Source: a virus. From it: DNA of 64,000 bases. Numbering within the stretch: position 1 is the stretch's first letter; every line of letters starts with the position of its first letter. Positions 1 through 64,000 of the stretch are shown here, piece by piece. The translations under genes and the position numbers were made by a program. The notes under the pieces are model-generated. The model was not told where the DNA came from and did no database searches. It saw nothing but the letters and a program-made list of their open reading frames with translations. Where the stretch lies: the IMG/VR virus record IMGVR_UViG_3300029258_003681, one strand, 5' to 3'.

Positions 1-34
1 CCGACGAGTTTCTTGGGTATTCAGTTGATGGAGG

Positions 35-535
35 TTGATGATGCCGAGTTGTAGGCCGGATGTGATCCCTGCTGTGTTGTACAAGTTGATTGAGATGAGC
101 CCTAAAACCATTTTGGACGTTGGAGCTGGCCACGGCAAGTGGGGTGTTTTGTGTGGCGAGTACCTCAAGTACTGGAAGAATATAGAGCCGGTGATTGATG
201 GTGTTGAGGCATTCGAAAAGTACAAGTCTCCTGTTCACGGTGTCTATCGCCAGGTTTTTTACAGGGACGTGACAGAGATTATGCACATAGTTGGGAATTA
301 TGATCTTGTTCTTGCGATAGATGTTATCGAGCATTTGAGCAGAGACGATGGTTTAAAGTTGTTGGATGTTGCAAAGAGCTATCTTGTGTCGACTCCTGGG
401 TATTGGTCGCCCCAGGGTGCATGTTTCGGTAATGAACATGAGACACATATTTCAAAATGGTCAACGGACGATTTTGTTAATAGCCAGTTAATTGTTGACC
501 AAGTTGGACGCAACCATATTTTAGGGTGGAAATGA
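35..535 (+). CDS. Class I SAM-dependent methyltransferase
   Basis: Motif I ILDVGAGHGKWG and YDLVLAIDVIEHL. Confidence 0.8.
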   Translation: MMMPSCRPDVIPAVLYKLIEMSPKTILDVGAGHGKWGVLCGEYLKYWKNIEPVIDGVEAFEKYKSPVHGVYRQVFYRDVTEIMHIVGNYDLVLAIDVIEHLSRDDGLKLLDVAKSYLVSTPGYWSPQGACFGNEHETHISKWSTDDFVNSQLIVDQVGRNHILGWK

Positions 536-1431
536 TGAAACTGTTGATACTGGACAATTACGAAAGCTTCACGCTTGTTCCGCATCTCAAGAGTCGGCTT
601 GAGAGCGAGCATGAAGTTTTCAAAATGGGCAACCTGTTCACTGAGCAGATGTGGCAGATCTTCAAAAATGTAGGCCCAGATGTTGTCTTCGTTGATTTCT
701 GCAATGAAAATGCAGTCACGCTGACACAGAGAGTGAAGGAGCTACCACAAAAACCAAAAATTGTTATTCGGCTGCATGGCTACGAGGCTCAGAGCTGGTT
801 CATGGAAAAAATCCACTGGGATGAAGTCTCGGACCTTATTGTTGTTTCGCCAAAGTTCAAAGAAATCGTGGAGAGCAAGATAAGTGGGGTGAATGTTCAT
901 GTCGTGAACAACGGCATCGATCTAGAGAAATTCACACTGGGTACTGATTTCGATCTCAATCAGGTAGCGTATGCTGGATATTTGAACAAGAAAAAAGGGC
1001 CGACGCTTCTCAGAACGGTGATGGCATCGCTGCCCCTGAAAAAGTTCCATGTGGCTGGCACTCATCAGGATGAGCAGGTGCGGCTGTATTTCGAAGCGTT
1101 GAAGCTTGACAACGTGACGTTTCACGGATGGGTGGAGACGCAAGAGTTTCTCAAAGGGAAGCAGTTTATCCTGTCCACGAGTGTCACGGAAAGCTTTGGC
1201 ATGTCGATAGCGGAGGGGATGGCCATGGGCCTGACTCCTGTCGTGCATGGGTGGCCAGGGGCTGAGCTTTTGTGGCCCAAAGAGTGTATATGGAATACTT
1301 TTGAGGAGTTGAATGACATTTTGTGGACACCCAGAGAGCCCGCGTGGTGCAGGGAGTGGATTGAAAATCGTTATTCGATGGACAAGTGTATCGATCGAGT
1401 TGTAGAATTGTTGGGTCTTTCTGATGAATGA
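532..1431 (+). CDS. Glycosyltransferase, GT-B/GT4-like
   Basis: VVNNGIDLEKF, STSVTESFGMSIAEGMAMG (ExFG..xxE motif); start taken at ATG 532. Confidence 0.85.
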   Translation: MMKLLILDNYESFTLVPHLKSRLESEHEVFKMGNLFTEQMWQIFKNVGPDVVFVDFCNENAVTLTQRVKELPQKPKIVIRLHGYEAQSWFMEKIHWDEVSDLIVVSPKFKEIVESKISGVNVHVVNNGIDLEKFTLGTDFDLNQVAYAGYLNKKKGPTLLRTVMASLPLKKFHVAGTHQDEQVRLYFEALKLDNVTFHGWVETQEFLKGKQFILSTSVTESFGMSIAEGMAMGLTPVVHGWPGAELLWPKECIWNTFEELNDILWTPREPAWCREWIENRYSMDKCIDRVVELLGLSDE

Positions 1432-1906
1432 GGCACGAGAGGAGACCGATGCTATGACAAGATCAAAAGATAGTGATCCTTCGCTCAATCCTGTAATAGA
1501 GTTACTTCGGGTGGTTAAGAAGGATGTCGGAAAAACCAAGGAGACTGTAGACAACATGAATCGCGAGCTGGGGGGTGTGCAGGCTACATTGAACTCAATG
1601 GAGAAGAGGAACGTTGAGAGAGATAAGAAGATTGATAGTGTTCAGACGGAGCAGCTGAGTTGTCCTGCGAGGGCTGGATATGGTGCTGTGAATGCCAGGT
1701 TGAAAAAACATGATAAGGCCCTATTTGACAGTACTGGCACTGTCAATATCCCTGTTGTGCCTGCTGTTTCGGCGGCAGCGCAGTTTTCTGAAAGCGAGAT
1801 ATCCTTTAAAGATGCGCTTATAAGGATGCTGCCAATCATAGCGTTGTCATTTGCTTGCGGTGCTGGAATGTTGGCGATTTTGTGGTATCGGATGTTTGGG
1901 GAGTAG
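1424..1906 (+). CDS. Hypothetical protein, coiled coil with C-terminal transmembrane helix
   Basis: Heptad-like N-terminal half; hydrophobic LPIIALSFACGAGMLAILWY. Confidence 0.6.
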   Translation: MNEAREETDAMTRSKDSDPSLNPVIELLRVVKKDVGKTKETVDNMNRELGGVQATLNSMEKRNVERDKKIDSVQTEQLSCPARAGYGAVNARLKKHDKALFDSTGTVNIPVVPAVSAAAQFSESEISFKDALIRMLPIIALSFACGAGMLAILWYRMFGE

Positions 1907-1963
1907 ATGCTGAGTTGTTCTTGTCGTCTGTTGATGATAGAATTGGTGTAAGGAAAGAGAGCC

Positions 1964-2461
1964 ATGATATTTTTGCCAAATCCGCCCCAGGTCGTTTTGC
2001 AGGTATATGCCTTGAATCCCGATGGCTCTCGGAAGTTCAACATAACCTCGGGGACTGTGCGTGTGTTTCATATTGCGGCTGGATCTGAGGTGGATGATCT
2101 GGCTGTTGTTCCGTTGGCCCAGGTGGGGGTGACGAACAAATGGCGTTACGTTTGGATGACGCCAACGCTGTCTGCGGGGGAGTATTTTGCAGAGTATATT
2201 ATGCAGGACAGTGCGGGGGTGACTACGAAGTTTGCCGAGGATATCAATGTCAAAGATATTGCGAAGCAGTCGACGTTGCTCTTGGTGCAGTCTGATGCTG
2301 ATATTATTCGGAAGGTGGAGACGGGGCGGTGGAAGATTATAGGCAACCAGATGATCTTTTACGAGGACGATGACGTGACGCCATTCCTGACGTTTGATCT
2401 CAAGGATCTGGGTGGTCTTCCGTCAATGGACGACGTTTTTGAAAGGATTCCAGTTCCATGA
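1964..2461 (+). CDS. Hypothetical, probable virion protein
   Basis: RBS, beta-rich sequence, lies in structural operon. Confidence 0.55.
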   Translation: MIFLPNPPQVVLQVYALNPDGSRKFNITSGTVRVFHIAAGSEVDDLAVVPLAQVGVTNKWRYVWMTPTLSAGEYFAEYIMQDSAGVTTKFAEDINVKDIAKQSTLLLVQSDADIIRKVETGRWKIIGNQMIFYEDDDVTPFLTFDLKDLGGLPSMDDVFERIPVP

Positions 2462-2622
2462 ACAGGATTGTTACCAGAGGTTTTGGCCCGAGTCATCTCG
2501 TTGTGACGCGGGGATATGGGGCTGTGAGTGTTGGGCCTTTTTTTAAGAGGATATTGCGTCTTTGTTCGTGCATCGGACGCGAGATGAATTTGGTGTCTAA
2601 ATGGAAGACCAACTGTGCGTGA
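2458..2622 (+). CDS. Small hypothetical protein (54 aa, MNRIVTRGFG...)
   Basis: ATGA overlap with upstream stop; repeated VTRG motif; below ORF-track cutoff. Confidence 0.4.
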   Translation: MNRIVTRGFGPSHLVVTRGYGAVSVGPFFKRILRLCSCIGREMNLVSKWKTNCA

Positions 2623-2747
2623 CATCGGCTATTGCGACGGATCTGGCTTTGGTATCGGCCATTGATGCAGACGGCCAGATGGATATTGTGTCCCCTGTCT
2701 CAATGGTTTTGAGTGTCGTTTCAATGATTGAGTTAGAGGAAGTGTAA
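2601..2747 (+). CDS. Small acidic hypothetical protein (48 aa)
   Basis: Fills gap before 2749; translated by hand. Confidence 0.3.
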   Translation: MEDQLCVTSAIATDLALVSAIDADGQMDIVSPVSMVLSVVSMIELEEV

Positions 2748-2748
2748 A

Positions 2749-3054
2749 ATGGCGTGTGATACTTCGTGTGATGGCCCTGATAAGTATTATGTTGGGGATG
2801 TTGGAACGCAGCTTCTCGTCGATGTTTGTAGTGACATTACGACGGCCACGCTTGTTGCGTTGGATGTGACAAAACCAGATGGCACGGCTGTTCGATGGGT
2901 GGGGACGGTATCGGACACAACGAAGATTTTGTATGTTGTGGCGGTTGGTGACTTTGATCAAGCTGGGGAATACAGACTCCAGTCTTATATTGAAATGCCT
3001 GGGTGGATTGGACACGGGGGTACTGTAACCTTCAAAGTTACTGCTCTGGGGTGA
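2749..3054 (+). CDS. BppU-N-like small virion/baseplate protein
   Basis: YVGDVGT...VTKPDG...Y....GDFDQAGEY.LQ pattern. Confidence 0.6.
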   Translation: MACDTSCDGPDKYYVGDVGTQLLVDVCSDITTATLVALDVTKPDGTAVRWVGTVSDTTKILYVVAVGDFDQAGEYRLQSYIEMPGWIGHGGTVTFKVTALG

Positions 3055-3061
3055 GGGAATA

Positions 3062-3928
3062 GTGGCAAAGCGATACCGATATCGAAAGCCTAAAATGTCG
3101 ACCATGTCGTCTGTTCCCGCGATCTACGGGTTGCATTCGTATGTAGATATGATGAATACGCTGGTGCGAGATGTGCCGAAGCGGATTGACCGTGGGCGTA
3201 TGCTGTTTTTGCTTTCGATGTCTGACTTTGTTCGTCGTGCGGTTGAACGGCGCGCTCCTGATATTAGGCTGGGACAAAAAACGGTTTCATACGCCGAGCA
3301 TTTGCGGATTGGCATTGTTGATGGTGCCCCGTCAGACCACGATTCTGTGGTGATCTATTTTGATAACCAGACTTTGTTGCTGGACGCGGACAATATGGAT
3401 GGGAAGGCTCTCTACTTTCAGGCGACGCAGGAGTCTCCGAAGTGGGTGAACGTTTTGATGATCTACGGCCCGTGGCCCGCACACTTGGTCCCTGTGGCGT
3501 CGAGCAAGATAAAGGCGAGGGTGATATCCCGTAACGCGCGCGAGGACGAGCTGAAGGCGTTGTCGGACCGTATCTACGCTCACAGGGGTGAGATTGAAAG
3601 TGCTCTCAGGCGCGCGGGCGCGGGGGATGTTAGTATCGAGAAAACACCGAGTGCAGTGGGTGTTGTGGTTCACGAAGATGTGGGTTACAATATTCTTCGG
3701 ACGGAGTTTGGTTATGACGGTGAGAGTCAGGTTGCTCATTGGCGCCCTGCTCTTCGGGAAATCAAGGATGCGATGCCTGATCTGATGCGGCGATATTTGA
3801 TATATCTTCAAACTGGGCGTGAGAGTGCATTTGATTTGCCAAATAATGTGGCGAATGTTACAGCCACACAGTTGAACAAGAGTGATGCGTTTGCAAGAAC
3901 GCTCGCTCCATTTGCCCCAAGAGGGTAG
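3062..3928 (+). CDS. Hypothetical, putative neck/morphogenesis protein
   Basis: Long ORF upstream of tail terminator and sheath; function inferred from position only. Confidence 0.5.
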   Translation: MAKRYRYRKPKMSTMSSVPAIYGLHSYVDMMNTLVRDVPKRIDRGRMLFLLSMSDFVRRAVERRAPDIRLGQKTVSYAEHLRIGIVDGAPSDHDSVVIYFDNQTLLLDADNMDGKALYFQATQESPKWVNVLMIYGPWPAHLVPVASSKIKARVISRNAREDELKALSDRIYAHRGEIESALRRAGAGDVSIEKTPSAVGVVVHEDVGYNILRTEFGYDGESQVAHWRPALREIKDAMPDLMRRYLIYLQTGRESAFDLPNNVANVTATQLNKSDAFARTLAPFAPRG

Positions 3929-3939
3929 TTGAAGGTGGA

Positions 3940-4236
3940 ATGATGACAACAGGTGAAAAGTTGGGAACCTTGGATCAGACTCTGACAGGGGTCGAAAACG
4001 AGCTTCTGAGAAGGAAGGTCGCTAGGCAGGACGATACGATAGATGGCGCGCTCGACATCATTAACCAGGCAGCAGAGGCAGGGGCGATTGCCCTTGACAA
4101 TTGTGATGGCTGCGACGATGACGACGGCGATGGCGGAACTCAAGATGGTGGCGGCTCGGATGACGATGGCGGTTCGGACGATGGCGACGGCTCGGGCGGC
4201 GAAGACGATTCGGACGGCGGAGACGCAGAAGAGTAG
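3940..4236 (+). CDS. Small protein with Asp/Gly-rich acidic tail
   Basis: RBS GAAGGTGG; CDGC followed by a D/G low-complexity tract. Confidence 0.55.
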   Translation: MMTTGEKLGTLDQTLTGVENELLRRKVARQDDTIDGALDIINQAAEAGAIALDNCDGCDDDDGDGGTQDGGGSDDDGGSDDGDGSGGEDDSDGGDAEE

Positions 4237-4238
4237 GT

Positions 4239-4254
4239 ACGAACTTGAGTTCGC
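4239..4254. repeat. Dispersed palindrome copy (ACGAACTTGAGTTCGC)
   Basis: Variant of GCGAACTnnAGTTCGC, 2 nt after stop of 3940..4236. Confidence 0.7.
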
Positions 4255-4266
4255 AGTTGGTGGTGC

Positions 4267-4983
4267 ATGACAGTAATTGGCACGGTCAATCTGCGGGACT
4301 GGGACGAGGGTTGCATGAAGACCCTCGGTGCCGAGATAGAGCATTACATAGTCGATGGTGAATCGCGGGCGATCTATGCTTGCGATGTTCCTTACCTTGA
4401 TTCGGGATTTCCCGAGATAAACAACAAAGTTCCGTGTCAGTTCCAGGATCCCGAGGATGTGTACCAGGAATTCAAGCTGCCGTGTTTTCAGTTTCGTCAA
4501 AATGACTACACTCCAGCGTTCGATCGGCACCCCTGGTACACCTGGGTTGCGCGTGCACCATCGAAGGATGCTGAGAAGGTCACGTTGCCCGATGGGACGG
4601 TGGGCTATACCAAATATGACAATCAGTGGCGGGCCACTCAGTTTGACATGACCTATGATTGTATGGTGATGGGGCGCAGAAAGCAGGAGACGCTTTTGAT
4701 GTTGCACTACGCGCTTCGACACTTTATTGCGCCGTGGTTTATATTCAAAGTAGTTGACAGCAAGGGTGATGTGCGAGAATATGATGCAGGAGAGGTTTCA
4801 ATTTCCAACACCTCGGAGCTGGCCGATATTGCGGAGAGGACAGTGAGCTACACGATTTCATTTACAGTTCGAGGAGAAGTTGATCTTCATGACGATCGGG
4901 TATTCCCTGCGTTGATAGGCGATCCGCATGTCACTTACGCCAAGTTTAATCCTGCAAACCAAGGGGTCGAGGAAGGCTCCTGA
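4267..4983 (+). CDS. Tail completion/terminator-like protein
   Basis: Position before sheath; C-terminal SYTISFTVRGEV pattern typical of tail terminators. Confidence 0.55.
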   Translation: MTVIGTVNLRDWDEGCMKTLGAEIEHYIVDGESRAIYACDVPYLDSGFPEINNKVPCQFQDPEDVYQEFKLPCFQFRQNDYTPAFDRHPWYTWVARAPSKDAEKVTLPDGTVGYTKYDNQWRATQFDMTYDCMVMGRRKQETLLMLHYALRHFIAPWFIFKVVDSKGDVREYDAGEVSISNTSELADIAERTVSYTISFTVRGEVDLHDDRVFPALIGDPHVTYAKFNPANQGVEEGS

Positions 4984-5002
4984 TTCGAGGTGAGGAGGTA
5001 AT

Positions 5003-5536
5003 ATGCCGTGGTTTTACTATTCAGGTCCTACGCCTAAATCGATGCCTGTGAAGAAGGGGGTGTCGGTTGCGGTGCGCCCTCATTCCAGGGTTGAGATTTT
5101 CGAGCCTGGCGTTCGGGAGATACAGGCGCTCCAGAAGAAGGGGGTTCTCCGTCGGACGGGGCCACCTCCGCGTTCGGAGCGGCCAGTTCAGGGGGTTGTT
5201 ACAACGTCTGCTGATATCAAGGCCGTCACTCCGAAGTCGGATATGGCTAAGAAGATTGCAGAAAAGGGTGTGACGACCGACAAAGGGCAGGCCCCGAAAA
5301 AGCCTGCGGGTGCGCCCGAGATGACAGAAGGTGAGTTGACGGTTGCGGCCCAGGAAAAGGCTGAGAGAGACTCGCCGAAAAAAGATTCAGAATCGGATTC
5401 TGTTGTTGTGTCCGATTCTCCTCCTTCCGGTGTTGATGTTGTTGAAGCGTTGTCAAAAGCTGATGGAAGCCCCGATGAGAACCCAGGGGGCGGTGAAAAT
5501 TCCAAGAAAAAGAAGAAGAAAAAACGCCACAAATAG
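5003..5536 (+). CDS. Hypothetical protein, Lys-rich C-terminus
   Basis: Strong RBS GAGGAGG. Confidence 0.6.
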   Translation: MPWFYYSGPTPKSMPVKKGVSVAVRPHSRVEIFEPGVREIQALQKKGVLRRTGPPPRSERPVQGVVTTSADIKAVTPKSDMAKKIAEKGVTTDKGQAPKKPAGAPEMTEGELTVAAQEKAERDSPKKDSESDSVVVSDSPPSGVDVVEALSKADGSPDENPGGGENSKKKKKKKRHK

Positions 5537-5563
5537 GGTGGTTTGACAACACGGAGACGAGCA

Positions 5564-8500
5564 ATGTCAGAATACACACATCCTGGTATCTATATCAAGG
5601 AAGTTCCAGGTGGACCTGGTCCGATCAGTGGCGTCTCGACGTCGACTCTTGGCCTGATTGGGTTTACCACGAAGGGGCTCGTAGACGAGCCGATTCTTTG
5701 CACGAGCTATGCTGAGTTCGTGACGAATTTCGGAACCTTTACCGAGAAGGGTCTGACGCCGACGATGGCGTATGCCTTTTTCCAGAATGGTGGTCAGCAG
5801 CTGTATGTCGTGCGTGTCACTGCGAGCGACGCGGCCGATGGTCTTTGGGATTTCTTGTACTCGATCCCGAGTACGGCTCCTGATGACTTGGGCAATACAG
5901 TGGAGGCGAGCGGCATCTATTCGTTGCAGCTTTCCAATCCTCCCGCGAAGCCCACGACGGTCGAGATCACCTTCAATGCAGCAGTCACAGATAACGTCTT
6001 TACGGACGCTGCTGGCGATGGTGTGTTGACGGCGACTGGTGGCGGTGGGTCGGGTGGGACTGGTTTTGTCGATTACACGACGGGTGAGGTTTCGATTACT
6101 CTGGCGGTTCCAGGCGATTACGCTGGTGGTGCGAACGACATCGAAGCGGTGTACGACTACACCATCTTCCGCTTCCAGATGAAGTGGCCTGGTCTTGCGG
6201 GTAATTATTATCGCGTGTCGATCGTTCCTGGGTCCAGCGATTATCTCACTGACGCCACGGCTTCGTATAGCCGGTTTACGGTATTGGTTGAGGAAGATAC
6301 TGACGCGGGTGTGACAGGGACTCCTTCTTGGAGCACTGTTGAGCAGTTCACGGATCTGGACTTCTCTGACACAAACAGCAAGAACTACATTGCCACAGTG
6401 ATCAATGCCGATATAGGCGGATCGGACTACATCGAGGTTGTCGAGTACGGCAACGAGATGGATCCCGAGGCCCTGGCGGGTGTTTCAGTTTCGGCTGAGG
6501 ACTTTTCGGCAACGATGGTGCACTCGGATGCCTCGTCAGTAGTGACGCCTGATTACTACAACGGCAAATGGAAGGGTTGGGACTACGAGCTGACGAATGG
6601 CTGTTTCCCGACGACCTTTGATGCGAGCTTCACGTTTGCGGAGGGTGGGCCTTTGATGGCGACCATTGTGGGCGCTCTGGCTACGGCTGTTGTAGTTGGC
6701 CCAGATGCCTTCGACACGACCTTGCTGCCGCTGGCGATGGATCCTGCTGTTCCTTCGGTTCTCATTTCTTGCGAGCTGACGGGTGTTGGCAAGACGAACA
6801 TCATCGACACTGGCGTGGCTGGTCCTGGCAATCTGGTCGAGACTTCAACAGGTGTTGTAGTGGGTTCGATCGATTACACGACAGGTGCAATCACTGACCC
6901 GACGGGCGTGACGGCGAATACTTTGGATGTGAGCGGTGCTGGCCTTGCAGACACCTTCGCGGCGGCTTCGACGATTCACTGGGTCAATGGGACTCAGATT
7001 GGAACGGGCGGTGGTGCGGCGACGGCGGCAATCACTTCTCCTGGGACGGCAACGACACCTGCGGCGATTACGCCTGGTAGTGTTCGTATCTCGGCGCGCA
7101 CGGGCGACGTGGCAACCAACACTGGTGTGACGATATCGTTTGCTTTCGCAGCGGGTACTGTGACGCTGGCTGATTCGACCAATCCATTCGGAAGTACGGC
7201 TGTAGGCGACATTGTGACGGTGCAAGGTGCGACGACTCCTGGTAACGACGGCACATTCGTCGTGACGAGTGTTGCGGCAGCCCCTGCTTCCATCGATTTC
7301 GTGAATGCTGCTGGTGCAGCCGAAGCTGGTGTGGCCGCTACCCAGTGGGATACGCTTGGTAAATTCTTCGACATCGAGGATACGGGTGTTGCGGGTGCTG
7401 GCAACCTCGTCGAAGCTGGGACGGCGAACGCCGTTGGTACGATCGACTATACCACGGGCCAGATCAGTGATGCTGCTGGGACCACGGATGATACTCTGGA
7501 CCTGACGGCTTCCTCGACTACTTTCGCGAGTGGCTTCCCGATCTATTTCGAAGCAGCGTATGCTGTTCCGGTGGCGATCGAGGATGATGGCGACGGTAAT
7601 CTGTCGGTTGCGAGTACGCAGGCGACGGGGTATCCGCAGAAGTTTGGCCTTGATGCCAATGGCACCAATGAGGTCACTTACACCACGGGCGCTTTTACAT
7701 TGACGTGGGCGTTGACGGGATTCCCGTCGGCCGGTCCTGCTGGAGCATCCGCACAGGTGGCTTCCTACTACACCTATCCCTCGACGAGCATTGAGGGGCA
7801 GATGACGGGCGGCCTGGACGGTGCGGCCATTGCCTCCAGTGATGTGGTTGGGGCGTCTCTCGCGGCCGACCAGAGGGGTCTGTGGGCGTTTGGCAAGGTT
7901 GATGCGCTCATGCAGCTGGTCGCTTCTGACTTCCAGACCGACACGGTGGTTGCTGATGCACTGATTACATATGCCGAGCTGGTCAAGGATAAGTTCGTGA
8001 TCCTGACTGTTCCGTCGGGACTTACTCCGCAGGAAGCGGTCAACTGGAAGAAGTTCCAGTTGCAGAAATTCACTTCCTACGCGGCGCTGTACTACCCACA
8101 CATCAAGATCATCGATCCTGTAACTGAGGTGGCGACGGACGTTCCATGTGGTGGTCACGTAGCGGGCGTGTACGCGCGTACCGATATTTCGAAGAATGTC
8201 GGCAAGGCGCCTGCGGGCACGAACGATGGACGGTTGAACTGGTCCATTGGTCTTGAGCTGGATCTCACGCCGACTCAGGTGGGCGTTGCTTATCCAGAGA
8301 AGATCAACTGCCTCGTGCAGTGGCCACACACTGGACGATGTGTGTGGGGTGCAAGGACCCTGGATATTGCGGGCGGTGAGTGGCCGTTCATCCAGATGCG
8401 GCGGCTGTTCATGTTCGTCGAGAAGTCGGTCTTCAATGCGACACACAGCCATGTCTTCAAGAATAATGGGCCGCCATTGTGGTCCGCAATTCGGACACAG

Positions 8501-8704
8501 CTTACGAGTTTCTTGCTTGGGTTGTACCAGGCGGGATATTTCGCTGGAACTAGCCCCGAGGAGGCGTTCTACGTTACGTGTGATCGCACCAACAACCCAC
8601 AGAATACTGTGGATCAGGGGCTGGTGTTCTGCGACGTGGGACTTGCGCCGAACAAACCAGCTGAGTTTATCGTGTTCAGATTTCAACAGAAAGCGTTGTC
8701 ATAA
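5564..8704 (+). CDS. Contractile tail sheath protein with large inserted domains
   Basis: N-terminal HPGIYIKE...ISGVSTST.G.IG; C-terminal VWGARTL, IQMRRL, CDRTNN, VGLAPNKPAEFIVFRFQQ. Confidence 0.95.
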   Translation: MSEYTHPGIYIKEVPGGPGPISGVSTSTLGLIGFTTKGLVDEPILCTSYAEFVTNFGTFTEKGLTPTMAYAFFQNGGQQLYVVRVTASDAADGLWDFLYSIPSTAPDDLGNTVEASGIYSLQLSNPPAKPTTVEITFNAAVTDNVFTDAAGDGVLTATGGGGSGGTGFVDYTTGEVSITLAVPGDYAGGANDIEAVYDYTIFRFQMKWPGLAGNYYRVSIVPGSSDYLTDATASYSRFTVLVEEDTDAGVTGTPSWSTVEQFTDLDFSDTNSKNYIATVINADIGGSDYIEVVEYGNEMDPEALAGVSVSAEDFSATMVHSDASSVVTPDYYNGKWKGWDYELTNGCFPTTFDASFTFAEGGPLMATIVGALATAVVVGPDAFDTTLLPLAMDPAVPSVLISCELTGVGKTNIIDTGVAGPGNLVETSTGVVVGSIDYTTGAITDPTGVTANTLDVSGAGLADTFAAASTIHWVNGTQIGTGGGAATAAITSPGTATTPAAITPGSVRISARTGDVATNTGVTISFAFAAGTVTLADSTNPFGSTAVGDIVTVQGATTPGNDGTFVVTSVAAAPASIDFVNAAGAAEAGVAATQWDTLGKFFDIEDTGVAGAGNLVEAGTANAVGTIDYTTGQISDAAGTTDDTLDLTASSTTFASGFPIYFEAAYAVPVAIEDDGDGNLSVASTQATGYPQKFGLDANGTNEVTYTTGAFTLTWALTGFPSAGPAGASAQVASYYTYPSTSIEGQMTGGLDGAAIASSDVVGASLAADQRGLWAFGKVDALMQLVASDFQTDTVVADALITYAELVKDKFVILTVPSGLTPQEAVNWKKFQLQKFTSYAALYYPHIKIIDPVTEVATDVPCGGHVAGVYARTDISKNVGKAPAGTNDGRLNWSIGLELDLTPTQVGVAYPEKINCLVQWPHTGRCVWGARTLDIAGGEWPFIQMRRLFMFVEKSVFNATHSHVFKNNGPPLWSAIRTQLTSFLLGLYQAGYFAGTSPEEAFYVTCDRTNNPQNTVDQGLVFCDVGLAPNKPAEFIVFRFQQKALS

Positions 8705-8721
8705 CGCATAGATAGGGGAGT

Positions 8722-9498
8722 TTGATGACTACAGGGGTCAATCCGAATATTTCTATTCAGGAGATCTACTCTGGCAATAAATTTCTGGGATTGCCCCCAG
8801 ATGGCACTCCTTCAGAGGAGACGTTGTACCGTGGTCGTATCCAGAAGTGGATCGGCGGATCGGCGGCTGGTGAATGGGCCGCGCCTGAGCTGGAGGGGAT
8901 GCGAGTAGAACAGGTCTGGTGGTATTTTGATTGCTCAACAGCTCCCGATGTGTCAATTTATCTTGTTGATGATGACGATGTTGAATATCTGATTCACACG
9001 GAGACTGGCTCTACGAGTGGTTCGTATGTGCAGACGAATCATGGCTTCCTGGTCCCACCCTCATTTAAGGTGAGAGTAAAAACTGACCAAAATGTCGATG
9101 CTGAGGTATCGGTGGCAGCAGAAGATACGGGAGTGACTGGAGATGGTATAACGGCCACTTACAATCTTCAATTGGTAAACGGTCGTGTGGATCCTGGCTC
9201 TGTTTCGATTACTGCGGGCAGTGTTGTTTTCACGGATCCAGCGTCGGATGGCATTCTTGTTGGGGCAGGCGGTGGCGGGGGGTCTGGAACGATTGATTAC
9301 CTCACTGGTGCAGTTGTAATTACTCTCAATACTCCTGGGAGTTTCAGCGCGGTGAATGCTCTGGCGACGTATGACTACGATCTTATTGGCCGGGTCGGTC
9401 TCGTTATTGGCAATGGGTGGGGTCAGACGGTACCGAGTCAGACTGGAATAATTGGCGAAGAAAATCTGCCGCCGACCATGGAGCGGTCGCCGGTTTAA
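8722..9498 (+). CDS. Sheath-associated protein sharing the G.IDY.TG domain
   Basis: VFTDPASDGILVGAGGGGGSGTIDYLTGAVVITL nearly matches sheath VFTDAAGDGVLTATGGGGSGGTGFVDYTTGEVSITL. Confidence 0.7.
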   Translation: MMTTGVNPNISIQEIYSGNKFLGLPPDGTPSEETLYRGRIQKWIGGSAAGEWAAPELEGMRVEQVWWYFDCSTAPDVSIYLVDDDDVEYLIHTETGSTSGSYVQTNHGFLVPPSFKVRVKTDQNVDAEVSVAAEDTGVTGDGITATYNLQLVNGRVDPGSVSITAGSVVFTDPASDGILVGAGGGGGSGTIDYLTGAVVITLNTPGSFSAVNALATYDYDLIGRVGLVIGNGWGQTVPSQTGIIGEENLPPTMERSPV

Positions 9499-9508
9499 GG
9501 AGAAGAAA

Positions 9509-10039
9509 ATGTCACGAGCAGCAGTCGATGATCTGATGCAGGGATTTCGGTTCCATGTAACAGCTACCAAATCCGATGGGGCAACTCCCCTGGTATTTAA
9601 TCGTCCAGGTGAGTTTGATGGAGCTGGGGAGGCTGGGTTTCAGAGTGTGTCGATCCCTGAGCTAACTGTCGAAGCTGTTGAGTACCGCGAGGGTACTTTT
9701 CAGTGGACGCAGAAGTATCCAGGGCCACCCACCGTCTCTGACGGCACTCTGATGCGCGGTGTAGCGAAATCGGACACCACGTTTTATGATTGGGTCCGCG
9801 ACTCGGTCGACGGGGACGAGTACCGTTGCGATGTCACGATCTATCATTATCAGCGGACTGAAATGGCATCGGCCACGCAGGCCGAGGCGGGAGACGATTT
9901 CCGTCGCATTGAATGCAAGAACTGTGTTCCTACGCGTGCCAAGCCTGCTGGTGATTTTGATTCGATGTCGGGGGAGGTTTCCCTGGCTGAGGTCGATTTC
10001 TCCCTGGAGTCATTTGACGTATTCCCGAAGCCTGCGTAG
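9509..10039 (+). CDS. Tail tube protein (T4 gp19-like) 1
   Basis: AGFQSVSIPELTVEAVEYREG...KYPG, TLMRGV, FYDWV, EV...L..E. Confidence 0.9.
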   Translation: MSRAAVDDLMQGFRFHVTATKSDGATPLVFNRPGEFDGAGEAGFQSVSIPELTVEAVEYREGTFQWTQKYPGPPTVSDGTLMRGVAKSDTTFYDWVRDSVDGDEYRCDVTIYHYQRTEMASATQAEAGDDFRRIECKNCVPTRAKPAGDFDSMSGEVSLAEVDFSLESFDVFPKPA

Positions 10040-10059
10040 CCAAGGGAGGAGAGCGTTGA

Positions 10060-10599
10060 ATGGCACGGTCGCGCATTGCAGATTTCATGCAGAACCATCG
10101 CTTTTGGCTTCTGGATGTGGTGCCAAGTGCGACGTTTCCCTTTCTTGTATTGGGCGCTCCCATTCTGGGGTTTCAGTCAATAACTACGCCTGAATACACA
10201 GCTGAAGTAGACGAGATCAAGCAGCTTAACTCGATGTACAAGCGCAGTGCGTACTCGGGTGGCGGCGTGGCGCCGATCACTTTGACGCGTGGAGTTCTTG
10301 GATACGATGACACGATGTGGCAGTGGATGATGCGTGCGATCCGTGGGTTCGACATGACGAATCGCAACCTGCTGCTTCTTCATTTCACGAATATTGGTCA
10401 CACGGACGACGAGATTGGTATTGCAGCCTGGGAGTCAGCTGCGTTTTTGCCTGGAAAAGCCTGGCTGTTGTGGGATTGTATTCCTACACGGTACAAGGCG
10501 GGATCTGATTTTGACGCCAAGGGCGGCGAGGTCAGCATTGCGGAATTGGAGATTCAACCGTGGGCGGTGACGGAATTTACGCTTTTGTCGCCACTTTAG
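10060..10599 (+). CDS. Tail tube protein (T4 gp19-like) 2
   Basis: GFQSITTPEY, ITLTRGV, MWQW, CIPTRYKAGSDFDA..GEVSIAELEI. Confidence 0.85.
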   Translation: MARSRIADFMQNHRFWLLDVVPSATFPFLVLGAPILGFQSITTPEYTAEVDEIKQLNSMYKRSAYSGGGVAPITLTRGVLGYDDTMWQWMMRAIRGFDMTNRNLLLLHFTNIGHTDDEIGIAAWESAAFLPGKAWLLWDCIPTRYKAGSDFDAKGGEVSIAELEIQPWAVTEFTLLSPL

Positions 10600-10611
10600 A
10601 GAGACCATTGG

Positions 10612-10639
10612 TTGACAAACCCGTTATAGCGGGTAACAT
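10612..10639 (+). promoter_or_regulatory. Sigma70-like promoter
   Basis: TTGACA-16 nt-TAACAT upstream of the cargo gene cluster. Confidence 0.55.
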
Positions 10640-10672
10640 ATCTGAGTAGATGATGTTTGAAGGGAAAAGATC

Positions 10673-11302
10673 ATGAGAAAATTGATTGAGAAATTGGGCA
10701 ATGCGATCGAGGGCGATGGGCAGGTTGAAGATGGCGCGGAGGATTCTGTATCTAGTGTGCCGAATGTGATGCGAAAGGGGTTGGTTGAGGAGCTGGGGGA
10801 TGCAATCGATGGTAAGCCCCAGGACGAGTCCACAGATGCCAACACTGTCGATGCGGCTGCATCTCTGGCCGAGGCGTCCAACCTGCTTGATGAGGAGGCC
10901 AAGACCGAGGGTGCGATCAAGGCTCTGCGCGACACTGACTACAGAGACCAGGACGCGTTCTTCAAGATGGTGCAGCTCCTCAAGGGGCTCGCCACCGTCA
11001 CTAAGGAGGACGAGCAGGCCAAGAAGTACATGGCGGCGGTGTCTGATGCGCTGACCACGGCGGCCAAGAAGGTACTTGGCGAGGACGCCGATGGCCTGGA
11101 CGAGGCGAAGCGCAAGTCGCAGGGAGAGATTCGCATCTTTTCCATGGGGGGATATGGTCAGCCCGAGAAATACGAATACAGCGTCAAAGAGCGCCAGGAT
11201 AGTGGCAAGACGGCGCTCGCTGACAGGGGATCTGCTCCGACGGCTCGGAAGGCATTCGACAAGGCGTTCAAGGTCTGCAAAGACGACTATGGATGGGAGT
11301 AA
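10673..11302 (+). CDS. Leader-family protein (MRKLIEK), putative head-packaged protein
   Basis: Shared N-terminal motif; internal repeat LIEKLGNAIEG/LVEELGDAIDG. Confidence 0.7.
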   Translation: MRKLIEKLGNAIEGDGQVEDGAEDSVSSVPNVMRKGLVEELGDAIDGKPQDESTDANTVDAAASLAEASNLLDEEAKTEGAIKALRDTDYRDQDAFFKMVQLLKGLATVTKEDEQAKKYMAAVSDALTTAAKKVLGEDADGLDEAKRKSQGEIRIFSMGGYGQPEKYEYSVKERQDSGKTALADRGSAPTARKAFDKAFKVCKDDYGWE

Positions 11303-11305
11303 ATC

Positions 11306-11698
11306 ATGATCACAAGAACGAAAAAACAGTTGCTCAGTGAGATGGTTCAGAACGCTGGTGTAGACCCCAAGAAGATCCTTGGTGATGATGCTGAAATTGA
11401 AGGGGATCCCGAGGAGGCTATCGAGCCAGTGGCAGAGGCCATGTACAAGGTGCCACGCAGCAAGAAGGATCTCGCGCCCAAGACCCCTGCAAACCTGAAG
11501 AAGCGGGCAGATCTTGCCAAGAGTGCGGTGGCGCACGTCGAGGCTGCGATCAAGGATCTGAGTAAGATTCCTCCCCTGGATTTTATGGGCGACATTTATC
11601 ACTTCTCCGAGCTGTTGGATCAAGCAATCGGTGGTGATGGAGGTGGTCTTAAGTGGCTGGCCAAGGCGTACGATAGGGATGCCAAGAAGGGAAAATGA
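11306..11698 (+). CDS. Hypothetical protein with EMVQNAGVDP N-terminus
   Basis: N-terminus paralogous to that of 11700..12200. Confidence 0.7.
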   Translation: MITRTKKQLLSEMVQNAGVDPKKILGDDAEIEGDPEEAIEPVAEAMYKVPRSKKDLAPKTPANLKKRADLAKSAVAHVEAAIKDLSKIPPLDFMGDIYHFSELLDQAIGGDGGGLKWLAKAYDRDAKKGK

Positions 11699-11699
11699 T

Positions 11700-12200
11700 A
11701 TGAGTCGCAAAGATCTGATAATTGAGGAGATGGTGCGGAATGCGGGTGTTGATCCTGGGCGCATCTTGGGCGGCGAAAATATCGGATCCGAGGAGCCAGT
11801 GGAAGAGGGCACCGTCAATTTCAAATTCTACCACGCGGCTAAGGATGCCGAGGATCGCTTCGAGAAGGCTCTCAGAAAGCAGTACGGCAAGGACTACCAG
11901 GACAAGAGGTACACTGGGAAGGGTTTCAACAAGGAGACCCAGGCGGCCTACGATGCGTTCCTGAAGGCCAGTGATGCGTGGCGCAATGAGACGCGTCGCG
12001 CGCGCGGGGAAAGTGTCGAGGAGGATAAAGGATTGTTGGGTGGGGTGATCCACATTATCAAAATGGGCGAGGATCGCTGGGTCGCTCGGATTGCCAAACC
12101 TCTGGGGGTTGCGTTCAAAGATTCCTTCAAGGGTGCGAGTGGCCATGAGGCCCTGATGAAAATGGCCAAGGATTGGTCCAAAACTGGTTTTATGGAGTAG
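11700..12200 (+). CDS. Hypothetical protein with EMVRNAGVDP N-terminus
   Basis: Start reassigned to ATG 11700; N-terminus paralogous to 11306. Confidence 0.7.
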   Translation: MSRKDLIIEEMVRNAGVDPGRILGGENIGSEEPVEEGTVNFKFYHAAKDAEDRFEKALRKQYGKDYQDKRYTGKGFNKETQAAYDAFLKASDAWRNETRRARGESVEEDKGLLGGVIHIIKMGEDRWVARIAKPLGVAFKDSFKGASGHEALMKMAKDWSKTGFME

Positions 12201-12215
12201 CGAACTCCAGTTCGC
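12200..12215. repeat. Dispersed palindrome GCGAACTCCAGTTCGC
   Basis: Overlaps the TAG stop and precedes the holin RBS. Confidence 0.85.
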
Positions 12216-12226
12216 GGGAGGAAGAT

Positions 12227-12592
12227 ATGGATTTGAACAGTTTGAAGTCGAAGAAGCTGCTTGTCACGTTGCTGGCGGCGGTTGGTATGGTCGTAAACTC
12301 GCTGCTTGGCAATCCTGTGGACGAGAAGACGGTCTACAGCGTGCTGGGTATCCTGGGGACCTATATCCTGGGCCAAGGCATAGCCGACCACGGGGCGCAG
12401 GGGGCAGCGAAGGCCGCAGAGCGGTCGATCAAAAAAGGCGCAGAAGTTGCGGCGGCGGTGACTGGTGTTCTTGGTCAGCGTCACGGCAATGGGCAGCCGG
12501 TTATCCACGATGATGAGGATGACGACGGTCCAAATTGGGATGATACATCCGAAGAGGACGAGGAAGATAAGCCGAAGGAGCTGCTCGGATGA
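12227..12592 (+). CDS. Putative holin
   Basis: SKKLLVTLL..., two TM helices, YILGQGIAD, acidic C-terminal tail. Confidence 0.7.
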   Translation: MDLNSLKSKKLLVTLLAAVGMVVNSLLGNPVDEKTVYSVLGILGTYILGQGIADHGAQGAAKAAERSIKKGAEVAAAVTGVLGQRHGNGQPVIHDDEDDDGPNWDDTSEEDEEDKPKELLG

Positions 12593-12867
12593 GAGATCTA
12601 CTGGAAAGACTGACGACAGAGGGTGTTCTTGGTGGCGGTATTTCTGTTGCCTATGTGTACAAGCTCCTCCACAAGATCCTGGGCAAGGATCAGTTCGGCA
12701 AGATCACAAAGAAGGGCAAGAGCATTACGATCGCCACGAAGGTGGATGCGGGGATGGACGGCCAGAAGCAGTTTGATAAATTTGCGGATGAGATCCAGAA
12801 GAAGCATCCCGATGCGAATGTGGACCATAAGTCTGGTGGCAAGGTGTGGACGATCCATCTTCCGTAG
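12589..12867 (+). CDS. Leader-family protein (MRDLLER)
   Basis: Shared leader; ATGA overlap. Confidence 0.7.
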   Translation: MRDLLERLTTEGVLGGGISVAYVYKLLHKILGKDQFGKITKKGKSITIATKVDAGMDGQKQFDKFADEIQKKHPDANVDHKSGGKVWTIHLP

Positions 12868-12875
12868 GAGGCGAC

Positions 12876-13301
12876 ATGAGGCAGTTGATTGAAAGGTTGC
12901 GGACACTTGGTGAGATGACGAATGCCGAGGCTGACAAGCTGGAGAAGGATGGTTTTGACCTTCGCAAGTGGGTCAAGATTTCAGGATGGAAGCCCGAGGA
13001 TGCCGAGCCGAGTTCGACCTTGATTGAGTCGCCAGACGGCTACTGGTTTCTTTATGGAGAGTTGGTGATTGATGCCGAGGAGGTTGAGATTGCTCTAGTG
13101 GCGCATGTCGACAAGTTCAGTCTGGCACAGCAAAAAGTGATGAAATCCAAGGGGATGAAAATAGATAAGGGGCGCGATTCCTTGGCGAGCAAATCGGTCA
13201 AGGTTGGTGATGTGCGAGATGTTAAAAAGGTCGGAAGCACTATCAAGAAGGTTGTGAAAGAGATGGCAGCGATCGTGAAGGCGGTCGAGAAAGCAAAATA
13301 A
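12876..13301 (+). CDS. Leader-family protein (MRQLIER)
   Basis: RBS GGAGG; shared leader. Confidence 0.7.
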   Translation: MRQLIERLRTLGEMTNAEADKLEKDGFDLRKWVKISGWKPEDAEPSSTLIESPDGYWFLYGELVIDAEEVEIALVAHVDKFSLAQQKVMKSKGMKIDKGRDSLASKSVKVGDVRDVKKVGSTIKKVVKEMAAIVKAVEKAK

Positions 13302-13304
13302 ATA

Positions 13305-13793
13305 GTGGCTGAATCTGTTCCCAAAGCGCCAGAGGTTTCTCCTCAAATCGTAGCCACGGAAACGGGCATGGCGATGGTGCGTGATCTGCTCCTGCGGATG
13401 GGGCGGATTAAGCGAGAGCTGGTATCTCCGAAGCCAACTGGTACGTCGGAGTATTCGATGATGTTGGTGGGTTCGCTGTTGAACCGTCGTCATCGTGACA
13501 TTGGGACGATACGGATTTATGTGACGGTTCCTGCGAACGGTGAGAATATCAAGTTCACGATCGAGTGGACGCGACATGCGTTTGGGTTCTGGTATCGCCA
13601 GGAGGTGATTTTGAAGGACGCTGTGGATGATCCTGAGCATGCGAACGTGCAAAAGCTGAGGACGGCGTTGGATCCGATCCAGTGGACGGCAGATGGAACG
13701 ACGCGAGTGAAATCGATGAATCGGATGTTCAAAAAAATAAAGAAGAGCCGAGTGCGGGATCGAGCATCGCGCGCGGGCTTGATGGTGGGATGA
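13305..13793 (+). CDS. Hypothetical protein
   Basis: GTG start, tight gene packing. Confidence 0.55.
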   Translation: MAESVPKAPEVSPQIVATETGMAMVRDLLLRMGRIKRELVSPKPTGTSEYSMMLVGSLLNRRHRDIGTIRIYVTVPANGENIKFTIEWTRHAFGFWYRQEVILKDAVDDPEHANVQKLRTALDPIQWTADGTTRVKSMNRMFKKIKKSRVRDRASRAGLMVG

Positions 13794-14830
13794 TGCTGAC
13801 GAAGATTCAACTGACTGTAGCGATACGCTACAACGCTACGCAGTGTGGGAAGCTCTACGATGTGGGCGATATGCCGTGGCCGTGGTCTGAGGCGAAGCCA
13901 GATTTGTTTGCGTGGGCGACGGCGAATTTTCAGCTGGAAAATCGGCTGACGGTTGATGGAAAGATGGGGCCGAAGACGTTCCGTGCGGTCATGAAGGCCG
14001 AGGGCGATACGTCTGTGGAGGTTCCGATCCCTCCGAAGGATCCGAGTTTACCCAAGCCTCCCACACCTCCTCCCTATGGGAAGCTGAGTGATTCCAAGTT
14101 TTCAAATGCGATTATCGTAGATGGTGAGCGCGTTGAGTTGCCGTCTGAGTTTTTGGCGGCTGGTATGACGGCCAGCAATTACCTGGAGGATGACGAGCCC
14201 CATTTCAAGCATGGTGAGCGCGTTGGTGAATTGATCCATTTTGTGCTGCATGAGACTTGTGGTAATACGGCCCAGGGATGCAAGAACACTCTCAAGAAAA
14301 AAGGATATGGAGTGCAGCTTATTCTGGCGCCGTCGGGTCATCTTTCTTGCCATGGCGATCTTGTACGCGATCGGATGGTCCATGCGAACCAGCTTAATGA
14401 TACGAGCTTTGGTATTGAGATAGTGAATCCGTACAATCCGATATTCGTGAACGACAAGGCGATCTGGTACAACACCCTGAAGCGGCTGTGGTGGACGTGG
14501 GTACCCGCTCTGAAGACGAGGAAGGGTATCAACAAGGGCATACAGTCCCTTCTTAAGCGCAGGGGTTTGAAGGCGGTTCCCAAGCGTTACGTTACGCCGA
14601 CTCCGCCACAGATGGCGGCGATTCGGTTGTTGGTGCCGTGGTTGTGTGAACTTACGAGTGTTCCTTATCGCTTCCCTACCAAGGGGCTGAACAAAAAGAA
14701 ACGAAAAATTGATGGGCTGACGATGAAGCCAAGGGGTCGCCCTGGGCCAGGCGTTGTCGCGCATCGTGATTTTGCATCGCACGCGGACGGGCGGTACATA
14801 CTTGAAGATCTACTGGTCCGCAAAGGATAG
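13790..14830 (+). CDS. Endolysin: peptidoglycan-binding domain plus Amidase_2-type amidase
   Basis: LTVDGKMGPKT (PG-binding); FVLHET, HANQLNDTSFGIEIVN, VVAHRDF. Confidence 0.85.
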   Translation: MMLTKIQLTVAIRYNATQCGKLYDVGDMPWPWSEAKPDLFAWATANFQLENRLTVDGKMGPKTFRAVMKAEGDTSVEVPIPPKDPSLPKPPTPPPYGKLSDSKFSNAIIVDGERVELPSEFLAAGMTASNYLEDDEPHFKHGERVGELIHFVLHETCGNTAQGCKNTLKKKGYGVQLILAPSGHLSCHGDLVRDRMVHANQLNDTSFGIEIVNPYNPIFVNDKAIWYNTLKRLWWTWVPALKTRKGINKGIQSLLKRRGLKAVPKRYVTPTPPQMAAIRLLVPWLCELTSVPYRFPTKGLNKKKRKIDGLTMKPRGRPGPGVVAHRDFASHADGRYILEDLLVRKG

Positions 14831-14874
14831 AATCAACATGTGTCGCTGAGGCGGCCAAAAAAGGAGAGAGAGAA

Positions 14875-15399
14875 ATGACTAGAAGAAATGCAGCAGACGC
14901 ACCGTCGGCCGACAGTATTCGAAACGCTGGTGCAATCCCGCAGGCTTCTCAAATTTCGAATGATTCGAATTCGGAAGGAGAGTCCGTGGCGGCTGTGCTC
15001 AACAACTTAGGCGACAAACTTCGTAAGACTGTGACGGCCCTCGACATTGTCACGCTTAACGACGAGCAAAGTGTGGCCCTGGGCGGGGATGCTCTCCACC
15101 AATGGGCTCCCGTGACGGCTGTCGTCCAGATAACGGGCGTGGGTGGTACCATCGCAGGAGATGCACAGATCACCATCGGCATCACGACTGGTGGTACGGA
15201 GATCTTGGCGGCGACGGCATTGACAGGGGCTGTCACCATCAATGAAATGCTCATTATCGATCTGAGTGCAGTGGCCAAACCTGCGATACCTGCCAATTCC
15301 ACCGTCTTCGTGAAGGTGACTTCGGCGGATTCGACGGGCACGGCTGGTTCGCTCGCGAGCGTGCATCTGATGGGCGAGATCATTGATACTGCTTCCTAG
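14875..15399 (+). CDS. Probable virion structural protein (beta-rich)
   Basis: Ala/Thr/Gly-rich beta pattern; RBS. Confidence 0.55.
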   Translation: MTRRNAADAPSADSIRNAGAIPQASQISNDSNSEGESVAAVLNNLGDKLRKTVTALDIVTLNDEQSVALGGDALHQWAPVTAVVQITGVGGTIAGDAQITIGITTGGTEILAATALTGAVTINEMLIIDLSAVAKPAIPANSTVFVKVTSADSTGTAGSLASVHLMGEIIDTAS

Positions 15400-15426
15400 A
15401 AGCAGTTGGCTGAAGTAGTATGAAGG

Positions 15427-15455
15427 GGGGACGGCAGCTTTGGGGCTGCCTCCCC
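15427..15455 (+). terminator. GC-rich hairpin, possible terminator
   Basis: GGGGAC-GGCAGC...GCTGCC-TCCCC; weak U-tract. Confidence 0.4.
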
Positions 15456-15492
15456 TGGATCTTTGTGTGACTGGTTTGATCAGGAGGACACG

Positions 15493-15996
15493 ATGGACGA
15501 ACGGTCGATGAGGGAGATGCGATATCTGGCTGGGATGGATATGCTGTTGGAATCAGGCCCTGAGAATGCCGAGGAGATTGATGAGGAATCTCAGGCGTTG
15601 GCCGAGGCTGTTGTTTCGATCAATCAGAAGCTCAAAGATGCCGAACAGGCTTTTCTGGGCAATGTGCTGGTGGTTGCGAGGAAGTATCTTCGGCAGCAGA
15701 ACAGGGGACTCAAGATGGAGGTGATCCGCATTCCTCCGATGGGCGGAGGCGGATCGATTGGTGGTGTTCGTTTTGTCGGTGATAATTGGCAGCTTGATGC
15801 AATGATAGATCGCAAGGGTGATAAGTGGGAATTTTGGAAAGTTGGCCGTATGTCGGTAGGGATCTCTGAGCCTGTCGAGATTGAGGATACGGCCAAGGTT
15901 CACGATCTTCATCCTCAGTCGATAGCGATGGGGCTCAATGCGCTCTATGGTGCTTTGGTCGAGAAGAATGAAGAGGCTCGTCATAAGGCGAAATGA
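15493..15996 (+). CDS. Hypothetical protein with MREMRYLAG...LLES propeptide-like N-terminus
   Basis: RBS AGGAGG; acidic N-terminus. Confidence 0.65.
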   Translation: MDERSMREMRYLAGMDMLLESGPENAEEIDEESQALAEAVVSINQKLKDAEQAFLGNVLVVARKYLRQQNRGLKMEVIRIPPMGGGGSIGGVRFVGDNWQLDAMIDRKGDKWEFWKVGRMSVGISEPVEIEDTAKVHDLHPQSIAMGLNALYGALVEKNEEARHKAK

Positions 15997-16004
15997 GGTT
16001 ATTG

Positions 16005-16646
16005 ATGAGGGATTTGATCGAGAGCCTGGGTAAATTCATCGCCGAGAGCAAGGCGAAGAAGGTTCGGAAGCGTCGCACGCGCAAGCGCGCAAGTGAGGCC
16101 GATAAGATGATGGCCAAGCAGATCGGTGCGGCCATGAAGGCTCGGATCTCCGAGATTCCTCGCATGCTTCCAAGAGGGTGGGTCATCACTCAAGCATTGG
16201 CGCTGGACAAGCAGATCTTGGGCAAGCGCGGCGAGGCATACATAGGGAATGAGCTGGAGGCTGATTATGGATATCCAATCGGCATCAGCGACGAGTTGAT
16301 CGAGACGGCCACTGCCGACTTTGGTCTGTCCTGCTATCCCTACGGGAATGGTGATGGTGTTGTTTGCAGTGTTACGGTGGACAACTTCAGCCCAGATGAG
16401 AGCGACCCTGGTGTGGTGATGGTTCCCGTGCCACCGAGAGATGGCATAACGATCGAGGCGGAGTGGAAGCGTAAGAAGAAGGCATTTGATCCGAGCAAGA
16501 ATCTCTGGCCTCTCATCAAGACGGTGATGAAGGAGCTGAAGAAGCAGATGCCAGAGTACGATGAGTTGGATCCCGACTATGGCAAGAGCGAGACGGAGCG
16601 GTACTTCGGCAGCGAGTCCGCATATTGGCGATGGAAGGAAGGCTGA
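16005..16646 (+). CDS. Leader-family protein (MRDLIES...FIAES)
   Basis: Shared leader; alternative start at 15993. Confidence 0.7.
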   Translation: MRDLIESLGKFIAESKAKKVRKRRTRKRASEADKMMAKQIGAAMKARISEIPRMLPRGWVITQALALDKQILGKRGEAYIGNELEADYGYPIGISDELIETATADFGLSCYPYGNGDGVVCSVTVDNFSPDESDPGVVMVPVPPRDGITIEAEWKRKKKAFDPSKNLWPLIKTVMKELKKQMPEYDELDPDYGKSETERYFGSESAYWRWKEG

Positions 16647-16987
16647 TGAAACATCTTACAAACCAGCTTCAGGATTTCATTGCGGATGCACCGAATCCTG
16701 AGCGCAGGAAGATCTTGTCGGCGACCGAGGAACGGTTGTTTCGGTCGATGAAGACACAGGGAGAGCGGGCCACGAAGGGGCGCGAGATCGGCAAGACAGT
16801 TTTTGAATCCAAGGTCAAGGCTGGGGTGTCGTTCCTGATGATCATGGAAGGACGGCATGCGATGTCGGTGGGCGCGCAGGTTGCTCGTCGTTTCAATGGG
16901 GCTCGTGATGTGGATTCTGTCGAAGTTGTAAAGACCAAGAATGGTGCGTGCGTAATATTGCGCCCGAAGGCGAATGCGGATGCGTGA
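16646..16987 (+). CDS. Hypothetical protein (divergent leader MKHLTNQLQDFIAD)
   Basis: TGATG overlap. Confidence 0.6.
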   Translation: MKHLTNQLQDFIADAPNPERRKILSATEERLFRSMKTQGERATKGREIGKTVFESKVKAGVSFLMIMEGRHAMSVGAQVARRFNGARDVDSVEVVKTKNGACVILRPKANADA

Positions 16988-17303
16988 TCTGATCGAAGGC
17001 AGACGTTTGCTCATGGAGGACGGTAGTATTACTGTGTTTGGTTTTGTCCGTGGGAATGCGTTGGACTTTGGTAGGATACTGAAAAGATTTATGCCCAAGA
17101 GGGGTGCTGTTACGCGGATGAAGAAGGCGCAGTCGGGAGAGTATCACGTGGTTGGCACGACGATGTTTAAGTTGGTTGGCATGGAAGAGTTGATCAATGC
17201 TGCGACGGCTGCTGGGCAGAAGGGCTCTAATGGTATGTGGACCGAAGCCAAGCGGTACATGAGCTTCGTTCCAGGTTTTTTGGAGAACGTTTCAAAGGAA
17301 TAG
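16980..17303 (+). CDS. Leader-family protein (MRDLIEG...LMED)
   Basis: Shared leader. Confidence 0.65.
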   Translation: MRDLIEGRRLLMEDGSITVFGFVRGNALDFGRILKRFMPKRGAVTRMKKAQSGEYHVVGTTMFKLVGMEELINAATAAGQKGSNGMWTEAKRYMSFVPGFLENVSKE

Positions 17304-17306
17304 AAA

Positions 17307-17579
17307 ATGAAAAAGATCATCGAAAATTTGACGGCCAAAGGTGCTGAAAATCTGGAAGAGGCGAGCTTCGACAACAAGAAGGTCTATAGTTCATTGAAGG
17401 TGGCGATTTCGTCAGCTGGTTCTGCGGTCAAAGCGCTCAAGTTGATCCCACCGTCGAAGTGGGGCAAGGCCAACAAGAAGGAGTCCCGAGAGATTGACGA
17501 TCTCATCGTCAAGCTCAACCAGATCAAGCGGGACGCTACCAATCTCGCTATTGGCGTTGGCGTTACGGCTGGCAGGTAA
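17307..17579 (+). CDS. Leader-family protein (MKKIIEN...LEEA)
   Basis: Shared leader. Confidence 0.65.
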   Translation: MKKIIENLTAKGAENLEEASFDNKKVYSSLKVAISSAGSAVKALKLIPPSKWGKANKKESREIDDLIVKLNQIKRDATNLAIGVGVTAGR

Positions 17580-17581
17580 TT

Positions 17582-17869
17582 ATGCGGAGGCTCCTCGAAG
17601 AGAAGGCCAAGAAGGGTCTGGAGAGGTTCAAGGAGATCCACGGGATCGTAAGCACGGGTGACGGCTATGGTCTTGGTTTCTCGGAGAAGGAGCAGAAGTG
17701 GTACGGCTGGAGTCATCGGGCCATAGAGGGTTTTGGGATCGGCGACATGATTTTCGAGGTAAATTTCGGTGATGACAAGACGTTGTTTAGGCAACATGGC
17801 AAGAAGCCTATAAAAAACATGGATGACGCCAAGGAATCTGCGCGGAGATTCGCAAAATACGTGTCATGA
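17582..17869 (+). CDS. Leader-family protein (MRRLLEE)
   Basis: Shared leader; KWYGWSHRAI.GFGIGD domain. Confidence 0.7.
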   Translation: MRRLLEEKAKKGLERFKEIHGIVSTGDGYGLGFSEKEQKWYGWSHRAIEGFGIGDMIFEVNFGDDKTLFRQHGKKPIKNMDDAKESARRFAKYVS

Positions 17870-17889
17870 GGACGCGAAAGGATGGTGTG

Positions 17890-18234
17890 ATGCGAGATGT
17901 AATTGATAAAATGCAAGCTAAGAATATCGAGGGGATCGATGAGGCAGCTTCAGGTGCGGCATCGACGCGGCTGATCAAGTCTGCCACTGACTTTATCAAG
18001 AAGCAGGCGAAAGAGCTGGACGGGCTCGCTGGAGGGATGCAGTCGCGGGCCAAGAAGGCGAAGAGCTGGACGGTTGCGAATGGTTTGTATCATGCAGCAT
18101 CACGGATCGAGGACCATCTTCGGCGCGCGGTCGACGAGGCGGAGAAGGCAATCGAGAGCATTCCAGAGGAGGGAGCCTCGGACAGCGTGTTCCGTGACTG
18201 GGCGATGCGGATGAAGGACGGTTACTATCGATGA
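17890..18234 (+). CDS. Leader-family protein (MRDVIDK...IDEA)
   Basis: Shared leader; alternative start at 17866. Confidence 0.65.
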   Translation: MRDVIDKMQAKNIEGIDEAASGAASTRLIKSATDFIKKQAKELDGLAGGMQSRAKKAKSWTVANGLYHAASRIEDHLRRAVDEAEKAIESIPEEGASDSVFRDWAMRMKDGYYR

Positions 18235-19016
18235 CGACGACATCGGGTAATATTGCGGGCACTGTGCAGCCTTTTGTTGTTGCGGGCCACGGGACACGTC
18301 CGTGGCCGTATGGCAGCGCAAGGGTCTTCAAGATTGACGAGATCAAGCCTGGTAAGAAAAAGAAGAGGGAGAAGCTCTACTACGGCCAGGTGGGGATGCT
18401 TTATCTAAACACCAGGGGTCAGGTCCAGGAGGCGTTTACCGAGCCTGTTGGCAAGAAGGGCGACAATCTGTGGAAGATTCCTAGCCTGGGCAAGATTGGT
18501 GTATGGAGGACCGTGCGCGGGAAGCGGCATTTCTTTCCCGTTGATGGGTCCAGTCCTATTCCTAAGATTCGTGGCGGTGAGGAAAAGAAGGGCGCGCCCA
18601 AGGGTGCGAAGGCTCAGGGTGGCGGGAGTGCTCCCAAGAAAAAAGGAATCCTGGGCAGGATCATGGACAAGATCTCAAGCGCGCTCGGGGGTGGCGGTGG
18701 GGCTGCATCCAAGGTTAAGGATGTAAAAGGGCCGTCCAAGAAGTCTGGTGGTGCGAAGAAAACCAGTGGTGGCAAGGGTAAAAAGGGCAAGAAAGAGAAA
18801 AAAGCGGAGAGCAAGATCCCAGGCCGCGACGATACTTTGAACCAGACTGATAGTATGATTTTGAAGGCCAGTCGTAGCAAGAGTGGCAAGCGTTTGATGC
18901 CTGCGCTCAAGGGGATGCAGGCTGCATTGAGATCTGATGATCCTGTTGCGTTCAAAAAGGCTGAAGCATCTCTGGCCAAGGCCACTAAAAAGCTGGCAAA
19001 GAAGAAAGGTCGCTAG
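18231..19016 (+). CDS. Lys/Gly-rich basic protein with WRTVRGKRHFF motif
   Basis: W.T..G...F motif of the kind found in phage head-associated proteins; highly basic. Confidence 0.6.
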   Translation: MTTTSGNIAGTVQPFVVAGHGTRPWPYGSARVFKIDEIKPGKKKKREKLYYGQVGMLYLNTRGQVQEAFTEPVGKKGDNLWKIPSLGKIGVWRTVRGKRHFFPVDGSSPIPKIRGGEEKKGAPKGAKAQGGGSAPKKKGILGRIMDKISSALGGGGGAASKVKDVKGPSKKSGGAKKTSGGKGKKGKKEKKAESKIPGRDDTLNQTDSMILKASRSKSGKRLMPALKGMQAALRSDDPVAFKKAEASLAKATKKLAKKKGR

Positions 19017-19802
19017 ATGCTGAGGCGCCTTACTGACGAACTGGGGTTCGTTCTTTTAGAGTCAGCGGGGCGTTTCAATCTTGACATGCGCGCGTACGAG
19101 GATGCGCTTCGTGATGAGATTGATGATTTGTACGCTTGGTCTGAGCGGCGCCATGGCGAAGGGAATGTCGACTTCGACCCCGACAAGGAATTCAAGGTAA
19201 GATTTACAGATTCCCTCAAGAATATGCACAAGCTTGGCAGGGGGTTGGCGCGGACCGTGGACAAGATTGGACGCGATGTGAATCTGACGGTTCGTCCGCA
19301 GTACAGCACCGACAACATATATGCGCCAGTGACTCACGCGTATGTGATGGTCCATAAAGGGAGTAAGCCTGCAAAAAATGCCCCTGGTTTTACTTACTTT
19401 GGGCCGCGCGAGGTTGACGACGTGTTGGACGCGGGGGATTCTGACTTTTTTGATGATCAGGATGTCGAGATTGCCTATTTCCAACTGGTGAACGAGATTC
19501 GTCAGCCTGGCAGCACGCTCAAGGCTGGGAAGCCTACTACGGTCTACACGGCTCGGCCCGCGAAGGATCGCAGGATTTATCAGGGGGTGAAGGCTGTCCC
19601 GTCGGGTATTTTTGTGACGAATAGTCCAGACCGTGCCGAGGGGTTTGGGCGTGAATTTGGGGGGACCGAGGGTAGGGATTTGTGGAAAATTGTGGTAGAT
19701 AGTAAGAATCTCGTGCAGACGCTCAAGTCGGGGCGAACGCGCGATTATCAGATCGTGGGCAAGGGCAAAGTCCCGATCAAGAGTATCGAGCGGTTGGCTT
19801 GA
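19017..19802 (+). CDS. Leader-type protein with C-terminal ADP-ribosyltransferase-like fold (putative)
   Basis: VYTAR / GIFVTNSPDRAEGFG / RDYQI motif spacing. Confidence 0.5.
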   Translation: MLRRLTDELGFVLLESAGRFNLDMRAYEDALRDEIDDLYAWSERRHGEGNVDFDPDKEFKVRFTDSLKNMHKLGRGLARTVDKIGRDVNLTVRPQYSTDNIYAPVTHAYVMVHKGSKPAKNAPGFTYFGPREVDDVLDAGDSDFFDDQDVEIAYFQLVNEIRQPGSTLKAGKPTTVYTARPAKDRRIYQGVKAVPSGIFVTNSPDRAEGFGREFGGTEGRDLWKIVVDSKNLVQTLKSGRTRDYQIVGKGKVPIKSIERLA

Positions 19803-19817
19803 TGAAAGGGTAGGACG

Positions 19818-20399
19818 ATGAGCAGAATCAATGATCTGATGGAAAGCATCGAGACGGTGATGGACGAGGAAAAGTGGAGCGCCAAGGTGAAAACCAAGTG
19901 GAGTCCGCCCGAGGGATTTTTCAAGCAGGATGCGGGCAAGATTGCATCAGGTTTGATGAAGGAGTCCAAGGATCAGGCCCAGGCCATGGAGCGTCTCAAC
20001 TTCTACATCAATCGCGCGGGAAAGAATCTTAGTGCGGAGGATAAGGCCCGCTTGGAAGATGCGAAAAAGAAGCTGGCTGCGATGGGGAAGGATGAGAGCA
20101 AGGAATCCGAGAGCGACGGCTCTGTGGAAGAAAAGGGCGACGCGGAGGCTTTGGCCGAGGCGATCGGCGAGTCGCTGATCAATCGCATGGTCAAAGCGAT
20201 GTGGGAGGCGCCCCAATTTCAAAAGTTGCTCAAGGCCAACGAGAAGTATATTGCCAAGCGTGCAGGTTTGGAGGATTCCATACGGATGGGCGTGAAGAAT
20301 GCGCTGATCTTGGCGCTGGTTCAGGCTGATGCGTCGCTGAGTGGGGCGCTCAGTGGTCAGGCGAAGAAGGAGACGCGACAGGCTGTCGCCAGCGTGTAG
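19818..20399 (+). CDS. Hypothetical protein with acidic propeptide-like segments
   Basis: MSRINDLMESIE..MDEE; RBS. Confidence 0.65.
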   Translation: MSRINDLMESIETVMDEEKWSAKVKTKWSPPEGFFKQDAGKIASGLMKESKDQAQAMERLNFYINRAGKNLSAEDKARLEDAKKKLAAMGKDESKESESDGSVEEKGDAEALAEAIGESLINRMVKAMWEAPQFQKLLKANEKYIAKRAGLEDSIRMGVKNALILALVQADASLSGALSGQAKKETRQAVASV

Positions 20400-20407
20400 G
20401 AGGCAAT

Positions 20408-20767
20408 ATGGGTGCTATCAAATGGGAGCCCAGGCCATTTCCTGCGAAGGTTCTACGAGTTGTCGATGGGGATACTCTTGATCTGATGATCGACTGCGGA
20501 TTTGGTGTTCATACTCGACAGCGTGTCCGTCTTGCCCGAATTGATACTCCTGAAGTTCGCGGTGAGGAGCGTCCCGAGGGTATCAAGGCGAAGGCATTTG
20601 TGGAGGATTTCCTTCATGGCATTTCACAGGTGCTTGTGACTACTCAAAAGGACAAGGGGAAATTCGGCCGATATATCGGTGAGATCGTGGTCATCCGTGA
20701 AGGCGAAATGATCAACTTGAGCGATCGGCTCCTGAAAGAGGGTCTCGCAGAGGAGTACAAGGGATGA
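20408..20767 (+). CDS. Thermonuclease (SNase-like) family nuclease
   Basis: VVDGDTL, RVRLARIDTPE, KGKFGRYIG. Confidence 0.9.
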   Translation: MGAIKWEPRPFPAKVLRVVDGDTLDLMIDCGFGVHTRQRVRLARIDTPEVRGEERPEGIKAKAFVEDFLHGISQVLVTTQKDKGKFGRYIGEIVVIREGEMINLSDRLLKEGLAEEYKG

Positions 20768-21003
20768 AAAAGCTGATCGAGCAGAGGTTGGATCTTCGGA
20801 ATATTCGGAAGAAGATGGCCGACGACAACAAGATTCTCCAGAAGCACAAAAAAGGGATCATCAAGTGGTTCACTTCTGACGGCAGGAGGGATGAGGACGA
20901 GGCCGAGTCGTTCTTCAAGGCCATAGTGAAGGCCAGCAGTGATCTGTTTCGTCAGCGTCGGCGTGCTGTTTTGCAGAATATCGAGGATGGGACGATTCGA
21001 TAG
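20764..21003 (+). CDS. Leader-family protein (MKKLIEQ)
   Basis: Shared leader. Confidence 0.65.
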   Translation: MKKLIEQRLDLRNIRKKMADDNKILQKHKKGIIKWFTSDGRRDEDEAESFFKAIVKASSDLFRQRRRAVLQNIEDGTIR

Positions 21004-21015
21004 AAGGAGGGTAAG

Positions 21016-21240
21016 ATGCGAGAATTGATCGAGAGGAAATCTGCTGCAAAGAAGTCGGTTGATGGACAGGACATGAGGGAATCATACTATAGCGCTTCGG
21101 ACGGAATATATGGGATTGAGGGAGCGCTAAAAAGCAATGTTTTTGACGGCGATTCCAAGTTGCATGGTGCGTTCAAGAAGCTCATGAAAAGCTTTGATGA
21201 ATTCGGGAAGCAGCTCAATGCACGCTATGATTGGGATTAG
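21016..21240 (+). CDS. Leader-family protein (MRELIER)
   Basis: RBS AAGGAGG; shared leader. Confidence 0.7.
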   Translation: MRELIERKSAAKKSVDGQDMRESYYSASDGIYGIEGALKSNVFDGDSKLHGAFKKLMKSFDEFGKQLNARYDWD

Positions 21241-21243
21241 TCG

Positions 21244-21606
21244 ATGAAAATTCTTACTGCAAAACTGGGCGAATTTCTGGAGGCGATCGAACACAAGTTC
21301 GTCGACGCCAATGCGAAGCCGAATCTGAAGGCGATTGCCAAGGAACTGAAAAAAGTCCTGTCCAAGGACTACAACGTCCAGGCGTGGAAGGACGATGAGG
21401 TTGTCAACGCGCAGAAGGGGTTCCGTGCGGCCGAGATACGAGTCAGTGGCGCTGGGATCGATGTGCGGTACTGGAAGGATGTCAACAAGCGTGGCGGCGC
21501 TCCAGATGCCCAGGAGCGGTTCAACACGCGATCGAGCGGGGTTGTGCATGTAGGGGATAGTGATGTTCTTGATGCTATCGCGTGGATCAAGAAGAAACTT
21601 CGGTAG
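21244..21606 (+). CDS. Hypothetical protein (divergent leader ...LGEFLEA)
   Basis: Tight gene packing. Confidence 0.6.
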   Translation: MKILTAKLGEFLEAIEHKFVDANAKPNLKAIAKELKKVLSKDYNVQAWKDDEVVNAQKGFRAAEIRVSGAGIDVRYWKDVNKRGGAPDAQERFNTRSSGVVHVGDSDVLDAIAWIKKKLR

Positions 21607-21915
21607 ATGCGGCCTCGTTACAAAGTCCTGGATGATCTCCACAACGTACAGTCTCGGGATCAGACACCGCTGAAGAGGGCGACAGTTTCTTGTCGCAGAA
21701 CGAGGCAGAATGTTCGAGCGAAGATCGCGGCGAGGCCGAAGCCATACGGGGCGAAGAGACTCCCGCCGATTGAACCTCCGAAACCGCCCGAGTCCAGGCG
21801 TATGACCGACACGTCCACGACCTGCGGCGCCAGCTGGGCGGGTGGGTACGGCATTCGTTACGGCACGACGACGTCGGCTTGCAATTGCACTGCGACCACC
21901 TGTCGCTGCTACTAG
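21607..21915 (+). CDS. Basic protein with Cys/Thr-rich C-terminus
   Basis: TTCGASWAGGYGIRYGTTTSACNCTATTCRCY. Confidence 0.5.
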   Translation: MRPRYKVLDDLHNVQSRDQTPLKRATVSCRRTRQNVRAKIAARPKPYGAKRLPPIEPPKPPESRRMTDTSTTCGASWAGGYGIRYGTTTSACNCTATTCRCY

Positions 21916-21918
21916 ATC

Positions 21919-21934
21919 ACGAACTCCAGTTCGC
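21919..21934. repeat. Dispersed palindrome ACGAACTCCAGTTCGC
   Basis: Lies between a stop codon and the tRNA-cluster promoter. Confidence 0.85.
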
Positions 21935-21943
21935 AGAAACCAT

Positions 21944-21972
21944 TTGACAATCTGAGGATGAGCGACCATATT
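21944..21972 (+). promoter_or_regulatory. Sigma70-like promoter for tRNA cluster 1
   Basis: TTGACA-17 nt-CATATT, 14 nt before tRNA-Asp. Confidence 0.65.
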
Positions 21973-21986
21973 GGATGGAGACATTC

Positions 21987-22062
21987 GGGGTGTTCGCGTA
22001 GTCTGGACTATCGCACCTGACTGTCGATCAGGGTTTCACGGGTTCAAATCCCGTACACCTCG
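21987..22062 (+). tRNA. trnD: tRNA-Asp(GTC)
   Basis: Cloverleaf; anticodon arm CCTGA-CTGTCGA-TCAGG. Confidence 0.9.
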
Positions 22063-22359
22063 CTGAGGAGAGACGAACATGGCAGCGGCAAGAACAATAG
22101 CCACGACAAAGCGCCAACCCGCTGGCGGTAGGCAGGCCGAGCCTCGCCCAGTCGTGGAAGCGGGAAGGCCATAAGACCATGGGACGTCTGAAACAGATTG
22201 CAAAGAAAAAACGGGCGTCCCAGGGGCAAAAGCCACTGTGTTCGACTGCGATCTTTGACAATCTAAATTCCCCATTTCGAGATTCGGGGACGGCTCCTCA
22301 GCGGACTCCTTCCTTTCAGTAATCAGCAGTAGAAAACCAGAGAAGTCGTCTCCGTCATT

Positions 22360-22431
22360 GGCCCGGTAGGCAAATGGTAAGCCGCCAGACTTTCAATCTG
22401 GAGAGTCCGAGTTCGAGCCTCGGTCGGGTCA
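22360..22431 (+). tRNA. trnE: tRNA-Glu(TTC)
   Basis: CCAGA-CTTTCAA-TCTGG. Confidence 0.9.
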
Positions 22432-22434
22432 CAC

Positions 22435-22506
22435 GCCCCTGAAGCATAAAAAGCGATGTGTCGGCCTTCCAAGCCGAAGAACTCGGGGCAGTACCGAGTA
22501 GGGGCT
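22435..22506 (+). tRNA. trnG: tRNA-Gly(TCC), atypical T-loop GGCAGTA
   Basis: TCGGC-CTTCCAA-GCCGA. Confidence 0.8.
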
Positions 22507-22511
22507 CTCAG

Positions 22512-22584
<73 letters not shown>

Positions 22585-22587
22585 CAT

Positions 22588-22668
22588 GGACCGATACCCT
22601 AGTGGTCAAAGGGAGAAGACTTTTAATCTTCTGCGAAAGCTTCCTGGGTTCGAATCCCAGTCGGTCCT
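22588..22668 (+). tRNA. trnK: tRNA with TTT (Lys) anticodon and an extended variable arm
   Basis: GAAGA-CTTTTAA-TCTTC; 12-nt variable region TGCGAAAGCTTC. Confidence 0.75.
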
Positions 22669-22672
22669 TTCA

Positions 22673-22743
22673 GCCTTCATAGCATAGTGGTAGTGCATCG
22701 GGTTGCCAATCCGAGAACGTCGGTTCGAATCCGTCTGAAGGCT
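22673..22743 (+). tRNA. trnG: tRNA-Gly(GCC)
   Basis: TCGGG-TTGCCAA-TCCGA. Confidence 0.9.
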
Positions 22744-22745
22744 CA

Positions 22746-22819
22746 AGAGGCGTAGGCAAGCTGGATAAGCCACGAGGTTTTGATCCTCGGGATAGCGGGT
22801 TCAAATCCCGTCGCCTCTT
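22746..22819 (+). tRNA. trnQ: tRNA-Gln(TTG)
   Basis: CGAGG-TTTTGAT-CCTCG. Confidence 0.85.
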
Positions 22820-22825
22820 CATTTT

Positions 22826-22898
22826 GGGGTTGTAGCTCAATTGGGAGAGCACCTGCCTTGCAAGCAGGAGGTCGTCGGTTCGATCCCGACCAGCTCCA
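22826..22898 (+). tRNA. trnA: tRNA-Ala(TGC)
   Basis: CCTGC-CTTGCAA-GCAGG; G3:U70 pair. Confidence 0.95.
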
Positions 22899-22903
22899 CG
22901 AGA

Positions 22904-22975
22904 TGATCCGTAGCTCAGAGGAAGAGCGCACCGCTCCGAACGGTGAGGTCACAGGTTCGAGCCCTGTCGGGTCAG
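22904..22975 (+). tRNA. trnR: tRNA-Arg(CCG)
   Basis: CACCG-CTCCGAA-CGGTG. Confidence 0.9.
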
Positions 22976-22979
22976 TCAT

Positions 22980-23051
22980 GCCTGGTTGGCTTAATGGATG
23001 AGCGCACGGCTACGGACCGTGTTTATGTGGGTTCGATTCCTACACCAGGTG
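22980..23051 (+). tRNA. trnR: tRNA-Arg(ACG)
   Basis: CACGG-CTACGGA-CCGTG. Confidence 0.85.
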
Positions 23052-23052
23052 C

Positions 23053-23124
23053 TGGGATGTAGCTCAACGGCAGAGTGCCTCCTCGACGCGGAGGAAGTTG
23101 CAGGTTCGATCCCTGTCGTCCCAA
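23053..23124 (+). tRNA. trnV: tRNA-Val(GAC)
   Basis: CCTCC-TCGACGC-GGAGG. Confidence 0.85.
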
Positions 23125-23125
23125 C

Positions 23126-23196
23126 TGGCTGGTAGTTCAACGGTAGAACGGGCTCCTTATAAGAGCTTGACGGAGGTTCAATTCCTCCCCGGCCAA
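23126..23196 (+). tRNA. trnI: tRNA-Ile(TAT)
   Basis: GGCTC-CTTATAA-GAGCT. Confidence 0.85.
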
Positions 23197-23197
23197 C

Positions 23198-23269
23198 AGG
23201 GGCATAATTCAACGGAAGAAATCTGGCCCTACAAGCCAGAAGTTGGGGGTTCAAATCCCTCTGCCCCTA
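23198..23269 (+). tRNA. trnV: tRNA-Val(TAC)
   Basis: CTGGC-CCTACAA-GCCAG. Confidence 0.85.
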
Positions 23270-23281
23270 TCTGAACGATAT

Positions 23282-23356
23282 CCGAGAGTAGTCCAGTGGT
23301 AGGACGCCTGATTTGGGATCAGGAGGTCGCAGGTTCGATCCCTGCCTCTCGGACCA
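23282..23356 (+). tRNA. trnP: tRNA-Pro(TGG), CCA encoded
   Basis: CCTGA-TTTGGGA-TCAGG. Confidence 0.9.
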
Positions 23357-23357
23357 G

Positions 23358-23441
23358 CGGGGCGTAGCCGCGCCTGGTTTCTACCCAGGTAAGCGTAGCT
23401 AGGAGCTGGAAACGGGGGTTCGATTCCCTCCGCCTCGGCCA
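23358..23441 (+). ncRNA. D-armless tRNA-like RNA with CCA end
   Basis: Acceptor CGGGGCG/CGCCTCG + G + CCA; T-arm GGGGG-TTCGATT-CCCTC; stem CCTGG-TTTCTAC-CCAGG only 8 nt after the acceptor; long variable region. Confidence 0.65.
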
Positions 23442-23442
23442 T

Positions 23443-23514
23443 TGGCCTGTAGTTTAGTGGAAGAGCGCTGGTTTCCTACACCAGATGTCCTCGGTTCGAG
23501 TCCGAGCAGGCCAG
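23443..23514 (+). tRNA. trnR: tRNA-Arg(CCT)
   Basis: CTGGT-TTCCTAC-ACCAG. Confidence 0.85.
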
Positions 23515-23614
23515 CAGGAGCGCCTGTGTGCCTCGTTGTTCCTGATGGGGTCACGCATACGCGCGCGAGGGTGCGCGGGCATGTGGAGGCCGTCTCGCTG
23601 TTGCTGGTTGCGCC

Positions 23615-24088
23615 TCAGCTCCAGTAGCTTAACGCTCCGAATTTGATCTCTATGGATTCAGTTCTTTCGCGAAGGACTTCGATGACTTCTGCATAGACTT
23701 CCTTGAAATTCTTGATGTACAGGTCGATCAGTTCGGGGGTGATTTCTGTGGGCTTGTAGTCATCGAAATCGATATCTGTTGGGAGGTTGTTACTTACGAG
23801 GTTTCCAATCATAAGCATATGCGTGTCTGAAAAGTCGTCCATTGTGAATGGCTCTACGAGATCTTCCTCTCGTTCGTGACCCTCTAAAAGCTCATACAGG
23901 TAGGGGATTTTCTTGCTAGTTTTGCGAGATGTCTGGGTGCCACAGGTTGGGCAGTACTTTGCATCATGGCGTACTATATGCTTCTTGTTTTTGGGGCAGA
24001 ATCGGCTGCCTTTTCGCTCTACGAATGTTTCAGGTTTTACTTTTGCCAGAAGGTAGACTCCGACAAAAAATTCATTTGATATGCCCAT
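23615..24088 (-). CDS. Hypothetical protein with CP...H...CPTC zinc-ribbon-like motif
   Basis: RBS GGAGA before ATG 24088. Confidence 0.7.
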   Translation of the reverse strand: MGISNEFFVGVYLLAKVKPETFVERKGSRFCPKNKKHIVRHDAKYCPTCGTQTSRKTSKKIPYLYELLEGHEREEDLVEPFTMDDFSDTHMLMIGNLVSNNLPTDIDFDDYKPTEITPELIDLYIKNFKEVYAEVIEVLRERTESIEIKFGALSYWS

Positions 24089-24099
24089 TTGATTTCTCC

Positions 24100-24276
24100 T
24101 TATTCGCTGTCGTTGAAATCCATCCATTTGTTGAGTTTTTGGAGGGTTTGATCGCTGATTTGTCCATCGCGATAGGGGCCGATATCAGTCCAGATTTCAG
24201 TTAGTAATATTTCGGCATTGACCGCGTCGTTGATGCCATCGGCGATTTCTTTGAGCTTTTCGATTTTGTTTATCAT
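24100..24276 (-). CDS. Small acidic hypothetical protein (58 aa, MINKIEKLKEIADG...)
   Basis: Translated by hand; start overlaps the stop of 24273..24734. Confidence 0.6.
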   Translation of the reverse strand: MINKIEKLKEIADGINDAVNAEILLTEIWTDIGPYRDGQISDQTLQKLNKWMDFNDSE

Positions 24277-24734
24277 TTGATTTCCTCTTTTATTTGGAGA
24301 GTGGGGCGCTCACCCTCCTCGTTGTAGGTCTTGTAGTCGGGGTGCGGGGTCCGCTCGTCGACTTTTCCGTCCTTGAGCCACTCGAAGATCGCCTTGGCGG
24401 CCTTGGCGGCTTCGTGGCGGTCGAAGCTCATCGTATTTTCGCAGGAGAGATCGGTCAGCCCGTCGGTGTGGCCTTCTTCGTCGCGGTAGCATATGATTCC
24501 GTCCCAAATTCGGTGCTCGGAGAAGAAGACCGTGCGGCCGAGCGGTTTCATCTTGACCAGCTCGATGATTTTGCCCTCGAAGCTAGTCCACTCGCGCAGA
24601 TTGACGACGTAGCCGTTCTCTCTGCCGTTATGGTAGGTTCGTGAGCATCCGTCGGCCTCAGCATCCTCGAAGAGCAGCTCCAGGCAGGCCAGGACGGTGT
24701 CGGCGAGTTTGTGTGCTTTTTCCAATGTCATCAT
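24273..24734 (-). CDS. Hypothetical protein
   Basis: RBS GGAGG; protein-like composition. Confidence 0.65.
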   Translation of the reverse strand: MMTLEKAHKLADTVLACLELLFEDAEADGCSRTYHNGRENGYVVNLREWTSFEGKIIELVKMKPLGRTVFFSEHRIWDGIICYRDEEGHTDGLTDLSCENTMSFDRHEAAKAAKAIFEWLKDGKVDERTPHPDYKTYNEEGERPTLQIKEEIK

Positions 24735-24740
24735 ATCCTC

Positions 24741-25280
24741 CTAAAGGGTGCTGTGGAACGTTTCTTCTGCGAGCCTGTGCTGGGCCTGCTTTCTGGCATC
24801 GTTCTCGGCCTTGCGGGCGACTTCCTCTTTGACTTGCTCGACGATGGGTTCGTAGTCTATCTGGCCGATATTGTAGTAGCTGAAAAGGTCGCTGAGATGG
24901 TCCTCCCAGTCCTCGGGGAGGGTCTCGATGGCCTCGCGGACGATAGCGAAGAGGTGGTCCTCCAACTCGATCTCGGCGTCGGCCTTGAGGCGCTGCATGC
25001 GATCGATCTCGATCTGAGTGTCGATGACCCGTCGGAGGTTGATGCTGGCCAGGCGGCTCCACCCTTGCATCTTGGGGGTGATCTGGTCGGCTTTGATCGT
25101 GTCGATCATGAGGTCGGGATGGGCGGCGCGGAAAAACGTGCAGGCGTCATTCTCGTCCTCGGCCTCGATTGTCATCGTCTCGCTGAGGCTTGTTTCCTCG
25201 TCCTCGTAGGTCCCCGTGATCGTCCATGTGATTTGCTTGGCTATCATCGCGTTCTCCTTCTTGGGCATCTTGCCCAGCAT
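24741..25280 (-). CDS. Hypothetical acidic/helical protein
   Basis: Downstream of promoter at 25293-25321; likely start near 25247 after AAGGAG. Confidence 0.65.
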   Translation of the reverse strand: MLGKMPKKENAMIAKQITWTITGTYEDEETSLSETMTIEAEDENDACTFFRAAHPDLMIDTIKADQITPKMQGWSRLASINLRRVIDTQIEIDRMQRLKADAEIELEDHLFAIVREAIETLPEDWEDHLSDLFSYYNIGQIDYEPIVEQVKEEVARKAENDARKQAQHRLAEETFHSTL

Positions 25281-25292
25281 CTTGCATCTCTA

Positions 25293-25321
25293 TTAATAAG
25301 GACTGTGGAGGCGTTTGTCAA
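25293..25321 (-). promoter_or_regulatory. Sigma70-like promoter
   Basis: Minus strand TTGACA-17 nt-TATTAA. Confidence 0.65.
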
Positions 25322-25380
25322 CGGTATACGGCGAGAAAAGAACAATTGCGAAAACCACAAGGATAACGGGCTCTTAAGGG

Positions 25381-33803: not shown

Positions 33804-35125
33804 TGGCTCTTTTTTCCGATCCTGTAGCGCAGGCTATTATCACCGATCCCGACAGTGGGGACGAGTGGAAATGGACGGCGCCGGAATATCCATTCCTGAT
33901 CGGATGCTCTCTTAATTATCAGCGTGGGCGTATTGCGATGTTCACTTTGAGTTTTGATGTCCCTTATGATTACGGCCTTGAAATGATGAAGCTGCCGAGT
34001 CCGTTCAAGCAGGGGAACCTGGTCAAGGCGAGGATTGGATATGGGACTGGCTTGTGGACCCCGTGGGCTGCGGGCTTTTTGAAGGCGGGGGGTGATGGCA
34101 TCACTCTTGATGCGAACGGTCTTTCTGGCCAGATCTCTGTGCAGGGTGTAGCTGAGAGCTATGGGTACACGGTGGATAAGGAGCTTCTCCGCAAGGCAGG
34201 GTGGGATCCTGTTGCGATTCTGTCTGCGTGTGCGGAGGGTATGGGCCTCAAGCCGATTATTTCTGCGGGGTCCAGCTCGGAGTTGAGTGCCTACAAATTG
34301 ATCGGTGATCGGCGTGGGAAGGCAATACGGGAGAAGACCTTTGATTTTTCCAGCAGTCTGCTCAATCTTTCATATTTCGAGGTTGTGAAGCGAATTTGCA
34401 ACGATTGGAATCTGGTTTATTGGATTGGTCCCGAGGTGGGATCGGCCGATCCTGGCAGGAATTTGTTTGTTTACACGCCAGCGGAGACGTCAAAGGGGGT
34501 CGATCAGGATGCGAATATTCGTACCTACATGATCAGGGGTGTTATTGACGAAGCGAACTTGACCTATCCGTGTTTTGCGTGGAGCCCCGAGGGTGATGGT
34601 GCTGTGGCGTGGCTCGCATCGCAGCCTGATTCTGCCGCTCATGGCGTAGATATAGGCTGGACGGATACGGACACGGGCGAAATTAAAGAGGATACGATAT
34701 CTCCCAAGGAACAGCCTGTGGCGATATGGGGGGTAGTGGCTGACGATGATCCAACGGACGTGAATGTGGATGGGATCAAAGGCGATGAGTCCAAGGCGGA
34801 CGGATCGAAAGGTGCTTTCGCGAGTATGCCTGTGGCTTCTGGGGGCGAGGAACGTCAGAAGAAGCAGATGCAGCATCGTCAACGGCAGGGGAATGCTGCC
34901 CAGCGTGGGACGATTACGGCTCTTGGGATTCCTGACGAAAGGGCTGGGAATTTGTGCAAGTTGCGCGGTGCTGGCGGGATATACGACGGCACTTACGAGG
35001 TGGATAAGGTGACCCAGGTTTTCGCTCCAGGAAGTTGGGAGATGACGTTGACTGTGCATCGCGAGGGTCAGGTTCTCAAGACGGGTGAGCAAGCGGAAAC
35101 ATCAGAGGGGCAGATGGCGTCATAA
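33803..35125 (+). CDS. Baseplate hub (gpD/gp27-like)
   Basis: Synteny; C-terminal GIP..RAG....L.G.G..YDG.YEVDKVTQ. Confidence 0.8.
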   Translation: MALFSDPVAQAIITDPDSGDEWKWTAPEYPFLIGCSLNYQRGRIAMFTLSFDVPYDYGLEMMKLPSPFKQGNLVKARIGYGTGLWTPWAAGFLKAGGDGITLDANGLSGQISVQGVAESYGYTVDKELLRKAGWDPVAILSACAEGMGLKPIISAGSSSELSAYKLIGDRRGKAIREKTFDFSSSLLNLSYFEVVKRICNDWNLVYWIGPEVGSADPGRNLFVYTPAETSKGVDQDANIRTYMIRGVIDEANLTYPCFAWSPEGDGAVAWLASQPDSAAHGVDIGWTDTDTGEIKEDTISPKEQPVAIWGVVADDDPTDVNVDGIKGDESKADGSKGAFASMPVASGGEERQKKQMQHRQRQGNAAQRGTITALGIPDERAGNLCKLRGAGGIYDGTYEVDKVTQVFAPGSWEMTLTVHREGQVLKTGEQAETSEGQMAS

Positions 35126-36105
35126 TGGTTGCTGGAAAAACCAGGGATGCGCTTCAGATGATAACCGACCCGATCGGGTGGTTGAAGAATGTCCTTGCGG
35201 ATATGACGAGGGGACTGGAGTGGTTTGCTGGGCGTTACTACGGCCTTTACGACGGGAAGGTAATAGACAACGCGGATCCCGAGGGGCGCGGGCGTGTGCG
35301 CGCTGTGTGCCCTGCTATACGGCTCACGAAGGCGGAGGATGTCAGCAATGACTTCTGGATGTTGCCTTCGATGCCTGGTCTGGGGACTGATCCTGAAACG
35401 GGTCAGTCTACAGGGGTTTTCCATCCGCCTGATGTAGGGACGAATGTTTGGGTTATGTTCCGATATGGAAACCCTGAGTTTCCTGTTTATATCGGCGGCT
35501 TTATGACGAAGAATAATGCGTCGGATACTTTTTCCAGTGAGGATGCGCTGAAGAAGGGGATTCGCACGAAGACTGGTCATTACTTGCGGATGAATGATGA
35601 TCCCGAGGATTTGAATTTGACGATCGGGCGTGGCGACGGTGATGGTGTGGAAACGCCAATGTTCTTGTCGTTTACGAAAGAGGGCCATACGATGTTGACC
35701 AATATCCTCGGGTCGACCCTCTATATGAATGGTGAAAAACCTGAGACAACGTTGATGACTGCTAACGAGGAAGGCCAAGTCACGGCGATGCTTATGCTGG
35801 GGGATGACAAGATTACTATGGCAACGAAGAGTGGAGGTGCCTACGGGATCAATGGAAAAGATCATACTGTAACTGGGGACAACATGATCGCGGATTGTTC
35901 AAAGGAGTTTGTGGCCAATTCGGGATCTGTTAAGCTGGGCAAAAATGCGATGGAGCCAGCGGTACGAGGGATGAAATTTATGCAGTGGAGCTTGTTGCAT
36001 CAGCATACGGTTGTGGTTCCAGCGCCTGGCTCAATAACTGGGCCAGGGCCGTTGCCTCCTCCGATGCTGTATAATGAGCTGTCGGAGAAAGTTTTTGTGG
36101 CGTGA
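35125..36105 (+). CDS. Baseplate central spike (gp5/gpV-like OB-fold)
   Basis: GKVIDNADPEGRGRVRA, PPDVGTNVWVMF..G.PEFPVYIG; C-terminal HQH apex motif. Confidence 0.9.
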   Translation: MVAGKTRDALQMITDPIGWLKNVLADMTRGLEWFAGRYYGLYDGKVIDNADPEGRGRVRAVCPAIRLTKAEDVSNDFWMLPSMPGLGTDPETGQSTGVFHPPDVGTNVWVMFRYGNPEFPVYIGGFMTKNNASDTFSSEDALKKGIRTKTGHYLRMNDDPEDLNLTIGRGDGDGVETPMFLSFTKEGHTMLTNILGSTLYMNGEKPETTLMTANEEGQVTAMLMLGDDKITMATKSGGAYGINGKDHTVTGDNMIADCSKEFVANSGSVKLGKNAMEPAVRGMKFMQWSLLHQHTVVVPAPGSITGPGPLPPPMLYNELSEKVFVA

Positions 36106-36108
36106 AAA

Positions 36109-36471
36109 ATGACGAGTAAGTGCAAAATACCGACGCCCCCTCTGCTCTCGCTAGCAATACCTATTCCTGCGATTCCGTTTGGGATCCCACCGCTCCCTAC
36201 GTTGCCATCGTTGCCCGATCTTCCGTCCATTCCTGGGATCAGCCTTTCGCTTCCGAGCTTGTCTCTGGCGATACCGATCCCTGCGATTCCGTTTGGATTG
36301 CCCCCACTTCCAAGTTTGCCGTCGTTACCTGATATTGCTGGGATCAGTCTTTCGCTTCCGAGTTTATCGTTGGCGATACCTATTCCCGCGATTCCATTCG
36401 GGCTTCCGCCGTTCCCGAGTCTTCCCGAGTTGCCCGAGATCCCGTCATGTCCGTTGGATGCGGCGGCATAA
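36109..36471 (+). CDS. Proline-rich protein with three internal repeats
   Basis: LSLAIPIPAIPFG[IL]PP[LF]P x3. Confidence 0.65.
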   Translation: MTSKCKIPTPPLLSLAIPIPAIPFGIPPLPTLPSLPDLPSIPGISLSLPSLSLAIPIPAIPFGLPPLPSLPSLPDIAGISLSLPSLSLAIPIPAIPFGLPPFPSLPELPEIPSCPLDAAA

Positions 36472-36477
36472 AAGAGT

Positions 36478-36493
36478 GCGAACTCCAGTTCGC
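36478..36493. repeat. Dispersed palindrome GCGAACTCCAGTTCGC
   Basis: Intergenic; extends to TGCG...CGCA. Confidence 0.85.
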
Positions 36494-36507
36494 AATGATA
36501 GGATAGA

Positions 36508-36945
36508 GTGATGACAGCAGTGAACCAGGTCCCTTCTGTATTGAATTCAAAGATTGTGTTGAGTCTAAAGTTCCCTTTCCAGTTGGGGTCGACAGGGTTT
36601 CCTGAGATGGCTGATCCGAAGAAGGTGACATTTTATCACATCACCTCATTGCTCCTAACTGCAAAAAATGAGAGAGTAATGAATCCAGACTTTGGGGTGA
36701 GTATTCACTCCTACGTCTTTGATAATTTGACGCCGATTACAATGGCACGGATTTCGTCTGTTGTGTCAAGGAGTATTGAAATGTGGGTGCCAGGGGCGCG
36801 AGTGGAAAAGGTGGTTCCGACAATTCATAAGAATGAGGATGGGACGCAGTCTACGATTATCCTCGATATTCGGTACCGAGTGGCGAATCAATCGGTGCAG
36901 ATGCAGGTCCCTGTTCCAGTAGGGACGATTCAGGCTGCTGCATAA
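36508..36945 (+). CDS. Baseplate wedge protein gp25/gpW-like
   Basis: LLLTAKNERVMNPDFG, IEMWVP. Confidence 0.9.
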   Translation: MMTAVNQVPSVLNSKIVLSLKFPFQLGSTGFPEMADPKKVTFYHITSLLLTAKNERVMNPDFGVSIHSYVFDNLTPITMARISSVVSRSIEMWVPGARVEKVVPTIHKNEDGTQSTIILDIRYRVANQSVQMQVPVPVGTIQAAA

Positions 36946-36955
36946 GGAGCGGTAA

Positions 36956-39211
36956 ATGGCAACGGATCCTTATAATCCCCTGGTACAAGATCTCGTTCCT
37001 CTGAACGAGGTGAAGTATGCGGCCAGGGACTATCCGAGTATTTTTGACTCACTTCTCCGTCGTCTGAAGGTTGAGTACGAAGGCGTTTACAACGACTACG
37101 CGACTACGACGCAGGGCATCATGTTTGTCGAGCTGATGGCTTACGCGACGGCGCAGTTGCAGTGGTATTTGGATCGTACCGCGAGTGATTGTTTCCTGGA
37201 GACTGCGCGCACGCGCGCGGCCGTAGCGCGGTTGGTCAAGCAGATCGGCTACAAGATGGGGGCTGCGGCAGCGGCTTCGACTGTCCTTACGTTGACTTTC
37301 CCTGATGGTACGACGGGGCCGTTTGTGATGCCTGCGCGCTGGCAGTACCAGGGGCCTGATGGGTTGATCTTCGAATCGTATGCGGCTTATAACCAGCCAG
37401 TGGCGTTGGCTCCTGGGGCGACAATCAGTGTTCCTGTGCGACAGGGTGAGACAAGGCTTCTTAGCTACACGGCCGACGGAGAAAAGAATCAGCAGTACCG
37501 CTTGACCAATATTGGTACAGATCGATATCTCGGGGACGGTACTGTAGATGCATGGTTCGACGGTTCTCTTTGGACGGAATCTGAATTCCTGGAGTTTGAG
37601 AAAACTAACCAGTACGAGGTTGGCTACAACGACGATCCTCCGATTGTGCAGTGTGGGGATGGGATTGCTGGGAATATTCCTCCTGTCGGGGCCGATGTTA
37701 AAATCCGTTTTCTCATCATTGATGGTGAGAAAGGGAACGTGAAGGCGAACACTATCACCTCCTCCATTGATTCTTTGTTGATCAGTGGCGAGGAGGTGAC
37801 TTTCACAGTTACGAATGTGGAAGGTGCGACGGGCGGAGAAGAGCCAGAGGATCCCGAGCGGGCCAAGAGGCTGGCGCCGTTTGCGTTTGCCGCTCGTGGT
37901 GCGGCGATCACTGAGCAGGACTACGAGGCGCTCTCAAGCAGTTATACTGATCCGACCTATGGCTCGGTGGCGAAAGCATATGCGTTCAATCCTCGCACGG
38001 CCTATGATGATGTTGTTTTTAACGGATATACCGATCAGATTGAGCAGTATCTGGATAACTATCTGAATGGTGGTGGTTCATTCACTGGCATGATTGCGCT
38101 GGAGGCACAGCTGAATGCAGATGCTGTGGCGTTATCTCCGTTGATCACGGCCATGACTTCGGATCTTGCAAATCTCGAAACATTACGTGGGGATTTGGAG
38201 ACGCAAGTAGGGACATCTCTGACGCAGACTGCGACGGCGAAATCGTCATCATCAACTGCGGAGGCTGCGGCGGATCTTTCTGTTTCTAATTGTGCCGACG
38301 CCAGTCTGGAGCTGAACAATCTAATTACGTATGTCCAGAGTCTTAGTTTACCTGCTGGTGAAGAGGCTGAGATTATTCGTAGGATCAATGTGGCTCTTCA
38401 GTCTATCGGGTTGGCGAGTGATAATTCATTGGCTGCACAGACGGCTGGCGGGACTGCTGCGACAGCACTTGCAACGACGATTAATGACTTCCTGAATCCT
38501 GCGTATGAGTCGATTACGGTGGTGGCGACGGCGCCTGCGTTTTCTATTCCATCTATCATCGCGGATATGACGGCTGATTTGACGGCGATCACTGATCTTG
38601 TTGAGGGGGTAGGTGGGTTGCAGGCTCAGATTGCAGCCATGGTTGGAGAAGCCCAGACTTTGGAGGATCTCATCCTTCCAGAGCTGGTGTTGATGCATGA
38701 TCGAATTGGGGAGTTGTTCGATGCGGATTGTATGAGTAATTATGTGCAAGTTCCAATCTTGAGTCTTGATGTGGACGGTAACTATTCAGCTCCTTCTGTT
38801 GGGTTGATGACGGGGCTCCAGACTTACCTGACCCAGATCAAGGAAGTGACGCAGCATGTTGAAGTAATTGATGGTAGTTCGATTCTGGTGCCTGCCGCGA
38901 TAGCGATCCTGTTGGAGGTTAACAAGGATGCGTATATCGAGGCGGAGGTTGTTTCGGATGTGGTTGCTACAGTTGTAGGGATGCTGAAGGGTCGTGACTT
39001 CAACGATCCGATGTACTTATCTGAATTGTACGAAAACGTAATGGACACTTCGGACGGAATTATCCGCGCGAATGTTGAAATTACTGGTCCCTCATTGATT
39101 CCATCAGTTATTGATAATGAGGGCAATCTGGTGCCTGCTCCGAATCAGGTGATTGTGTATGGCTCTCTCTTGATCACTGACAAGGACGGGAACACTTTGT
39201 ATCCGAGGTAA
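36956..39211 (+). CDS. Baseplate J / gp6-like wedge protein with helical insertion
   Basis: RDYPSI, FLETARTR, GDGIAGNIPP, GGEEPED, RAAITEQDY pattern. Confidence 0.85.
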   Translation: MATDPYNPLVQDLVPLNEVKYAARDYPSIFDSLLRRLKVEYEGVYNDYATTTQGIMFVELMAYATAQLQWYLDRTASDCFLETARTRAAVARLVKQIGYKMGAAAAASTVLTLTFPDGTTGPFVMPARWQYQGPDGLIFESYAAYNQPVALAPGATISVPVRQGETRLLSYTADGEKNQQYRLTNIGTDRYLGDGTVDAWFDGSLWTESEFLEFEKTNQYEVGYNDDPPIVQCGDGIAGNIPPVGADVKIRFLIIDGEKGNVKANTITSSIDSLLISGEEVTFTVTNVEGATGGEEPEDPERAKRLAPFAFAARGAAITEQDYEALSSSYTDPTYGSVAKAYAFNPRTAYDDVVFNGYTDQIEQYLDNYLNGGGSFTGMIALEAQLNADAVALSPLITAMTSDLANLETLRGDLETQVGTSLTQTATAKSSSSTAEAAADLSVSNCADASLELNNLITYVQSLSLPAGEEAEIIRRINVALQSIGLASDNSLAAQTAGGTAATALATTINDFLNPAYESITVVATAPAFSIPSIIADMTADLTAITDLVEGVGGLQAQIAAMVGEAQTLEDLILPELVLMHDRIGELFDADCMSNYVQVPILSLDVDGNYSAPSVGLMTGLQTYLTQIKEVTQHVEVIDGSSILVPAAIAILLEVNKDAYIEAEVVSDVVATVVGMLKGRDFNDPMYLSELYENVMDTSDGIIRANVEITGPSLIPSVIDNEGNLVPAPNQVIVYGSLLITDKDGNTLYPR

Positions 39212-39214
39212 GAT

Positions 39215-45106
<5,892 letters not shown>

Positions 45107-45120
45107 GGGGAGAATAGACT

Positions 45121-48100
45121 GTGCCTGGACCAAGTGACTCCAATAGTTATGGTTTTTTCGGACAGGGATACTGGGGTCGAAAGGTCTTCTGGGAGAAGAT
45201 TCCTGTTCAACATCGCGATCTGGATACAGCGGGTCATTTAGAGGGTCTCTTGAGGACGTGGGGGGACGAATGTGAGTCGTTTCTTCAGCAGATTTCCAGC
45301 CTTCCTCGACAGCGGGAACCGTATGAAGTCCGTGCACGCGAGGGTGAGCAGGAGTGGTTTTATTTCACTGAGGCATTGGAATATGAGGATGACTTCTGGG
45401 GCAATGTTATTCGTTTAGTCGGTGAGAAGCTCTATGCTGATATGCCGAACCATGACGAGGATGATACGCCCACGACGGATGCTGATGAGCTGGCTGAATG
45501 GTGGGCGTGGTGGCCATATGCTCCGATTTCGAAGATAGCTCGCTGGTGGGATTGCACATGGGCAGATGTGCCATATCACGTTGTTCGGGTACGGACTAGG
45601 AGTTTTGATTGGCCAGAAACGCCTTATGCAGCGGCCACATCTCAGGCGAACGAGGTGTGGTTGAGTGGCGGCGATCTTCGTATTTATTTTGATTATTTTT
45701 CGGATAGTGTTGTCTGGCGTGACGATTGGACAAGTGTTGGTAGTGGAGATGGTTCTGCGACGCCTGATATTGGGTTTCCGTATCTCCCCGTGCGGCTTGA
45801 GGCTAATGATACGGGGGCGGCTCCTTGGTTGACTGCAAATGCGAAAGTGCGAGTGCGTTTGGATCTGGTGACGGCGGGAGAAAACATTGATCTTTATGAC
45901 GTTCCTGATGGGACAGCGACAGAGACTGGAAATCTGTATCCTCAGACGATCGCGGCTACGAACACGGGCGCTACGATCAGCTTTGCGTTCTCGGGTAATG
46001 TGGTAACGATCACGGATACTTCATCTCCGTTTACAGCGGGCATGGTGGGTAAAACGATTCGGATCACTGGCACAACTTCTAACGATGGTGTGTTTGTGAT
46101 AGGGACCTTTATTGATGCTCAGAACGTCACATATACAAACGCGAGTGGTGCTGCTGAGGCGGGAGCGGTAGGAAATACTTGGGAGGTTGGCTCGGGCATA
46201 ATCAATACGGCGACTTCCTACGGCACTATCAATTATCAGACGGGAAAAGTTGTCCTCAATACAACGGGCGACACTACTGTGCCAGGCAGTGATATCGTAT
46301 CAAAGTGGTATGTGCGGGGATATTACGTCCCGTTTTATCCCCCGAGGATTATCGATCGGTTGGCGCGGGACTTTGGATTTGACAATGACAAGAACGACCC
46401 CGAGGATGTGCAGCGGTCAACGATTGCCAATATTACGAAGTATCATGGATTGAAAGCTACCCAGGATTCTTATCGAATTAGGGGGGAGATCAGTCTGTTT
46501 ACCGTGCATGCGCGCGCGCTATGGTTTATGTGTGACTCTGGCCTGTGGTCTTCTTTGACATCGGAACATCAGTTTTCTTATCACGGTGAACTCTATACAG
46601 ATGTGGATCCGCGCTATCTTCGTTTTGATGATATCGCTGCTGATCAGGAGTTTTGGGATCCAGATAGTTCTTCGTGGGAAACGTTGGTGGACAACGCCGT
46701 GATGTATGAGGATAGTTCGACAGATGGTTTTTCGATCGCTTTGGGTTATGCTCTGGATGTCACACAGGGGTCCTACGGCCGTGTGGCGCCCCCTCCTCAC
46801 CCTTCCTCGGCGACCTTGAGGGATGCGGCAGGCGTGATGTCTGCGGCGCTCCTGACGGACGCTGAGGCCCTTTCATACGGTTTTGAAGCTGGCTATCGTG
46901 TGGTGGTCCGCATGATGCGGTGTCAGGAGTATGCATTCAATTGGTCTAAGGGGCCGTTCGGGATCACCGAATATGATAAGGCGGCTGGCGTGGTGCCAGC
47001 ATTGGCTGATCCAGTTTTTTGGATTGATGCTGTTGAGGTTCCGTGGACTTTCAAAACTGCTGGCCCCACAATTGATGAGGATATTGGGGAATGGACCGTT
47101 ATTGTTGGTGTGGGCAAGGACTCTTCTGGTACTCCTTATCCGGGTCCGACAGTTGGTCATGGCGATATTATCGGGGTGAACACAGGGACGCGTACTTTTA
47201 CGCTATATGGAGATCACACGAGCACGATCCAGCCTGGCGAAACGGTGTCCGTGATTCGGTCAACTGGGAATGATGGATCTTATGTTGTGGCGGCGGTCAC
47301 TCTGGTTGGCTCTGATACTGCCGTGCAGGTTGTTGGCGTGGTTCCGAGTGCGGTTGTTGATGGCGAGATGACATGGCTTGATGCTGCCGTTCGGTATTAT
47401 CCTGCTGTTGATATTGGGAATTGTTGTTTTTGTCGATCCTATAAGATGCGGGTGGAGATTGAGCCGACTGCCGATGCTTATGATTTCTACGATACGAATG
47501 CGAAGTTGGATGCGGCGATCGACAGGATAAAGAACAAGATTGCTCCTCCGAGGGAGGGAGGAGTTGCGCGGCTTCGGTCTTCTATTATCCCTGTGCATGC
47601 GCGTGTGGTGGATTGGGCGATTACGAAGAGCTGGACCCTGGAGAATGTGTCCAACGGTAATACGATTGACGAAGAATTGATCGGTGAATTCTTGTCTGAT
47701 GATCTTGCAGATGTGAGTGATGTGAATGTGGGCGCCAGCACTTTCACGATCAATGGAGATCAGCGGAGGCATTTGGTGGCTGGCGAGGGCATTAGTATAC
47801 GAGGGTCTACAGCGAATGACGGTTGGTACACAATCAACAGTGTTACTCTGAATGCGAACGGTGAGGATACGGACGTGGAGGTGACCACTCCGATTGCTAG
47901 TGCGGTGGCCGATGGAAGTCTGTATCCTCTGCCGACGAAGATTCTGATGACGGTTGATCAGCGCGGAGATATGGGTGCTGCTCAGACGCAGCAGATGACA
48001 GTGTATGACCAGGTGGGCGCTGTGGCTTGGACTAAAACTGAAACGACAAATGTAAGTGATCCTAATACGTGGTATAACGTAGTGAGCGATGTGGATTTGT

Positions 48101-48219
48101 TGGCGGTTGGTAACCCAATTGGCAACAATTCTCCTGTCAAAATTGAAGCGATCGATACGGGAGGAATCACATACGGGGATGTGCGGTTCACCTTTACTGT
48201 TTCGAAGTATTCGAGGTAG
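45121..48219 (+). CDS. Baseplate wedge (gpI/gp7-like) protein with inserted beta-domains
   Basis: IDRLARDFGF, YHGLKATQDSY; segments similar to sheath insertions; GTG start. Confidence 0.7.
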   Translation: MPGPSDSNSYGFFGQGYWGRKVFWEKIPVQHRDLDTAGHLEGLLRTWGDECESFLQQISSLPRQREPYEVRAREGEQEWFYFTEALEYEDDFWGNVIRLVGEKLYADMPNHDEDDTPTTDADELAEWWAWWPYAPISKIARWWDCTWADVPYHVVRVRTRSFDWPETPYAAATSQANEVWLSGGDLRIYFDYFSDSVVWRDDWTSVGSGDGSATPDIGFPYLPVRLEANDTGAAPWLTANAKVRVRLDLVTAGENIDLYDVPDGTATETGNLYPQTIAATNTGATISFAFSGNVVTITDTSSPFTAGMVGKTIRITGTTSNDGVFVIGTFIDAQNVTYTNASGAAEAGAVGNTWEVGSGIINTATSYGTINYQTGKVVLNTTGDTTVPGSDIVSKWYVRGYYVPFYPPRIIDRLARDFGFDNDKNDPEDVQRSTIANITKYHGLKATQDSYRIRGEISLFTVHARALWFMCDSGLWSSLTSEHQFSYHGELYTDVDPRYLRFDDIAADQEFWDPDSSSWETLVDNAVMYEDSSTDGFSIALGYALDVTQGSYGRVAPPPHPSSATLRDAAGVMSAALLTDAEALSYGFEAGYRVVVRMMRCQEYAFNWSKGPFGITEYDKAAGVVPALADPVFWIDAVEVPWTFKTAGPTIDEDIGEWTVIVGVGKDSSGTPYPGPTVGHGDIIGVNTGTRTFTLYGDHTSTIQPGETVSVIRSTGNDGSYVVAAVTLVGSDTAVQVVGVVPSAVVDGEMTWLDAAVRYYPAVDIGNCCFCRSYKMRVEIEPTADAYDFYDTNAKLDAAIDRIKNKIAPPREGGVARLRSSIIPVHARVVDWAITKSWTLENVSNGNTIDEELIGEFLSDDLADVSDVNVGASTFTINGDQRRHLVAGEGISIRGSTANDGWYTINSVTLNANGEDTDVEVTTPIASAVADGSLYPLPTKILMTVDQRGDMGAAQTQQMTVYDQVGAVAWTKTETTNVSDPNTWYNVVSDVDLLAVGNPIGNNSPVKIEAIDTGGITYGDVRFTFTVSKYSR

Positions 48220-48222
48220 AAA

Positions 48223-50829
48223 ATGACGGTTGAAAATTTTTCTATAAGCAACGAAAAAGTAAAACTCAGATACAAAGAGCGCTACCTTACAGAGGGGTCG
48301 AACGAGAAGTCTCTTGCGCTTGCTCGCGGGTGTTATCGTGGGTTTTTGCCACGAAAATCTGCGGTGGCCGACATGCAGATCTGGCTGGCCGTGGATCCAT
48401 TGTCTCTTGGGTTTGATGAGGATTCATTCGCTATCTATTCTGAGCGCAATGACGGCGCTCCGAATTATGATGGTTGGAGCGTATCCATCCGCGAGGTGGC
48501 TGATGTCGCGTTGAATCTCTCGGGGTCTGCCCTGGATCCTATTCCTCTTGGTGTGACTTATCTTTATGTATATACAGTGGCCAATTATGTCCCTGGTTCC
48601 GTGACAACGGCCACATATGATGTGGCAGATGAAGATCCGTCCAATATTGCATCGTCGAACTACAATCCTGATGCGATTTTAATCGGGCGTATACCTGTTA
48701 CTCCTGGTGCGGTTGTTATTGATTTCGATATTACCAATCCTGTTGTATATGCGGATGTGGTTGCCGCTAGGAAGTTGCCGACGCCGACGCCTGTCAATGA
48801 CGCTTCAACATTGACACCTGGCGACGATCTCTGGGGATATATTGATAGTGTCAGCTTGTGGGCTGTTCCAACGGTTGATCAGAAAGACGCGCTGGATGGT
48901 GCTAGTTCTCCAAATGCGGCGAATCCCTTTGCTACTATGGACGATGTTGCGAGGAAGTATTTTGCGGAGCCAGCGATGCAGAATACTACTATTTTCAACA
49001 TTACTCCTGGTCAGAAGGTTCCCCTGTCGGGACGTTGGTATATTGGGGATGGAGGCATTGGTGATGCTGCTCGCTACTTTAATCTGACGGACAACGACTC
49101 CAATGGAACGGCTGCTTTCGGGGACGGTGGCGTTGTTTATGTGGGTATAGTTTACAATACTGCTGGTACGTCAATTCTCAATCCGTCTGTTGATGCGGAT
49201 GCCCAGGGTTTTTATAATAATCCGCAGATATATATTGTGAGCGAATCTTCTGTTGCGGCATCTTCCAGTATCAGTATTAATGTATACGGATACAAGCGGG
49301 CGCAGCTAACTACGATAGATCAGACGCCTGTCCAGGCGCTTCCTACAACGCGCGTGACTCATACCCAGATGGTTCGTCCTCCAGAATTTTCGAATCCTCC
49401 AGCGTGGTTTCAGACTAACAATCCTGATTACGGCAATCTCACCCGAGGGCTGGAACTCTTGCATAAGCGCAACAGGGGGCCAGCGCATCCATTGTGGACG
49501 GACTCGAAAGTTTCGGGGCGTCTGATTGATAGCGATGATGTTCCAGACGGATGCATGACTAATGAAGGGTATTATCCTGTTGGTTTTGGTTCTTTTCGCC
49601 ATGTAACTTCTGCCCGAGATGATGAGGGCAATGTAATAGTATACATGGCTGAGGCTCTTGGGGGATCTTATAGTGCGTGCTATAACATTGTTGAGTTTTT
49701 CGACCAAACCAAGACTGCTGTCGTTTACGATATAGCGACTATATTACCGGCTGCAAGTGTGGGATGGTGGTACATTACTGGAATGTGTTGCGATAACAAT
49801 CGCCTCTATATTCGTGTGCGCGATACAGATTTTATTGGAACGGCAGATCATTATGTGTTTTGTTTCAATATCGGATCTGCTGGTGGTTTGACGCTTAATT
49901 CGAGTTGGCCTGCTGCGGGGCTTTACATTGATACATATGCTGGCCCTCCCAATGTTACTCACCCTGATTCTGATGATATAATTCTTGCAGCTCCAGGCAA
50001 GTTGGCCACGGTCAACGGCGACAATGATCTCCAGGCGGCAGCTCCAAGCACAGCGGGCGTTGTGATTATCGATGCGAGTAATGGTACGATTTTGACTCAG
50101 GGGTGCGGGGATATTGGATCGCTTGGTCTTGGGACGCCTGTTTATGCCTGCGGTCCATTGGTATCGACTGGGGAAGATTCAGTTCCGTATTCTGTTTATT
50201 ACGGACTGTATTCGTCAGTTGCCGGTGAGTTTGTCGGTGTTCACGGCGTTAAGATCTCAGATGCGACTACATCTTGGAAGACCAGTTGGTGGGCACCTGT
50301 AAATACGCCGTCCAATCTTGCGTCTGCACACGTTGCGTCGATGGTATGGGACGGTATGTATTTGAACATAGTTATGACAGATTTTGTTGTGCCAGGTGCG
50401 CTTGCTCGAACATGGGTCCAGATGCCCAGTGTCAGACAAAATGGACCAGTCCTCACCGATATATATGCAATCGATACGAGTGCCAATCTTGATATGATGC
50501 TGGGACCAGCTGGCTATGATGGGAAGAATAGTTGGATTGTTTACTGGGATGACGACACTGCCGAAGTCAAATTGCATAAATTGTCTCATCAGCGAATCAA
50601 TGCTGAGATGAGTGGACTCGGTGGGTCGTGGATACAGCCGTATTCGGAGTTGAAAAAGGACCAGGCTTCTTGGATGTGGCCCTATTCTTATTCTGCGGGG
50701 GATGTTCTTTTTTGGTGGCAGAATAGAGCACACTTTGATGGGATGAATCTTTGGTACGCACCAGAATGGGAGCCAGGCGAACTGTGGGCTGGCGTCCTTT
50801 TTAAATTGTCGCTGTTAAAATCGAGGTAG
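48223..50829 (+). CDS. Tail fibre / receptor-binding protein, putative
   Basis: DALDGASSPNAANPFATMDD linker; aromatic beta-rich C-terminal domain. Confidence 0.65.
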   Translation: MTVENFSISNEKVKLRYKERYLTEGSNEKSLALARGCYRGFLPRKSAVADMQIWLAVDPLSLGFDEDSFAIYSERNDGAPNYDGWSVSIREVADVALNLSGSALDPIPLGVTYLYVYTVANYVPGSVTTATYDVADEDPSNIASSNYNPDAILIGRIPVTPGAVVIDFDITNPVVYADVVAARKLPTPTPVNDASTLTPGDDLWGYIDSVSLWAVPTVDQKDALDGASSPNAANPFATMDDVARKYFAEPAMQNTTIFNITPGQKVPLSGRWYIGDGGIGDAARYFNLTDNDSNGTAAFGDGGVVYVGIVYNTAGTSILNPSVDADAQGFYNNPQIYIVSESSVAASSSISINVYGYKRAQLTTIDQTPVQALPTTRVTHTQMVRPPEFSNPPAWFQTNNPDYGNLTRGLELLHKRNRGPAHPLWTDSKVSGRLIDSDDVPDGCMTNEGYYPVGFGSFRHVTSARDDEGNVIVYMAEALGGSYSACYNIVEFFDQTKTAVVYDIATILPAASVGWWYITGMCCDNNRLYIRVRDTDFIGTADHYVFCFNIGSAGGLTLNSSWPAAGLYIDTYAGPPNVTHPDSDDIILAAPGKLATVNGDNDLQAAAPSTAGVVIIDASNGTILTQGCGDIGSLGLGTPVYACGPLVSTGEDSVPYSVYYGLYSSVAGEFVGVHGVKISDATTSWKTSWWAPVNTPSNLASAHVASMVWDGMYLNIVMTDFVVPGALARTWVQMPSVRQNGPVLTDIYAIDTSANLDMMLGPAGYDGKNSWIVYWDDDTAEVKLHKLSHQRINAEMSGLGGSWIQPYSELKKDQASWMWPYSYSAGDVLFWWQNRAHFDGMNLWYAPEWEPGELWAGVLFKLSLLKSR

Positions 50830-50832
50830 GAA

Positions 50833-51354
50833 ATGCCGATAAAAAAGAAAAAGAAAAAGGAAAAGAGTCCGCAGGATGAATCGGTGGAGATCTTCCGTGT
50901 TCTTGGTGTGTTGCACGATGAGCTAGCTCCTTTCCTTGGCGTTCGTCGTATGCATAAGGAACGAATGAAGAAGCTGGTCGGCCGCGTCAATGATCGGCTT
51001 GCTCTGTTGGCTGATTTCAAGACGCGTAAGGGGGCTGCGTTTGCAGAGAGCAATCCTGATGATAGTGCCGAACTCGATGTTGCTGTGGAGTCTTTGACCG
51101 CTTTAAAAGATGGTCTGGAGCCGCTTTCGGCTGGACTGGAAGATGGCAGTGAGGAAGTGGGCAAGATTGTTCCAATGCCAGCAGCAGAGGAGATCGAGAT
51201 TCCCGATGACAAGAAGGAAGCTTTTGCGAATGCCAAGTCATATCGCAAAGCAAGAAGGTTGACTGCGGAAGATTGGATGGCCCACCAGGAGAATCAAAAA
51301 ATTGATGCTTTTACCGAAAAAGTGCTCGCTGTAGTGGCAAGTGAGGTAGAATAG
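50833..51354 (+). CDS. Hypothetical protein
   Basis: RBS; charged helical sequence. Confidence 0.6.
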   Translation: MPIKKKKKKEKSPQDESVEIFRVLGVLHDELAPFLGVRRMHKERMKKLVGRVNDRLALLADFKTRKGAAFAESNPDDSAELDVAVESLTALKDGLEPLSAGLEDGSEEVGKIVPMPAAEEIEIPDDKKEAFANAKSYRKARRLTAEDWMAHQENQKIDAFTEKVLAVVASEVE

Positions 51355-51358
51355 ATCC

Positions 51359-52141
51359 ATGGCTTTTGGAGTTATAGGTGCCGTAGTTGAAGCTATGATG
51401 TTTGGCCCCGAGGGGATGGACTATAAGGCTATTTCGATTGCGGGTGTGAATCCTGTTGATCAGTCTATAATGTTGCCCGAAAGAACCTTCCAATTTTGGC
51501 CCGAGTCGATCCAGGATACGATTGATATTGGTTGGAACTTCAAAGATATTCCAGGCATGTCGCATGCGCTCGCGCAATGGGCAAGTAACGGCGGTCGGAC
51601 GATTACATTTGAAGTTCATTTTCACAGGTTTATGAAGCCTGTAGCTTCGGTGGACCAGAACATTTTTGAGCGTGTTCTTGATCCGTTCAAGCTCAATACT
51701 CCTAGCTCGGAATATTTGAAAGATAATCGTCCTCACAACGTAGACATCGCGGCAGAGATCAAGTATCTGCGCGCGTTTTGCTATCCGAGCTACAAGGATG
51801 TTGAGGGGTATCGGACGTCGTTTCCTCCGCCTATTGGCATGCTGGCGGTCCCAGGAATGCGCTTGAGCGACAGTGATAATAGTGATGTAATTTATGTGAT
51901 CATGACTGGGTGTGATGTCACATATATGCTTGCATTTCCTGATGGTACTCCTCGGCGTGCTTCGGTGTCGCTGACTTTTCGTCAGGTGGTGCAGGATCCT
52001 GTGAACAAGGTGATTGTTCCTGCTGGTTTTGATCAAAACTCTCCGTTCGAGTTCGACGGGAGCGTTTGGGATACGATAGAGTCTGATCCGCCAGCGCGAG
52101 GGGGCAATCGGCCCAAGAATGGACTAGACGGATGGGGATGA
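51359..52141 (+). CDS. Tube initiator / CIS-tube-like protein
   Basis: FQFWPESIQD, IPGMSH...QW..NGGRTITF, FPDGTPRRASVSLTFRQ. Confidence 0.75.
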   Translation: MAFGVIGAVVEAMMFGPEGMDYKAISIAGVNPVDQSIMLPERTFQFWPESIQDTIDIGWNFKDIPGMSHALAQWASNGGRTITFEVHFHRFMKPVASVDQNIFERVLDPFKLNTPSSEYLKDNRPHNVDIAAEIKYLRAFCYPSYKDVEGYRTSFPPPIGMLAVPGMRLSDSDNSDVIYVIMTGCDVTYMLAFPDGTPRRASVSLTFRQVVQDPVNKVIVPAGFDQNSPFEFDGSVWDTIESDPPARGGNRPKNGLDGWG

Positions 52142-52446
52142 AAGCAGAAGATGGTCGCGTAGTTGAGCGCAAGGAAACGAAGTCTCGTGAGCCCAAGCCA
52201 GGAGATGACTGGAGGGATCGTGAGGGTGTGGATTTCCCCAAGCGTGAGATGCGCTCGTTGGCAGGCGGGGATGAGGATGAGCCGAATCCCGATGAGTTGA
52301 TTATGGTGATGATGCCGAGGGAGACATGGGACGCATTTCTGGGGTTGGCTGCAAAGCATGGTGGTTCTGCGGCTCAGGCGATAAGCACGGCCTTGAAATT
52401 GCTGGAGAAAGCCCTCGAAGAAGCGGAGAATGCTGATGGCTCTTGA
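52132..52446 (+). CDS. Hypothetical protein, possible RHH-like C-terminus
   Basis: MVMMPRETWDAFLGLAAKHGGSAAQAISTAL. Confidence 0.5.
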   Translation: MGMKAEDGRVVERKETKSREPKPGDDWRDREGVDFPKREMRSLAGGDEDEPNPDELIMVMMPRETWDAFLGLAAKHGGSAAQAISTALKLLEKALEEAENADGS

Positions 52447-52657
52447 TGCTGGAGATGCTGTGGAAGGAACGGGGCTTGCTGGTGCGATTGCTGCGGCTCG
52501 CAAGGAAGCCTATGGAAAGAAGTACTCGGTGAAGGATGATGCAGCGGGGATCAATCTGGAGGCTGCTGCGATCATCGACTATCTCGTGGCGAATACTGAG
52601 GTGCTTGTGATCGATGTGGAAGCTGGAGAAAGTGTAGCATCTGGTACAATTTCATAA
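52430..52657 (+). CDS. Small hypothetical protein
   Basis: Tight gene packing. Confidence 0.55.
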   Translation: MLMALDAGDAVEGTGLAGAIAAARKEAYGKKYSVKDDAAGINLEAAAIIDYLVANTEVLVIDVEAGESVASGTIS

Positions 52658-52659
52658 CC

Positions 52660-52675
52660 GCGAACTCCAGTTCGC
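52660..52675. repeat. Dispersed palindrome GCGAACTCCAGTTCGC
   Basis: Extends to CCGCG...CGCGG; intergenic. Confidence 0.85.
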
Positions 52676-52693
52676 GGAGAGAGGTAGAGACTG

Positions 52694-53122
52694 ATGCATT
52701 TCCGCGAAAAGTTAATGTTTGTTATTTTTACTTTTATCATCTTTTGCTGTACTCCAGCGGTGCGGGATCCCAAGGTTTATAGGGCCGAGATTGATTTCAT
52801 GGAGGCTGCTGCTACGGAGCAAGTCGAGCGTGGGATTACTCTTATCGGCGAGTATTGCACATGCGAATCGGTGGGAGGTGTTCGGGGTTTTGTGGCCGCG
52901 TCCTGTCAGGATCTCGCCGAGACGATCCTCGTTGTTCAGTATCGGATGAAGTATCACACGGAGTTTATGCGATATTTGGGAGGAGTGAGCACACGGAGAC
53001 CGCCCAAGGATCCACCAGAGGTTCCTGATACGAATACGCTCTGTCCTGATGCTCCAGTTGAGGTGCCCGTGCGGGATCCGAAGGCGTTAGATGATTTGCC
53101 AGATGGAGGACTTGATGGGTGA
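52694..53122 (+). CDS. Putative lipoprotein/secreted protein
   Basis: Basic N-terminus, hydrophobic stretch, then Cys (FIIFCCTP). Confidence 0.5.
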   Translation: MHFREKLMFVIFTFIIFCCTPAVRDPKVYRAEIDFMEAAATEQVERGITLIGEYCTCESVGGVRGFVAASCQDLAETILVVQYRMKYHTEFMRYLGGVSTRRPPKDPPEVPDTNTLCPDAPVEVPVRDPKALDDLPDGGLDG

Positions 53123-53729
53123 GCGAACGAGTATTGCAGCAAAGGCGGCATCGCTGAAGAAGGCGGGCTTTTCTCCAGCGATCACGATTGTCATCATCGT
53201 TCTCAGCATGCCTGGCTTCTGGGGGTTGTTCGATGACACGGATGACAAGGCTTTGAACGCTATTGAGATGGCGTATCCCGTGTTGGCGAACGAGGTGGAG
53301 CATATCAAAAAGCAGGCAGATCGACAGCGCGAAGCTGATCAGAAACTGTATGATGAGATTCGTGCGTTGCGACAGAGAATTGATATGATGATGATGGGTG
53401 CCGTTGGGTTTTCTGGTGATTTTGCTTTGGAGGGTGCGCCGAGTGCTCCTCCTTCGGTGGCGTTGACGCCTCCTCCTGTGTTGTTTCCGACGGCGCTGGA
53501 CGGTGACGCAGATGGTGACGGCGATGAAGATGAGGTGCCAGTAAGCGAGGATCTTCCTGCTGTCGGGACGCCATCGTCGCTGAAATCTGTGACATCCATT
53601 TCCACGACAAGCAAGGAGCCGAAGACGCTCGATGGATTGATTCAGCAGCAGAAGGTAATTCCAAGGCGAAAACCGCTGCCTCTTTTGAAGGATTTGTTGG
53701 GTAGTTCGGGCGGGAAGGATTCCAAATGA
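53115..53729 (+). CDS. Membrane-anchored coiled-coil protein
   Basis: N-terminal TM AITIVIIVLSMPGFWGL, then coiled coil and Pro/acidic tail. Confidence 0.6.
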   Translation: MGERTSIAAKAASLKKAGFSPAITIVIIVLSMPGFWGLFDDTDDKALNAIEMAYPVLANEVEHIKKQADRQREADQKLYDEIRALRQRIDMMMMGAVGFSGDFALEGAPSAPPSVALTPPPVLFPTALDGDADGDGDEDEVPVSEDLPAVGTPSSLKSVTSISTTSKEPKTLDGLIQQQKVIPRRKPLPLLKDLLGSSGGKDSK

Positions 53730-54106
53730 AGTGGGATGAATTACTGAAAAATATGGTGAAGAGTGCTGGTGTCGTGGGTATGAAGAAGGCGGAGCAGGCC
53801 ATGAACCGTCTCCAAGGTGAGATGGATGAGCCATGGAAGCGTGCGATCATGGACATGGTTGGGGACGCGGTTGAGAAATACGGCTGGGAGGGCGTGGAGC
53901 GTGTCCAGGAGGTGGTTGATCAAGTGGCGGCTGGCAAGGCTCCTGATCTGTCTTTCGCCTCCCTGAAGGCCCGCAGTGACGTTCTGGCGTTTATGCAAAA
54001 TGCAGAGGCTGACGAAAAATCCAAGGCTAGGGACTTCTTCTCGGTTGTGGGACAGGCTTTGGGTGTGGTATTAAAAGTAGTGATCCGTGGATTGATAAAG
54101 GGATAG
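53726..54106 (+). CDS. Hypothetical helical protein
   Basis: ATGA overlap. Confidence 0.6.
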   Translation: MKWDELLKNMVKSAGVVGMKKAEQAMNRLQGEMDEPWKRAIMDMVGDAVEKYGWEGVERVQEVVDQVAAGKAPDLSFASLKARSDVLAFMQNAEADEKSKARDFFSVVGQALGVVLKVVIRGLIKG

Positions 54107-54109
54107 CAG

Positions 54110-54703
54110 ATGAGGAAACTGATTGAACGTCTGTCATTGATTGCCGAGGACTATTATGCGGCAAAATCGGGGAGGATTTCCGATTATATTGATGGGTGGC
54201 AGGTCAGGGGTGACAAAGCATACGAAGATTCTATGCCTATCATGATTGATGTTTCTCAGCTGTGGCCATATCGAGAGTATACATGGACGCGAGAGACTGC
54301 CCGTTCTGGGTATGCGCGAGTTGGTGGTAAAAAGTCTGATCTTCCTGGGGAATTGAAATGGGATGCTATGAAGTCCGACCTGAAGAAGAATGGTTGGGAT
54401 CGGACGGAGCCGTTGTACTTTGAGATCGGTCGTTCTCGGGGGGCAAAGGTTGGTGAAGGAAATCACAGGCTTGCTCTGGCTAAGGAGATTGGAATTCGGA
54501 AGGTTCCTGTGGTTTTTTTGTTTAAGGTTGGCAGTGTCACGAAGAGCAAGAAGCGCGACTCAAAAGTTGATATTTCGAAGGCTGCCGTTCGGGATGTTGT
54601 CAAGAGAGATGCCAAGAAGCCAGTTGCCAAGCAGGAGTATAAGCGTGGTGAGGATCCTGGAATGGATGACATCCTTGATCTTCTGCTGGGGAAGGGTGCG
54701 TAA
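54110..54703 (+). CDS. Leader-family protein (MRKLIER...IAED) with ParB/sulfiredoxin-like domain
   Basis: LKSDLKKNGW..EPL, VGEGNHRLALAKEIGIRKVPV. Confidence 0.75.
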   Translation: MRKLIERLSLIAEDYYAAKSGRISDYIDGWQVRGDKAYEDSMPIMIDVSQLWPYREYTWTRETARSGYARVGGKKSDLPGELKWDAMKSDLKKNGWDRTEPLYFEIGRSRGAKVGEGNHRLALAKEIGIRKVPVVFLFKVGSVTKSKKRDSKVDISKAAVRDVVKRDAKKPVAKQEYKRGEDPGMDDILDLLLGKGA

Positions 54704-55194
54704 TGCCAAAGTGGGTATCAGGTCCTGACGGGGAGAAAGCCTGGAAGAAGGCGAAGGGGATTGTTGGCAAGGAGTACGGCGCTGGGCTTGAGAAGAGCAA
54801 TCCCGATAAGTTCTATTCCTTGGTGACTACCATTTACAAGAATGTCTGCAAGAGCCCCGATTATGATTGCGGGATCGGTGAGGGGATTCAGCGTGGAGTT
54901 GGTAGGCTGCGAGGGCTGACGGAGCAGTTGGCTGTTTTTTGCGAGGCGATTTCTAGCAAGAAGATCCGCGAGGCCGAGCAGATGAAAGGCTGGCACGAGC
55001 AGGACGCGAAGTACCTACGCAGGGAAGCCAGCAAGCAAAAGGGAACGCAGGCCAAACAGACGATCAAGGCGGCCGATATGCATGATGCGGCGGCTGAGGC
55101 TTTTCGTGTAGTTTTGAATAGCAAGTCGGCCAAGGATTTGAAACGGGCGAAAGAGGCGCGGAAGGCAGCGCTATTGTTTGCGAGGAATCGATGA
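54703..55194 (+). CDS. Hypothetical protein
   Basis: W.KAK....K.Y N-terminal domain, then internal LTEQL..FCEA propeptide-like segment. Confidence 0.6.
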   Translation: MPKWVSGPDGEKAWKKAKGIVGKEYGAGLEKSNPDKFYSLVTTIYKNVCKSPDYDCGIGEGIQRGVGRLRGLTEQLAVFCEAISSKKIREAEQMKGWHEQDAKYLRREASKQKGTQAKQTIKAADMHDAAAEAFRVVLNSKSAKDLKRAKEARKAALLFARNR

Positions 55195-55730
55195 CCATAT
55201 TGAGAGAATTGAGTGAACGGCTGGCGACTTTTGTCAATATTGGGAATCCGAAGGCGCGTGCGATAGCCGTATATGATCTGGCTACGAAGGTCAGGAATTT
55301 CGGTGGCGATCTGGCGATGCGGCTCGCGGACAAAAGTGATCCGTATGGTGAGATGGCATCGCGGCATCCAAAGGTGAAGAGCACGGGCAAGAAGATGATT
55401 TCGGCGATGGAGGCTTTTTCCAAGGCGGTGTTTGACACCGAGAAGTCGATCGACATCTCCCCGCGCGTGCGCGGGCGCTTGCGTGAGGAGCGCATCTTTG
55501 CGGCGATGATGCAGCTGGGGAGGTCGTTTGAAGAGATCAATGCGCTGACCGACGAGCAGATTGACGAGTTGATGGAGAAGTCGCAGCCGAAACTGAACAA
55601 GTACGATCCTGGTAGTTTGTTGGGGTGGACCGTCCATCTCCTCAGCAAGGAGGGGCTTGACGATGCGGCCGACGAGGTTCGAAAGGTTTCTCGCCATGTT
55701 TCGCAGGCTTGGCAGCAGAGAGAACGATAG
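55191..55730 (+). CDS. Hypothetical protein (divergent leader MTILRELSERL)
   Basis: ATGA overlap. Confidence 0.6.
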   Translation: MTILRELSERLATFVNIGNPKARAIAVYDLATKVRNFGGDLAMRLADKSDPYGEMASRHPKVKSTGKKMISAMEAFSKAVFDTEKSIDISPRVRGRLREERIFAAMMQLGRSFEEINALTDEQIDELMEKSQPKLNKYDPGSLLGWTVHLLSKEGLDDAADEVRKVSRHVSQAWQQRER

Positions 55731-55759
55731 TTGACAAACCGCCCCGTGGGGCGTAAGGT
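55731..55759 (+). promoter_or_regulatory. Sigma70-like promoter
   Basis: TTGACA-17 nt-TAAGGT. Confidence 0.55.
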
Positions 55760-55765
55760 GTGGAT

Positions 55766-56065
55766 ATGAAAGAGCTAATCGAAAAAAAGAAGGGTCGTCC
55801 TGTAAAAGGGGCTGGTAGTGCGCGTGGGACCAAGAAAGAAGTGCGTCAGGCTATCGAGATGCATACTCCTTTCAAGATTGATGGTGTGAGTGAACATGCG
55901 GGAACGTTGATGTATTCTGTGTCGATTCCGCGTAGCGTTCACAATAAGGCTAGGATTTATGTTCATCCTGATGGAGAGGCTTCGTTTAGTTCCGAAGTCG
56001 AGCTTCCTCGCCAAAAGGATATTCGTGATCTTGGAGCGCTCATGCGTATAGTTGGTATCAAGTAG
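55766..56065 (+). CDS. Leader-family protein (MKELIEK)
   Basis: Shared leader. Confidence 0.65.
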   Translation: MKELIEKKKGRPVKGAGSARGTKKEVRQAIEMHTPFKIDGVSEHAGTLMYSVSIPRSVHNKARIYVHPDGEASFSSEVELPRQKDIRDLGALMRIVGIK

Positions 56066-56075
56066 GAGAGCTTTC

Positions 56076-56351
56076 ATGAAAGAGCTGATTGAAAAGGCGA
56101 CTCGTGGAGAAAAGATTGACGACGAGGAGACGATCGCGAAGCGTGTAAAGGATGAGCTGAAGGCGGCCAAAGTTCGTCGTGTGAGTCGTGCCACTGATGA
56201 ATTGTATATCGATGCTGGGATTGATGAGGCATCAGTTTTTTTTGATCCCAAAACAAACAAAGCATCTGTTAGGATGGTAATCGTTCGGGAGGCGGATGCA
56301 GATGGGAAGGCGATTGCTGCCCTTCTGAAAAAACATGGAGTACCCTACTAA
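56076..56351 (+). CDS. Leader-family protein (MKELIEK)
   Basis: RBS GGAGAG; shared leader. Confidence 0.7.
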   Translation: MKELIEKATRGEKIDDEETIAKRVKDELKAAKVRRVSRATDELYIDAGIDEASVFFDPKTNKASVRMVIVREADADGKAIAALLKKHGVPY

Positions 56352-56743
56352 TGCGTGAACTCATTGAAAGAAAAATCCAGGAGGCCAAGACTGGCTGGTC
56401 CCCGAAGTTGGACGCCGAGGGATGGCAGCTTTATGAGCCCGAGACAAAAGCTGAGCGGACCAAAACTGCGAAGGCTGTCACGGCATTGAATAGTGCGATG
56501 GCGAAATTCAAGAAGGCTGTTCGCAAGAAGCTCTCGAAGATTGCGGAGTATGACACGAAGGTGGTGGGGCCGATCGCTGGCGAGTTGTTCGATGCTATTG
56601 TGGCGCCGGTCCATGCGAAATTCGATTCTGTTGGGGCTGACGATACGCCTTCTCGTGAGATCTCGACTCTCGCGGCCATTCAGATGGTGAAGGATATTTA
56701 CGGAAAGACTGGCTGGACTAAGCTCGGCGATCATATCGGTTGA
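56351..56743 (+). CDS. Leader-family protein (MRELIER..IQEA)
   Basis: TAATG overlap; shared leader. Confidence 0.7.
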   Translation: MRELIERKIQEAKTGWSPKLDAEGWQLYEPETKAERTKTAKAVTALNSAMAKFKKAVRKKLSKIAEYDTKVVGPIAGELFDAIVAPVHAKFDSVGADDTPSREISTLAAIQMVKDIYGKTGWTKLGDHIG

Positions 56744-56756
56744 GCGGGAGGTTGAG

Positions 56757-57356
56757 ATGAGAAGAGATTTTGTCGAAGAACTCGGTGCATTCATTGGCAT
56801 AGAACCGCTGATGGAAGGCGAGGAATACGACCAGGCAAAGACGATGCTCAACAAGGGTATCATGCCTGACGGTGAGAAATGGCCTCGTGGAAAGCCCAAG
56901 ATCTTCGTTGGTTTTGACGGTGATATTCTGATGAAGCGACTCAAGCGCTCTGACGATGGCTCCGTTGTTTCGTTCGATCTGGAACTGAAGCCTGGGAAGG
57001 GTGGGGGTGCTGGTGCGACGATTGAGGCGGCGGCATCGAACCACTACTTCAACCTGGCAGGAACGGATGCCAAGCATATCAAGGGTATGCGAGGTGCGTT
57101 TGAGGCGGCGGTGAAGTCTGACACGAAGGGCCTGGGTCGTGATCTCCACAAATGGTTCAAGGATCCTGATAATTGGGTCTGGCGCATTGTGGGGTGGGGT
57201 GATCGAAAGCAGTGGACGGTCAAGAAGCTGACCATTTCCTCGATAACAACCAGCGGGACGATGATTGATCCGACGCGGCGCAAATGGCCGAGTGGCAGGA
57301 CGGAGATCTGGGTGCCGCTCAAGGTCACGGTGCAGGCTCAGATGAGGAGGAAGTAA
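56757..57356 (+). CDS. Hypothetical protein (divergent leader ...PLMEG)
   Basis: RBS GGAGG. Confidence 0.65.
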   Translation: MRRDFVEELGAFIGIEPLMEGEEYDQAKTMLNKGIMPDGEKWPRGKPKIFVGFDGDILMKRLKRSDDGSVVSFDLELKPGKGGGAGATIEAAASNHYFNLAGTDAKHIKGMRGAFEAAVKSDTKGLGRDLHKWFKDPDNWVWRIVGWGDRKQWTVKKLTISSITTSGTMIDPTRRKWPSGRTEIWVPLKVTVQAQMRRK

Positions 57357-57358
57357 TC

Positions 57359-57886
57359 ATGGCGAAGGGTGAATTTGGCAAGGTCACTGTCGAGCGTGAA
57401 TATACAAAAAGGTCTCCGACCCTCTATACTCTCGTGGTCAAGGATGCGAAGGGAAAAGTGCTGAAGAAGTCCGATCGTCAGATGGACATTTCAGTGTGGC
57501 TCTCGAAGCACGGGTACAAGGGGATTCATCATTACCTCAAGAAGAACGAGGGAGAGGATGGCAATACGATGAAGGAAATTATCGAGAAAAAGCTGGAAGA
57601 GAAGCGAAAGGTCGGTCCCGACGACTATTCCAAGCCAGACCCCAAGGAGGCCAAGCGCCTCATAAAGTTCATGGATAAGATCGACGAGGTGGGGAGGTGG
57701 GCCGACGAGAAGTACAGCCGATTCAAGAAGAACAAAAATCTGTTTGACATGCCCGACGGTGACGGCGAGATGGTGGCGGATCTCTTCCAGAAGATTACGG
57801 ATACGACTGACGAATTGCTGACGACGCTGGAGTTCCAGAAGATGGTGCTCCAGGGTCGTGATCCGCAGACGGGGAGGAAGATGTAA
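57359..57886 (+). CDS. Hypothetical protein with internal in-frame leader MKEIIEK at 57569
   Basis: Start reassigned to ATG 57359. Confidence 0.6.
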   Translation: MAKGEFGKVTVEREYTKRSPTLYTLVVKDAKGKVLKKSDRQMDISVWLSKHGYKGIHHYLKKNEGEDGNTMKEIIEKKLEEKRKVGPDDYSKPDPKEAKRLIKFMDKIDEVGRWADEKYSRFKKNKNLFDMPDGDGEMVADLFQKITDTTDELLTTLEFQKMVLQGRDPQTGRKM

Positions 57887-58251
57887 TGACACTCTCGGTA
57901 TCAACACAAGTTGCTCCAGTCGGGACGAAGTTGGTCAAGGAGACGGATGCCAACGCAACGGCACAGACCTCTGTGACGGGTGCGGCTGGGACGATCTACA
58001 TGATCGATGTTGACAACACTGGGAATCCAGCTGATGTGGCCTATCTGAAGATCTACGATGATGCGGCTCCGACCGTGGGGACCACTGATCCCGACTTCAT
58101 CTTAAAGGTTCCTGTCAATCAGCGGCGCCAGATAGTCTGCCCTGACGGTCTCGATTTCGCGGACCTTTCGTTTGCGGTGGTTACGGCCCCTGGTACGCCA
58201 GGAACGACGGCGCCGACCAACCCCGTGATCGTGCAGATGGTCACGTCATAG
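57886..58251 (+). CDS. Probable virion structural protein
   Basis: Thr/Ala/Val/Pro-rich beta pattern; TAATG overlap. Confidence 0.6.
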   Translation: MTLSVSTQVAPVGTKLVKETDANATAQTSVTGAAGTIYMIDVDNTGNPADVAYLKIYDDAAPTVGTTDPDFILKVPVNQRRQIVCPDGLDFADLSFAVVTAPGTPGTTAPTNPVIVQMVTS

Positions 58252-58280
58252 AACGGCTACCGCTTCGTCGCGTCTCCTAG

Positions 58281-58308
58281 TTGACAAACGCACACAATGC
58301 TTTATAGT
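58281..58308 (+). promoter_or_regulatory. Sigma70-like promoter
   Basis: TTGACA-16 nt-TATAGT. Confidence 0.7.
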
Positions 58309-58349
58309 ACTCCTGATGGTCGGGGTGATCTCGGCAGAAGGAGGAGTTC

Positions 58350-58562
58350 ATGACTAGAGACGAGGTGGCGGCCCTGGTCCACCGTGTGGCGCGGGAGGTT
58401 GTTGGGGGCCTGGGCATTGTAGATCCTGAGAGGGTCGACGACAGGGCCGTTGGGCTGGCCTACGATCGCTTGTGGGAGGTGGACAAGCTCGCGGTTGAGC
58501 TGCATACCGATCGGTTCAAGGTGAAGTCGGCTCTTCAATTGGCTGCGAGGGATTGTGCATGA
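58350..58562 (+). CDS. Small hypothetical protein
   Basis: RBS GGAGGAG. Confidence 0.6.
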   Translation: MTRDEVAALVHRVAREVVGGLGIVDPERVDDRAVGLAYDRLWEVDKLAVELHTDRFKVKSALQLAARDCA

Positions 58563-59128
58563 AGCGTTTTGACAGGCGCCCGATGGACCGTTTTGTGCGA
58601 GTGATTCCTTCGGAGATCTCTCCTTGTGTGTTTTTGGATGACAAGCCTCCTCTAGAAGAGATGATGACCCGTGCCGAGGCGTTATATTTGTATGAGATCT
58701 GGATTGATCCGTTGGAGCATCGCTACAAGGATCCGTGTTTTATTCATACCGAGTATGGGGCAGTGCGGGTCAAGGCGGACCCTGTAATTCCTGACAAGGA
58801 TCAGGTCTTGTTACGGAAGCTTGTAGTGCTTGTTGAGCATCCGTCGTCGAATCCTCACGAGCGAGAGAATGCGAAGAAACGGATCGAGGAGATTGGTGTC
58901 CGCTTAGAGGAAGAGATGGATCTGGAGTTTTTGAATATCGATCGCAAGGAGCTGTATCTCGACAACTTTGAAATATTGTGCGAGGGGAGATGTGGTTTAC
59001 TCCAGGGGGATATGCACGAGGCATTGTTTGTCTATGCTCGGACGTCTGAGGAAGCGGATGAATGGATGAATGTGGCGCAATTCTCGGCCGATAACTATGT
59101 GAAGATCCCGAGGAGGTTGACGGCATGA
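58553..59128 (+). CDS. Hypothetical protein
   Basis: Overlapping operon structure. Confidence 0.6.
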   Translation: MCMKRFDRRPMDRFVRVIPSEISPCVFLDDKPPLEEMMTRAEALYLYEIWIDPLEHRYKDPCFIHTEYGAVRVKADPVIPDKDQVLLRKLVVLVEHPSSNPHERENAKKRIEEIGVRLEEEMDLEFLNIDRKELYLDNFEILCEGRCGLLQGDMHEALFVYARTSEEADEWMNVAQFSADNYVKIPRRLTA

Positions 59129-61080
59129 AGGATGAAATAATTCTCAAGGAAAAAGTCGCCGAAGAGATGCCACGGGAGTCCAGGGAGGAGGATCCATCTG
59201 TCGGAAAATGGTACTGGATTACTGATGATGACGGCGATCGATGGCTTGGTTGCGTTACGCATATGGGCTCGAACTATGTCAAGATGACAAGTACTTATGG
59301 GGGGGATAGACGGATCCATTTTGACAACTTTTGGAAGTGGTGTGAGTACGTTCCAGATGCGTTGGAAATTGTCCACGAGAAGACGGAGGAGTGTCGGGCG
59401 AGGATTGGCGAACTGACGAATGAAGTGCAACTGCTCACATCGAGACTTGGCGTGGCTCCGTCCTTGGCGCTATCGGAGAGATCTGACACGGAGGCTCTGG
59501 CGGTTCGAGCGGGTGAGCCGATGCCAGAATATCGCGAAGCTCTGGTGAAGGCCAAGAAGGATAAGTTGCCTGCGTTGTTTGAAGAGATCAAGAAGACCAG
59601 CGAGAAAATGGAGAGGTGGCTCAAGGCCGAGGCGATCCCTCTGAAGGCTGCTCGTGACAAGATGGATTCTCTTATCAACAGTGTGGATCGTCGAATTCTT
59701 GCGGTCGATTTGTACGCGGGGTTGAGCGAGGAGGCGGCGCTCGTTCGGGATGGCGAGCCAGCGGAGATGACCGAGCCTATTCGTTTGTTGCAGCGCAGGC
59801 ATTATATGGACGAAGAATGTCTGGCTCAATATCGACATGGCGGCATGGAATTCAAGGACATCGAGGCTTTCGATGGGTGGCTTGCTTCAGACGAGAATCG
59901 AGAGCGAATCCTACCATTTCCACGGTGTATGGTGGCGTTCCAGGTTCGTCGTAAGAGAAAGGAGCGTCATGGCTCTTCGCTATCTGACTTCATCAGGATT
60001 ATGGAATTGGAGAAGCTTGACACTGTGACTTTTCTTTATATTCGCAACGGTGATCAGGTTTGGCGTGTAAATACGAAGATTGATTTCGGCGAGAGGCTGT
60101 TTCCCGACAGCGATCGTCAGCTCATTTCTAGCGGAAATAAATTATGGGCGAAGGTTGATTGGAAGGGAGTAAAAGGCTTTATATCCGATGATAGGTATCG
60201 ATATTTACGGGAGGAAGATGCGCGTAATCTTTGGGCGTGGCGGGCGGAAAAAAAGAAGTGGGATGCGGAGGAAGCAGCAGGGATGGGCAGGGATGATCAT
60301 AGTTTTTTTCCTCCGAGCCGTCCTGACAGACAGAGCGAGGATTATCGAGCGTTTGTTCCTGATGATCTCTATTACGATGATATGATGACGAAGCTCAGTA
60401 ATGATATCGAAGAGCACAATCGAGTTGTGATGATTCTCCAGGGCTTGATTGATCGCTCGGAGGTTTTGCATCCTCATCCACCCTGGAAGATCTGGACGGC
60501 GGATGGTTTTCAGCAGGCGATTCGATTGGTTTACGATCAGGATCGAGCGTTGGTTGCTGGGGAGAAGCCCGATTTTGAAGCATATCGCAAGAAGTTGAAC
60601 GAGTCGCTCGGGGTGGGATCTATTACGATCGGTCAGGAGAGGGCGTGGATGATCAAGGAGGCAAAACGGGAGAATGCGCGGAGGGATAGAAATTGGCGCA
60701 GGAGGGATGAGCGGTATGTTAAATTGTACTCACCGTATGGCAATCCTGGCCCTGGGTATTTGGCCGAGGTTGTGAAGTTTATGCCTCGTGCGAGGAAGTG
60801 TACCTACCACTGGAAGCGCGACCGCCTTACCTATGATTACAGTTCATGGGGGCGCGAGAAGGATCCGCACATTCATGCGCAGATTACTTGCAAGGATACA
60901 GACTTGATAAACGTGAGTGCATACAAGCCTGGGGATTTCAGGAGGTTTTTTGACGATCCGAGGACGCGCGCTGAGTATCTGGAGTGGGCTCCCATGCTGC
61001 TGATGGCCGAGGAGTACCACGCTGGCAACAGGACGGTCGGCACTGGAAAGGGGTCTAAGGAGGATAATGATGGGGATTGA
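59125..61080 (+). CDS. Large hypothetical protein (651 aa), coiled-coil N-terminal half
   Basis: Long charged ORF; no family recognised. Confidence 0.75.
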   Translation: MKDEIILKEKVAEEMPRESREEDPSVGKWYWITDDDGDRWLGCVTHMGSNYVKMTSTYGGDRRIHFDNFWKWCEYVPDALEIVHEKTEECRARIGELTNEVQLLTSRLGVAPSLALSERSDTEALAVRAGEPMPEYREALVKAKKDKLPALFEEIKKTSEKMERWLKAEAIPLKAARDKMDSLINSVDRRILAVDLYAGLSEEAALVRDGEPAEMTEPIRLLQRRHYMDEECLAQYRHGGMEFKDIEAFDGWLASDENRERILPFPRCMVAFQVRRKRKERHGSSLSDFIRIMELEKLDTVTFLYIRNGDQVWRVNTKIDFGERLFPDSDRQLISSGNKLWAKVDWKGVKGFISDDRYRYLREEDARNLWAWRAEKKKWDAEEAAGMGRDDHSFFPPSRPDRQSEDYRAFVPDDLYYDDMMTKLSNDIEEHNRVVMILQGLIDRSEVLHPHPPWKIWTADGFQQAIRLVYDQDRALVAGEKPDFEAYRKKLNESLGVGSITIGQERAWMIKEAKRENARRDRNWRRRDERYVKLYSPYGNPGPGYLAEVVKFMPRARKCTYHWKRDRLTYDYSSWGREKDPHIHAQITCKDTDLINVSAYKPGDFRRFFDDPRTRAEYLEWAPMLLMAEEYHAGNRTVGTGKGSKEDNDGD

Positions 61081-61465
61081 GTCTTTGATTGGAAAGAGAA
61101 GAGCGCAAAATATCAGGTGGGCCTTGGCGTTCATTCGCGAGGATGATTGGTTGTTTGACTACATCGAAGAGTTGCGCTCTGTGCGCACGTTGACGCTTGC
61201 AAATGGAACGGTGGTGCGCGTAGGGGATGTGCTTGTTACAGAGCGTGGGTATGTTTGGCTCATTACGGCGATCGGGGAGCGGTTGGCGATGGGTAGGATC
61301 ATCGAACGGAACGGCGAGCCTGCGAAGCATGATAGTTATACCCACGAACAACTGCTCGATTTGGCTGGTACACTGCTGCCCAATAAAGGTGAGCACTACT
61401 GGCGCCTTTGGTCGGAGGCATATCCCGATCGGCCTGTTCCGTCTGGGTCGAAAATTTCCTCTTGA
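61067..61465 (+). CDS. Hypothetical protein
   Basis: RBS AAGGAGG. Confidence 0.6.
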   Translation: MMGIESLIGKRRAQNIRWALAFIREDDWLFDYIEELRSVRTLTLANGTVVRVGDVLVTERGYVWLITAIGERLAMGRIIERNGEPAKHDSYTHEQLLDLAGTLLPNKGEHYWRLWSEAYPDRPVPSGSKISS

Positions 61466-61490
61466 CTTCCTGGGAAAGCATCTCCATCAT
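61462..61490 (+). promoter_or_regulatory. Sigma70-like promoter for tRNA cluster 2
   Basis: TTGACT-17 nt-CATCAT. Confidence 0.45.
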
Positions 61491-61643
61491 TAGGGGCAGG
61501 AGACGAAAAATGGAAAAGCGTATCAAAAAAAGAAATCCGATGATTCGTAACGCGACCCCTACCACTGTGACCGCTCGGTTATGGTGTTCGTCCCTTCATT
61601 TGTATTCATCCCTACTCTTTAGTTAAGCCGCCTCCCTCAGTTC

Positions 61644-61732
61644 GGGGGATTGGCTGAATTGGCAAAGCGGCGCCCTGGAACGGCGTAGCCTGCGTTTTTG
61701 ATGCAGTCCAGGTTCGAATCCTGGATCCTCCG
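61644..61732 (+). tRNA. trnS: tRNA-Ser(GGA)
   Basis: GCGCC-CTGGAAC-GGCGT; long variable arm. Confidence 0.85.
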
Positions 61733-61734
61733 CA

Positions 61735-61750
61735 GCGAACTGGAGTTCGC
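61735..61750. repeat. Dispersed palindrome GCGAACTGGAGTTCGC (inverted orientation)
   Basis: 2 nt after tRNA-Ser(GGA). Confidence 0.85.
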
Positions 61751-61753
61751 GGG

Positions 61754-61993
61754 ATGACGAGAACGATGAAAAAGAAGAATGCCAGATACAAACAGTGCTT
61801 GATCGGTCGGGAGACCGCTCGGTGGACCGCGTGGATCCCCGAGGCGCTGGCACGTGTCGGCAAGGTGATTGTGCCGAAGGGTGAAGGGCCTGCGTTGGTT
61901 TTGGAGGCTTACAGGGGCATTGCGCTTCGTCACGATGAATTGATGGATTTCTCGGAGGAGTACAAACATCACCGAGGAAGGACGGATATTTAA
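61754..61993 (+). CDS. Small hypothetical protein inside the tRNA cluster
   Basis: Exactly fills the gap between two tRNA-Ser genes. Confidence 0.55.
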   Translation: MTRTMKKKNARYKQCLIGRETARWTAWIPEALARVGKVIVPKGEGPALVLEAYRGIALRHDELMDFSEEYKHHRGRTDI

Positions 61994-61995
61994 AA

Positions 61996-62080
61996 TGAGG
62001 ATTGACAGAGTTGGAATTGTGCCCGCCTCGAAAGCGGTGGCCGTCGTAATGGCGCGGGGGTTCGAATCCCTCATCCTCAG
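61996..62080 (+). tRNA. trnS: tRNA-Ser(CGA)
   Basis: CCGC-CTCGAAA-GCGG; long variable arm. Confidence 0.85.
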
Positions 62081-62082
62081 CT

Positions 62083-62158
62083 GTGGCCGTAGCTCAAGTT
62101 TTGGTAGAGCGCGGGATTGTGGCTCCCGTGGTTGGGGATTCGAATTCCCTCGGTCACT
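62083..62158 (+). tRNA. trnH: tRNA-His(GTG)
   Basis: CGGGA-TTGTGGC-TCCCG. Confidence 0.85.
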
Positions 62159-62163
62159 CAACA

Positions 62164-62253
62164 GGAGGACTGGCAGAATTGGCATTGCGTCGGTCTTGAA
62201 AACCGTGGCTGTCCGTAAGCGCGGGCATGTGGGTTCGAATCCCACGTCCTCCT
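62164..62253 (+). tRNA. trnS: tRNA-Ser(TGA)
   Basis: CGGT-CTTGAAA-ACCG; long variable arm. Confidence 0.9.
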
Positions 62254-62258
62254 CTGAA

Positions 62259-62331
62259 GTCTCGGTGGCCGAGAGGCAAGGCATTCGGTTGCAACCCGAA
62301 ATGGACGTCGGTTCGACTCCGATCCGAGACT
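62259..62331 (+). tRNA. trnC: tRNA-Cys(GCA)
   Basis: TTCGG-TTGCAAC-CCGAA; U73. Confidence 0.9.
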
Positions 62332-62334
62332 CAA

Positions 62335-62419
62335 GGAAGACTGCGCGAACGGTAAGCGACCGCACTGCTAATGCGAGGTCATCTGAAAGGGTGTGGGGGT
62401 TCGAATCCTCCGTCTTCCG
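62335..62419 (+). tRNA. trnS: tRNA-Ser(GCT)
   Basis: CGCA-CTGCTAA-TGCG; long variable arm. Confidence 0.9.
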
Positions 62420-62425
62420 CCGTAG

Positions 62426-62499
62426 GGGTGAGTGGTGTAATGGCAACACGCGTGGCCCCAGACCACGTTCTCAGGGTTCGAATCCTTGCTCACCTGCCA
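62426..62499 (+). tRNA. trnW: tRNA-Trp(CCA), CCA encoded
   Basis: CGTGG-CCCCAGA-CCACG. Confidence 0.85.
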
Positions 62500-62565
62500 G
62501 AAAAATGATTTTGCGCTGCAAGATTCGGCTCTGGCGGGTGGTACAATGGTGGCAGGAGGTAAGAG

Positions 62566-62730
62566 ATGGAGTGGAAAAACATGACGGAAGAGGAGAAGTT
62601 GAAATTGGCCGAGCAGACACAATCTGTATTGAAAACGATGACGAAAGAAGAAGAGGAGCGATTGAAGTCCTTGTTCAACATCGAGGAGGAAGATGCGCCC
62701 ATGGTCCAACGGCAGAGGCATCAGATTTAA
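62566..62730 (+). CDS. Small acidic protein (54 aa) overlapping tRNA-Leu(TAA)
   Basis: RBS AGGAGG; translated by hand; stop codon coincides with the tRNA anticodon. Confidence 0.45.
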   Translation: MEWKNMTEEEKLKLAEQTQSVLKTMTKEEEERLKSLFNIEEEDAPMVQRQRHQI

Positions 62731-62767
62731 GATCTGAGGGTTCCAGGTTCGAATCCTGGTGGGCGTA
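62695..62767 (+). tRNA. trnL: tRNA-Leu(TAA), short variable loop
   Basis: TCAGA-TTTAAGA-TCTGA. Confidence 0.85.
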
Positions 62768-62771
62768 CCGA

Positions 62772-62844
62772 GCGACTGTGGCCCAACGGCAGAGGCGTCG
62801 GTTTCAAGAACCGAAAGTTGGTGGTTCGAATCCACTCAGTCGTA
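62772..62844 (+). tRNA. trnL: tRNA-Leu(CAA), short variable loop
   Basis: TCGGT-TTCAAGA-ACCGA. Confidence 0.85.
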
Positions 62845-62849
62845 CTCAT

Positions 62850-62922
62850 GGGAGGGTACCCCAACGGCAGAGGGGTCCGGTTGAGGGCCGGTTCAGTGAG
62901 GGTTCGAATCCCTCCTCTCCCA
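62850..62922 (+). tRNA. trnL: tRNA-Leu(GAG), short variable loop
   Basis: CCGG-TTGAGGG-CCGG. Confidence 0.8.
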
Positions 62923-62930
62923 CAAAATAT

Positions 62931-63001
62931 GGCTTCGTAGCTGAGGGGTTTAGCACTGGCCTGAAGAGCCGGAGACACTGGGTCGACTCCAGTCGAAGCC
63001 A
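62931..63001 (+). tRNA. trnF: tRNA-Phe(GAA)
   Basis: CTGGC-CTGAAGA-GCCGG. Confidence 0.85.
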
Positions 63002-63084
63002 CCGAGATATCAATTTGTCACATTTTGATATCAAATTGATACATGCAATAGCATGCGATTATATGCTGGAGCATGTCGTTATAT

Positions 63085-63161
63085 GCCCGCGTAGGCCAAT
63101 TGGCAGAGTCGTTCGGTTCAGGACCGAAATGTTGGTGGTTCGAGTCCACTCGCGGGTACCA
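63085..63161 (+). tRNA. trnL: tRNA-Leu(CAG), short variable loop, CCA encoded
   Basis: TTCGG-TTCAGGA-CCGAA. Confidence 0.85.
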
Positions 63162-63162
63162 T

Positions 63163-63249
63163 GGGAAGTGATTTAAGGCAGGCTGGGCCTGCGATGGGCT
63201 GTAACCCCGTTCCTCCACGAGGCGAGTGGTTCGATTCCACCGCTTCCCA
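63163..63249 (+). tRNA. trnY: tRNA-Tyr(GTA), atypical D-arm
   Basis: ATGGG-CTGTAAC-CCCGT; variable arm CCTC-CAC-GAGG; extra nucleotides before the D-stem. Confidence 0.7.
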
Positions 63250-63729
63250 CTACATGAAGATCTTTTTGAGCGTAGCGCGTAGGATGCTCTTGTCGGTTCC
63301 TTTGTTGAGCGCCAGGGCGTCTGTGACCTGTTGCTCGATCGGTTCGTCTCCAAGGCAATAGTAGTTCTGGGTATCTCCCGTGGCAGGACTTGTGGCGAGT
63401 TCGAGAAGAAGGGCGAGATCCAGGATGTCAGACTCGATTTCGAATATTAGAGCTGCACGTGCTTCTTCTCTGGTTTGGTAGATGGAGAGATCATCGTAGT
63501 CGAATCGGTATGGTACTTTTTCTTTGTTGATGGGGTCGTCGATTACGATTCCTTCTGCCGCGAGGTATGTTCCAACGGAGGGGATCTCTCTCTCTGTGAC
63601 TTTGGTGACCTCTAGCGTCTGGATTGCTCCTTCTCCTGTGTTTGACTGCAAGTCGGTGGCGTAGGCTGTTATCCCAGGCTTCAGCCAGTCCATGTTTCTT
63701 TCTTCGTCAGCCGTGTGTCGTTTGATCAT
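63250..63729 (-). CDS. Hypothetical acidic protein
   Basis: Convergent minus-strand operon; likely start MDWLKPG. Confidence 0.6.
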   Translation of the reverse strand: MIKRHTADEERNMDWLKPGITAYATDLQSNTGEGAIQTLEVTKVTEREIPSVGTYLAAEGIVIDDPINKEKVPYRFDYDDLSIYQTREEARAALIFEIESDILDLALLLELATSPATGDTQNYYCLGDEPIEQQVTDALALNKGTDKSILRATLKKIFM

Positions 63730-63739
63730 TTTTTCTCCT

Positions 63740-63994
63740 TTACTCGGTGAATTCGATATAGTGTTTTTTTAGGCATTTGCGGACAATATTTGTGGCTTCG
63801 TCGCTTCCTAGCATCCTTTTCAATCCACGCATTGACCACCATGTTGCAACATCGCGGAGCTTCTTGACGTTCATGTTTTTCAGAGGCACCATGATGTTCT
63901 TTGGGAGTCTTGCGTCCTCGATCGATATATTTTGGAACGCATCCATTCCTTTTTTTCGAAGATTGATGACTCGGTATCCTGGGTCCGACTCCAT
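63740..63994 (-). CDS. Hypothetical basic protein
   Basis: Minus-strand operon at the window end. Confidence 0.55.
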   Translation of the reverse strand: MESDPGYRVINLRKKGMDAFQNISIEDARLPKNIMVPLKNMNVKKLRDVATWWSMRGLKRMLGSDEATNIVRKCLKKHYIEFTE

Positions 63995-64000
63995 CAGACG

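Follow-up and report, generated by a model that had tools for sequence, protein, structure and literature searches.

A shared N-terminal leader on otherwise unrelated small proteins of an uncultured T4-type phage: a candidate capsid-targeting propeptide

Why should many small phage proteins with nothing else in common begin with the same few residues? We examined this in a window of viral DNA (the whole stretch analysed, 64 kb) from an uncultured T4-type phage, where 15 plus-strand open reading frames of 74-213 aa start with M[RK]x[LIVM][LIVM][ED], in two clusters (10.6-21.6 kb and 53.7-57.9 kb). Divergent or longer versions begin some ten further genes, so that about two dozen (~25) small, basic, otherwise unrelated proteins bear the leader.

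A short leader selected as a peptide

A preliminary description of this DNA had listed ten starts in the first cluster (10673, 12589, 12876, 16005, 16980, 17307, 17582, 17890, 20764 and 21016), and all are ATG codons followed by the peptides it gave. Its four starts in the second cluster (54110, 55766, 56076 and 56351) are likewise present, as is the copy at 57569; this was called internal, yet it has its own ribosome-binding site, though no stop separates it from an in-frame ORF that begins at 57284. Searching for ^M[RK].[LIVM][LIVM][ED] at any ATG in the window returned 15 matches on the plus strand and one on the minus strand, and the proposed shuffled control bore out the enrichment, with 0.84 ± 0.89 matches (maximum 4) in 100 dinucleotide-preserving shuffles. 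The motif opens 13 of the 72 called genes that encode 50 aa or more, where its frequency inside proteins predicts 0.04 (binomial 5e-29), and an AGG/GGA-type ribosome-binding site lies 6-14 nt upstream of every match.

The residues are conserved while their codons are mixed: Arg2 is encoded by AGA, AGG, CGT, CGG or CGA and Leu4 by TTG, CTA, CTG or CTC. The sequences downstream had been described as unrelated, and all-against-all BLASTP upheld this, the exceptions being a weak similarity between the bodies of 56076 and 57569 (E 0.004) and the paralogues 11306 and 11700 (E 2e-5), both of which lack the strict motif. Synonymous variation in front of unrelated bodies indicates that selection acts on the peptide; the motif is position-specific and selected as such. 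Taken together, 54 leaders of this phage and its relatives give the consensus M-[RK]-x-L-I-E-[RK]-[KLM], and position 6 is Glu in 49 and Asp in five. The leader reads as a short amphipathic helix: R2-E6 and E3-R7 form i/i+4 charge pairs, and L4, I5 and L8 make up a hydrophobic face.

Unrelated bodies in two gene clusters

All of the cluster genes lie on the plus strand. The first cluster begins 74 nt past the second tail-tube gene with a gene for 209 aa (10673..11302; MRKLIEKLGNAIE before GDG) that has homologues in relatives and a second, internal leader-like copy, MRKGLVEELGDAIDG, at residues 33-47. The paralogous pair (11306-11698 and 11700-12200, together 11306..12200) has divergent leaders containing KKQLLSEMVQNAGVDP and RKDLIIEEMVRNAGVDP. 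Leader genes follow at 12589..12867 (92 aa, MRDLLERLTTE before G) and 12876..13301 (141 aa, MRQLIERLRTLGE before M; no homologue in the complete 176-kb relative G001). The gene at 13305..13793 has candidate starts at GTG 13305, ATG 13368 and ATG 13374, the last opening with the leader-like MVRDLLLRMG. A leaderless lysin with peptidoglycan-binding and Amidase_2 domains (13682..14830; PF01510, E 1.5e-6) is probably a neighbour and not cargo. Beyond it, a 167-aa protein (15493..15996) has a longer divergent N-terminus, MDERSMREMRYLAGMDMLLE before SG, and a 213-aa protein (16005..16646) a long leader, MRDLIESLGKFIAE before SK, and then the basic stretch KKVRKRRTRKR. The next genes encode 113 aa with a divergent leader (16646..16987; MKHLTNQLQDFIAD), 107 aa (16980..17303; MRDLIEGRRLLME before DG, with an alternative ATG two codons upstream at 16974), 90 aa (17307..17579; MKKIIENLTAKGAENLEE before AS), 95 aa (17582..17869; MRRLLEEK, the body at residues 30-95 being a widespread C-terminal module) and 114 aa (17890..18234; MRDVIDKMQAKNIE, then GIDE before A).

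A leaderless, very basic Lys/Gly-rich protein (18231..19016; 261 aa, pI 10.6) comes next; one relative has its N-terminal part joined to the family of the following gene. The latter (19017..19802; 261 aa) combines a long divergent leader, MLRRLTDELGFVLLE before SAG, with a C-terminal domain of ADP-ribosyltransferase fold at about residues 170-261. The first cluster ends with a DUF3175 protein (19818..20399; 193 aa) whose N-terminal extension, MSRINDLMESIETVMDE before EKW, precedes the domain, a leaderless Staphylococcal-nuclease homologue (20408..20767; 119 aa; PF00565, E 6e-9), leader genes at 20764..21003 (79 aa, MKKLIEQR) and 21016..21240 (74 aa, MRELIERK), and a 120-aa protein (21244..21606) with a divergent long leader, MKILTAKLGEFLE, with AIE before H.

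The second cluster, which comes after baseplate and fibre genes, starts with a 126-aa protein (53726..54106) whose divergent N-terminus, MKWDELLKNMVKSAGVVG, resembles the MVQNAGVDP class of 11306 and 11700. It continues with a leader gene at 54110..54703 (197 aa, MRKLIERLSLIAE before DY; no homologue in G001), a 179-aa protein (55191..55730) whose leader is displaced by three residues (MTILRELSERL; PSSM 11.7, exceeding the 99.99th percentile for internal 8-mers), and leader genes at 55766..56065 (99 aa, MKELIEKKKGRP; again no homologue in G001) and 56076..56351 (91 aa, MKELIEKATRGE). At 56351..56743 (130 aa, MRELIERKIQE before A) 11 orthologues keep the leader, which is modelled as a helix detached from the body. 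A 199-aa protein with a divergent long leader (56757..57356; MRRDFVEELGAFIGIEPLME before GEE) has an orthologue in G001 that starts MKKLMEKLGQFIGVEPLMEG, and the copy at 57569..57886 encodes 105 aa from MKEIIEKKLEE.

The clusters include a lysin, and tRNA arrays lie where they end. Their proteins are small and basic (median pI 9.0-9.4 versus 4.8-5.4), as are the internal proteins of T-even phages. The clusters also include a leaderless amidase, membrane protein and nuclease, which are probably non-virion proteins and not cargo.

Most bodies behind the leader are ORFans; the recognisable families are the ADP-ribosyltransferase fold, DUF3175, a helical bundle and the widespread 65-aa C-terminal module. 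The first of these assignments, for 19017..19802, comes from structural comparison (VIA Z 7.7-5 against TreTu, diphtheria toxin, Tpt1 and PARPs). AlphaFold models of two families show the leader helix apart from the body, at pLDDT below 50 (residues 1-17 and 1-16), whereas block means in the body are mostly 80-95. The module of 17582 occurs in 982 cluster representatives, most of which begin differently; in G001 it belongs to a 156-aa protein that has no leader and is encoded at another place in the genome. Bacterial DUF3175 proteins begin at the domain, whereas the phage version has a 14-residue extension; the conserved hydrophobic-x-E directly before this domain could be part of it rather than a cleavage site. 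The leader is thus a modular attachment to unrelated bodies.

Head machinery of the relatives and the likely role of the leader

The 64-kb window holds no head genes. The prohead protease that had been expected outside it was seen in relatives, where all five larger genomes (tail tube 63-89% identical) encode a Peptidase_S77 (E 3e-16 to 8e-14), the family of T4 gp21. Four of these proteases themselves begin MPNLLIES or MPQVLIEA; that of G005 begins MNKIQELTES, without an LLIE/LIE-type motif. G001, again as seen in the relative, also encodes a T4-type portal (PF07230, E 2e-55) and a gp23 homologue (E 7e-35), the capsid protein being 28% identical to gp23 and at most 31% identical to that of any deposited phage. 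The scaffold-like tail of the G001 protease carries nine [LI]xE sites, their density in an adjacent 330-aa protein is 3.6 per 100 aa (genome mean 1.1), and the capsid N-terminus contains ILE13, LLE38 and LLE58.

The leader is retained across the clade, on the coding strand only at the relatives' loci: G001 has 21 motif matches, mostly in the same two places, and G002 (157 kb) seven real ones. Roughly one cluster gene in three lacks a homologue in G001, though structural proteins are 70-89% identical.

Second hydrophobic-x-E sites had been quoted shortly after many leaders. All exist, though at residues 8-22 such sites are only modestly enriched (Fisher p 0.03 for the window and 0.01 for G001). 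The density of [LI]xE in the first 25 residues is 4-5 times higher in cluster proteins than in other proteins and falls to background further in; the bodies of cluster proteins are not depleted of it. A cut at LIE would remove only six residues and, in 38 of 54 leaders, leave Arg or Lys as the new first residue. Glu15 hardly varies within the 19017 family and lies exactly at the boundary between leader and body.

On balance we read the leader as a propeptide for capsid targeting and cleavage of the T4 kind, serving a cargo set that is unusually large and variable, an account to which we give somewhat better than even chances. Judged from sequence, the leader proteins are most likely loaded into the capsid and trimmed by the head protease, in the manner of phage T4. 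The propeptide would take two forms, M-[RK]-x-L-I-E-[RK]-[KLM] and a longer M[RK]xLIExLGxF[IL]xE-[SGA], and would act as a short amphipathic N-terminal helix outside the fold of the protein. During prohead assembly this helix may dock the protein on the scaffolding core; a gp21-type serine protease would then cut after the Glu of the embedded L/I-x-E, at LIE (residue 6), with a further cut at residues 13-20 in long leaders. The freed, small and mostly basic protein would stay in the head with the DNA and pass with it into the next host. We infer all four steps, docking, cleavage, packaging and injection. The idea of capsid targeting and cleavage, already put forward in the preliminary description, fits all computational tests that were run (the LLIE N-terminus of the protease, the T4-type portal and capsid, the N-termini of T4 core proteins), and the detached leader helices, the small basic proteins and one body with an ADP-ribosyltransferase fold, like packaged T4 Alt, agree with it. 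The further suggestion of an anti-defence or host-takeover bank draws on that one fold assignment and on gene turnover between relatives; taken as a whole, the earlier interpretation is partly supported.

Three other accounts compete with capsid targeting. The leader might be a docking helix for a non-virion hub (chaperone, protease adaptor, RNA polymerase or ribosome) on intracellular host-takeover proteins that are never packaged. Charge pairs and a hydrophobic face would serve any helix-in-groove interaction, ORFans make up most of the bodies, and a sigma-70-like TTGACA-16-TAACAT lies at 10612-10639, just upstream of the first leader gene. However, this site is within chance expectation, and G001, with a gap of 10 nt, lacks it; the genes come after those for tail and baseplate, separated by 0-12 nt or overlapping. 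Nor does a hub explain why position 6 is almost always Glu, why the protease itself and T4 core proteins begin in a matching way, or why the [LI]xE excess is limited to the first 25 residues; we consider it unlikely. Common descent is more doubtful still. Fast-diverging paralogues from repeated local duplication might keep only a recognisable N-terminus, perhaps one that aids translation initiation or folding, and the tandem arrays, the two detectable paralogue pairs and the tandem leader-like copies in 10673 speak for this, as do the large paralogous head-protein families of giant phages, such as the 20 members in SPN3US (PMC5694885). Against it, the bodies belong to different recognisable families, with at least three unrelated folds already indicated, and the same bodies occur elsewhere without the leader. 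The scrambled codons, GC-rich Arg codons included, argue against an effect of the mRNA or of AT-richness, and major virion components (the window's sheath and tube genes, the G001 capsid gene) start without it.

Loading into the tail or baseplate instead of the head would account for the position of both clusters inside the tail gene block. Cargo of extracellular contractile injection systems is encoded beside structural genes and has N-terminal loading signals. Adjacency nevertheless says little when nearly all genes are on one strand (240 of 244 in G001), and T4 packages in its head the products of both alt, a neighbour of baseplate genes 54 and 48, and ipI, which is close to tail genes. The lumen of a phage tail tube is filled by the tape-measure protein, and both the L-I-E core and the similar start of the protease itself implicate the head protease; tail loading thus seems very improbable.

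Comparison with known systems

Encapsulin cargo-loading peptides and the payload signals of contractile injection systems likewise are short transferable peptides that send unrelated cargo into a phage-derived container. Encapsulin tags, however, mostly sit at the C-terminus and stay on the cargo, and injection-system signals are longer and disordered, with no fixed motif; neither is known to use a maturation protease. In phage P1, counter-defence Dar proteins enter the head through N-terminal determinants during morphogenesis, but by an ordered dependency chain (Hdf, DarA) without a shared short motif or gp21-type processing (PMC9024508, PMC12810830). Closer are phiKZ, 201phi2-1 and SPN3US, in which a diverged gp21 homologue cleaves many head-internal proteins after Glu, the propeptides are thought to target the prohead, and large head-protein families exist (20 paralogues in SPN3US); their motif, however, is S/A/G-x-E, most propeptides exceed 100 residues, no common short leader exists and the families are true paralogues (PMC5694885, PMC7411985, PMC10052503).

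The capsid-targeting principle is established for T-even phages, which makes the present case less new than the preliminary description implied. T4 IPI, IPII, IPIII and Alt have capsid targeting sequences (Mullaney and Black 1996), the IP propeptides of 10-19 residues target the core, and gp21 cleaves after L/I-x-E (reviewed in PMC9026906, PMC3012670, PMC5694885). Here as there, unrelated small basic proteins share a short N-terminal peptide with the L/I-x-E motif, in a lineage with gp20/gp21/gp23-type head genes, the gene set differs among relatives, and one cargo candidate has an ADP-ribosyltransferase fold, as does packaged Alt. The genes also adjoin lysin and tRNA genes, as ipII and ipIII adjoin lysozyme e and a tRNA cluster, with ipI on the other side. 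In contrast, M[RK]xLIE[RK] does not align with MKTYQEFIAE of T4, the conserved core is 6-8 rather than 10-19 residues, about 25 genes per genome are tagged against four or five, and the lineage is very distant, with cleavage and packaging here predicted from sequence.

The packaged T4 proteins begin MELITELFDE (Alt) and MKTYQEFIAEA (IPII/III), and the core proteins MEGLIEA (gp67), MNEPQLLIET (gp21, N-terminal site LIE-9; PMC9026906), MLKEQLIAEA (gp22) and MLLIPET (gp68); gp24 begins MAKINELLRES. By sequence, the leader resembles the N-termini of gp67 and gp21 rather than the IP targeting sequence. The core proteins gp67, gp21, gp22 and gp68 are its closest match, and gp67 has L-I-E at residues 4-6, exactly as the leader does. 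Those T4 proteins belong to the scaffold and are degraded; the leader proteins, in contrast, are basic with folded bodies, and so look like retained cargo.

A common leader in two gene clusters

Two clusters of + strand genes, at 10.6-21.6 kb and 53.7-57.9 kb, encode proteins that begin with the same short peptide, here called the leader, and continue with different bodies. We searched every ATG in the window for the strict motif M[RK].[LIVM][LIVM][ED] and obtained 15 + strand matches and a single - strand match. All 15 + strand matches lie at or near the starts of ORFs of 74-213 aa, an AGG/GGA-type ribosome-binding site is present at each leader start, and 100 dinucleotide-preserving shuffles gave 0.84 +/- 0.89 matches with a maximum of 4. 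The shared M[RK]x[LI][IL]E starts of the preliminary description are all present, exactly where they had been read, and are highly significant; the enrichment over shuffled sequence that it proposed to check is borne out. Among the gene calls of the window, 13 of 72 begin with the motif against 0.04 expected from the frequency of the pattern within proteins (binomial 5e-29), and the corresponding figures for G001, a complete relative of 176 kb, are 14 of 236 genes against 0.36 (3e-18). In 54 kb of T4 taken as an outside control, no genuine gene start carries the strict motif, and gp67 (MEGLIEA) alone fits a relaxed form.

The bodies are mutually dissimilar in an all-against-all BLASTP with the exception of two weak paralogue pairs, in agreement with the earlier impression that the downstream sequences are unrelated. 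The conserved leader residues are written in scrambled synonymous codons, with Arg2 as AGA, AGG, CGT, CGG or CGA and Leu4 as TTG, CTA, CTG or CTC, and selection therefore acts on the peptide and not on the DNA or RNA. The scrambled codons and the unconserved upstream DNA also rule out a DNA-level element such as a repeated promoter, a ribosome-binding cassette or a recombination box. Scanning 5-24 kb for sigma-70 promoters and terminators gave nothing above chance, and the window contains no copy of the T4 late promoter TATAAATA. A sigma-70-like TTGACA-16-TAACAT (10/12) is present at 10612-10639, within the 74 nt that separate the first leader gene from the tube gene; the site is at chance level for the region and is missing in G001, where this gap is 10 nt.

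The consensus of 54 non-redundant leaders, pooled from the window and its relatives, is M-[RK]-[EKD]-L-I-E-[RK]-[KLM]. Leu4 is found in 47/54 and Ile5 in 39/54, residue 6 is Glu in 49/54 and Asp in the remaining 5/54, and position 7 is Arg or Lys in 38/54. The peptide is an amphipathic helix of two turns, its charged residues paired at i/i+4. A second, longer class has the pattern M[RK]xLIExLGxF[IL]xE and then Ser, Gly or Ala, as in 16005 (MRDLIESLGKFIAE, then Ser), 10673, 56757 and 21244 (genes are named by their start coordinates). These long leaders contain a second site, FIAE, LIAE, LLME or VLLE; the hydrophobic-x-E sites described previously are present, their enrichment being only modest (p 0.01-0.03). 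A position-weight matrix added shifted leaders at 55191, 19017 and 56757, and its extra matches in G001 also lie mostly within the two clusters. Counting divergent forms, some version of the leader is carried by ~25 of 31 cluster genes (15 strict and about 10 divergent). Within their first 25 residues the cluster proteins have [LI]xE at 3.6-3.9 per 100 aa versus 0.7-1.1 in other proteins (4-5x), and over the remainder of the chains the density is at background level. Protease avoidance, which would show as a shortage of [LI]xE in the cluster-protein bodies, was sought and not found.

Some starts are irregular. The first leader protein (10673-11302) has two tandem leader-like copies, at residues 1-17 (MRKLIEKLGNAIEGDGQ) and 33-50 (MRKGLVEELGDAIDGKPQ). 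At 57284-57886 an upstream ORF of 70 aa runs without a stop into leader gene 57569, which may represent a fusion or translational coupling, and the G001 orthologue of the 57569 leader (about 25132 in window orientation) reads MKKII, an in-frame TAG at codon 6, and KK.

The window derives from a tailed phage of large size. Upstream of the first cluster lie the tail sheath (5564-8704) and two tail-tube proteins of the T4 gp19 type (9509-10039 and 10060-10599; PF06841), and the remaining features include a gp5/VgrG-like spike (35125-36105), large genes for baseplate and fibre proteins (36.9-50.8 kb) and two tRNA arrays (21987-23515 and 61644-63250) with 28 genes in all. No head genes were found within the 64,000-nt window, and comparison of 10600-21700 with 50,697 deposited phage records by megablast gave no match. 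The sheath is a protein of 1046 aa with an inserted region (~494-650) that resembles part of a 1032-aa fibre/baseplate protein (36% over 151 aa, E 1e-18) and also the adjoining 257-aa protein (43% over 100 aa); the genes of this similarity set are at 5564-8704, 8725-9498, 44447-45079 and 45121-48219. Between 24000 and 28000 the AT skew is strongly negative (-0.35 to -0.44), the GC skew is lost, and a gene caller trained on the + strand returned only odd ORFs.

A search of IMG/VR with the tail tube yielded 14 loci at 63-89% identity. Downstream of the tube genes in these relatives the leader recurs on different proteins, and on the coding strand only. Two complete, terminally redundant relatives were examined, G001 and the more distant G002 (157 kb). 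G001 has 21 motif matches and none on the opposite strand, almost all in the two corresponding places, following the tube genes and the baseplate and fibre genes respectively; G002 has seven real matches, again in corresponding places.

Bodies of the leader proteins and their turnover

The cluster proteins are small, with a median length of 130 aa, and basic, with a median pI of 9.0 versus 4.8 for the other proteins of the window and 9.4 versus 5.4 in G001. Searches of the strict-leader proteins against Pfam and PHROGs gave nothing significant, and the ESM Atlas was uninformative for 16005 and 54110. By these comparisons most of the bodies are without a known family. The lysin (13682-14830), membrane protein (12227-12592) and staphylococcal-nuclease homologue (20408-20767) encoded in the first cluster are leaderless and probably not cargo.

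Two families illustrate how the leader is joined to its body. That of 19017-19802 has 16 members, whose orthologues vary among MLRRLTDELGFVLLES, MRKIIESRRVLLES and MRTLLERMDELDVLILES; Glu15 is nearly invariant in the 15 that were aligned. In the AlphaFold model residues 1-17 form a helix with pLDDT below 50, and from residue 20 the body has block means mostly of 85-95. The C-terminal domain (~170-261) adopts an ADP-ribosyltransferase (ART) fold in this model (pLDDT 83). Foldseek ranks Tpt1/KptA, CC0527 and the Rhs toxin TreTu highest, at probabilities of 0.97-0.99 and E values of 1.5e-3 and weaker, and the top VIA-align rows are nearly all ARTs (TreTu, diphtheria toxin, PARPs, Arr and pertussis toxin S1) at middling Z scores of 7.7-5. 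R180 (YTARP), T201 and Q245 (DYQ) are invariant in the family with a spacing like that of the ART motifs; the alignment shows no evident catalytic Glu. In the family of 56351-56743 (11 members) the leader is conserved, with M1, L4 and I5 invariant, and the model shows a low-confidence helix (1-16), then a linker and then a confident helical bundle.

The body of 17582-17869 (residues 30-95, ~65 aa; ..EQKWYGWSHRA..GFGIGD..) is a widespread C-terminal module, found in 982 cluster representatives (E <= 1e-3) from proteins of 57-1638 aa and nearly always placed C-terminally behind other N-terminal parts. No Pfam name was found for it. In G001 the same module is carried by a leaderless protein of 156 aa in a different region of the genome (55% identity, E 1e-25). 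Judged from such arrangements, the leader is modular.

The protein at 19818-20399, of the DUF3175 family, is extended by 14 residues before its Pfam domain, where bacterial-type members start at the domain, and many phage members have extensions of like style (10-19 residues). A hydrophobic-x-E ending at most 4 residues from a conserved Trp is found in 37/42 extended members (homologues P0018-P0098). We rejected this protein as a clean case of leader plus cleavage site, since the hydrophobic-x-E is too general and may belong to the domain; the extension is suggestive as evidence for a leader. DUF3175 is also present in the jumbo phages phiRSL1, BcepSauron and BCSR5, in several Xanthomonas phages and in the Thermus phage phiLo.

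About a third of the cluster genes (11700, 12876, 16980, 17890, 20408, 20764, 21016, 21244, 54110 and 55766) have no homologue anywhere in G001, whereas the structural proteins of the two phages are 70-89% identical. On this comparison, such turnover beside conserved structural proteins is the pattern expected of arms-race cargo.

Head genes of the relatives and the reading of the leader

The prohead protease that the preliminary description had suggested locating outside the window was sought in the relatives, and found there. Peptidase_S77, the family of the T4 prohead protease gp21, is present in the records of all five larger relatives (E 3e-16 to 8e-14) and in none of 14 control genomes. 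In four of these relatives the protease starts with MPNLLIES or MPQVLIEA; in the fifth, G005, it starts with MNKIQELTES, without the motif. G001 further encodes a portal of the T4 type (PF07230, E 2e-55), interrupted by inteins, and a major capsid protein with homology to T4 gp23 (28% identity, E 7e-35). The capsid protein is at most 31% identical to that of any deposited phage, which makes the group a deeply branching, uncultured part of the T4 superfamily. Intein or homing-endonuclease domains were seen in the portal gene, an SNF2-type helicase and a third ORF (1096 aa), these ORFs being on the minus strand of the G001 locus L022 at 3878-7747, 7751-11041 and 12091-15006.

The G001 protease ORF (541 aa; L022:163-1788, minus strand) consists of the S77 domain followed by a Glu/Ala/Lys-rich helical tail of ~340 aa with nine [LI]xE sites. 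The tail looks like a scaffolding protein, and the ORF would then be a protease-scaffold fusion in a phage of the T4 type. A 330-aa protein whose gene lies between portal and protease, presumed to be a core protein, has 3.6 [LI]xE per 100 residues versus a genome mean of 1.1. The N-terminal region of the capsid protein contains ILE13, LLE38 and LLE58, roughly at the position where gp23 is trimmed.

The best-supported reading, and one we consider moderately probable, is the mechanism proposed in the preliminary description, in which the leader would be a T4-like capsid-targeting and cleavage propeptide. On that reading the leader would bind the scaffold and be cut by the protease, and the leader proteins would be carried in the virion. 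The leader could instead be a docking helix for a partner outside the virion, to which its amphipathic character would be suited, or a signal for loading proteins into the tail, beside whose genes the clusters lie, or the shared start could be a remnant of paralogy. Each of these leaves some of the following unaccounted for: the fixed Glu, the match to the protease N-terminus, the concentration of [LI]xE at the N-termini and the unrelated bodies.

If the leader is a cleaved propeptide, cleavage at LIE would take off just six residues, with Arg or Lys after the scissile bond. A bolder extension, which we regard as rather unlikely, is that the eight-residue leader labels, in a form readable from sequence, the whole injected set of an uncultured T4-type clade by way of a minimal six-residue removable tag. 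Each genome would have ~25 tagged proteins, an ART-fold enzyme among them, and a third of the set would be exchanged from one close relative to another; no tag-defined phage 'effector set' known would be larger. In this extension about 70% of the leaders would leave a new N-terminal Arg or Lys, in many bacteria a secondary N-degron, and the injected proteins might therefore be short-lived in the next host.

Should the leader work as in T4, the injected proteins of uncultured phages would become readable from sequence, and the resulting catalogue would consist of candidates for anti-defence and host takeover, most without a known family. The tagging of arbitrary proteins for the capsid would then be ancient and widespread in the T4 superfamily, and a cargo set could reach dozens of proteins. 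A removable tag of 6-8 residues with its matching protease would also be a compact tool for packaging and delivery.

Comparison with contractile injection systems and T4

Unlike a headless, tailocin-like contractile injection system, the relatives have full phage genomes (157-176 kb) that are terminally repeated and encode portal, protease and capsid, and the window carries 28 tRNA genes.

In T4, gp21 cleaves after Glu in L/I-x-E, and the propeptides of internal proteins (10-19 residues) target the scaffolding core and are then removed; the internal proteins of T-even phages are diverse, with the targeting sequence as their sole shared part, and gp21 has an LIE-9 site near its own N-terminus (PMC9026906; PMC3012670; PMC5694885). 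The leader system is alike in that a short N-terminal peptide is common to proteins with unrelated bodies of different folds and families, and the L/I-x-E would correspond to L4-I5-E6 in the leader, with Glu6 in 49/54. The cluster proteins are small and basic, as the T-even internal proteins are described to be. T4 Alt is an ADP-ribosyltransferase packaged with an N-terminal propeptide, and the body of 19017 has such a fold in its predicted model. The neighbourhoods are also alike: in T4, ipII and ipIII have lysozyme e and the tRNA cluster as neighbours, ipI is on the far side of the tRNAs and alt adjoins baseplate genes. Since genes for packaged proteins in T4 are likewise near tail and baseplate genes, the position in the tail block is no argument against head packaging.

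The capsid-targeting principle is thus already known from T4; what would be new here, and on balance we lean towards it, is that a distant lineage, as yet uncultured, uses it with a leader of other sequence and shorter length and with ~5x as many tagged genes. The T4 internal-protein sequence MKTYQEFIAE does not align with M[RK]xLIE[RK], and only the FIAE of the long 16005 leader coincides with it. In the T4 record, IPII and IPIII begin with MKTYQEFIAEA, Alt with MELITELFDE, gp22 with MLKEQLIAEA, gp24 with MAKINELLRES, gp68 with MLLIPET, gp67 with MEGLIEA and gp21 with MNEPQLLIET. The leader is closest to gp67 (MEGLIEA) and gp21 (LLIE) and not to the internal-protein sequence; it resembles the N-termini of the T4 core proteins and protease, and therefore has the form of a T4 core-protein N-terminus.
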